Assembly: GCA_030054295.1 (NCBI GenBank) | Contig: JASGCE010000009.1 | Span: 6,212-30,211 of the forward strand | Direction: 5' to 3' | Origin: Minisyncoccota bacterium | GTDB lineage: Bacteria; Pseudomonadota; Alphaproteobacteria; Elsterales; Elsteraceae | Length of the DNA: 24,000 bases | Shown: piece by piece, positions 1-24,000 of the stretch | How positions within the stretch are numbered: the stretch's first letter is position 1 | How the letters are laid out: every line of letters starts with the position of its first letter | Translations under genes and position numbers: made by a program | Notes under the pieces: model-generated | Told to the model about the DNA's origin: nothing | Database searches by the model: none | Seen by the model: only the letters and a program-made list of their open reading frames with translations

Positions 1-542
1 AGTTTATCGGCCTTGGTCAAGACCAGCTGATAGACCACCGCTGCCGCATCCAGCATCTTCATGGTTTCAAGGTCATTGGCCTTGACTCCATGGCGCGAAT
101 CAATCAGCAAAAAAACCCGATTGAGATTAGCCCGCCCGCGCAGGTAAAGCATGATGAGTTCCGTCCAGCGCGCAACATCGCTCTTGGCCGCCTCGGCATA
201 GCCATAGCCCGGCATGTCAACCAACCACAACCGCCCACCCAAATCAAAATAGTTGAGCTCCCGCGTCCGCCCCGGGGTATTCGAAGCCCGCGCCAAATAT
301 TTCCGACCAGTCAAGCCATTGATCAAACTCGACTTGCCAACATTGGAGCGACCGGCAAAGGCCACCTCGGGTAAAACCGCCTCGGGCAAATGGTCGAGCT
401 GCACGACACCCTTAACAAAGTCACAGGGGCCAGCAAAGAGCAACCTTCCGCGCTCCAGCCGCTCCTTCTCAAGTCTAAGGGCCTCGGCAGCCGCCAAATC
501 ATCAAGGGAACTCAAGTCTCCATCCGCCGACCGATGTACCAT
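1..542 (-). CDS. engB: GTP-binding protein EngB/YihA; the C-terminal part runs off the left edge
   Basis: This ORF is not in the supplied track because it has no stop codon inside the window. My reverse-strand translation from the ATG at 542-540 gives [123 protein letters not shown]...[13 protein letters not shown]. It carries the P-loop GRSNVGKS plus the DMPGYG and TKAD GTPase motifs. It lies downstream of yidC, as is usual. The start codon is uncertain; the ATG at 542 would overlap the yidC 3' end by 31 nt. Confidence 0.85.
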
Positions 543-2317
543 TGCTGCGCCACCGACAAAAGATTATTCCAAGCCCAGTAAATCACCAATCCGGCCGGAA
601 AACCCGACAGCATAAAGGTAATGACGATTGGCATCCAGGCAAAGATCTTGGCCTGAATCGGATCGGGCGGCTGAGGATTCATCTTCTGCTGCACATACAT
701 GGTCACGCCCATGATAATCGGCCACAGCCCCAGATGCAGCGACGACTGCACCCACAGCGGCAACCAATCGGGCGGAGTCCAGGGCAAAAGTCCAAATAGG
801 GTAAAGACATTGGTCGGGTCAGCCGCCGACAGATCCTGTATCCAACCAAAGAAGGGCGCGTGCCGCATCTCGATGGTCACAAACAGGACCTTGTAAAGGG
901 CAAAGAAGATCGGAATCTGAATCAAGATCGGCAAACAGCCCGAGACCGGATTGACCTTCTCCTTCTTATAGATCCCCATCATCTCCTGATTGAGTTTGAC
1001 CTTATCCTCCTTATACTTCTCTCGAATCTCCATAATCTTGGGGGTCAGTTTCTTCATCTTGTTCTGCATAATATAGGCGCGATTGGCCAGGGGATAGAAT
1101 AGCCCCTTGATAATCACGGTCATGACCAGAATCGCCACACCAAAATTACCCACCAGCTTGACCAGCCAGTCCAAAACGACAAAATAGGGGCGAGTCAAGA
1201 AGAAGAACCAACCCCAATCCACCGCATAGTCAAACCGTTGCACACCAAGGGTCTTTTGATAGGTCTCCAGAGTCTTGACCTCCTTAGCCCCAGCAAAGAT
1301 CCGCGAGGTAGACGATACCGAACCGCCCGCCGCGATAAGCTTGCCCTCGCCCAGCCAATCGATCTGATAGCCTTGCCGATCATTAACCTGACTGCTGCGG
1401 AAGCCAGTCTTGACCCTGCTGGCCTGATCGGGGATCAGGGCGAGTAAAAAATACTTGTCGGTCAAGCCCGTCCAACCACCGCGCGACTCCTGTTCAATCG
1501 CCGGAACCTCGGGCTTGAGATCGCCATAGTTATGCTCGACCAGCTTGTCATCAGCAACCCCGACAAAGCCTTCATGGAGGATAAAAAAGTCGGTGGTGGG
1601 CGGAATATTACTATGTACCGCGAGGTTATAGGGATAGAGGGTGATGGCGGCAGAACCCCTATTCTCGACCAGATCCGTCACCGTCACCATATAGTTCGCA
1701 TCGATCGAGAATTTGCGAATAAACCTCTGGCCGGTTTTGTTTTGCCAGGTCAGTTCGACATCCTGCCCAGGTTTTAAGACCTGTCCATTGCTGCTCCAGA
1801 CCGTCTCGCCATTGGGGAGTTCGATTTTGGTGTCGAGGCTGGTCCAGCCAGTGTCGGTGTAATAGGCTTCAGGCGAATCGCGCGGCGAGAGCAATGTCAC
1901 GGGGGGGCTATTGGCCTCCACCGTCTGGCGATAGGTGGGTAGGGTCACATCATCCAGCCGACCGCCAGTCAGGGAGATTGAACCCTGAATGCGCGGGCTG
2001 TCGATCTTGATTCTTTGGCTCTGGGCCAGGGCCTTGTCACGGGTCAAGATCGGACGAACTGTCGGAGCCACCGCCGCCATTCCCGTGGCAGAACTAACCG
2101 CCGTCGCCGCGGTCGCCAGCGGAGCCACACCCGTGCCAACCGCCGCCGGAGCGGCTGTCGTTGTACCTGTCGGTTTTTGCTGCAACAGGGCAATCGCGGC
2201 CCGGTCGCGGGCCTCCTGCTCCTGCTGCATCTTGGGCATGGCATATAAGAATTGATAGCCGACCACAATCAAGAGCGATAGGATGATGGCAAGGATTAAA
2301 TTACGGTTTTCCGACAT
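512..2317 (-). CDS. yidC: Membrane protein insertase YidC
   Basis: 601-aa ORF with an N-terminal TM helix, a large periplasmic domain and a C-terminal multi-TM insertase core ([67 protein letters not shown]). It sits in the canonical rpmH-rnpA-yidD-yidC order. Confidence 0.95.
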
Positions 2318-2375
2318 GGGTGTTCCTTAAAAGACCTTCGGCTTCACTGCCGAACCAAGAGTAAGCCAAAACAAT

Positions 2376-2642
2376 CTATGGCACCGGATCATAGCCCGAG
2401 CCACCAAAGGGATGACATCTAAAAACGCGCTTCAAACCCATCCAACCGCCGCGCCAAAAACCATAGCTCGTCACGGCCTCCCGCATATATTCCGAACAGG
2501 TGGGATCAAAACGACAGACTCTCCCGCCGCCACTTCCGCTCATCATGTTGATGAGCGGCCCCAGGATCGACCGCCACAGCCAAACCAACAGAGTCACCAA
2601 CCCAATAGCAGGATTCCTTCTGTGCATCAATATAGCCCGCAA
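2376..2642 (-). CDS. yidD: Membrane protein insertion efficiency factor YidD
   Basis: 88-aa ORF with the YidD signature [10 protein letters not shown]...[14 protein letters not shown], located between rnpA and yidC. Confidence 0.9.
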
Positions 2643-2657
2643 AAATGCAAAATGGAG

Positions 2658-3128
2658 TCACTCGTCATTTTCTGTCTCAAGCCTGGTTCGAACCTGCCGT
2701 GGCTGCCCGTCTTGGGAATTGACCGCCGAACAGAGTTTAACAATCCCGCGTTCGAGATCATCTCGGAGATCAGACCAGCGGCGGGTAACAGTCACTTCCC
2801 TGGCAATCAGGACAAAATCCCAATGGGCTGCGGCGCGACCGGCCATAACCTCCGCCACCAGAGCCCGCAGCCGGCGTTTAGCGCGATTGCGCTCAACCGC
2901 GCCACCGACCTTACGGCTGGCCGTATAGCCAATTCGCGGTAAGGGAGAAGGGAGGGGCAAATCCGACTCGAACCCGCGCGGCCGTGCCAGCAAGACAAAT
3001 CCCGCCGCATGGTGTTTATAACGGGTCGAATTCATCCGCAAAAAATCAGCCCGCTTGACCATAGCGGCCAAGGGGACTGAATGATTCTTTGCATCAACGA
3101 AGGGTAAAGGCGAGGGGTTTACTGTCAT
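2658..3128 (-). CDS. rnpA: RNase P protein component RnpA
   Basis: 156-aa ORF containing RIGYTASRKVGGAVERNRAKRRLRALV, the basic RnpA motif, directly downstream of rpmH. A later in-frame start (MVKRADFL..., ATG at 3062) is equally plausible. Confidence 0.9.
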   Translation of the reverse strand: MTVNPSPLPFVDAKNHSVPLAAMVKRADFLRMNSTRYKHHAAGFVLLARPRGFESDLPLPSPLPRIGYTASRKVGGAVERNRAKRRLRALVAEVMAGRAAAHWDFVLIAREVTVTRRWSDLRDDLERGIVKLCSAVNSQDGQPRQVRTRLETENDE

Positions 3129-3198
3129 AGGCTATTGGCACCAACGATCATCAAGATGAAAGGGCCGCATGATCACAACCAGGCCTTAAGCAGCGGCA

Positions 3199-3333
3199 CT
3201 AGGCCGACAGCTTCTTCCGACCCTGGGCGCGACGACGAGCAATCACGCGACGACCACCAACGGTTGCCATCCGTGAACGGAAGCCATGACGCCTTTTGCG
3301 AACGATTTTGCTGGGTTGGAATGTGCGTTTCAC
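3199..3333 (-). CDS. rpmH: 50S ribosomal protein L34
   Basis: Too short for the ORF track. Hand translation of the reverse strand gives GTG start, then [43 protein letters not shown], then TAG (44 aa). An AGGAG lies 8 nt upstream of the GTG. Confidence 0.95.
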
Positions 3334-3364
3334 CTTAAGAACTCCTGTTTACTGGTTCGTGCCT

Positions 3365-3392
3365 TTGTAGTCGAAGCCGCCACAGCGGTCAA
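3365..3392 (-). promoter_or_regulatory. Candidate sigma-70-type promoter for rpmH-rnpA
   Basis: The reverse strand reads TTGACC (3392-3387), a 16-nt spacer, then CTACAA (3370-3365), about 30 nt upstream of the rpmH GTG. This is a pattern match only. Confidence 0.3.
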
Positions 3393-3466
3393 GGGATAAT
3401 TTTTGGGTGTGGTGGTGCAGGGAATTCTCCAGGGCATTTTATAAATTATCGCAGCAGTATATGAAA

Positions 3467-3645
3467 CCTCCCCTTCTTTAGAAGGGGAGGATAGAAAACC
3501 TTAGCGAAGCCGAAGGCGAGCGTTAGGTTTTCTTGGAGGGGTTGCTATTTCTTTATATTCAACATGTTAACCAACCCCTCCAAGTCTCGCTAGGCAGCAA
3601 GCTGCCAAGCTGCGACTATCCTCCCCTTCCTGGGGAAGGGGAGGT
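3467..3645. repeat. Nested-hairpin repeat, copy A (two inverted units around a 27-nt spacer)
   Basis: The left unit is CCTCCCCTTC-ttta-GAAGGGGAGG, atag, an internal hairpin, then CTTGGAGGGGTTG (3467-3544). The spacer is 3545-3571. The right unit is CAACCCCTCCAAG, an internal GGCAGC-aa-GCTGCC hairpin, ctat, then CCTCCCCTTCC-tgg-GGAAGGGGAGG (3572-3644). Copy A is roughly 90 percent identical by hand alignment to 10988-11169. Confidence 0.85.
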
Positions 3646-3674
3646 AAAGTGAGTCCATTATCCATAACCCCCCC

Positions 3675-4985
3675 CTAAACAAAGGGCAAATAATAGTCCC
3701 TTTTGGCGGTTTCATCGGCCAGGGCAGTGACCTCGGCGGCCTCGAATTTTTTTATGGCAATGTGGTTGGTGACCAATTCTGGCCCCAAAGCCTCGCACAG
3801 GGCAGTATCAGCGGCCAGATCATTCAGGGCCTCCAGCAAGGAACCTGCCACCGAATCTCGGCTATCCTGGCTGTTGATGCAATCGCCGGTCTCGGCCAAG
3901 GGCAATTCATAGTCATGAATAAAGCCAAGCCGCGCCGCCTGAAGCAGGGCCGCCGCCGCTGTATAGAGATTACAGCCCGCATCGGCCATCCGATGTTCGA
4001 TCCGCGACTTTGCCCCAGCCTCAGCCGAGAGGCGAACAGTCACGCCGCGATGGTCATAGCCCCAATTCTGCCAATAGCCCGACAGGCTGGCCGGTTGCAA
4101 CCTTTGATAGGAATTCATCGTCGGGGCCAGAATCCCGGCCAGGGCGCGGTGGTGCCGAACCATCCCCGCCGTCGCCCCACGCATTATTTTGGACATCTTA
4201 GCCCCCGCGAGATCGTCGCGGTGGGCATCGCCCAGGGCATTTTTACCCTCCTGATCGGCAAGGCTGATGTTATAATGTACGCCACTCCCTCCCAGGCTCA
4301 GGATCGGCTTGGGCATAAAGCTCAAGACCAGGCCACATTGATGGGCCACTTCCCGCGCCATTATTTTAAACAGAAAAATCTCGTCGACGGCCTTGACCGC
4401 ATCGTCAAAGACCAGAGCAAACTCGACCTGCCCGGGATCAAATTCGGTCTGAAAGGATTCGATCTTAAAGCCTGCCTCCGTTGCCCTATGCCACAGCTCA
4501 TCCATAAAACCATTGGGATCATTGATGGGGCCAGTACTATAGACAAAGGGGGCACCCATGGCGGCGGGCTGATAGGCGCCAGTCTGGCTGTTGCGTTCAA
4601 AAATATAGGCCTCGAGTTCAATCCCCAGTTTGGGGTTAAGCCCAAGTTTTTGCCACTCGGCCACCGCCCTTTTTAAGGCCCCGCGCCCGCACAGGGCCAG
4701 GGGCTGGCCATAGGCATCAAACTGGTCGCAGATGACGACATCGGTATCCTCCTCCCACCCTGTCCTAATATCTGCGCTACTGTACCGCGCCTCCATATCG
4801 GGTAGGCCAATGGTCAAGCCACCCCCCGGGGCATCGGTGAGCGTCCGACTATAGGTCAGGACATAGATTCCCAGACAGAAGCGCGAGGTACCGCCCGCGA
4901 CATTTGGTTTAAGCGGCGTATATTTGCCCCTCGGTAAGCCCAAATGGTCACTAAAGAACAGGCGCAATCTTTTGTTTTGGGTCAT
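3675..4985 (-). CDS. Glutamine synthetase family protein (gamma-glutamyl-amine/amide synthetase-like)
   Basis: 436-aa ORF with GS catalytic-domain motifs: GSGVHYNISL (compare GSGMHxHxS), NSYQRL (compare NSYKRL) and RIEHRMADAGCNLY (compare RxExRxxDxxxNPY). A strong AAGGAGGAG lies upstream of the ATG. Size and context suggest a PuuA/GmaS/IpuC-type enzyme rather than housekeeping GlnA; that part is inference. Confidence 0.8.
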   Translation of the reverse strand: MTQNKRLRLFFSDHLGLPRGKYTPLKPNVAGGTSRFCLGIYVLTYSRTLTDAPGGGLTIGLPDMEARYSSADIRTGWEEDTDVVICDQFDAYGQPLALCGRGALKRAVAEWQKLGLNPKLGIELEAYIFERNSQTGAYQPAAMGAPFVYSTGPINDPNGFMDELWHRATEAGFKIESFQTEFDPGQVEFALVFDDAVKAVDEIFLFKIMAREVAHQCGLVLSFMPKPILSLGGSGVHYNISLADQEGKNALGDAHRDDLAGAKMSKIMRGATAGMVRHHRALAGILAPTMNSYQRLQPASLSGYWQNWGYDHRGVTVRLSAEAGAKSRIEHRMADAGCNLYTAAAALLQAARLGFIHDYELPLAETGDCINSQDSRDSVAGSLLEALNDLAADTALCEALGPELVTNHIAIKKFEAAEVTALADETAKRDYYLPFV

Positions 4986-5042
4986 ATTGGCTCTCCTCCT
5001 TGATTTGGTTGGTTTGGTGAAATTATCGCTTTATCCTTTAGT

Positions 5043-5277
5043 AAGGTCTGAAAAACTCCAAATTTATAGTGCAACCCCTCCAAGCAAACCTAAATCTTGA
5101 CTTCGTCTTCGCTAAGGTTTGCTATCCTCCCCTTCTAAAGAAGGGGAGGTGTAAGCTATTGTAATCATTGCTTCTTTATCCCCCCTTCTTCAGAAGGGGG
5201 GAATAGTCGACCCGTCAGCGAATGCTGACATTCGTCAGCGGGTGAAGTTTACTTCTTAGTGAGACTAAGGGGGGTTG
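5043..5277. repeat. Nested-hairpin repeat, copy B (leader motif plus unit 1 forward plus unit 2 reverse)
   Basis: The leader AAGGTCTGAAAAA is at 5043-5055. Unit 1 (CAACCCCTCCAAG...GAAGGGGAGG) is at 5072-5149. Unit 2 in reverse orientation (TCCCCCCTTC-ttca-GAAGGGGGGA...CTTAGTGAGACTAAGGGGGGTTG) is at 5179-5277. The reverse complement of 5072-5277 matches 10860-11065 with about 9 mismatches in 206 nt by hand alignment. Confidence 0.9.
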
Positions 5278-6602
5278 TCTGACTGTATTTGTAAAGCGAC
5301 TTTATCAGACCCTCCTTTAGTAATATCCATCGGCAATGACTTGATCCCGCCAATAAAATTAGACCTGAGATAGCGATGGGGTTCGGTCAGGTCCATCGCG
5401 CCAACTCGGGCGATCCATTCTTGCAGAAACACCTTGACCTCCAGCCGCGCCAACCACATGCCGAGGCAGACATGGACTCCGCCCTGACCAAAGGCAATGT
5501 GCGGATTGGGATTTCGGCTGAGGTTAATCTCGTGCGGATCTTCAAATACCGTCTCGTCGCGGTTGCCCGAGACAAACCACAGAATCACCTTATCGCCTTT
5601 TTTGATGGTCTTACCGTGAAGCACCATGTCGCGCTTGGCCGTGCGTCGAAAATGCATGGTGGGAGAGGCCCAGCGAATCATCTCGTCGGCTGCCAGGGCC
5701 CAGACCTCGCTGTCATTACCGCCGTTACGCGCCGCCTCCTGTAACTGTTTTACCAGGGCCGGTCGGCTGGCCAGAGCAAAGAGAGTCGCCGCAATCGAAT
5801 AGCGCGTCGTGTCATTGCCCGCCGCAACCAGCAGACAAAAGAAATTCCTAAATTCCTGAACACTGATCTGATTGCCATTTTCGTCGGGCTGCAGGACCAG
5901 GCTTAGGACTCCCTCGGTGTCGCCAATCCGTTGCTTCTCGGCCATCAGTTTTTGGGCATAGTCAAACAGTTCAATCCCGGCCGGGGAACGGAAGGGCATC
6001 AGGCGATAGTCATCGGTATCGGTTTGATCCAGCACATGTTTGGTGAATTCAGGGTCGGTATTGGCAATCAGTTGATCGCCCTTCTCGACCAGCCATTCAA
6101 AGTCTTCATGCTTGGCCCCCAATATTTGCCCCAGAACCCGCATCGGAATTTGCCGCGCGACCTGTTTGGTGGCATCGATCTTTTGTTCCTTGAGGGCCTT
6201 TTGAATCACATCGATACAGATCTCGCGAATCTGGTTCTCATATTCCAAGACCACCGGTCGAGAGAAGGCCTTGCTGACAATCATCCTCAGGCGGGAATGT
6301 TCGGGCGGGTCTGTTTCTTGGAAGGTGCGCCGCGCCAGATATTCCTCCTCGGTCTGGTCTTCCATGCGAATGCCATGGGCTGAACTATAGTCCTGATATT
6401 CGCGGTTAATGGCCAGAATATCGCTATGGCGGGTAATTGACCAAAAGCCTTTTCCCTTGCCATCAAGGCCTGGCATCTCCTGCCAATAGACCGGGTCGTC
6501 GCGGCGCAGTTTGGCAAAGAAGTTAAAGGGCACGCCATGGATAAAACTATCATGGGATGCGAGATCAATCTCACCCTGATCGCTTGGTGTAAAACCTGTC
6601 AT
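5265..6602 (-). CDS. Cytochrome P450 monooxygenase
   Basis: 445-aa ORF with the I-helix AAGNDTTR, the ExxR motif (EMIRW) and the heme-thiolate loop FGQGGVHVCLG. No ferredoxin or ferredoxin reductase gene is present in the window. Confidence 0.9.
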   Translation of the reverse strand: MTGFTPSDQGEIDLASHDSFIHGVPFNFFAKLRRDDPVYWQEMPGLDGKGKGFWSITRHSDILAINREYQDYSSAHGIRMEDQTEEEYLARRTFQETDPPEHSRLRMIVSKAFSRPVVLEYENQIREICIDVIQKALKEQKIDATKQVARQIPMRVLGQILGAKHEDFEWLVEKGDQLIANTDPEFTKHVLDQTDTDDYRLMPFRSPAGIELFDYAQKLMAEKQRIGDTEGVLSLVLQPDENGNQISVQEFRNFFCLLVAAGNDTTRYSIAATLFALASRPALVKQLQEAARNGGNDSEVWALAADEMIRWASPTMHFRRTAKRDMVLHGKTIKKGDKVILWFVSGNRDETVFEDPHEINLSRNPNPHIAFGQGGVHVCLGMWLARLEVKVFLQEWIARVGAMDLTEPHRYLRSNFIGGIKSLPMDITKGGSDKVALQIQSDNPP

Positions 6603-6633
6603 AACCTCTCCTCCTCAATCTCTGATCATAGGT

Positions 6634-7449
6634 TTATGGCTCGATAATCTCCAGACTCTTGCCGCCATTCCAGACCACGCCAATCTGCCGATAGAAGGCA
6701 CCGATCATTTCGCGCGGCATCAGGCGGGTTAATTCTTCGGTCGGGGAGTCAAACAGCGAGAACTGTTCAACCTCCCCCTGCCAGACCGGGCCGCCTTCAA
6801 ATTTGGCGGCGGTCGATTCGATAAGTTCAGCAAAGACATCGCCAGAATCGGGCTGGGTGGAGCTGGTCTGGATGGCCGGGTAAAAACGGTGATGGGCCAT
6901 GGGGTGACCATTGACAAAGCCGTTCTTATCGGTGGTTTTGGTCAAGCGAATCACCGCCTCCGACAGGCGACGGTCTCCCGCTGCCAATGTCGCGCCAAAT
7001 CGCGCTCCAGCCTCCAACCGCGGCGCCGGGGCAAAGGGGTGAGGGCGAGTCATATGAATCGAACCCATTTTCTTGGGATAGCCCTGGTGAATCCCTCGCA
7101 ACATCGCAAAATCCTTATCGACCCAAATATAGACACAGCGCGAATAGGTCGCCCCCTGATAGTCACAGCGCACCACGACAAAGGCTTCTTTATATTGCGA
7201 GCGAATCGGGTCGAGCATCTCGTCATGGCTGGCACCACAGGATTGCCAATCGGCCCAGATCAAGGCCACCGCCCCCGGGTCATCCTTGGCCAGTTTTAAC
7301 GGCGGCGGCAGCAGTTCGGCAACCAGACTGGGATCGGTGCGATATTCAATGGTCAAGAGATCGCCAGAATAGTGCCAGGGCGGAGCGGGCAGAAGCGAAG
7401 ACTCACCGCTCCCCGACCTTGGATAGAAAAAACCTTTGTTACTGGTCAT
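6634..7449 (-). CDS. Acetoacetate decarboxylase (ADC) family protein
   Basis: 271-aa ORF. The N-terminal LLPAPPWHYSGDLLTIEYRTDPSLVAELLPPPL pattern and the size match my recollection of the ADC/MppR-like family. This was not verified by search. Confidence 0.65.
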   Translation of the reverse strand: MTSNKGFFYPRSGSGESSLLPAPPWHYSGDLLTIEYRTDPSLVAELLPPPLKLAKDDPGAVALIWADWQSCGASHDEMLDPIRSQYKEAFVVVRCDYQGATYSRCVYIWVDKDFAMLRGIHQGYPKKMGSIHMTRPHPFAPAPRLEAGARFGATLAAGDRRLSEAVIRLTKTTDKNGFVNGHPMAHHRFYPAIQTSSTQPDSGDVFAELIESTAAKFEGGPVWQGEVEQFSLFDSPTEELTRLMPREMIGAFYRQIGVVWNGGKSLEIIEP

Positions 7450-7461
7450 GATTATTTTCCT

Positions 7462-8310
7462 TTAACCCCGGATCGGTGCGCGAATGCCGCGAAACTCCCA
7501 GTCGCCGCCGAGGGCGGTCGAGACCACCTCCTCGGACTCAGTCGGTTGCGCCCCGACATCATCGCGAATGGCAGTTGGCCCCTCGACAATGAGGTTGCTG
7601 AGGCGACCCAGTCCCTCGACCTCGACCTCGACCAGATCGCCGGGCTTAACCGGCCGAGAAAAGGCTGGGGTACCCGACAGCAGGACATCCCCCACCTCGA
7701 GCGTGATGGTACGGGCAATATCCGCGACCAGATAGTGCATATCCCAGGTCATTTCGTCGGTATTGCCATCCTGTTTAATCTCGCCATTGACGAAGGTGCG
7801 GAGGTATTTATGCCTAAAGTCCCAACCCTCGACCAGACCCGGGCCGATGGGGCAAAGACTATCGCTACCCTTGACCCGCAGCATCGAACCCGCATCGGTA
7901 TCGCGGAAATCATGTAGCCCATAGTCATTGGCAATACTGTAGCCGCGAATATAGTCACCCGCTTGACTGGGGGAAATATTGCGGCAGGTGCGACCAATCA
8001 CAATGGCCACCTCCCCCTCGAAATTGAGCCATTTACAGCCCTTCGGCCGCACCACCGCGCCGCCATGACTGTTCAAGGCCGAGGTCGGTTTATGGAAGTA
8101 GGTCGGGGTCTTGGATAGTTTGATCTGGAACTCCTTGACCCGCGAGACATGGTTGAGATGGACACAGATGATTTTACTCGGCACCACCGGCGGCAGGTGA
8201 TGGGCGTCGCTAATCTTGATGCGGCGACCATCACCCGCGACCAAGTCTTCGCCATCGCGCACCACCTCGGCGACTATGCCGTTCAATAGGATTCTCCGAA
8301 TTTCGCGCAT
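7462..8310 (-). CDS. Fumarylacetoacetate hydrolase (FAH) family protein (HpaG / 2-oxo-ene-dioate hydratase or decarboxylase-like)
   Basis: 282-aa ORF with FAH-fold patterns: KIICVHLNH, FEGEVAIVIGR, SIANDYGLHDFR and GDVLLSGTPA. Confidence 0.85.
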   Translation of the reverse strand: MREIRRILLNGIVAEVVRDGEDLVAGDGRRIKISDAHHLPPVVPSKIICVHLNHVSRVKEFQIKLSKTPTYFHKPTSALNSHGGAVVRPKGCKWLNFEGEVAIVIGRTCRNISPSQAGDYIRGYSIANDYGLHDFRDTDAGSMLRVKGSDSLCPIGPGLVEGWDFRHKYLRTFVNGEIKQDGNTDEMTWDMHYLVADIARTITLEVGDVLLSGTPAFSRPVKPGDLVEVEVEGLGRLSNLIVEGPTAIRDDVGAQPTESEEVVSTALGGDWEFRGIRAPIRG

Positions 8311-8335
8311 GGTTTTTACCCCCCCTTTGCTATGG

Positions 8336-9202
8336 TTATTGTCGCTTAAAGTTAATATGAACCTGTCCGGTGCCGATTGAATTTTCGTAAAGACTATAGA
8401 GTTCGCCGCGGTCGCGCCAATTGGCCTCTCCCATCGCCGCGGCCATCATGAGATAGGGGCCAAAGGAGGCCTCGGGTTTAAAGGTGAGGAATTCGGGCAT
8501 GGTGGCAATGACTCGACCATGGTCTCCCGCCTTGAGCCATTCAATCCGCTCGAGATCCGCTGCGGCATGTTCGGGGCTGAAGATATGTTTAACCGCCGCC
8601 GATTCATGCTGGCGCAGCAGTTTGAGCGACCAGAACCTATGACTCATGGCCCCCGAAGCAATCAGCAGGATTTTGCGCGGCTTTTTAAAATCGGCAATCG
8701 CATCGCGCAGAGCCCGACCCGCGCGTAAAAAATCATCGGTCTCTGCCGTCTGCGGGCAGCTTATCGAGACCCAGGCCTCACTGCCATATTGCAAATATTC
8801 GGCGATATTGACCGTCGCATAATGGATCGGCAAATAGGGATCATCGATGGGGGTAATCCAGGTGCCATGGGCCGCGGCATGACCGGCCCAGGCCTGTGAG
8901 AATTCTGGATCGCCGGGCAGGTCATAGGGAATCTGACTCATGCCGCGTGGCAATTCTTCGGAGGTGAACTTGCCACTCCGCCTTTTATGGCTGGTGACGA
9001 CAAACTCGACGGTGGTAAACCAGTGGGAGTCAAAAACAATCACCAGATCGGGGCGGAGTTTTTCCATCACCTCGCTTTTAAAGCGATTCAGACCCTCGAC
9101 GAGACTAAAGTCCTCCCCCTCGTTCAACTCCCGTCGGATCGATTCGGGGAGCATGATGGTGGGAACATGGGCCAATAAAGCATTACCAACAACCTCTGCC
9201 AT
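8336..9202 (-). CDS. Class III (LigB-type) extradiol ring-cleavage dioxygenase
   Basis: The track ORF (8336-9355) overlaps the ALDH 3' end. The internal ATG at 9202 has a GAGGA Shine-Dalgarno sequence and gives 288 aa starting MAEVVGNALLAHVPTIM. The motifs VIVFDSHWF and ASGAMSHRF are typical of LigB/HpaD/MhpB-like enzymes. Confidence 0.8.
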   Translation of the reverse strand: MAEVVGNALLAHVPTIMLPESIRRELNEGEDFSLVEGLNRFKSEVMEKLRPDLVIVFDSHWFTTVEFVVTSHKRRSGKFTSEELPRGMSQIPYDLPGDPEFSQAWAGHAAAHGTWITPIDDPYLPIHYATVNIAEYLQYGSEAWVSISCPQTAETDDFLRAGRALRDAIADFKKPRKILLIASGAMSHRFWSLKLLRQHESAAVKHIFSPEHAAADLERIEWLKAGDHGRVIATMPEFLTFKPEASFGPYLMMAAAMGEANWRDRGELYSLYENSIGTGQVHINFKRQ

Positions 9203-9227
9203 TATAATTTCCTCGGTTCCATTAAAA

Positions 9228-10679
9228 CTAAGCCAGGTCGGGAGCAAAGACGCGGCATTTAAGATCGGCATAGAAGTCAAAAGACCAGTGCCCCCCTTCT
9301 CGTCCAATCCCCGATAGTCCATTGCCGCCAAAGGGTTGCCGCAGATCGCGGACAAAAAAGCAATTGTTCCAAATAATTCCAGCCGGGATGGCCTGGCTGA
9401 CCCTTTCAGCGCGGGACCTGTCGCTGGTGATAATCACCGCCGCCAGCCCGTAATCGGTGTCATTGGCCAGGGCAATGGCCTCAGCTTCGCTGCTGAAGCT
9501 GCTCAGGGTCAATACTGGCCCAAAGACTTCGGACTGCCAGATTTCGCTGCTGGCGGGCGGGTCGAGGAACAGGGTCGGGCTAAAATACAATCCGCCCAAT
9601 TCTTGATTGGGATTACCGCCGAGGGGGCAGACGAGTCCAGACTCCTTGGCCCGCTCGACAAAACCCTTGACCCGATCAAAATGAACCCGACTGATCTGGG
9701 GGCCGAGGTCAATGGCCTCGTCACGAGGGTCACCCTGGCGTAGAGTCCTCGCCCGCTTGACAAAGTTTTCGAGAAACTCGGCGCGGATGGATTGCTCGAC
9801 CAGAATTCGCGTTCCGGCCAAACAGACCTGGCCAGCATTGTCATATTGTCCGACCGCCAGCTCCACCGCGCGATCCAGATCAGCATCGGCAAAGACAATA
9901 AAGGGCGATTTTCCCCCCAATTCAAATGACAATGGCACCAGATTTTGCCCAGCCGCGACGGCAATCGAACGGGCGGTAGCGACCGAACCGGTAAAGGCCA
10001 TCCGCCGCAGCCCGCGATGGGCCGCCAATGCTGCGCCAGCCTCGCTACCTATGCCCTGCACGACATTAAAGACTCCCGCTGGCACATTGGCCTCGGCAAA
10101 AACATCGGCCAGCAGCGAAGCGGTCAAGGGTGCCCATTCGGGGGGCTTAAAGACCACCGTGCAACCCGCCGCCAAGGCCGGGGCAATCCGCCAAGAGCCC
10201 AACATCAGCGGGGCATTCCACGGGGTGATGATTCCCGCCACGCCACTGCCTTCCCACGAAACCTTATTAACATGGTCGCGGGTGATAAAATCATCGTGAT
10301 GGAGCCGCATCAATTCTTCGGCAAAATAGCGGAAATTATGGGCCACCCGCGGCATGACCCCGCGGCGATGGGATCGCAACAGAGAGCCATTGTCGGCGGT
10401 CTCGACCTGGGCCAGAGTCTCGATCCGCCCCTCGATCAGTTCGGCGACCCTTAGCAAATGGCCGGCCCTTTTTTCTGCCGTCAGGTTTTTCCACTGCGGA
10501 AAGGCCTGCTGTGCCGCGGCAACCGCGCGGTCAACCATTGCGGCATCGGCAGCGGCAACCTCGCCCAAGGGAGATTCATCGATGGGGGAAATATCCAAAA
10601 ACGACCTAGGGGAATCGACCCGCTCGCCGCCAATAAAATGACGATGATCAACCCGGTGGTTTTCGATTGAGATCGACAT
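9228..10679 (-). CDS. NAD(P)-dependent aldehyde dehydrogenase (hydroxymuconic-semialdehyde dehydrogenase-like)
   Basis: 483-aa ORF with the catalytic Glu motif ELGGKSP and the catalytic Cys motif GQVCLAGTR. It is the first gene of the five-gene operon. Confidence 0.9.
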   Translation of the reverse strand: MSISIENHRVDHRHFIGGERVDSPRSFLDISPIDESPLGEVAAADAAMVDRAVAAAQQAFPQWKNLTAEKRAGHLLRVAELIEGRIETLAQVETADNGSLLRSHRRGVMPRVAHNFRYFAEELMRLHHDDFITRDHVNKVSWEGSGVAGIITPWNAPLMLGSWRIAPALAAGCTVVFKPPEWAPLTASLLADVFAEANVPAGVFNVVQGIGSEAGAALAAHRGLRRMAFTGSVATARSIAVAAGQNLVPLSFELGGKSPFIVFADADLDRAVELAVGQYDNAGQVCLAGTRILVEQSIRAEFLENFVKRARTLRQGDPRDEAIDLGPQISRVHFDRVKGFVERAKESGLVCPLGGNPNQELGGLYFSPTLFLDPPASSEIWQSEVFGPVLTLSSFSSEAEAIALANDTDYGLAAVIITSDRSRAERVSQAIPAGIIWNNCFFVRDLRQPFGGNGLSGIGREGGHWSFDFYADLKCRVFAPDLA

Positions 10680-10810
10680 TTATCCCCCCCTTTATGGCAT
10701 TTGTTTCTTTGTTTTGAACTCAGTCCCGATCGCTTTTAAAAATCGTTCGACATCGTATAGTTCCATCGTAAAATGCCTATGTCAAGGAATAATTTTTTGG
10801 ATTTATGCAT

Positions 10811-11169
10811 TGTTCACTTGAGAAAGGTCTGAAAAAGTGATTTTTTAATGACAATCGGGCAACCCCCCTTAGTCTCACTAAGCAGCAAGCTGCATCCGCT
10901 GACGCATGTCAGCATTCGCTGACGGGTCGACTATTCCCCCCTTCTGAAGAAGGGGGGATAAAGTAGCAATGATTACAATAGCTTACACCTCCCCTTCTTT
11001 AGAAGGGGAGGATAGCAAACCTTAGCGAAGACGAAGTCGAGCTTTAGGTTTGCTTGGAGGGGTTGGTTTTTGTTTATAATCAACAGAGTAACCAACCCCT
11101 CCAAGTCTCGCTAGGCAGCAAGCTGCCAAGCTGCGACTATCCTCCCCTTCCTAAAGCAGGAAGGGGAGG
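10811..11169. repeat. Nested-hairpin repeat, copy C (most complete: leader plus unit 2 plus unit 1a reverse plus unit 1b)
   Basis: The leader TGTTCACTTGAGAAAGGTCTGAAAAA is at 10811-10836. Unit 2 forward is at 10860-10959, unit 1a reverse at 10988-11065, a 27-nt spacer follows, and unit 1b forward is at 11093-11169. The left part is the inverted copy of B and the right part is a direct copy of A. Confidence 0.9.
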
Positions 11170-11206
11170 TGAATTGATTTTATAACAGTTTGTCATCAGT
11201 CTGAAA

Positions 11207-12706
11207 TCAATCGATCTGGTTTTTACCGAGCTCACGATAGGCACTCGGATTGCGTTTTGCCAAGATCGAGCCAATGATAAAGCCAAAAACCGCCGCAGCC
11301 GGCACCGATAAAGGCAAGAGATAGGCCATAACCACCGTATAGGGTTTAGCAGGATCCGCCCCGATCAAAATGTCGAAGTTGCGCGAGACCAGAACCGCAA
11401 TCATTGTCATCAATACCCCAGCAAAAACTGGCATGACCGACATGGTGAAGAACTCCTTGCCCTGATCCGACATTCTTAAACTATAGGAAGATATGGCGAA
11501 GGAGACCAATGCCATAATGCTGATAATCGCCAAGGTTCCCGTATTGGTCATCCAGGTAAACATCCCCAGCACCGGGTCAATACCCGACAGAGCAAAAAGC
11601 GCGACAAAGAGGATTGAGATAATGGTTTGCATTATCGAACTCTTATGGGGGCTTTGGTGAATCTCGTGGGTGTGGCCAAGATGGCTGGGCAGCAAACCCT
11701 CTCTCCCCAAAACATAAAAATAGCGCGAGGTCGCATTGTGAAAAGCCAGCAAGGCCGCAAAGAGACTCGAGACAAACAGAAGCTGGATCGGCAGGGTCAA
11801 CCAACTACCGGCATATTTGTCGGTCAGACTATAGATAAAGAGCGTCGGGTCGGGAACGCCATCCGGAGTCTTGAGTCCGGCGATGGTCTCAACGAGTCGT
11901 TCGGCCCCCGCACCCTCGACCATTAACCAGGTGGTGACGGTGTAAAAGATTCCAATCGCCAGCACCGCAGCATAGGTCGCGCGGGGAACGGTTTTTTTCG
12001 GCTCCCTGGCCTCCTCCGAATAGATGGTCGTCGATTCAAAACCCATGAAGGAGGCAAAACAGAGCAGGAACCCCAAAATCGGCGTCCCGCTCAACAGGGC
12101 ATGAAGGCTGAAGCTGGTCATACCAATGCCGTTACCACTGGCTCCACCCTTACCCACAATCAACAGGTCGAGGATAAAGACGGCCAGATATTCCAAAATC
12201 ACCAACAGGGTCAAGATCTTCATCGATAGTTCGATCTTACGATAGCCCATAATACTGATGAGAAGCACACAAAAACCAGCATAGAGATACCAGGGCAAAT
12301 AGAGGCCGAATAGTGCCCCGATGGTTCCCTCAGTCACCGCACCAAAGAGTCCATAGAGTCCAATCTGCATCGTAATATAGGCCAGCATCGCCGTATAGGC
12401 CGTGGCGGCTCCAATCCGACCGTTAAAGCCCTGAGAAGCAAAGGCATAAAACGATCCAGCATTGTTAATATATCGGGCTATTCGCGTATAGCCGACCGAA
12501 AAAACCAGCAGCAATAGCGTAATCAGCAAAAAGGCAAAGGGAACCCCGGCCCCATTACCTAGCAACATGCCAACCGGCGTGCCACCAGCAATCCCGGTCA
12601 AGGGAGCCGCCGCCGAGATCACAAAAAAAGTAATCGCCGCTACCCCAAGCGAACCTTGGCGCAGACGATTTTTAGATTTTTGCGGGTTTGATTCTGATTC
12701 AGTCAT
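11207..12706 (-). CDS. APC-superfamily amino acid/amine permease
   Basis: 499-aa, highly hydrophobic ORF with about 12 TM segments judged by eye. An AGGAGG Shine-Dalgarno sequence lies upstream. The composition and length are typical of APC permeases. Confidence 0.8.
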   Translation of the reverse strand: MTESESNPQKSKNRLRQGSLGVAAITFFVISAAAPLTGIAGGTPVGMLLGNGAGVPFAFLLITLLLLVFSVGYTRIARYINNAGSFYAFASQGFNGRIGAATAYTAMLAYITMQIGLYGLFGAVTEGTIGALFGLYLPWYLYAGFCVLLISIMGYRKIELSMKILTLLVILEYLAVFILDLLIVGKGGASGNGIGMTSFSLHALLSGTPILGFLLCFASFMGFESTTIYSEEAREPKKTVPRATYAAVLAIGIFYTVTTWLMVEGAGAERLVETIAGLKTPDGVPDPTLFIYSLTDKYAGSWLTLPIQLLFVSSLFAALLAFHNATSRYFYVLGREGLLPSHLGHTHEIHQSPHKSSIMQTIISILFVALFALSGIDPVLGMFTWMTNTGTLAIISIMALVSFAISSYSLRMSDQGKEFFTMSVMPVFAGVLMTMIAVLVSRNFDILIGADPAKPYTVVMAYLLPLSVPAAAVFGFIIGSILAKRNPSAYRELGKNQID

Positions 12707-12998
12707 GGTTTCCTCCTGTAAGTGAAGATTTTTATGAGAATGGCTTATCTAACCATAGTTCTGGTGCGAAGATCAGCAACCCCTGCCTTGCCATAACACC
12801 TTGATAGGAGGGATTATAGATGGATTATTGATAGTTTAAGGATCGACAGTACTGTTCGTTCTCGAATGATCCACCAATTAATTTAATTTTACAAGATTTT
12901 TTTTGCAATCTCTGAAGCCTCAGCCTATTTTAGCCAATTGATGAGACAGACGCTTGTATAGTCTATAGTAAACCATCTTGACCCGGTTGGTAGTCACC

Positions 12999-13487
12999 AT
13001 GTCGATTAAACCCACTGCCGAGATTCTCGGCGAACAGAAGGTTGCCTCCCTTCCCATCAACCGCGAGGCCATGGCCCTGGTCTCCAACCTGCACCGCGCC
13101 TCGAGTCTGATTCGCCAGCATTTTGAAGCCCTGGTTTTAAGCACCAATGGACTCCATTGGTCGGCCTTTGTGACTCTCTGGTGTTTGTGGATTTTTGGCG
13201 AATTGCCGACCCACCGACTCTCGCAAGAGGTCGGGATTGCCAAAAGCAGCCTATCGTCGATTTTGAATGACCTCGAGAAACGCGGGTTTTTAGTCCGCCG
13301 CACCCCACCCGAAGAAAGGCGGCAATGCCTAGTGCAACTGACCGCCAAGGGCGAGCAGCTATTGTCCGATATATTCCCCCGCTTTAACGAGGAGGAGGCA
13401 GCAATTCTGGTGGGTTTGACCCCCTCCGCCATGGCCGTGACGACCAATCTGCTGAGGGATTTAATTGCCAAACTGGATGAGGAATGA
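12999..13487 (+). CDS. MarR-family transcriptional regulator
   Basis: 162 aa from the ATG at 12999 (the track uses a TTG at 12978). The winged-helix region is LSQEVGIAKSSLSSILNDLEKRGFLVRRTPPEERRQCLVQLTAKGEQLL. The gene is divergent from the permease. Confidence 0.8.
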   Translation: MSIKPTAEILGEQKVASLPINREAMALVSNLHRASSLIRQHFEALVLSTNGLHWSAFVTLWCLWIFGELPTHRLSQEVGIAKSSLSSILNDLEKRGFLVRRTPPEERRQCLVQLTAKGEQLLSDIFPRFNEEEAAILVGLTPSAMAVTTNLLRDLIAKLDEE

Positions 13488-13552
13488 GGGGAGGAGGGAA
13501 TGTTAAATCTTATGAAAACCCCTCATCGCGTTACGAAGTAAGGCGATCCAGC

Positions 13553-13650
13553 GGGGGAGTCGAACGAAGTGAGACGGGGGCGTCATCCCCCACTTTTATT
13601 CTCCGTTAACCTCAGATTTCAAAATTATGTTCAGATTTCTCAAGTGAACA
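13553..13650. repeat. Degenerate, internally deleted copy D of the repeat family (inverted relative to copy C)
   Basis: 13636-13650 is an exact 15-nt reverse-complement match to TGTTCACTTGAGAAA at 10811-10825, followed by TCTGAA. 13553-13580 (GGGGGAGTCGAACGAAGTGAGACGGGGG) resembles the GGGGGGAATAGTCGAC...CTTAGTGAGACTAAGGGGGG ends of unit 2, with the internal hairpins missing. Confidence 0.45.
13576..13600 (+). terminator. Possible weak intrinsic terminator after marR
   Basis: GGGGG-cgtcat-CCCCC followed by ACTTTTATT, about 90 nt after the marR stop. The stem is short and lies inside repeat copy D. Confidence 0.3.
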
Positions 13651-13658
13651 GAGTATAA

Positions 13659-14417
13659 CTACCCCAGCAGATCACAGCCGAGAAACCGCCGACCCTGAGC
13701 CATCGCCGCCGCCATCACCGAAAAACTTCCCGCCGCCGGATCAATCACCAGATCCCCCGGATTAGTCACCGCCTCGATCAACTGCTTCTGCAATTCAACC
13801 GGCTTAGAATGACTGTGGCTGCGATCGGTAATCTTTTCATCCCACACATCCGGAATATTATGCAAACACCATACCCCCTTAGCCCGCACCGGAGACTTCT
13901 GAAAAATCACCAAATATTCCGCCGTCCGCCGCGTCCGATAACCCATGCCAATCCGCTTCTTATTCCAAGTCACCATATCGACCAGATTGAGTTCGGTGCC
14001 AGCCATCAAAGACTCCAACCCACTGCAAACAATAAACTTATCAACCCACAGCATGAGATGCCCCTGCGGCGTTAGTACCCGCTCAATCTCGCTGAGGAAC
14101 TCGGCAATAATATCCTCCGGCATCTGCGGCAAACTGGCGCGATGCTTCTGCCGCGCCCCCTCATTACCATAGGCCTGCTTGTCGAGCACCGTCCGATATT
14201 GCGGATCAAAAAACACCAGCGGCACAGTCTTGTCCTCGACCCGCGCCAACAGCTCCAAACCATTCATCTGCTGCCGCTGATTGATCGCCAAACCCTCAAT
14301 CCCCTTAAAAACCGGCGCCTTGGCCGTGCGAAGCTTGGAATAGACCGACTTGATATTATCAGAAGTAACCGTCTTATTGGGTGCCGCCGCCGCTGCTATA
14401 ATTTGAGGCATCTTCAT
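13659..14417 (-). CDS. Site-specific DNA methyltransferase, N6-adenine/N4-cytosine class (beta-type motif order)
   Basis: 252-aa ORF. Motif IV, VFFDPQY (a DPPY variant), comes first. The AdoMet-binding region HSKPVELQKQLIEAVTNPGDLVIDPAAGSFS lies near the C-terminus. G+C resembles the host genes. Confidence 0.85.
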   Translation of the reverse strand: MKMPQIIAAAAAPNKTVTSDNIKSVYSKLRTAKAPVFKGIEGLAINQRQQMNGLELLARVEDKTVPLVFFDPQYRTVLDKQAYGNEGARQKHRASLPQMPEDIIAEFLSEIERVLTPQGHLMLWVDKFIVCSGLESLMAGTELNLVDMVTWNKKRIGMGYRTRRTAEYLVIFQKSPVRAKGVWCLHNIPDVWDEKITDRSHSHSKPVELQKQLIEAVTNPGDLVIDPAAGSFSVMAAAMAQGRRFLGCDLLG

Positions 14418-14424
14418 ATCCTGC

Positions 14425-14497
14425 TGTAACTGTGACCAAGTATCTGTAAAAAATTATTACAGAATAACCAGTTACAAGCAATAGTTAATGTTAACTA
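14425..14497. promoter_or_regulatory. Cluster of nested and perfect palindromes between the two methyltransferase genes
   Basis: TGTAACTG (14425-14432) pairs with CAGTTACA (14469-14476). This encloses CTGTAA (14444-14449) paired with TTACAG (14457-14462). TAGTTAA-tg-TTAACTA follows at 14482-14497. Function is unknown; candidates are a terminator for the C5-MTase gene and/or an operator-promoter for the downstream MTase. Confidence 0.3.
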
Positions 14498-14512
14498 CCG
14501 AGCATTATCTTA

Positions 14513-15637
14513 TTAGCCTTTGATTATATTGGATAAAATTGAATCAGCCAAGGCTTGAGATAACAGAGGCGGCACCGCATTACCAATTTGTAAATTGCGA
14601 TCTCCCCGCGAACCATAGAATTGATAGCTGTCAGGAAAGGATTGCAGCCTCGCCCCCTCCCGCGTCGTCAAGGGACGCGCCACCCTGGGGTGAATACAGC
14701 GGGAGGATGATGGAGTGCTAAGGTTACGGGTGATGGTCGGTGAAGGCCGATCCCACCACAGCCGCGAATAGGTGTTTTTAAAACCCGAACTCGGGCGAAG
14801 TTCAGGCGGCAGGTCTTCAGGCGAGCCTCCATCGGGCAAGGCCTCCATCAAACGAATGAGCTGCGGATTGTTCTTTGGCGCATTGTGATCCGATAGTTTA
14901 GTCGGGGCCGATTCGCGCATTTTTATTTGATATGGGTTTTGGGCTGCGGTTCGATAATGGTCAGACTCCTCGCCCGAAGCAATCAGCGGCAAATCGCCAA
15001 TGGCATCGGATAATGTCAAATAGGAAAGTTTCTTAGTGTCAAATAGGGATTCTGATTTTTGCGACTCGCCATGGGTAGAATCGGGATAGGTAAATTGGGT
15101 ATTTAATTTTGAACCGACGATTATAAGTCTTTCTCGGATCTGCGGGACACCGTAATCGGCGGCATTAAGGATTCTATACTGTACCTTGTAACCAATCGAT
15201 TCAAATAATTCAATAATATTTGTCAGAAGTTTTCCTTGATCCATCGACTCCAAACCCTTTACATTCTCGAAAATAAAGAGTTTAGGGTTAATCTCGGTAA
15301 GTAATCGAAAATACTGGTTAAATAATCGAGCCCTTGGATCATCTGAATTTCGCTTGCCAACGGTAGAAAAGGCCTGACAGGGCGGCCCGCCGATAATGAC
15401 GTCAATCTCACCCGATTTGATGCCTAAATCTTGGGACAGATCCTCAGCCGAAAACTCGGCAATATCCCTTTGATAAATCGGAACGGACGGGTGATTGAGA
15501 CTATAGGCCTTGGCCATGGCGGGCAAAATTTCATTCGCCGCGACGATTTTAAAATTCTGATTCTGACTGAAACCATAACTCAGCCCACCAACACCAGCAA
15601 AAAGATCGAGGAGTTTGATTTTTGAATCGGTTGGCAT
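14513..15637 (-). CDS. DNA (cytosine-5) methyltransferase
   Basis: 374-aa ORF with the full m5C-MTase motif set: I LDLFAGVGGLSYGF, IV GGPPCQAFS, VI FIFENVKGL, VIII QIRERLIIVG, IX-like RPLTTREGARLQSFPD and X GNAVPPLL. The gene is AT-rich relative to its neighbours. Confidence 0.95.
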   Translation of the reverse strand: MPTDSKIKLLDLFAGVGGLSYGFSQNQNFKIVAANEILPAMAKAYSLNHPSVPIYQRDIAEFSAEDLSQDLGIKSGEIDVIIGGPPCQAFSTVGKRNSDDPRARLFNQYFRLLTEINPKLFIFENVKGLESMDQGKLLTNIIELFESIGYKVQYRILNAADYGVPQIRERLIIVGSKLNTQFTYPDSTHGESQKSESLFDTKKLSYLTLSDAIGDLPLIASGEESDHYRTAAQNPYQIKMRESAPTKLSDHNAPKNNPQLIRLMEALPDGGSPEDLPPELRPSSGFKNTYSRLWWDRPSPTITRNLSTPSSSRCIHPRVARPLTTREGARLQSFPDSYQFYGSRGDRNLQIGNAVPPLLSQALADSILSNIIKG

Positions 15638-15640
15638 AAT

Positions 15641-16423
15641 TTAATACTCGAATTTAATGTCTGTATATTGTGGTGGCGGTTCCGTAATTTTCCAAATGAA
15701 GAAATTCTGGTCGATGTTAAAAACGGTCTGTCCCTCCATTTGCTGGCGGGAAATCCAATGCATATTGGATTCTTCGATTTGGTTTAATTTTAAAAAAGCA
15801 ACTTGACCATTATAAAGATCAAAATGAATAGCGATGGTTTCAATTCCATCTTCCCGATCTAGTCGTTTAGCCTCGATTACCTTATGTTGTTTGATGTCAT
15901 TGATTCCCGTAAAACCAGTTTGCATTTCTATATGGACACGATTTTTATGGTTTAACTCTATCTCAATATCTGCCTTTGGCGTTCGTTTAAATGTATCGAG
16001 ACTGGAAAAATCATCATCCCCAACAAAAGAAACTTGGCTGAAATCGACATCAAAAATTTGGCATAGGGATTTACGGAAATAGTTGGCAAAAATATATCCG
16101 CGCATCCAAGAGAAATAGACCTGCTCGGGTCGCCGACCTTGATTGTTCAGTCTTGGCAAAAGATGATTATTGACAATAATTTCATAGGGTCGATTGATAT
16201 AGTCTGCGATAAAACCATCTAATGAATCAGGTCTAAGTTCCTGAATAATAACGCGATTAATGACACGAATAGACTCTGCCAATCTCTCATTCAGTTTAGC
16301 AATAAAATGCATATCCACTTCGGCAACAATGTCCTTGGCACCGAAGAAATTCTTGACTGCCGATTGATTGGTAAATCCGAGTTGACGGCGATAGTCTTGA
16401 AAATAGTCAGTGCCAATTAACAT
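15641..16423 (-). CDS. Uncharacterised 260-aa protein, candidate Type II restriction endonuclease partner of the C5 MTase
   Basis: Its stop lies 3 nt upstream of the MTase start on the same strand, and it shares the same AT-rich composition. I recognise no family signature. The segment PKADIEIELNHKNRVHIEMQ could be a PD-(D/E)XK-like D...ExQ variant, but that is speculative. Confidence 0.45.
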   Translation of the reverse strand: MLIGTDYFQDYRRQLGFTNQSAVKNFFGAKDIVAEVDMHFIAKLNERLAESIRVINRVIIQELRPDSLDGFIADYINRPYEIIVNNHLLPRLNNQGRRPEQVYFSWMRGYIFANYFRKSLCQIFDVDFSQVSFVGDDDFSSLDTFKRTPKADIEIELNHKNRVHIEMQTGFTGINDIKQHKVIEAKRLDREDGIETIAIHFDLYNGQVAFLKLNQIEESNMHWISRQQMEGQTVFNIDQNFFIWKITEPPPQYTDIKFEY

Positions 16424-16438
16424 TAAACCAACCCCACC

Positions 16439-17314
16439 CTACTTCCCGCGCACCAGGGCTTCGTAGTCTTCGATCAGGCCGCGGGTGATGGTTCCGACCT
16501 GGAACTTAACCCCGGCGATTTCGTTCACTGGCGTGATCTCGGCCGCGGTGCCGGTGATAAAGACCTCCTCGGTTGAATCCAGTTCGTTTGGCATGATCTG
16601 CCGCTCGACCACCTTTAACCCGCGTTTTAGGGCGAGGGCAATCACCGTCTTGCGGGTAATTCCAGCCAAGAAGCCCGAGGCCTCGGGGGTGTGGACCTCG
16701 CCATTCTGAATCAAAAATAAATTCGCCCCGGTACATTCCGCCAAGAACCCGCGGTAATCGAGCATCAATGCATCGTCAAACCCCTCGCGCTCGGCCTTGT
16801 GCTTTGACAGGGTGCAGATCATGTACAGGCCTGCGGCCTTGGCCTTGACCGGGGCCGTATCGGGCGCCGGGCGGCGGTAGTCAGCCATGCCCAGCTTAAT
16901 CCCCTGCAGGCGTTTTTCCTTGGTGTAGTAATCGGGCCAGACCCAGCAGGCTATGGCCAGGTGCGGCTTGGTTGCCTGCGCTGCCACCGCCAGCATTTCT
17001 GACCCGCGCCACAGAATCGGGCGGACATAGCCCTCGGTAATATTATTAGCCTTAATGGTTTCGATGGTTGCGCGGTCGATCTCGGCTAGACTCCATGGCA
17101 CCTGAATATCGAGCAGATGCGCCGAGTCAATCAGCCGCTGCGAATGGGCCGTCAGTTCAAAAACCTTGCCATTATAGACGCGCTCGCCTTCAAAAACCGC
17201 ACTGCCATAGTGCAGCCCATGGGTCAAGACATGAAGCTTTGCATCGCGCCAAGGCACGAGTTTTCCATCATACCAGATGGTGCCGTCACGGTCGTCGAAA
17301 GGAATCAAGGCCAT
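16439..17314 (-). CDS. ilvE: Branched-chain amino acid aminotransferase (class IV)
   Basis: The track ORF extends to 17545. The conserved protein begins at MALIPFDDRDGTIWYDGKLVPWRDAKLHVLTHGLHYGSAVFEGERVY (ATG at 17314, 291 aa). The upstream 77 codons are low-complexity and overlap a divergent gene. Confidence 0.9.
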   Translation of the reverse strand: MALIPFDDRDGTIWYDGKLVPWRDAKLHVLTHGLHYGSAVFEGERVYNGKVFELTAHSQRLIDSAHLLDIQVPWSLAEIDRATIETIKANNITEGYVRPILWRGSEMLAVAAQATKPHLAIACWVWPDYYTKEKRLQGIKLGMADYRRPAPDTAPVKAKAAGLYMICTLSKHKAEREGFDDALMLDYRGFLAECTGANLFLIQNGEVHTPEASGFLAGITRKTVIALALKRGLKVVERQIMPNELDSTEEVFITGTAAEITPVNEIAGVKFQVGTITRGLIEDYEALVRGK

Positions 17315-17405
17315 TTTAATTCTCGCACTGCGGTTAAACAAATTTTGATTTAACAAGATTTGATGGTAATAATCAAGCCAGTCGCGCAGTAATAAAGGAA
17401 ATAAG

Positions 17406-17855
17406 ATGCTGTTTTTTGAAGCCATAGCCGCCCTCGGGGTCATTGTCCTGATGCTTTTTGGGCTGTTGCCGATGGTGGCGTTTTTGGCTGGGGTGTTTTT
17501 GGCACCGCGCTCTAGGCCTTTAAAAAGATTCCCTTTTCTGCTCATGCATCTGGTGATTTACTGCGTCGCGGTTTTTGGGTTTTTAAGTTTTGTCACCCTC
17601 AGTATCTTGACCCTTGGCTTTGGTTTGCCGCTGGTCTATCTTTTTGTCTGCCTGATAATTTTTTGGAGTGCCCGCACCCTGACTCGCCGCGCGGTGGATG
17701 CTGGCGCGAGCCGCCTGCTGGTGGTGGTCTATGGCCTGATGCTCAGTTGGTCGATTCCCCTGAGCCTGAGTATCATCGGCCTTGGATTGGGAATAGCCTT
17801 GCTCAGTCTGTCCTTTTTAATCTGGCTCTATCTGTTGGTTAAACCGTCGGTATAG
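17406..17855 (+). CDS. Small integral membrane protein (4-5 TM), unknown function
   Basis: 149-aa hydrophobic ORF with AAGGA upstream of the ATG, divergent from ilvE. No family was recognised. Confidence 0.5.
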   Translation: MLFFEAIAALGVIVLMLFGLLPMVAFLAGVFLAPRSRPLKRFPFLLMHLVIYCVAVFGFLSFVTLSILTLGFGLPLVYLFVCLIIFWSARTLTRRAVDAGASRLLVVVYGLMLSWSIPLSLSIIGLGLGIALLSLSFLIWLYLLVKPSV

Positions 17856-17889
17856 AGCGTTACATCAATCTTAATGAAAGGTAACTATA

Positions 17890-18825
17890 ATGGCAGAAGA
17901 ATTTAGCTTCAGTATTAGCAAGTTAGAAGACTACCCTGAAGGAGTACTCAATATTTCGAGCGATAGAATTCAAGCCTATTTGATTCCAAGAGAACGACTT
18001 GAAGAAACTGCAAAAATCATAAATGACTTACGAGAAAGTAAGTCTTGGGTCTATTGTCTTTCGAACCAGAATTGCTTCGATTCAAGAGGACAAGAACTCC
18101 AGGGTTACATTGGTAAGACTGATGATAGTTTTATTACACGCATGAAAACTCACGCTAACAGTAGCCGTAAAGATTTTTGGTCACAGACAATTGGCTTTAC
18201 GAGCTCAAACGGTAATCTCACGAGCCATCACTCAGCTGTTCTTGAGTACAATTTTTATAAACTAGCAAAATCCCGCAGCCGTTGGAAAATTACAAACGAT
18301 AAGAGTCCAAGTGAAATCACACCAAACTCCCACGACACTGTTCGGGTTAATGTCTATAAACAGGAAATTTTGCGAGTTTTTAGAATTCTAGGGTGGAATC
18401 TGTTTGAGGAAAAAATAGCAGATGAAGAAATAAATGCTATAGCGGATGTCGGTAACATTCTTGCGACAGAGGACCTGCAAGATAGCAATTCCATTAAATC
18501 GGAAATGTGGAAAGAATTTGAAAAATTAAAGTTTAAAAACCTCACAAACCAGGAATTGATTTTACTCTGTGAAAAACACAAATGGAATAAAAACACTGTA
18601 CGCAGAGAATATCCTGCCTTTAAACGAGCCAACGGCATGGAGGTCAAAGAGTTTCGTTTATATCCAGTTAAGGTCAATGGAACCCCTTATTCATCGGTTC
18701 GCGCCGCGATGAATGAGCTCGGGATTGAGGGGCATTCGCAGCAGATAAGGGACAAACTCAAAGAATTAAATATCTATGAGATTGTTTCCGATGGCATTCA
18801 ATATAGATTTGAACTTGATGAATAA
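17890..18825 (+). CDS. GIY-YIG nuclease-like protein (free-standing homing-endonuclease-like)
   Basis: 311-aa ORF. The N-terminal half reads WVYCLSNQ...GYIGKTDDSFITRMKTHANSSRKDFW...AVLEYNFYKLA, which fits the GIY...YIG...R...H...E pattern of GIY-YIG nucleases. The C-terminal VNGTPYSSVRAAMNELGIEGHSQQIRDKLKE looks like a small HTH module. The gene is strongly AT-rich compared with its flanks. The assignment is by motif only. Confidence 0.5.
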   Translation: MAEEFSFSISKLEDYPEGVLNISSDRIQAYLIPRERLEETAKIINDLRESKSWVYCLSNQNCFDSRGQELQGYIGKTDDSFITRMKTHANSSRKDFWSQTIGFTSSNGNLTSHHSAVLEYNFYKLAKSRSRWKITNDKSPSEITPNSHDTVRVNVYKQEILRVFRILGWNLFEEKIADEEINAIADVGNILATEDLQDSNSIKSEMWKEFEKLKFKNLTNQELILLCEKHKWNKNTVRREYPAFKRANGMEVKEFRLYPVKVNGTPYSSVRAAMNELGIEGHSQQIRDKLKELNIYEIVSDGIQYRFELDE

Positions 18826-19849
18826 TCAGCCCCCCTTCACCCCTGACTATCCCTTTGGTGCTGCGCCGGCGATTGGCTCGGTGACTGAACCTGTCACGGG
18901 AATCACCTGGTTCAGGTTGCCGCTGCCCTTTGCCCTCAACCATATTAACTGCTGGATATTTGGCGCGGCAAATGACTGTGCGATTATCGATGCTGGCCAT
19001 TATGACGAGGCGACCAAATCGATTTGGCAACCGCAGATTGCTCGGCGAAAAATCAACCAGATTGTCATTACCCATTACCATCCCGACCATCTTGGCTGTG
19101 GCGAGTGGCTGCAATCGCTCACGGGTGCTGCGGCCTATATGTCGCGCGAGGAACATCGGATTGCCGCCGAGACCCGCGACATGTCGGATGAGCTCGAGGC
19201 GCAACATCGGTTAAAATTCTTCGCCCTGCATGGACTGTCGGGAAAGGCCCTGGCCGAGCAACAACACTTTAGTTTCGGCTATGCCATGTCGGTGCCGCAC
19301 CTGCCGCGCGAGCCACACTGGCTGGTTGATGGCGACACCATCCCCCTCGGCGGCGCGGACTGGCGCGTCCTTTCTGGCGGCGGCCACAGTAATGACCAGA
19401 CCATGCTTTATGAGTCGCGGCGCAGGATTCTGCTGGCGGCGGATCAGGTTTTGCCATCCATCTCGCCCAATATTTCGGTCTGGTTTGACGCGCCGGATGC
19501 TGACCCGCTGGCCGAGTTTTTTAAGTCTCTGGCGCGTTTAAGGGCCGAGATTCCCGCCGATGCCCTGGTGCTGCCCTCGCACGGTCGGCCCTTTTATGGG
19601 CTGCACGGTCGGATTGATCAGTTGGTTGCGCACCATCAGGATCGGCTGGAACTGCTGCTGCGGCTGATGACCGCGCCGGTCACAGCGGCGGAATCTTTGA
19701 CCCCGCTTTTTGAACGGGAACTCGATGATTTTCAAATCAGTTTTGCCATGGGCGAGGCATTGGCGCACCTTAACCATCTGGTGACTCTGGGCCTGGCCGA
19801 ACGGCAGGAGTTAAATGGAGTTATGCGATTTGCGAAATCGAGCCGTTAA
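18818..19849 (+). CDS. MBL-fold metallo-hydrolase
   Basis: 343 aa from the ATG at 18818 (MNNQPPF...). It carries the HxHxDH motif THYHPDHLG and later GGGHS. The start overlaps the stop of the upstream ORF in the sequence ATGAATAA. Confidence 0.85.
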   Translation: MNNQPPFTPDYPFGAAPAIGSVTEPVTGITWFRLPLPFALNHINCWIFGAANDCAIIDAGHYDEATKSIWQPQIARRKINQIVITHYHPDHLGCGEWLQSLTGAAAYMSREEHRIAAETRDMSDELEAQHRLKFFALHGLSGKALAEQQHFSFGYAMSVPHLPREPHWLVDGDTIPLGGADWRVLSGGGHSNDQTMLYESRRRILLAADQVLPSISPNISVWFDAPDADPLAEFFKSLARLRAEIPADALVLPSHGRPFYGLHGRIDQLVAHHQDRLELLLRLMTAPVTAAESLTPLFERELDDFQISFAMGEALAHLNHLVTLGLAERQELNGVMRFAKSSR

Positions 19850-19856
19850 AAACCCG

Positions 19857-20330
19857 TCAGCCCCGCGGTTGGTGCCAGCCGCCCGACTCATTCTGGGCAT
19901 AGTACTTAACCTCGTGCCCCGCAACCTTGGCTAATCGGTATCGCTCCCGCGCCAAGGCCAGCTGCTCATCGTCATTGCCGTCAAAAACATCCAAAACCCG
20001 CGTCACCGATGGAACCACCAAGCCATCCAAAGACCGACCGTCACAGAGAATCAAAAGCTCCGGTTCATTAACAAAATCATCAGCCGCGGTCAGCCAAATC
20101 TTCTGCACCCTTGCCTGTTCATCAGGCAGTTTATCGCCACTGTGGCAATGGGCCAAAAAAGCCTCAGCCCGCGGATAGGCCCACAGGGAATCACTGACCT
20201 GAACCAGACTCTCCACCGAGCCACAGGCAATCGCCACCCTCATGTCGCGCCCCCGCGCCATAAAGACCAGCTGCCCGAGGGCATCGGTCAAACCCCGAGT
20301 CGTAAGGTGATAGAAACTAACCTCCACCAT
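19857..20330 (-). CDS. holC: DNA polymerase III chi subunit
   Basis: 157-aa ORF starting MVEVSFYHLTTRGLTDALGQLV, with LW...FLAH and a QKIWLT-type core. It lies immediately downstream of pepA, which is the usual pepA-holC pairing. Confidence 0.8.
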   Translation of the reverse strand: MVEVSFYHLTTRGLTDALGQLVFMARGRDMRVAIACGSVESLVQVSDSLWAYPRAEAFLAHCHSGDKLPDEQARVQKIWLTAADDFVNEPELLILCDGRSLDGLVVPSVTRVLDVFDGNDDEQLALARERYRLAKVAGHEVKYYAQNESGGWHQPRG

Positions 20331-20345
20331 CCTTAACGCTCCCCG

Positions 20346-21911
20346 CTATTCGTAGCTGCGCACCAAACGGTCGAGTAGGCGAACCCCCCACCCCGTAGCC
20401 CCCTTCGGCGAAGTCCCCTTGGCCTTGTCCGACCAGGCCATGCCCGCAATATCCAAATGGGCCCATGCTGTGTCCTTGACAAACCTTTTTAAAAACTGCG
20501 CCCCGACAATCGAACCCGAGGTGCCATCGCCAATATTCTTCATATCGGCAATGGTTGAATTGATCATCTTGTCATAGGCATCACTCATCGGGAACTGCCA
20601 AACCGTCTCCCCCTCCTCCGCTCCTGCCGCGCTGATGGCCGCCGCAAGCTTTTCATCATTGGCAAAAAGCCCGGCATTTTCATGACCCAGGGCGGTGATA
20701 ATCGCCCCGGTCAAGGTCGCCAAATCGACCATGATCGATGGGCTAAATCTTTTCTCGGTATAGCTCAGGACATCAGCCAGCACCAAACGACCCTCGGCAT
20801 CGGTGTTCAAAACCTCGATGGTTTGCCCGTCGTAGGCCTTGACAATATCGCCCGGTCGCTGCGCCGCGCCATCGGGCATATTCTCGACCAGCCCAACCAC
20901 CCCGACCACATTGGCCCTGGCCCTGCGTTTGGCTACCGCAATCATGGCCCCGACCACCGCCGCCGAACCGGCCATGTCCCATTTCATGTCCTCCATCGAC
21001 TTGGCCGGCTTGAGCGACAGACCGCCCGAGTCAAAGGTCACACCCTTACCCACCAAAGCAATGGGCTTGGATTTCTTAGCCCCGCCGTTCCATTCCAGAA
21101 TCGCAATCCGCGCCCGATGGGGCGAGCCAAGCCCGACCCCCAACAGGGCCCCCATCCCCAGCTTGGCCAGCTGTTTGTCGTCGAGAATCTCCACCGAGAG
21201 ACCGGCGATTTTGAGCCTTTCCAAGGCCGCGCAATAGCTGATGGGATTCAAAACATTCGGCGGTTCAGAGACCAGATCCTTAGTAAATTCAATCGCCTCG
21301 ACCAGGGATTCGCGCTCCGCCCAGGCGGCCTTGGCGGATTTTACCACCGCGGCATCGCTGCTGGTGATGGTGATACTGGTCAAGTTCGGCTGTTCTTCGG
21401 GCTTGATCTTGGTGCGGTATTTATCAAAACGATAGGATCGCAGGGCCGCCCCGAGGGCCAGTTCAGCCGCAATCTCGGCCAGCGACAGGCCGGGTTTTTC
21501 TTTACCCGATTCCAGGGAAGCGGCGACCGAATCGAGATCAATCTCAATCGCGCTGCTATTGCCACCAAGACCGCGAGCGGCAATATTGGCGCCGATTTCC
21601 CCCACCTTCGCGCGAGTCAGGGACGCGACCTTACCCATGCCAAAGATCATCAGCGAACTTGCCGAATCCCCGCCCTTGCTGGTGGGTAAAATCACCTCGA
21701 GCTCATCCCCCATCTTGCCCTTGAAACGGTGGTGGGCGAGGGCGCGGACAATGATTCCGCCAGACTCTTTGTCCCACTCGGCGACAATCGGCGACAGCAC
21801 TGGCTCGGTTTTGGCAGCGGATTTGCTGCTGACTTCAGCCTCAGCCTCGGTCACGGCCAATGCAGTCACGCCATTTTTGTTTTTCGTCGGGGCAGAAAAA
21901 TTAATCTTCAT
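20346..21911 (-). CDS. pepA: Leucyl aminopeptidase (M17)
   Basis: 521-aa ORF with the M17 signature NTDAEGRLVLAD and the VGKGVTFDSGG metal/substrate motif. Confidence 0.95.
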   Translation of the reverse strand: MKINFSAPTKNKNGVTALAVTEAEAEVSSKSAAKTEPVLSPIVAEWDKESGGIIVRALAHHRFKGKMGDELEVILPTSKGGDSASSLMIFGMGKVASLTRAKVGEIGANIAARGLGGNSSAIEIDLDSVAASLESGKEKPGLSLAEIAAELALGAALRSYRFDKYRTKIKPEEQPNLTSITITSSDAAVVKSAKAAWAERESLVEAIEFTKDLVSEPPNVLNPISYCAALERLKIAGLSVEILDDKQLAKLGMGALLGVGLGSPHRARIAILEWNGGAKKSKPIALVGKGVTFDSGGLSLKPAKSMEDMKWDMAGSAAVVGAMIAVAKRRARANVVGVVGLVENMPDGAAQRPGDIVKAYDGQTIEVLNTDAEGRLVLADVLSYTEKRFSPSIMVDLATLTGAIITALGHENAGLFANDEKLAAAISAAGAEEGETVWQFPMSDAYDKMINSTIADMKNIGDGTSGSIVGAQFLKRFVKDTAWAHLDIAGMAWSDKAKGTSPKGATGWGVRLLDRLVRSYE

Positions 21912-21962
21912 AGCAGGTGAGTCCTACAAAAAAAGGATTTTGGTATCGCGATTAACCCGAAC

Positions 21963-23648
21963 CTAGCCGCGAACCTCGGTCAGGAACTGATTGAGATTAC
22001 CGGCGAGATTATCGGTCTGGCTGGTCAAGGCCTCGGCAGCATCGAGCAACTTACCCGCTTCGGAATCGGTAGTGCGAGCGGCATTGACCACCTCCACCAT
22101 CCGACTTTGCAGATTCTGGGTGCTGGTTGAAACCGTGGTAGCGGTCTGGGTAATTTCCGCAGTCGAGGCATCCTGCTGTTGCACCGCCGTCGCAATCGAG
22201 TTGGAAATTTCCCCCACATTGCCGACAATCGAGGCAATATTCTGAATCGCCTCCACCGCCTGATTGGTCGTGGTCTGCATATCCCCGATCAAGGCGGTAA
22301 TATCCTGAGTCGCCCGCGCGGTCTGATTGGCCAGGGCCTTGACCTCGCTGGCCACCACAGCAAAACCTCGGCCAGCCTCGCCCGCCCGCGCTGCCTCGAT
22401 GGTCGCATTCAAGGCCAGCAGATTGGTCTGGCCAGCAATCGATTCGATCAGGCTGATCACCTTGCCAATCCGCTCGGCCCCATCGGCAAGATGAGTCACG
22501 ATCTCGTTGGTGCGGCGGGTATCATCGACGGCGGCACCGACAATTTCGCTCGACTGGGCGACCAGCCGACCAATCTCTTGAATCGAGGCCGAGAGTTCCG
22601 TCGCCGAACCCGCCAACCCCTCAATCGCCGTCGTCGCCTGCACCGCCTGGCTGATGACGATCCGCGCCTCCTTGAGGGTAAGCTGCGCCGCCGATGACAT
22701 GGAACGGGCCGAGGCCTCGACTCCATTGGCCGCCTTGGAGATGACCGAGATCGAGCTGCCCATTTCGGTCTCGACCTTGGACGAAACCGAGGCAAGAGTA
22801 TCCTGTCGATTTTTAATCAGGTCCTCTTGGAGTTTCTGCTGTTCATCGTGAAGGCTGCTGGCATTCTTGACCGAATCGCGCAGAACCTCGCAGGCCCGCG
22901 CCATCTTGCCGAGAATATCCGTCCGACCCGTATAGGGAACGGCCTCGTGAGTCGCCCCCTGCGAAATCGAAACCAGGCTTTTCGACAGGATATAAAGGGG
23001 CCTGGTCACCTGCCGATTGATAATAAAAACCCCCGCAAGCATGGCAAAGCCCGTAACCCCAATGACCAAAACCAACAGCCACTGTTCAAACTGACGGGTG
23101 CGTTTTTGGTAATATTCAACCGAGACTGGAACCGCCAGAATCCCAACCACATCGCCATCAATGGTCTTGATTGGGTCGGCCGCAACATAATAATCATTAT
23201 TGGCAAATATCGAAAGATAGCCGCGATAGCTTTGCTTATCTTGATAGATTGTCTTATAGAGGGCGGAGTTTTTATCGAGTCGCGTGCCCTGCATCGAACG
23301 ATTATTCTCGTCCTTTAAGGCCGTCGTGGCCCTGACATCACCGACAAATATGGTCACCGGACTATCGGAAATGGCCAGAACCTCATCGACAAACGCTTGA
23401 TTGTTGGTCATGGAATGGCTGCCAAAAAACAGCTCGTCATTCTTTAAACTTATATCTGTGCCGAGGTTCTTTAAGACATGCCATGATGCATTGAGGGTAA
23501 TCAGCGCCCGATCCTCGGTCTGGATCTCGGTATCTTTTTTTAGAATATAGAATGAAGCCGCGCCCAAAATCGCCCCCAGCGCGATACAGGAGACCAGCGT
23601 TATCAAAAGGATTCTTAAACTGAGGGAGGCTCTATATCGATTCAACAT
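21963..23648 (-). CDS. Methyl-accepting chemotaxis protein with a periplasmic Cache-type sensor
   Basis: 561-aa ORF with two TM helices flanking a sensor domain of about 170 aa, a HAMP region, and the conserved signalling hairpin [37 protein letters not shown]. Confidence 0.9.
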
Positions 23649-23673
23649 GGGCTAATAAACTCTCGGTTAAAAA

Positions 23674-24000
23674 CTATCGATTTTGACTTGAACTGCCCCT
23701 TGCCGTTTGAGACTGTGAGACTCGCTTACGATAGGCATCGCTGCCATAGACAATCCGCGCAATCAAGACCGAGAGGGTCAAGACAAAACTGACGATATTG
23801 GTTATAATCAGTGGCAGTGAATTAATCAATATCGCATAGATCTCCCACAGCACGACTCCAGCGACCATTGCACTATACATAGCAATGGAAACATCCGCAA
23901 CCGATTTGGTCTTTAACGAACGATAGAGCTGCGGAGCAAAGGACAAGGTGGTCAAACCACCCGCGATAAAACCCAACAACGAAATATAGTCAATGTCCAA
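23674..24000 (-). CDS. SemiSWEET / PQ-loop family small transporter; the N-terminus is at or beyond the right edge
   Basis: 108 codons with three TM helices and the PQ motif (LSFAPQLYRSLKTKS). The reading frame is open to the window edge, and the apparent TTG start is not reliable. Confidence 0.7.
   Translation of the reverse strand: MDIDYISLLGFIAGGLTTLSFAPQLYRSLKTKSVADVSIAMYSAMVAGVVLWEIYAILINSLPLIITNIVSFVLTLSVLIARIVYGSDAYRKRVSQSQTARGSSSQNR

Follow-up and report, generated by a model that had tools for sequence, protein, structure and literature searches.

Which compound is consumed by a gene cluster that sets a glutamine-synthetase-like ligase and a cytochrome P450 beside enzymes of aromatic ring cleavage, and do these genes form a single pathway? 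The window analysed here, a stretch of 24,000 nucleotides from a MAG, carries such a cluster, and we propose that its gene set probably degrades tyramine- or dopamine-like amines by way of a glutamate tag, followed by opening of the ring. The literature searched holds no description of a pathway of this kind and no experimental datum on genes of this cluster family.

Gene content and integrity of the cluster

Eight genes and three repeat-bearing segments were located (window coordinates):

3455..3645, unstranded: third dispersed-repeat copy, between ligase and rpmH (D1: 177 nt, 90% identical to 10976-11152)
3675..4985, minus: predicted glutamine-synthetase-like (GS-like) ATP-dependent gamma-glutamyl-amine ligase (PF00120)
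5072..5321, unstranded: dispersed repeat copy, inverted relative to 10816-11065 (I1: 250 nt, 90% complementary), filling the P450-GS gap
5265..6602, minus: class I cytochrome P450, CYP124/CYP125-like clade (PF00067)
6634..7449, minus: ADC-superfamily Schiff-base enzyme (PF06314)
7462..8310, minus: FAH-fold decarboxylase/isomerase, HpaG/HpcE C-terminal-like (PF01557)
8336..9202, minus: single-subunit extradiol dioxygenase of LigB type (class III), 288 aa (PF02900)
9228..10679, minus: ring-fission semialdehyde dehydrogenase, HpaE-like ALDH (PF00171)
10816..11165, unstranded: dispersed intergenic repeat, one or more copies, filling the permease-ALDH gap (families D1, D2, D4)
11207..12706, minus: APC-superfamily amine or amino acid permease (PF13520 and PF00324)
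12978..13487, plus: MarR-family regulator, divergent from the permease, likely start ATG at 12999 (PF01047)

Pfam and NCBIfam profile matches confirm the positions and families that a preliminary description had given for the eight genes, none of which contains a frameshift and all of which agree in length with their orthologues. The LigB reading frame spans 8336-9355, but alignment with the Dongia orthologue places its true start at ATG 9202; the MarR start is either 12978 or 12999, comparison of N-termini making the latter likelier. The intergenic gaps of 12-31 nt described earlier hold for the four junctions running from ALDH through LigB, FAH and ADC to P450 (25, 25, 12 and 31 nt), but not for P450-to-GS (279 nt) or permease-to-ALDH (527 nt), both occupied by copies of the dispersed repeat. 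Across the genome this repeat recurs at 40 sites or more, spread over many contigs and frequently terminal on them; at 10816..11165 it carries hairpins of type CCTCCCCTTC..GAAGGGGAGG, and the third copy, which contains a minus-strand terminator-like hairpin (3490-3467), occupies the site of the ferredoxin and ferredoxin reductase genes in relatives. The closest relative (L107) has a P450-GS gap of 28 nt without the repeat. Comparison of C-terminal tails places the last ~19 codons of the P450 within a repeat copy; orthologues of this protein are 420 aa long.

Such insertions could signify that the copy in this MAG is reduced or decaying and non-functional, with redox partners lost and repeats inserted, or that the ligase-P450 and ring-cleavage genes are two unrelated modules lying side by side. 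We consider this quite improbable. Decay would account for an operon interrupted by three repeat copies, for the replaced P450 tail, for a patchy distribution (of 16 genomes in the family, one has the cluster), and for the lack of a dedicated ferredoxin and ferredoxin reductase in both the window and the 95.5% complete MAG, whose sole Fer2 gene adjoins an IscA-like gene. Yet all eight reading frames are full length and intact, with catalytic residues present; the P450 fold does not include the tail that came from the repeat; and class I P450s can often work with ferredoxins other than their own. Linkage across phyla, also in rearranged gene orders, argues against chance adjacency.

A ring-cleavage core allied to homoprotocatechuate enzymes

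For the cluster proteins all curated equivalog models of NCBIfam score below their cut-offs, so that no activity can be assigned by homology alone. Nevertheless, among named curated models the dioxygenase, ALDH and FAH protein each match those of the homoprotocatechuate pathway best, in keeping with the aromatic pathway proposed for them at the outset. The top match of LigB is HpaD_Fe (105 bits, cut-off 316), and its closest structure is a 3,4-dihydroxyphenylacetate 2,3-dioxygenase (8IQ8; HpaD, 1e-13), with which the metal and catalytic His/His/His/Glu positions align; the second-best solved structures are 2-aminophenol 1,6-dioxygenase subunits (E from 4e-9 to 2e-7). The ALDH matches HpaE best (505 bits, cut-off 638) and PuuC at only 333 bits. 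For the FAH protein, the HpaG C-terminal model (200 bits, cut-off 276) ranks second, behind a generic FAH-family model (223.5 bits), and the best structural match is E. coli HpcE (1GTT). Since these scores lie below the equivalog cut-offs, the three are a sister group of the Hpa enzymes and not Hpa enzymes proper. Outside this core, the MarR protein has HpaR as its best NCBIfam match (47 bits, cut-off 121) and is 54-58% identical to MarR proteins of alphaproteobacterial clusters; the APC permease is likely an importer.

No HpaH or HpaI gene occurs in the cluster. The ADC-like protein scores 179 bits against the MppR model of NCBIfam (cut-off 380), and its matches in the PDB are MppR (4JM3, 3e-46) and Sbi00515 (4ZBO, 1e-38). 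Residue K126 aligns with K156 of MppR and K122 of Sbi00515, and E88 with E84 of Sbi00515; both are invariant in 17 orthologues. Having retained the lysine with which MppR and Sbi00515 form a Schiff base, the protein is likely a bifunctional hydratase-aldolase. By means of a lysine in its active site, MppR acts on a gamma-hydroxy-alpha-keto acid (PMC10367076), and ADC-like genes of S. solfataricus, induced 77-82-fold on phenol, have been proposed to encode a meta-pathway aldolase (PMC7820114). The earlier suggestion that an ADC-family protein stands in for the usual hydratase-aldolase pair thus fits the catalytic lysine, the absence of HpaH and HpaI, and the archaeal proposal.

Conservation and exchange of front ends

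An ADC-like orthologue (65-74% identical) is present in at least 592 species genomes, and the 80 best loci almost always have it beside the same ALDH, LigB, FAH, P450 and GS-like ligase. Counts over ~84 loci, which are lower bounds given that some loci end at contig ends, were 80 for ALDH, ~76 for LigB, 74 for FAH, 74 for P450, 72 for GS, ~65 for a C26 hydrolase, 64 for the permease, ~59 for MarR and 54 for ferredoxin reductase. Soil and water bacteria of the Actinomycetota and Pseudomonadota keep the gene combination in hundreds of genomes, and its recurrence across phyla goes far beyond chance. With homology placing the core in aromatic catabolism and the neighbourhood conserved, the overall reading of the module in the preliminary description is supported.

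That description had also remarked on two missing parts, P450 redox partners and a gamma-glutamyl hydrolase. The window does lack both; orthologous clusters contain both. In Dongia and other Alphaproteobacteria, Fer2 (2Fe-2S ferredoxin) and ferredoxin reductase genes directly follow the ligase, and Streptomyces clusters carry a 3Fe-4S-type ferredoxin, a ferredoxin reductase, a second ALDH (top NCBIfam match PuuC, 557 bits) and a C26 hydrolase whose sole NCBIfam match is PuuD. In Streptomyces the genes for this PuuC-like ALDH and PuuD-like hydrolase have 4 nt in common; no such pair is linked to the window cluster, and the genome has two C26 genes, both in housekeeping contexts. What the window carries is a reduced proteobacterial variant.

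Conservation is uneven along the cluster. Identity is 71-85% for FAH across phyla and 57-72% for ALDH within orthologous clusters. The ligase, for which every GS and PuuA equivalog model falls far below its cut-off (PuuA, 173 bits against 650), is 50-55% identical to ligases of alphaproteobacterial clusters and ~32-34% to actinobacterial ones. Because actinobacterial counterparts are less identical in ligase (~34%) and P450 (~37%) than in the core genes (50-82%), the proteobacterial front end may handle a different amine or perform a different oxidation.

Front ends are, moreover, interchangeable between clusters. In place of the P450, four loci have a PLP decarboxylase of group II, for which models of tyrosine decarboxylases score best; two have both P450 and tyrosine-decarboxylase-like enzyme. 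In a cluster with a 45% identical ADC, a VanA-type Rieske oxygenase and reductase replace the P450, and ~12 mycobacterial-type loci carry such a pair in addition. This swapping of the P450 for a decarboxylase-like or Rieske enzyme points to an amine derived from tyrosine or DOPA that would be glutamylated during ring cleavage. In the P450-less decarboxylase clusters the terminal C26 hydrolase alone could free the nitrogen, so that the ring must be opened with the tag in place; the glutamyl group probably stays attached while the ring is cleaved.

A substrate bearing its nitrogen on the ring, of aniline or aminophenol type, seems by comparison very improbable. It would be glutamylated as in Atd, Tdn and Npa and hydroxylated in ortho position by the P450; after removal of the glutamyl group, an AmnB-like LigB would cleave the ring. 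Degradation of aniline and 1-naphthylamine is established to begin with GS-like ligases (PMC11335346), aminophenol dioxygenase subunits stand second among solved relatives of LigB, and the extra GATase-type protein adjoining the P450 in some clusters is reminiscent of AtdA2. However, HpaD is nearer to LigB than AmnB is, LigB is one subunit with no alpha/beta pair, a Rieske aniline dioxygenase and a 2-aminomuconate deaminase are absent, and neither the recurring tyrosine-decarboxylase-like gene nor the PuuC/PuuD-like pair would have a role.

A proposed pathway

By a modest balance of judgement we favour a catabolic pathway for a tyrosine- or DOPA-derived aromatic alkylamine, most simply tyramine. 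The analysis establishes which genes are present, their families, their catalytic residues and a conserved neighbourhood; each reaction below, and the substrate itself, is deduced from sequence and gene neighbourhood. The amine would be imported by the APC permease and its nitrogen joined to the gamma-carboxyl of glutamate by the GS-like ligase at the expense of ATP, whereupon the P450, with the glutamyl group as a polar handle, would hydroxylate the tagged phenol and so make the catechol gamma-glutamyl-dopamine. An acylated amine could not cyclise onto a ring-fission aldehyde or quinone. The LigB dioxygenase would cut the ring beside the diol, the HpaE-like dehydrogenase would oxidise the semialdehyde, and the HpaG-like FAH enzyme would isomerise and decarboxylate the product. 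The ADC-like enzyme, forming a Schiff base through K126, would hydrate the 2-oxo-3-enoate and split it to pyruvate and a gamma-glutamyl amino-aldehyde, which for a two-carbon side chain would be gamma-glutamyl-4-aminobutanal. Last, a dehydrogenase like PuuC and a hydrolase like PuuD would yield GABA and glutamate; both genes lie within the actinobacterial clusters, and unlinked genes would be needed in the genome of the window. MarR would repress the cluster until the substrate arrives.

Against this route count the missing dedicated redox partners, the lack of a linked PuuC/PuuD-like pair, the model scores below cut-off and the divergent front end, all described above, and two further observations: no HpaF-type isomerase gene is present, and the P450, its motifs being intact (Cys379 haem loop, AGNDT, EMIR), has CYP125MRCA, CYP125 and CYP124 as best PDB matches, members of a clade whose known reaction is the hydroxylation of terminal methyl groups in lipids and sterols and not of rings. 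The latter suits another route from the same substrates, which we hold to be rather unlikely, wherein the P450 hydroxylates the carbon beside the amide nitrogen and the carbinolamide breaks down into glutamine plus an arylacetaldehyde. Ligase and P450 would then substitute for an amine oxidase, and the free acid, homoprotocatechuate, would pass through an ordinary Hpa-like route to pyruvate and succinate semialdehyde. In its favour, the CYP124/125-like clade hydroxylates aliphatic carbons; the Hpa enzymes that best match the core use the free acid; the actinobacterial accessory ALDH scores 477 bits against phenylacetaldehyde dehydrogenase models, as against 557 for PuuC; and proteobacterial clusters, the window included, have no gamma-glutamyl hydrolase or second ALDH within 10 kb, the hydrolase being dispensable to such a scheme. 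It is opposed by the P450-less decarboxylase clusters, which keep ligase, core, PuuC-like ALDH and C26 hydrolase, so that nitrogen stays until ring cleavage, and by the translational coupling of PuuC-like and PuuD-like genes in most actinobacterial clusters; in the proteobacterial variant it would also require a single ALDH for two different steps.

Comparison with known systems

MppR and Sbi00515 share with the ADC-like protein a fold and the catalytic Lys and Glu, at about 40% identity or less, and MppR acts on a 4-hydroxy-2-oxo acid; the context here is catabolic, as opposed to enduracididine biosynthesis. Sbi00515 is a pyruvate aldolase-dehydratase, the reverse of the reaction proposed here, and we know of no published physiological role for enzymes of its type.

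A GS-like ligase adjoining a class I P450, as here, is a feature of the Ipu pathway for isopropylamine (Pseudomonas sp. KIE171, Paenarthrobacter aurescens TC1) and of the Pip pathway for piperidine (Pseudomonas sp. KU43P), in both of which the P450 oxidises the glutamylated amine. Ferredoxin and reductase genes share the ligase/P450 cluster in relatives of the window; the substrates of Ipu and Pip, however, are aliphatic, and their clusters are without ring-cleavage enzymes. Amine catabolism through a GS-like ligase is established for isopropylamine too (PMC1713258). In AtdA1-A5, TdnQTA1A2B and NpaA1-A5 the first step on an aromatic amine is glutamylation by a GS-like enzyme (of the 'GoaS' class, PMC11335346), as proposed here, but formation of the catechol by a Rieske dioxygenase removes the tag, whereas the present cluster has a P450, no Rieske dioxygenase, and probably keeps the tag.

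The Puu pathway of E. coli (PuuP, PuuA, PuuB, PuuC, PuuD), which converts putrescine to GABA via gamma-glutamyl intermediates, shares an APC importer and a GS-like amine-tagging ligase. PuuC-like and PuuD-like enzymes, found in actinobacterial orthologous clusters but not in the window, would handle the same end product, gamma-glutamyl-4-aminobutanal; Puu has the PuuB oxidase, which is lacking here, where the aldehyde would come from aldol cleavage after ring fission. With the homoprotocatechuate (4-hydroxyphenylacetate) meta-cleavage pathway of E. coli (hpa/hpc: HpaD, E, F, G, H, I and HpaR) the cluster has in common a LigB-type dioxygenase, a semialdehyde dehydrogenase, a FAH-fold enzyme and a MarR regulator. 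The HpaBC flavin hydroxylase, HpaF, HpaH and HpaI are absent, the ADC-fold enzyme replacing HpaH and HpaI, and ligase and P450 replacing HpaBC, and the intermediates probably bear a glutamylated aminoethyl side chain where those of hpa/hpc have a carboxymethyl group.

Organization of the cluster and its flanks

The eight-gene cluster lies on a 30.8-kb contig of a MAG of 2.7 Mb, which comprises 355 contigs and is 95.5% complete. Seven genes are read from the minus strand within 3675-13487, in the order permease, ALDH, LigB, FAH, ADC-like, P450 and GS-like, and the MarR gene, the sole regulator, diverges from the permease. The preliminary description credited this operon with intergenic gaps of only 12-31 nt, which is correct for four same-strand junctions out of six but not for P450-GS and permease-ALDH.

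Gaps at the same-strand junctions
permease-ALDH, 527 nt
ALDH-LigB, 25 nt
LigB-FAH, 25 nt
FAH-ADC, 12 nt
ADC-P450, 31 nt
P450-GS, 279 nt

Every gene of the cluster is full length by comparison with its orthologues. Alignment with the Dongia orthologue places the LigB start at the ATG at 9202, within an ORF listed from 9355, and alignment with homoprotocatechuate 2,3-dioxygenase (8IQ8) finds the metal-binding and catalytic histidines and glutamate in place. The P450 carries its haem-thiolate loop (Cys379), AGNDT in the I-helix and EMIR, and the translation of the GS-like gene appears to show the usual motifs of that family. The copy in this MAG may nevertheless be decaying, a suggestion that runs against the integrity of every reading frame. 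A search for MarR operator palindromes revealed no inverted repeat, either in the divergent region or ahead of the ALDH gene, and a scan for promoters and terminators gave weak consensus matches only.

On the left is the conserved block mnmE-yidC-yidD-rnpA-rpmH (3-3333); the cluster lies immediately upstream of its rpmH gene, at the usual site of dnaA, and no dnaA occurs within the window. To the right come two DNA methyltransferase genes and a gene of low GC content lacking a family match, and 13659-16423 is likely a restriction-modification block.

Genes to the right of the cluster
13659-14417, N6/N4 DNA methyltransferase
14513-15637, C5 cytosine methyltransferase
15641-16423, 260-aa protein with no family match, candidate endonuclease, in a stretch of 40% GC
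17890-18825, 311-aa ORF with no Pfam match, low GC (about 42%), overlapping the start of the next gene
18776-19849, metallo-beta-lactamase-fold gene

A dispersed repeat within the cluster

Both large gaps are insertions of a repeat of about 140-250 nt that contains hairpins rich in GC, with the pattern CCTCCCCTTC-loop-GAAGGGGAGG.

Repeat copies in the window
3455-3645, third copy, having hairpin-forming units in common with the inverted pair
5072-5321, one arm of the inverted pair
10816-11165, containing the other arm (10816-11065)

The two 250-nt arms are 90% complementary. Their role as a mobile bracket specific to the operon is ruled out by matches at no fewer than 40 places on many contigs of the MAG, which identify a genome-wide MITE- or REP-like repeat rather than an operon feature. 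Since these matches frequently fall at contig ends, the repeat is probably a main cause of the fragmented assembly. Two of the copies are flanked by short matches (3388-3407 with 10781-10800, and 5036-5055 with 10817-10836), which could reflect either a longer repeat unit or a preference for promoter regions. One repeat hairpin downstream of the ligase is terminator-like.

The repeat has also altered a coding sequence. In the locus carrying the closest relative of the P450 (L107, 87% identical), the ligase follows 28 nt after the P450 with no repeat between them, and the C-terminal tail of that P450 differs in sequence from the tail in the window; the last approximately 19 codons of the P450 described here are therefore repeat-derived. 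This tail falls outside the region that aligns with solved P450s.

Conservation and distribution

In a scan of one genome per species, orthologues of the ADC-like protein were found in at least 592 species; it has thousands of relatives, the best 120 of which are 66-74% identical. Partner genes were counted in the 80 best loci and four others, ten reference loci being searched against all 9,478 ORFs; the counts are lower bounds, some loci being cut by contig ends. The partners recur throughout this set, in Alphaproteobacteria and Actinobacteria alike, which bears out the conserved neighbourhood that the preliminary description had proposed as a check.

Recurrence of partner genes among about 84 loci
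ALDH, 80
LigB, about 76
FAH, 74
P450, 74
GS-like ligase, 72
C26 (PuuD-like) hydrolase, about 65
APC permease, 64
MarR, about 59
ferredoxin reductase, 54

Two main layouts are apparent. Alphaproteobacteria (Dongia, Hypericibacter and Rhodospirillaceae MAGs) have permease / MarR-ALDH-LigB-FAH-ADC-P450-GS-Fer2-FdR, where Fer2 and FdR encode ferredoxin (Fdx) and its reductase. In Actinobacteria (many Streptomyces, Mycobacterium, Nocardioides, Rhodococcus rhodnii and Actinosynnema), P450 and GS diverge from Fdx-FdR-ADC-ALDH-LigB-FAH-permease-ALDH2-C26, with a convergent MarR. A homologue of the ADC-like protein at 39% identity resides in an unrelated gene context, so that the association with the cluster extends only to roughly 45% ADC identity. 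The core genes of the window (ALDH, LigB, FAH and ADC-like) are 50-82% identical to their actinobacterial counterparts; the ligase and P450 are 34% and 37% identical, respectively, with both P450s falling within the same CYP125/CYP124-like clade. The present analysis adds this contrast of a conserved core with a divergent front end, and also the proteobacterial layout in its minimal form.

Among relatives the cluster has a patchy occurrence, being present in one of 16 genomes of the same family, and its acquisition by horizontal transfer is likely. The nearest sampled relative carrying it appears to be a 'Candidatus Symbiobacter' MAG, with which the window sequence pairs in a quick, midpoint-rooted ADC tree (SH-aLRT 90); the pair lies within a proteobacterial clade of eight (SH-aLRT 99 in the same tree), of which the other six rows are alphaproteobacterial or unclassified proteobacterial. 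A rearranged cluster is borne on plasmid pABRDHK22 of Novosphingobium sp. EMRT-2 (L102, 9210-19672), with an ADC-like protein 53% identical, two ALDHs, a cytochrome b561-like gene and a 2Fe-2S ferredoxin, and with no C26 hydrolase; its LigB gene is labelled 'catechol 1,2-dioxygenase' in RefSeq, a misannotation.

Parts absent from the window

P450 redox partners and a gamma-glutamyl hydrolase had been recorded as missing, and they are indeed absent here, yet they are present in orthologous clusters. Their recurrence in relatives indicates that Fdx, FdR and the hydrolase belong to the system and are lacking only in this copy, where the place of Fdx and FdR is taken by a repeat copy followed by rpmH. 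Candidates elsewhere in the MAG were rejected in each case: matches to the reductase were confined to lipoamide-dehydrogenase-like proteins (35% identity over part of the query), the single Fer2 gene adjoins an IscA-like gene (an ISC context), and two unlinked C26 peptidases are both found in housekeeping contexts. A DarT-family ssDNA thymidine ADP-ribosyltransferase, the toxin of a DarTG pair, is encoded beside this Fer2 gene and its IscA-like neighbour (L012, G000:C252, 264-947, minus strand).

In the actinobacterial clusters the second ALDH has PuuC as its top curated match (557 bits), PuuD is the sole match of the C26 protein, and the two genes overlap by 4 nt. The core ALDH is by comparison HpaE-like (505 bits, versus 333 for PuuC). 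An HpaE-like core enzyme accompanied by a PuuC/PuuD-like pair is the pattern expected if aldol cleavage frees a gamma-glutamyl amino-aldehyde that is then handled in the manner of the Puu pathway.

Alternative front ends

The best solved relatives of the window P450 are CYP125MRCA (317 bits), CYP125 and CYP124. A number of clusters replace or supplement this enzyme. On plasmid pSLUN1 of Streptomyces lunaelactis, a cluster with no P450 encodes a PLP decarboxylase of group II that matches the two tyrosine decarboxylase models best among curated families, at scores well short of their cut-offs; the same decarboxylase occurs in three more P450-less loci (L056, L085 and L097) and in two loci that keep the P450. 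This association of P450 loss with the presence of a decarboxylase, tested on 84 loci, is a further addition of the present analysis. In a cluster with a 45% identical ADC-like protein, a VanA-type Rieske oxygenase and a reductase replace the P450, and about 12 mycobacterial-type loci have such a pair in addition to it.

Examples of VanA-type Rieske oxygenase with VanB-like reductase in mycobacterial-type clusters
L031, 5094-7164
L040, 6377-8517
L105, 13119-15331

The VanA/VanB-like pair is a hint that substrates may be methoxylated, for instance 3-methoxytyramine or vanillylamine. Read most simply, the front end serves to produce a glutamylated catechol amine from differing precursors: a phenol amine would be hydroxylated, a methoxy amine O-demethylated and L-DOPA decarboxylated.

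Clusters without a P450 also help to tell the possible schemes apart. They encode no enzyme to remove the nitrogen ahead of ring cleavage, yet they retain genes for both the ligase and the terminal hydrolase, which argues that the ring is cleaved in the tagged state. The P450 could instead hydroxylate the carbon next to nitrogen, yielding glutamine and an arylacetaldehyde, a route that would suit both a proteobacterial layout lacking the hydrolase and the tendency of this P450 clade to attack aliphatic carbons but that fails for clusters having the decarboxylase only. A route for arylamines with nitrogen on the ring, such as anilines or aminophenols, draws some support from the second-best relatives of LigB; against it, there is no Rieske dioxygenase, no alpha subunit and no deaminase, and the decarboxylase would be left unexplained.

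The ADC-like protein and a proposed pathway

The ADC-like protein has the ADC fold (PF06314, 165 bits). Its K126 and E88, invariant in 17 orthologues, align with K122 and E84 of Sbi00515, and K126 with K156 of MppR. Sbi00515 is reported (Mueller et al. 2015) to be a pyruvate aldolase-dehydratase; run in reverse, its chemistry would hydrate a 2-oxo-3-enoate and split it by retro-aldol cleavage. In the Hpa pathway the carboxymethyl side chain gives rise to succinate semialdehyde, and carbon counting by analogy with this established chemistry suggests that the aldol product from an arylethylamine would be gamma-glutamyl-4-aminobutanal. The MppR lysine acts on a gamma-hydroxy-alpha-keto acid (PMC10367076). 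In the transcriptome of S. solfataricus, two ADC-like genes beside catechol meta-cleavage genes are up 77-82-fold on phenol, and were put forward by the authors as the missing aldolase (PMC7820114); an aldolase of this family would thus have a precedent in that proposal (PMC7820114).

The boldest reading compatible with these observations is one that we offer tentatively, judging its chances to be a little short of even. From uptake to the aldol split, a complete meta-cleavage pathway would operate on N-gamma-glutamyl-protected intermediates, with the ADC-fold protein acting through a Schiff base as a one-protein hydratase-aldolase that yields pyruvate and gamma-glutamyl-4-aminobutanal; the Sbi00515/MppR-like branch would thereby gain its first physiological role beyond the making of antibiotics. 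At the front end, a P450, a VanA-type Rieske oxygenase and a DOPA/tyrosine decarboxylase would be interchangeable, allowing different bacteria to channel tyramine, methoxylated amines or L-DOPA into the shared core.

Implications

Tyramine, dopamine and L-DOPA are common products of plants, animals and fermentation, and the bacterial routes known to us remove the amine first, by means of an oxidase or a transaminase. A search of full-text literature, in which subscription journals are poorly covered, returned no account of the cluster or its pathway, nor of bacterial catabolism of gamma-glutamyl-tyramine or gamma-glutamyl-dopamine. If the proposed scheme is true, cleavage of the ring while the amine is protected by glutamate would follow a logic new to the catabolism of aromatic amines. 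It would provide ADC-like aldolase-dehydratases with a natural substrate, and would account for hundreds of unannotated genes, called 'acetoacetate decarboxylase family' or 'catechol 1,2-dioxygenase', in Streptomyces, mycobacteria, Nocardioides and Alphaproteobacteria. The window contributes a proteobacterial form reduced to a minimum of eight genes, from which it can be seen what the cluster can do without or obtain in trans, and its bracketing inverted repeats are now recognized as copies of a dispersed genomic repeat. Among the enzymes, the obvious candidates for use as biocatalysts are a P450 that would convert tagged phenols to catechols and a hydratase-aldolase consisting of one protein.

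Comparison with known systems

The likeness of the core to the Hpa pathway is one of nearest kinship rather than membership. The resemblance of LigB to HpaD stands insofar as HpaD_Fe is its nearest family, but its score on TIGR02298 (105 bits versus a cut-off of 316) makes it no member; HpaE is the top match of the ALDH, at 505 bits versus a cut-off of 638; and the FAH protein, while HpaG-like rather than hydratase-like (HpaG C-terminal model 200 bits, DmpE hydratase model 20), remains below the HpaG cut-off of 276 and ranks HpaG behind a generic FAH-family model (223.5). The reported lack of the usual hydroxylase and hydratase-aldolase pair is confirmed: in contrast to the Hpa pathway, 3675-13487 has no ORF for the HpaH hydratase, HpaI aldolase, HpaF isomerase or HpaBC hydroxylase. 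The Atd/Tdn/Npa systems differ in having a Rieske two-component dioxygenase and a GAT-like protein by the ligase, whereas the window contains no Rieske or GATase ORF.

In the Ipu/Pip-type module a GS-like ligase adjoins a class I P450 accompanied by ferredoxin and ferredoxin reductase. In the window the ligase and P450 are neighbours, at a distance of 279 nt that a repeat has widened from the 28 nt seen in the closest relative; Fdx and FdR are absent from the window and the MAG but present in Dongia-type clusters. The GS-fold ligase of the Puu pathway has a counterpart in the window (PF00120) that scores far below the cut-offs of the GlnA, GlnII, type III and PuuA models, and that is predicted from these scores to be an ATP-dependent ligase other than a true glutamine synthetase. 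PuuC and PuuD have no linked counterparts in the window, whereas the orthologous actinobacterial clusters have a linked pair. The P450 belongs to the same clade as the CYP124/CYP125 lipid and sterol omega-hydroxylases, although its own context is one of amine and aromatic catabolism. Finally, MppR functions in enduracididine biosynthesis beside MppP and MppQ, whereas the cluster has no PLP oxidase or aminotransferase neighbours and its ADC-like protein scores only 179 against the TIGR04460 cut-off of 380; it nonetheless has the same fold, catalytic lysine and tuning glutamate as the MppR/Sbi00515 group.

Follow-up and report, generated by a model that had tools for sequence, protein, structure and literature searches.

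Bacterial MITEs have been reviewed as a general class (PMC10969869), and E. coli IS5, which serves here as the reference for ends and target, inserts at YTAR (PMC5009759). Recombination between inverted IS copies is also known to invert the segment between them (PMC5009759). The repeats analyzed here belong to a dispersed, modular, hairpin-rich, high-copy, non-coding mobile family that resembles IS5-derived MITEs in its size (~230-300 bp), its lack of an ORF, its high copy number and its intergenic preference. The resemblance extends to 18-bp ends that start GGAAGGT...GAATAAG and match those of IS5 at 14-15 of 18 positions, to an A/T-rich, apparently mostly YTAR target duplication of 4 bp, and to presence or absence that varies between related genomes. 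Unlike IS5-derived MITEs, the interior of the family consists of exchangeable palindromic modules instead of IS-end remnants, many copies are one-ended, nested or mosaic, and the complete copy in the window (the whole 24-kb stretch of DNA analyzed) is permuted; a search of the window and ~340 kb of related loci found no cognate transposase for the family.

REP/BIME and REPIN elements of gamma-proteobacteria, and RIME and Sm-repeats of rhizobia, are likewise intergenic mosaics: their short palindromic units alternate in orientation, are set apart by characteristic spacers, show compensatory stem changes and lie between genes of one operon. However, they have no terminal inverted repeats or target duplications and are linked to RAYTs, whereas the present family has DDE-type ends and duplications. 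Correia elements of Neisseria and Rickettsia palindromic elements are also small, highly structured MITEs, which insert in or beside genes, are co-transcribed and add in-frame peptides or gene ends; the parallel in the window is a 16-codon tail of a P450 gene, but ends and targets differ (the Correia duplication is TA) and there is no sequence similarity. As in composite transposons (Tn5, Tn10) and IS-bounded invertible segments, two inverted mobile-element copies flank genes in the window. Unlike in those systems, the flanking copies here are non-autonomous, one having its own target duplication and the other no outer end, and the genes between them have kept their ancestral surroundings.

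The genes of the locus were compared with the distant complete genome of Hypericibacter terrae, with a contig related at 87% (L001), and with assembly GCA_030054015.1 (MAG09), which shares 69% identity with the window in P450 and 75% in ALDH. They are arranged as follows.

3675-4985, minus strand: glutamine-synthetase-like gene (GS; gamma-glutamyl ligase type), the conserved sixth operon gene, separated from P450 by a MITE
5265-6602, minus strand: cytochrome P450, its tail supplied by the MITE
6634-7449, minus strand: ADC-like gene
7462-8310, minus strand: FAH
8336-9355, minus strand: ORF of a LigB-type dioxygenase
9228-10679, minus strand: ALDH
~10722-10786, minus strand: conserved ALDH promoter/operator, TTGACA ... 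TATACGATGTCGAACGATTTTT, aligned with the sequence in front of ALDH in MAG09 (L060) and H. terrae (L063)
11207-12706, minus strand: amino-acid permease, an ancestral neighbor
12978-13487, plus strand: MarR regulator, an ancestral neighbor

The conserved operon is ALDH-LigB-FAH-ADC-P450-GS, with the permease and MarR genes as ancestral neighbors, and all eight genes are orthologous neighbors in H. terrae (53-81% identity). The homology of LigB to its relatives begins at residue 52, placing its real start near 9202. G+C content shows no anomaly across the five genes from ALDH to P450. A first-pass annotation had placed the promoter region at 10680-10810, in agreement with the conserved promoter, and had described two inverted repeat arms as enclosing exactly the operon. 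The latter cannot be upheld, because the GS-like gene belongs to it too, lying 26-28 nt past P450 in H. terrae and L001. It follows that the operon is not framed by the repeats and that the five-gene block is not a cassette. Gene order and repeat positions also vary among the relatives: in MAG09 a repeat copy sits between ALDH and LigB instead, in L001 repeats rather than ADC lie upstream of P450, and the MarR/permease orientation differs from that of H. terrae and MAG09 exactly at the right-hand repeat cluster of the window.

On the left, the repeat comprises the following features.

5037-5040, no strand: left copy of the target-site duplication TTTA, belonging to the 5034-5044 copy of an 11-nt direct repeat, TCCTTTAGTAA
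5041-5315, minus strand: complete MITE of 275 bp (left arm plus ends), with terminal repeats and an empty site in relatives
5072-5277, minus strand: left arm, a 206-nt core between the 13-nt 'heads' CAACCCCTCCAAG and CTAAGGGGGGTTG
5316-5319, no strand: right copy of the target-site duplication TTTA, within the 11-nt direct repeat at 5313-5323

The MITE-like nature proposed for the arms is supported; on this side, the arm is the core of a complete element with terminal repeats and a target duplication. Its layout is terminal inverted repeat, 20-nt linker, U3, 30-nt spacer, U1 (inverted), 13-nt linker and terminal inverted repeat. The two ends, GTAAGGTCTGAAAAACTC (5041-5058) and, as reverse complement, GGAGGGTCTGATAAAGTC (5315-5298), each match the 18-nt family consensus GGAAGGTCTGAATAAGTC at 15 positions, with 3 mismatches. 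Below ~600 bp, non-coding apart from the captured tail of the P450 ORF, and with terminal repeats, a target duplication, many copies (scored on the window and the MAG09 loci) and filled and empty sites, the element has the characteristics of a MITE. As RNA, it folds strongly (z = -9.1). The P450-GS site is filled in the window and empty in L001 (28-nt gap) and H. terrae (26-nt gap), while an ALDH-LigB site is filled in MAG09 only.

The left arm had been described as lying immediately after P450; in fact, the last 16 codons of the gene (GGSDKVALQIQSDNPP) and its stop TAG (5265-5267) lie within the element and come from it (5265-5315). The ancestral protein probably ended in ...DITKG*, and one copy inserted 5 nt before the ancestral stop codon, splitting the P450-GS junction. 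Because this adjacency is tight in H. terrae and L001, the left element splits the operon, and because both terminal repeats and the target duplication are its own, it inserted alone. Its module order is unusual, the terminal repeat adjoining the 'head', whereas in the canonical MAG09 order it adjoins the G-rich hairpin; since just two copies of this arrangement are known, the element could be a chimera.

Further copies form the right-hand cluster and a third cluster.

3455-3644, plus strand: third cluster, a canonical doublet flanked by rpmH and the GS-like gene
10822-10859, plus strand: IS5-like terminal repeat (GAAAGGTCTGAAAAAGTG) and linker of the right cluster
10860-11065, plus strand: right arm, units U3(+) and U1(-)
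11066-11169, plus strand: 27-nt spacer and third unit, U2, of the right cluster

Without gaps, 10860-11065 and the reverse complement of 5072-5277 agree at 197 of 206 positions, which confirms the earlier estimate of ~206-nt inverted repeats with ~9 mismatches; a match of this size within 24 kb cannot be chance. A repeat search widens the arms to 250 nt at 90% identity (5072-5321 vs 10816-11065). Among the nine mismatches, the four in alignment columns 24, 27, 30 and 33 are, as had been noticed, compensatory: they make up two pairs in one 5-bp stem, which reads GCAGC/GCTGC in the right arm (10882-10893) and GAAGT/ACTTC in the left (5244-5255). Identity is unevenly distributed, with one mismatch in the central 133 nt and six in columns 1-46, and the adjoining terminal repeat and linker segments (5278-5315 vs 10822-10859) are identical at just 25 of 38 positions, giving a gradient from 99% in the center to 66% at the ends. 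The boundary between core and terminal identity falls at the 13-nt heads, the 206-nt core being far more alike than the terminal repeats. Unbroken runs of identity between the arms measure 74, 58 and 23 nt.

The right arm is not directly upstream of ALDH, as had been reported, but starts 181 nt from the start codon at 10679, past the promoter. The right cluster, just upstream of this promoter, is now one-ended and mosaic: its U1 matches the left element at 88 of 90 positions, its U2 matches 3572-3631 of the third cluster at 60 of 60, its terminal part is the divergent segment described above, and no outer terminal repeat was found to its right. Its U1(-), spacer and U2(+) form the canonical 'head-to-head doublet' of the family, and 10976-11152 is a direct repeat of 3455-3631 (160/177 identical). 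At the 3455-3644 cluster, no terminal repeats are recognizable any longer.

The three clusters of the window contain seven units and fill three of its six long intergenic gaps. Among 185,579 species genomes, the family signature was detected at 56 loci, 52 of them in MAG09, where these loci, on sampled contigs, hold at least 54 doublet cores; 22 of the 54 lie at contig ends. Contig L001 carries at least four units in 1.4 kb. The modules of the family are the 'head', a variable hairpin, CTAT and a G-rich hairpin, the conserved tetranucleotide CTAT abutting the latter. Units of 72-85 nt are always palindromic and alternate in orientation with typical spacers between them, and 94% of 67 distinct variable segments are hairpins with z < -2, including many compensatory variants.

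The conserved end GGAAGGTCTGAATAAGTC is present on 73 termini and matches the ends of E. coli IS5A at 14 of 18 (GGAAGGTGCGAATAAGCG) and 15 of 18 positions (GGAAGGTGCGAACAAGTC). Complete elements in MAG09 measure 232-296 bp and are flanked by the 4-bp duplications TAAA, TTAA, TTAG and CTAA, which are perfect in 4 of 14 paired elements, most others matching at three of four positions. TTAA, TTAG and CTAA fit YTAR; TAAA, the type seen at the window copy and in L004, is one base off, and several pairs are imperfect. A tblastn search with InsH found no IS5-family transposase in the window and ~340 kb of related loci, a small and biased genome fraction. No pairs of ends 0.8-2.5 kb apart were found, the single pair more than 600 nt apart spanning 704 nt. 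With no matching transposase found, the link to IS5 is drawn from the end sequence and the target duplication.

The two arms are very probably two separately placed copies of one subfamily of this high-copy, non-coding, hairpin-rich mobile repeat family. Judging from its ends, the element would be a MITE with 18-bp termini like IS5 inverted repeats that duplicates 4 bp of A/T-rich target. An IS5-family DDE transposase with its gene at another place in the genome would move it in trans, and it would insert into TTAA, CTAA, TTAG or TAAA-type sites. Stop codons and the loops of earlier copies often provide such sites, so new copies would pile up in short intergenic spacers and in one another, yielding modules in alternating orientation. 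The inverted orientation of the arms and the five enclosed genes would then result from insertion density and have no functional meaning. The near-identity of the central 133 nt in comparison to the divergent terminal parts suggests later gene conversion among family copies; simple transposition of whole elements does not account for the sharp boundary at the heads, which requires gene conversion or another way of copying in addition.

That head-bounded core, much better conserved than the terminal repeats, is also what a REP/BIME/REPIN-type system would leave, in which palindromic modules are copied by a RAYT (IS200/IS605-like) or by hairpin-templated processes and the IS5-like ends are an occasional carrier. 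The alternating palindromic units with their typical spacers are like BIMEs, and the predominance of hairpins with compensatory variants among the variable segments and the conserved CTAT beside the G-rich hairpin point the same way. Such an origin is nevertheless unlikely: complete elements show the DDE-type hallmarks of terminal repeats and target duplications, the tetranucleotide beside the hairpin is CTAT while the hallmark GTAG is absent, and the window yielded no gene for a RAYT (Y1 transposase).

From their sequence, homologous inversion between the arms appears physically possible. RecA-dependent recombination has a minimum of about 25 bp, which the identity runs of the arms are counted here as exceeding. 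An improbable alternative is that the arms are passive MITEs between which a RecA-dependent crossover flips the 5.5-kb segment in some members of the population, changing expression. The identity gradient and the mosaicism of the right cluster suggest that copies have exchanged sequence recently, and inverted IS copies provide a precedent, but the present orientation relative to GS is the ancestral one, and recombination at the direct repeat (3455-3631, 10976-11152), which is equally good, would lead to deletion of the block. Contrary to the first-pass annotation, the operon would not lose its promoter on inversion, since the promoter lies between the arms and would invert with the genes. It is the GS gene that inversion would uncouple: GS would lose co-transcription with the operon, and the operon would become convergent with the permease gene.

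A more far-reaching version, in which the arms and their 3455-3644 partner actively recombine as a five-gene switch and the family is more broadly a self-targeting MITE system, has little probability. If it held, inversion or deletion would be a reversible or irreversible switch that separates the gamma-glutamyl-ligase gene from those for P450 and ring cleavage, and ongoing exchange of this kind would have left its trace in the near-perfect central 133 nt. The G-rich hairpins (CCTTCC-loop-GGAAGG) would imitate a target site framed by the tips of two adjoining elements, a mimicry that would explain the nested arrays and permuted module orders. The site-specific recombinase expected of a programmed invertible segment was not found either: the 20 larger ORFs of the window have no recombinase or transposase domain.

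It is very doubtful that the repeats act as functional RNA, with the complementary 206-nt segments pairing in a long permease-to-GS transcript or local hairpins acting alone; RNase III sites, stabilizers or terminators would then set the relative expression of operon parts. The strong folding of the element, a G-rich hairpin followed by a T-rich run downstream of GS, and the placement of the genes on one strand are consistent with such a role. However, no Rfam family matches, repeat positions differ between lineages, the left element has no terminator-like site on the operon strand, and the family is distributed like selfish DNA.

The proposal that a MITE pair moved ALDH-LigB-FAH-ADC-P450 into the site as a cassette, favored by inverted arms of 95.6% identity, a '+' end left of the block (5041), breakpoints in relatives that coincide with repeats (as upstream of P450 in L001) and the change of MarR/permease orientation at the right-hand cluster, is extremely improbable and largely refuted: the left arm has two ends and a target duplication to itself, an outer terminal repeat is missing from the right cluster, GS, permease and MarR are ancestral neighbors in H. 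terrae, no repeat separates the closely spaced P450 and GS genes of two relatives, and the relatives' breakpoints miss the arm positions of the window. Outward ends on both copies, one shared duplication and foreign cargo, as expected of a composite transposon, were not found, and the synteny comparison that had been suggested for a repeat-delimited block yielded an empty site for the left element and the block in its ancestral context.

For annotation, the result mainly guards against over-interpretation: the five genes do not form a mobile cassette, nor probably a switchable one, and are part of a conserved eight-gene catabolic neighborhood (permease, MarR, ALDH, LigB, FAH, ADC, P450 and a GS-like ligase). 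In a poorly sampled lineage, a previously uncharacterized family of MITEs with IS5-like ends saturates intergenic space and fragments the assemblies, as the cores at contig ends indicate. The family also splits operons and, in the window, has rewritten the C-terminus of a P450. If its copies recombine, they would be the main source of local gene-order changes between these genomes.

The long inverted repeat described in the first-pass annotation is confirmed, with the reverse complement of 5072-5277 aligning ungapped to 10860-11065 at 197 of 206 positions. Four of the nine mismatches form two compensatory pairs, as that annotation had also noted, converting the stem GCAGC/GCTGC (10882-10893) into GAAGT/ACTTC (5244-5255). 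When repeats are searched automatically, each arm grows to 250 nt (5072-5321 and 10816-11065) with 90% identity. The identity is unevenly distributed: the central 133 nt contain a single mismatch, the first 46 columns contain six, and the outward 38 nt (5278-5315 versus 10822-10859) are identical at just 25 positions. The proposal that the arms are MITE-like is borne out by terminal repeats, a TTTA duplication, and membership of a high-copy family. However, the accompanying claim that they delimit the five-gene catabolic operon (ALDH-LigB-FAH-ADC-P450) exactly does not hold. The left arm does not immediately follow the P450 gene, whose stop codon TAG (5265-5267; ORF 5265-6602, minus strand) falls within the repeat, and the right arm, rather than directly preceding ALDH, starts upstream at a distance of 181 nt from the start codon. 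The earlier interpretation is thus only partly supported: as members of a high-copy family, the arms inserted separately into a conserved operon, which they did not mobilize.

The left arm belongs to one complete element that inserted on its own. Good matches to the end consensus of the family occur at only three positions in the window, 5041 (+), 5315 (-), and 10822 (+), the first two of which delimit a complete element:

5041-5315, ends on the plus (5041) and minus (5315) strands: complete element of 275 bp
5037-5040 and 5316-5319: target duplication TTTA, part of an 11-nt direct repeat

A target duplication of the full 11 bp is less likely than one of 4 bp, given that elements in the metagenome-assembled genome labeled Candidatus Symbiobacter sp. 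MAG09 (GCA_030054015.1) consistently show 4-bp duplications beside a conserved GGAAGG tip. Excision of the element together with one TTTA gives back ...GAT ATT ACT AAA GGA TAA, the inferred ancestral P450 end ...DITKG*, located 45 nt upstream of the start codon of a glutamine-synthetase-like (GS-like) gene and its AGGAGG ribosome-binding site. While the element is present, the P450 instead terminates in DITKGGSDKVALQIQSDNPP*, and the element encodes its stop codon as well as its final 16 codons (GGSDKVALQIQSDNPP), at 5265-5315. The same site is empty in the ENA contig L001, where 28 nt free of repeats separate the P450 gene from the GS-like ortholog that follows (75% identical), and Hypericibacter terrae has, in its complete genome, a similarly tight gap of 26 nt; the left element therefore splits the P450-GS pair instead of marking an operon boundary. 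A duplication around a single arm is the trace of a solo insertion, not of a composite transposon. The element is permuted in order, its terminal repeat adjoining a head rather than a G-rich hairpin, an arrangement seen in only two copies. Transcription may plausibly read through into the GS-like gene despite the very strong fold of the element (z = -9.1), since no terminator-like site is predicted inside it on the operon strand.

The ancestry of the neighborhood also argues against mobilization of the block as a cassette by the two arms. In H. terrae, genes for a permease, MarR, ALDH, LigB, FAH, ADC, P450, the GS-like protein, ferredoxin, and ferredoxin reductase lie together, and the eight genes common to this genome and the window are all 53-81% identical; the operon unit therefore extends at least from ALDH to GS. 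The genes flanking the supposedly bracketed block on either side are old neighbors, the left element carries its own duplication, and the G+C content across the block is not unusual. Insertion sites vary by lineage, since MAG09 has a canonical element between ALDH and LigB, and L001 has an element array and a DUF559 ORF, not ADC, upstream of P450; the repeat pair of the window is reproduced in none of these lineages. In MAG09, contigs L060 (3160-3246) and L002 (1-170) overlap by 18 nt within the ALDH-LigB element, where the assembly broke at the repeat. The small DUF559 (endonuclease-like) ORF of L001 (903-1160) is embedded in the repeat array. Of the divergent permease-MarR pair (11207-13487), the permease gene adjoins ALDH in the window, whereas MarR does so in H. 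terrae (L063) and MAG09 (L060), a difference that fits an inversion of the pair, one of whose breakpoints would coincide with the right cluster. This flip hints at a link between these repeats and rearrangements in general, and lends no support to the cassette idea.

Several other features of the region were observed. Window positions 3338-3674 lack the genes for ferredoxin and ferredoxin reductase, which come after GS in H. terrae (L063, 11634-13204); here a repeat doublet and then rpmH-rnpA-yidC lie downstream of GS. Two stretches of low G+C content (0.40-0.43 versus about 0.55) occur at 13659-16423, which encodes an N6/N4 DNA methylase, a C-5 cytosine methylase, and a 260-aa ORF and looks like a restriction-modification island, and at 17500-19000, which contains a 311-aa ORF. 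The labeling of MAG09 as Candidatus Symbiobacter (Comamonadaceae) is odd, given that the next-nearest operon homologs are in Rhodospirillales (Dongia, Hypericibacter).

The window contains seven units of the repeat family (72-98 nt each), built from a 13-nt head CAACCCC(T/C)CC..G, a variable hairpin, a CTAT tetranucleotide, and a G-rich hairpin CCTCCCCTTC-loop-GAAGGGGAGG. They are grouped in three clusters (3455-3644, 5072-5277, and 10860-11169) with alternating orientation inside each. A scan for the head-to-head arrangement across 185,579 species (one genome per species) matched 56 loci, 52 of them in the single genome MAG09, where a contig end is no more than 150 nt away from 22 of the 54 cores. 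MAG09 also has the second-closest operon proteins (P450 69% and ALDH 75% identical), after L001 (P450 87% identical), a 1.4-kb stretch of which contains four or more units that have the head variant CAACCCCACCAAG/CTTGGTGGGGTTG. Among 67 distinct variable segments, 94% fold into hairpins (z < -2), and compensatory variants are numerous. No Rfam family matched at the gathering threshold, and a cutoff of E<=1 returned just sub-threshold matches to eukaryotic miRNA and snoRNA hairpins. An integron attC-like reading of the heads was rejected by inspection, the core order being unlike RYYYAAC/GTTRRRY. Further repeat families occur in MAG09 (L002 4130-4392, L016, and L026), one a perfect palindrome of great length (GAGTCGGGTAATCCCCCAGGAGG...) and another a 41-nt unit in tandem copies (ATTACCCGCCGCAAAAAAGGGGCGAAAAAAAGGGAGCGTC...); the same IS5-like ends also bound some of these.

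Complete MAG09 elements span 232-296 bp in the canonical order of terminal repeat, G-rich hairpin, variable hairpin, inverted head, spacer, head, variable hairpin, G-rich hairpin, and terminal repeat. The end GGAAGGTCTGAATAAGTC is common to 73 termini independently of the sequence outside, and ends of this type also enclose other, unrelated interiors. The sequences flanking paired ends are A/T-rich direct repeats of 4 bp (TAAA, TTAA, TTAG, and CTAA), with other pairs agreeing at just three of four positions. The family consensus matches the ends of IS5A from E. coli K-12, GGAAGGTGCGAATAAGCG and GGAAGGTGCGAACAAGTC, at 14 and 15 of 18 positions, respectively, and IS5 duplicates a 4-bp YTAR target (PMC5009759). 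On these grounds, the family has the anatomy of MITEs, which we infer to derive from an IS5-family element. Neither the window nor some 340 kb of related loci yielded a cognate transposase, including by tblastn with the IS5 transposase, and these loci did not contain family ends paired 0.8-2.5 kb apart as in a full-length IS, the sole pair beyond 600 nt spanning 704 nt. A lead to an autonomous IS on an Acidithiobacillus caldus plasmid (a 28-nt match from an end-consensus BLAST search of plasmids) was dropped, as the adjacent ORFs lack a transposase domain. Many element ends lie in an earlier copy, within the loop of its G-rich hairpin, as in CCCCCCCTTCCTGCTTAG|GGAAGGTCTGA (MAG09 L005 7798, L046 2996, and L050 4726), and such insertions therefore produce nested, clustered arrays; the G-rich hairpin seems to be a preferred target of the family. 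The hairpin CCTTCC-loop-GGAAGG looks like two abutting element tips. For the right and 3455 clusters, no outer terminal repeat was found, the best local alignments being no better than those of random windows.

The first-pass annotation had further suggested that inversion would detach the operon from its promoter. The region upstream of ALDH (about 10722-10786, minus strand) that is conserved in MAG09 and H. terrae, CTTGACA...TATACGATGTCGAACGATTTTT, comprises a -35 box and a palindrome-like putative operator, TATACGATGTCGAACGATTTTT, which is probably a MarR binding site. The end of the right cluster starts only at 10822, beyond this promoter as seen from ALDH, which places the promoter inside the arm-bounded segment; in an inversion it would move along with the genes, and the GS-like gene would instead be separated.

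Rearrangement between copies is nevertheless conceivable. The arms share perfect identity runs of 74, 58, and 23 nt, which are sufficient for RecA-dependent recombination. Recombination of inverted IS copies is known to flip the DNA between them (PMC5009759), so the arms are potential substrates for inversion. Exact P450 look-ups for a second assembly of the organism, which might carry the other orientation, returned no match, and a metagenome scan with the unit signature gave one chance match in a high-G+C contig. The right cluster repeats the left arm in inverted orientation and, at the same time, the 3455 cluster in direct orientation over 177 nt (160/177). It is a mosaic, its palindromic unit U1 matching the left element at 88 of 90 positions and the 3455 cluster at 80 of 90, and its unit U2 being identical to the 3455 cluster (60/60). 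Together with the identity gradient along the arms, this mosaic structure suggests sequence exchange among family copies. The direct-repeat copies 3455-3631 and 10976-11152 bracket GS and the five-gene block, and may also serve as a recombination substrate, in which case GS and all five genes would be deleted.

Follow-up and report, generated by a model that had tools for sequence, protein, structure and literature searches.

The 24,000-nt stretch of DNA analysed here (the window) carries a glutamine-synthetase-like gene and a minus-strand cytochrome P450 gene, together with two plus-strand genes, one of the MarR family (12978-13487) and one at 18776-19849, so the uniform minus-strand transcription described in an earlier reading of the letters alone (the sequence-only reading) does not hold. 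Three copies of a repeat family, referred to as A, B and C, were identified at 3467-3644, 5041-5315 and 10822-11169, and together they comprise 7 units of 73-99 nt. The family is real and the repeats are far above chance: a 177-nt direct repeat of 90% identity links 3455-3631 with 10976-11152, a 250-nt inverted repeat (90% complementary) links 5072-5321 with 10816-11065, the G/C hairpin pattern occurs 5 times against ~0 expected, and the head motif 7 times against 0.17 expected. The features, including terminal inverted repeats (TIRs) as well as duplications of the target site (TSDs), follow in the list below.

3467..3644, no strand: copy A, a head-to-head doublet of X(-), a 27-nt spacer and Y(+)
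5037..5040: left TSD of copy B, TTTA
5041..5315: copy B, a probable complete 275-bp MITE with left TIR, unit X(+), 29-nt spacer, unit Z(-) and right TIR
5041..5058, plus strand: left TIR of copy B, GTAAGGTCTGAAAAACTC (z = 6.5 against the TIR consensus)
5072..5149, plus strand: unit X of copy B, with head CAACCCCTCCAAG, internal hairpin CAAACCT..AGGTTTG, CTAT and G/C hairpin
5179..5277, minus strand: unit Z of copy B; its head is CAACCCCCCTTAG, its hairpin TCCCCCCTTC/GAAGGGGGGA, and its internal region is long
5265..6602, minus strand: cytochrome P450 gene, with its last 16 codons and stop encoded by copy B
5298..5315, minus strand: right TIR of copy B, GGAGGGTCTGATAAAGTC on that strand (z = 5.9)
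5316..5319: right TSD of copy B, TTTA
10822..11169: copy C, a composite of left TIR, Z(+), 29-nt spacer, X(-), 27-nt spacer and Y(+)
10822..10839, plus strand: left TIR of copy C, GAAAGGTCTGAAAAAGTG (z = 6.7), with TTGA immediately before it
10860..10958, plus strand: unit Z of copy C
10988..11065, minus strand: unit X of copy C
11093..11169, plus strand: unit Y of copy C, with a conserved A.A mismatch in its internal hairpin
13620..13658, minus strand: terminal fragment resembling the left end of copy C (10802-10844)

All 7 units showed the layout that had been claimed for them, namely a head, an internal hairpin, CTAT and a perfect 10-12 bp G/C hairpin, and the head-to-head pairs with 27-nt spacers bear out the earlier description of inverted pairs around spacers of about 27 nt. 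Units Y of copies A and C agree fully from the head through the internal hairpin to CTAT and differ in the loop of the G/C hairpin, while the spacers of the two copies are ~70% alike. Copy C resembles a chimera whose left part is of type B and whose right part is of type A. On the other hand, the proposed fourth copy shrank to a terminal fragment of 40 nt (13620-13658), which scored 37 against 10802-10844 where the shuffle maximum was 25; similarity over the remainder of that copy, 13500-13619, was not significant (p ~0.06-0.09). The likeness of the fragment to copy C runs ~20 nt outside the presumed terminal repeat. Integron attC sites were considered and rejected, as the motif is GTTG...CAAC and not RYYYAAC...GTTRRRY, and no integrase was found.

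The outer TIRs and the TSD had escaped the sequence-only reading, and both were found here. The TIRs are 18 bp long, reading G[GT]A[AG]GGTCTGA[AT]AAA[CG]TC in the window and GGAAGGTCTGAATAAGTC in two related metagenome-assembled genomes, MAG09 and L119, where elements of the same unit architecture were identified. The window ends at 5041, 5315 and 10822 fit the TIR consensus at z = 5.9-6.7. Scoring against this consensus detected no TIR or TSD at either end of copy A, whose termini are exactly the two G/C hairpins, and no recognisable TIR or duplication at the right end of copy C, even though the sequence inside these ends is 90-100% like that of other copies.

The ends resemble those of the insertion sequence IS5, which in E. 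coli IS5A are GGAAGGTGCGAATAAGCG and GGAAGGTGCGAACAAGTC. In IS5 and in the MAG09 elements, the TIR starts with GGAAGGT and continues ..GAA[T/C]AAGTC; the MAG09 ends, GGAAGGTCTGAA[T/C]AAGTC, match E. coli IS5 at 16/18 positions, whereas the window TIRs are more diverged and match at ~13/18. IS5 is published to target 5'-YTAR-3' and to duplicate 4 bp there (PMC5009759), and the family shares with it a 4-bp duplication at YTAR-like sites. Outside 59 terminal repeats, the commonest tetranucleotides were TTAA (15), CTAA (10), TTAG (10), TTTA (6), TAAA (5) and CTTA (4). Strict YTAR was present in 35/59 flanks and most of the others were TTTA, TAAA or CTTA, so that the targets of the family, unlike strict IS5 targets, include TTTA and TAAA. 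The same tetranucleotide was found at both ends in five of the six paired elements, among them copy B (TTTA/TTTA). The complete elements measured were 244-275 bp long with no InsH homolog inside; the family differs from IS5 in having no transposase gene and in the interior of its hairpin modules, which is unrelated to IS5 sequence.

The insertion of copy B could be reconstructed at the P450 gene. The statement that all copies are intergenic failed for copy B, as the P450 stop codon (5265-5267) falls in the head of its unit Z and the insertion gave the P450 a 15-aa C-terminal extension. At the orthologous site in L119, whose P450 is 87% identical, copy B is absent, and the P450 stop is separated from the start of the next gene by 28 nt, compared with 280 nt in the window, where copy B lies between. 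In silico removal of copy B and one TTTA yielded a P450 ending in ...SLPMDITKG*, so that its C-terminus has the canonical length seen in 8 of 9 aligned P450 homologs; the ninth, the 87% relative P0002, has an unrelated C-terminal extension of its own.

Altogether, 34 units were collected from the window's genome and its two relatives, at many unrelated loci. MAG09 shares four-gene synteny with the window and a P450 that is 69% identical. A spread across classes, from Alpha- to Betaproteobacteria, was considered and dropped, as this synteny and the P450 make MAG09 a relative whatever its label. The source MAG itself is labelled Pacebacteria and the relative Symbiobacter, while the genes of both look like Rhodospirillales. 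In L119, elements have inserted cleanly into another one on two occasions, leaving TTAG and CTTG as TSDs, and removing the inserts rebuilds the intact outer element. Many MAG09 contigs end in these elements, chimeric stems are present in MAG09, and an IHF-like site occurs in the central spacer of related copies. The orientation of the units relative to the terminal repeats is opposite in the two genomes, with heads outward in the window and hairpins outward in MAG09, which needs a rearrangement to explain. Head type tracks hairpin type in this lineage (CCCCTCC with CCTCCCC, CCCCCCTT with TCCCCCCTT, and C7 with C7), except that a variant with the CCCCACC head, in L119 and MAG09, carries hairpins of the CCTCCCC type.

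An autonomous insertion sequence of 1.16 kb was found in two IMG/VR loci, L112 (902-2064) and L115 (5493-6654). Its ends are GGAAGGTCTGAACAAGTC and GGAAGGTCTGAACAACCT, of which GGAAGGTCTGAACAAGTC is the exact end of the MITE family, and its duplications are TTAG/TTAG and CTTG/CTTG. The ORF shares 57% identity with InsH (E = 1e-123) and contains DDE_Tnp_1; a full insertion sequence with an identical end and an InsH-like DDE transposase is a further point in common with IS5. The proteins closest to this transposase are named IS5 family transposase and come from Chromobacterium, and the element sits in Chromobacterium-like DNA. None of its best 120 homologs was labelled as the window's lineage. 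The window, 136 kb of MAG09 loci and L119 yielded no IS5-family transposase, and the earlier remark that the window has neither a transposase nor a RAYT gene was correct. Viral contigs scanned for whole units and for the window TIR variants gave nothing useful.

The region folds far better than its shuffles, with z = -11.4 as DNA and -10.4 as RNA. The four compensatory pairs previously noted between copies were recovered at 11016/11052 (C-G to A-T), 11031/11037 (A-T to C-G), 10883/10892 (C-G to A-T) and 10886/10889 (C-G to T-A). The accompanying claim that differences concentrate in paired positions was not borne out, as only 18/51 substitutions fell at predicted paired positions, which make up 45-67% of the length compared, and 33/51 were unpaired. 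With more copies aligned, the stem covariation held over the 34 units of the three genomes: 89% of stem cells were paired vs 74.7% in shuffles, 11 of the 16 stem pairs had changed on both sides, and the covariation score of 0.35 vs 0.115 was equalled by none of 500 shuffles. The hairpins are thus maintained, and the picture of a dispersed, mobile-looking modular family with stems kept complementary is upheld by this covariation. Wobble pairs were nearly absent (3/400 cells), which fits complementarity on both strands and not one transcribed strand.

Taken together, the TIRs with their 4-bp duplications, the site that is empty in a relative, the insertions of one element into another and the full insertion sequence with the same ends make it quite probable that these repeats are DNA transposons of a non-autonomous kind and belong to the type II MITEs of the IS5 group. 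Type II MITEs have only TIRs in common with an insertion sequence (PMC10969869). The kind of element is ordinary, and it is the interior that is unusually modular and hairpin-rich; this interior is not a decayed transposase gene, and its units behave as exchangeable modules. A complete element is ~245-275 bp long, with 18-bp TIRs around a chain of hairpin modules, of which two usually flank an AT-rich spacer as an inverted pair. A DDE transposase of the IS5 family, provided in trans and presumably also the kind acting in the window's lineage, would bind both terminal repeats and excise or copy the element, which would then insert at a YTAR/TWWA tetranucleotide; the staggered cut made there, 4 bp wide, would give rise to the duplication. 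Our best guess is that the hairpins are kept since they fold the element, either as DNA or as transcripts of either strand; in related copies such folding would act with the bend at the central spacer's IHF-like site to bring both ends together, and as stable 3' stem-loops the hairpins may make insertions tolerable. The copies that lack terminal repeats (A, and C on its right side) are most simply truncated or recombined derivatives. Counting against the MITE reading are these missing ends, the divergence of the window TIRs, the opposite orientation of the units in the window and MAG09, the likeness of the 13620-13658 fragment to copy C beyond the presumed TIR, and the lack of an IS5-family transposase in the loci searched. 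Truncated MITE copies without TIRs are known to resemble REPs, and MITEs insert into one another and some carry IHF sites (PMC10969869).

The sequence-only reading had likened the family to REP/BIME or REPIN elements moved by RAYT, and the likeness is tempting. As in the REP doublets of E. coli and Pseudomonas, G/C-rich extragenic palindromes adjoin a conserved tetranucleotide, inverted doublets surround a short spacer, the modules form a mosaic, and related copies carry an IHF-like site in the spacer. BIME-1 likewise carries an IHF site. A RAYT/HUH Y1 enzyme would, on such a reading, cleave the G/C hairpin with CTAT as single-stranded DNA, the inverted doublet would be the mobile unit, and the IS5-type ends would come from separate MITEs that had captured the doublets or simply lie beside them. 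It is in keeping with this that a conserved tetranucleotide adjoins the perfect G/C hairpin in all 34 units, that copy A, and C on its right side, stop exactly at hairpins without a TIR, and that a similar head-plus-hairpin motif occurs in elements with other ends in other phyla. However, copy B and the doublets of MAG09 and L119 are bounded precisely by IS5-type TIRs and 4-bp duplications, and the elements excise cleanly in reconstructions. The tetranucleotide is CTAT in 30/34 units and otherwise CTGT or CTAC, whereas GTAG is the one typical of REPs, and the units, at 73-99 nt, add to the REP plan a head motif and a further internal hairpin. A tblastn search with E. coli RayT, of limited sensitivity, over the window and 120 loci (747 kb) revealed no RayT homolog, and its one weak match was a HemN-like radical SAM protein. 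As TIRs, TSDs and an empty site are hallmarks of MITEs moved by DDE transposases and not of REPINs mobilised by HUH/RAYT enzymes, mobilisation by RAYT is very unlikely. The BIME resemblance survives as an analogy only, in the mosaic of units, the IHF-like spacer site and the truncated copies that resemble REP doublets.

It could also be argued that the repeats are structured cis-acting RNAs, acting as terminators, stabilisers of mRNA 3' ends or small RNAs, which were selected in the host and spread by recombination. The very stable predicted folds and the strong covariation would suit such elements, and a T-rich tail follows the minus-strand hairpin at 3490-3467, which lies downstream of the gene resembling glutamine synthetase. 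That tail, though, is present at only 1 of the 7 G/C hairpins, terminator-like sites were not enriched (14 found vs 12.5 expected), and the units lie in both orientations relative to transcription. The near absence of wobble pairs weighs against this explanation as well, and the TSDs, the empty site and the nested insertions point to transposition. Rfam 15 gave no matches at gathering thresholds in the window and 20 related loci, and those below threshold in 10780-11210 were at chance level; the sequence-only reading had not recognised the sequence either, and a literature lookup of the motif strings returned unrelated eukaryotic matches only. As the primary explanation we thus regard host-selected RNA as very unlikely, while an RNA role as a secondary, exapted function can still be true. 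That the repeats are merely intergenic DNA duplicated locally, by segmental duplication or gene conversion and with no dedicated mobility, might account for the mosaic identity of A and C and the chimeric stems of MAG09, but it is extremely improbable and already largely refuted by the precise boundaries with 4-bp duplications and the empty orthologous site in a relative; moreover, the family occurs across three genomes at many loci that are unrelated to one another.

An IS5-group MITE family invites comparison with other small bacterial repeats. Correia elements of Neisseria, ERIC, RUP and QMITE2 of Coxiella are small, TIR-bounded and multi-copy, and their transcripts are predicted to fold stably; Correia carries an IHF site, truncated QMITE2 copies resemble REPs, and structured MITEs extend host ORFs in frame (PMC10969869). 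All of these traits recur in the present family, which differs in its TIR sequences, transposase family and TSDs (TA in Correia, 7-9 bp in QMITE2), and none of those elements has been described with a unit of head, hairpin, CTAT and G/C hairpin. BOX of Streptococcus pneumoniae is similarly modular, a few kinds of unit being combined in varying numbers and orders, and it clusters and nests with other MITEs (PMC10969869); on the other hand, its sequences are unrelated, its host is Gram-positive and its modules are not G/C hairpins paired with CTAT.

The tempting REP/RAYT reading thus gives way to a testable one, that of an IS5-type MITE family expanded in an uncultured alphaproteobacterial lineage, whose elements break assemblies, insert into each other and, in the window, rewrote the C-terminus of one P450. 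Such repeats can mislead binning and annotation. They also illustrate cleanly how the inside of a type II MITE can be made of exchangeable hairpins that compensatory change maintains, and therefore lend themselves well to studying which selection the internal part of a non-autonomous transposon is under.

A more speculative idea, which we consider doubtful, is that the unit of head, CTAT and G/C hairpin is not passive cargo and would instead be a portable functional cassette, acquired repeatedly by different MITE families. Possible roles for it would be a site for a host factor or transposase accessory, a bidirectional insulator or 3'-end stabiliser, or the substrate of an unknown hairpin-specific enzyme, the last of which, if true, would also explain the copies without TIRs. 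A scan of genome contigs for the hairpin alone, which brought MAG09 to light, matched many unrelated phyla among the hits listed. A metagenome scan for CTAT with a hairpin retrieved only a different, simpler family, in Ga0163209. The minimal form of the unit, CAACCCCCCTT-CTAT-TCCCCCCTTC-N4-GAAGGGGGGA, was found beside G/C hairpins, among the matches listed, in Calditrichaeota, Planctomycetota, Ignavibacteria/Chlorobi and unclassified bacteria, where the motif sits in repeats with non-IS5 ends, such as CACCTGTCCAAAATGGGTT in the metagenome Ga0163209.

The dispersed repeat family that had been described from the window was borne out, as 3455-3631 and 10976-11152 form a direct repeat of 177 nt (90% identity) and 5072-5321 and 10816-11065 an inverted repeat of 250 nt (90% complementary), together with 5 occurrences of the G/C hairpin pattern and 7 of the head motif, with essentially none in shuffles. 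Seven units (73-99 nt) have a common layout, in which a head motif (CAACCCCTCCAAG or CAACCCCCCTTAG) is followed by an internal hairpin, CTAT and a G/C hairpin of 10-12 bp. Unit types were named X, Y and Z by their internal hairpin, and are arranged in three copies:

3467-3644: copy A, X(-)-spacer-Y(+)
5041-5315: copy B, X(+)-spacer-Z(-)
10822-11169: copy C, Z(+)-X(-)-Y(+)

From these unit orders, A corresponds to the right two thirds of C, and B to the reverse complement of its left two thirds. The X unit of C has 2 differences from that of B and 5 from that of A, and its Y unit equals that of A in head, internal hairpin and CTAT and differs in the loop of the G/C hairpin; by these comparisons, copy C looks like a recombinant. 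The fold stability of the repeat region was far above that of shuffles (z ~ -11 for DNA and ~ -10 for RNA), and Rfam searches of the window gave no match to the repeat family. As for a fourth copy, claimed near 13553-13650, only its terminal 40 nt (13620-13658) held up, which resemble 10802-10844 with a score of 37 vs a shuffle maximum of 25; the remainder was non-significant. The likeness between this fragment and the left end of C (13639-13658 vs 10802-10821) runs ~20 nt beyond the presumed terminal inverted repeat (TTAT.C..TGTTCACTTGA).

Among the matches listed in a scan of reference genomes for the hairpin pattern were many contigs of the related metagenome-assembled genome Candidatus Symbiobacter sp. 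MAG09 (MAG09). Its units have an architecture like that in the window (CAACCCCCCCAAG, hairpin, CTAT and C7TTC-TAAA-GAAG7), with recognisably homologous internal hairpins. An 18-bp inverted repeat, GGAAGGTCTGAATAAGTC, delimits the MAG09 doublets and matches the ends of Escherichia coli IS5A (K-12 record; GGAAGGTGCGAATAAGCG and GGAAGGTGCGAACAAGTC) at 16 of 18 positions. Three diverged terminal inverted repeats (TIRs), each significant against shuffles (z = 5.9-6.7), were identified in the window:

5041-5058: left TIR of copy B, GTAAGGTCTGAAAAACTC
5298-5315, minus strand: right TIR of copy B, GGAGGGTCTGATAAAGTC
10822-10839: left TIR of copy C, GAAAGGTCTGAAAAAGTG

IS5 is known to duplicate a 4-bp target at 5'-YTAR-3' (PMC5009759). 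The outer 4 nt at 59 TIR ends included TTAA (15), CTAA (10), TTAG (10), TTTA (6), TAAA (5) and CTTA (4), and the two flanking tetranucleotides were identical in 5 of the 6 elements with paired ends, copy B included (TTTA/TTTA). A type II MITE of the IS5 group is the best-supported reading of the family, which is previously uncatalogued although the kind of element is well known; what is notable in it is the modular interior with its compensating stems.

In L119, a contig of the relative with an 87% P450 match, a gap of 28 nt separates the P450 stop from the start of the gene after it; in the window this gap is 280 nt, and the 275-bp copy B makes up the difference. The window P450 ORF (5265-6602, minus strand) takes its last 16 codons and stop (within 5265-5319) from copy B, which contradicts the claim that all copies are intergenic. 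After in silico removal of copy B with one TTTA, the P450 ends in ...SLPMDITKG*, the C-terminal length of 8 of 9 aligned homologs; the ninth, the P450 of the 87% relative (P0002), has an unrelated extension of its own. The present protein has 15 extra C-terminal residues (GSDKVALQIQSDNPP). Downstream of the MAG09 P450 (L120, 4130-4392), GGTAAGAG-like short tandem units precede repeated GGGAGCGTCATTACCCGCCGCAAAAAAGGGGCG blocks, and this repeat has no relation to the hairpin family.

An end-sequence scan of viral contigs revealed a complete 1.16-kb IS with exact MAG09-type ends at two loci (L112, 902-2064, and L115, 5493-6654), with 4-bp duplications TTAG and CTTG. Its ORF carries DDE_Tnp_1 and shows 57% identity to InsH, its nearest proteins being annotated as IS5 family transposase from Chromobacterium. 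The same IS5-type ends bound an 89-bp MITE with a CTAA duplication in an IMG/VR contig (L113, 7514-7602). MAG09 also holds at least one other MITE family with IS5-type ends and a body that starts with ACTTTTTTGCCAAAAG (e.g. L015, 2898-3100, and L038, 181-480). The first part of L119 (ENA ERZ21742452 contig_61, 1-800) is crowded with a third family variant, with CAACCCCACCAAG heads. Here, a doublet MITE (376-644, target-site duplication TTAG) lies inside the internal hairpin of an outer doublet, and a different-bodied MITE with IS5-type TIRs (85-327, target-site duplication CTTG) in the loop of the outer element's G/C hairpin; with both inserts taken out, the outer doublet is rebuilt intact. 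Nesting in this region reaches three levels.

On the other hand, searches of the window, 136 kb of MAG09 and L119 gave no IS5-family transposase, and the best matches listed for the Chromobacterium transposase included no homolog from the window's lineage. The orientation of units relative to the ends in the window is opposite to that in MAG09. Copy A and the right end of C, where no terminal repeat or duplication was found, end exactly at G/C hairpins, and it is mainly on these TIR-less copies that the small probability left to REPIN elements mobilised by RAYT, the comparison drawn in the sequence-only reading, rests. The terminal repeats and duplications count against such elements, as does the tblastn search of 747 kb, in which no RayT homolog was detected and the only weak match was a HemN-like radical SAM protein. 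Truncated, end-less, REP-like MITEs are documented for QMITE2 (PMC10969869), and by analogy the simplest reading of the TIR-less copies would be truncated MITEs. The REP/RAYT interpretation was redirected to an IS5-type MITE, the earlier observation itself being largely right.

The four compensatory pairs reported earlier are all present (11016/11052, 11031/11037, 10883/10892 and 10886/10889), but, contrary to the earlier statement, the copies' differences do not cluster in stems, with 33 of 51 substitutions at unpaired positions. Covariation was scored in 34 units (25 distinct), using the nine pairs at the base of each internal hairpin and the seven outermost pairs of each G/C hairpin. Standard pairs filled 89% of cells vs 74.7% in shuffles, both sides had changed in 11 of 16 pairs, and the covariation score, from copies related by descent, was 0.35 (vs 0.115), which none of 500 shuffles reached, with slid controls at or below 0.15. 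One hairpin type contains compensatory series such as AAAAGCT/AGCTTTT, AAAACCT/AGGTTTT, AAACTCT/AGAGTTT and AAACCCT/AGGGTTT. Wobble pairs occupy 3 of 400 cells, and this near-absence fits better with complementarity on both strands (DNA or transcripts in either orientation) than with one functional strand of RNA. Chimeric, mismatched stems also occur (e.g. TTTCGCT...AGCTCAA) and show recombination between variants; templated repair is another possible keeper of palindrome symmetry.

Across the 34 units, the head motif covaries with the G/C hairpin variant of its own unit (CCCCTCC-CCTCCCC, CCCCCCTT-TCCCCCCTT and C7-C7). CCCCACC heads also occur with CCTCCCC-type hairpins, and antiparallel pairing of head and hairpin is impossible in the CCCCTCC type. 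The Y-type internal hairpin (11106-11136, 3585-3615 and the MAG09 Y-type units) keeps an A.A mismatch at one stem position in both genomes, and the pairs beside it covary (GCTA-GGCAGC vs GCTA-AGCTGC).

We propose that a DDE transposase supplied in trans would recognise the 18-bp ends and mobilise the MITE, which would insert with a 4-bp stagger at YTAR/TWWA. The interior of the MITE is a chain of exchangeable hairpin modules. The AT-rich central spacers carry an exact WATCARNNNNTTR (IHF-like) in 12 of 20 head-to-head doublets (e.g. L017, 367-405), where 0.17 is expected, and the window spacers 3545-3571 and 11066-11092 are one mismatch from it. For Correia elements, an IHF site is proven (PMC10969869). 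The hairpins and the bend site may help to bring the ends together, and hairpins acting as 3' stem-loops could make insertions harmless.

Outside the lineage, 31 of the 75 same-pattern G/C hairpins among the matches listed lie at most 22 nt from a head-like C or G run (~1 expected), in Calditrichaeota, Planctomycetota, Ignavibacteria/Chlorobi and unclassified MAGs. The minimal unit, in which 0-4 nt or CTAT separate a head-like C run from the TCCCCCCTTC-N4-GAAGGGGGGA hairpin after it, is present in loci L006, L007, L008, L021, L027, L041, L072 and others, and in L101-L110. In metagenome Ga0163209, CAACCCCCCTT-CTAT-TCCCCCCTTC-N4-GAAGGGGGGA occurs in repeats bounded by CACCTGTCCAAAATGGGTT and not by IS5-type ends. 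The motif may reflect homology or convergence, or it may be a portable module.

The window carries yidC, yidD, rnpA, a glutamine-synthetase-like gene, the P450, homoprotocatechuate-pathway genes, an amino-acid permease, a MarR-family regulator, two DNA methyltransferases, ilvE, holC, pepA and MCP, the majority on the minus strand, and its origin looks alphaproteobacterial. An NCBI protein (P0001), whose MAG bears the label Candidatus Pacebacteria, matches its P450 at 100% identity; after it come the ENA contig (87%) and the 'Symbiobacter' MAG (P0003, 69%), and the best named homologs are from Hypericibacter and Dongia, both Rhodospirillales. Gene content and best matches are Rhodospirillales-like despite the Pacebacteria and Symbiobacter labels. 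Since the LigB-FAH-ADC-P450 gene order is common to MAG09 and the window, the best matches are Rhodospirillales and 'Candidatus Symbiobacter' is a betaproteobacterial genus, we regard the three genomes as a single uncultured alphaproteobacterial lineage whose labels are unreliable, and spread of the family between classes is not claimed. An ATP12 chaperone is encoded in the related locus L004, and both organisms, that of the window and MAG09, are present in Logan sample SRR23378604.

A low-GC stretch (13659-16423, 0.40-0.42 vs ~0.55), whose edge adjoins the MITE-end fragment 13620-13658, encodes an N6/N4 methyltransferase, a Dcm-type methyltransferase and an unannotated 260-aa ORF, and is probably an acquired restriction-modification island. 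A 311-aa ORF at 17890-18825 has no family match. The outermost G/C hairpin of copy A (3467-3490, minus strand), located 3' of the glutamine-synthetase-like gene and followed by TTTCATAT, is the family's only terminator-like hairpin, and after it a promoter-like site (3465-3436, minus strand) lies upstream of rnpA-yidD-yidC.
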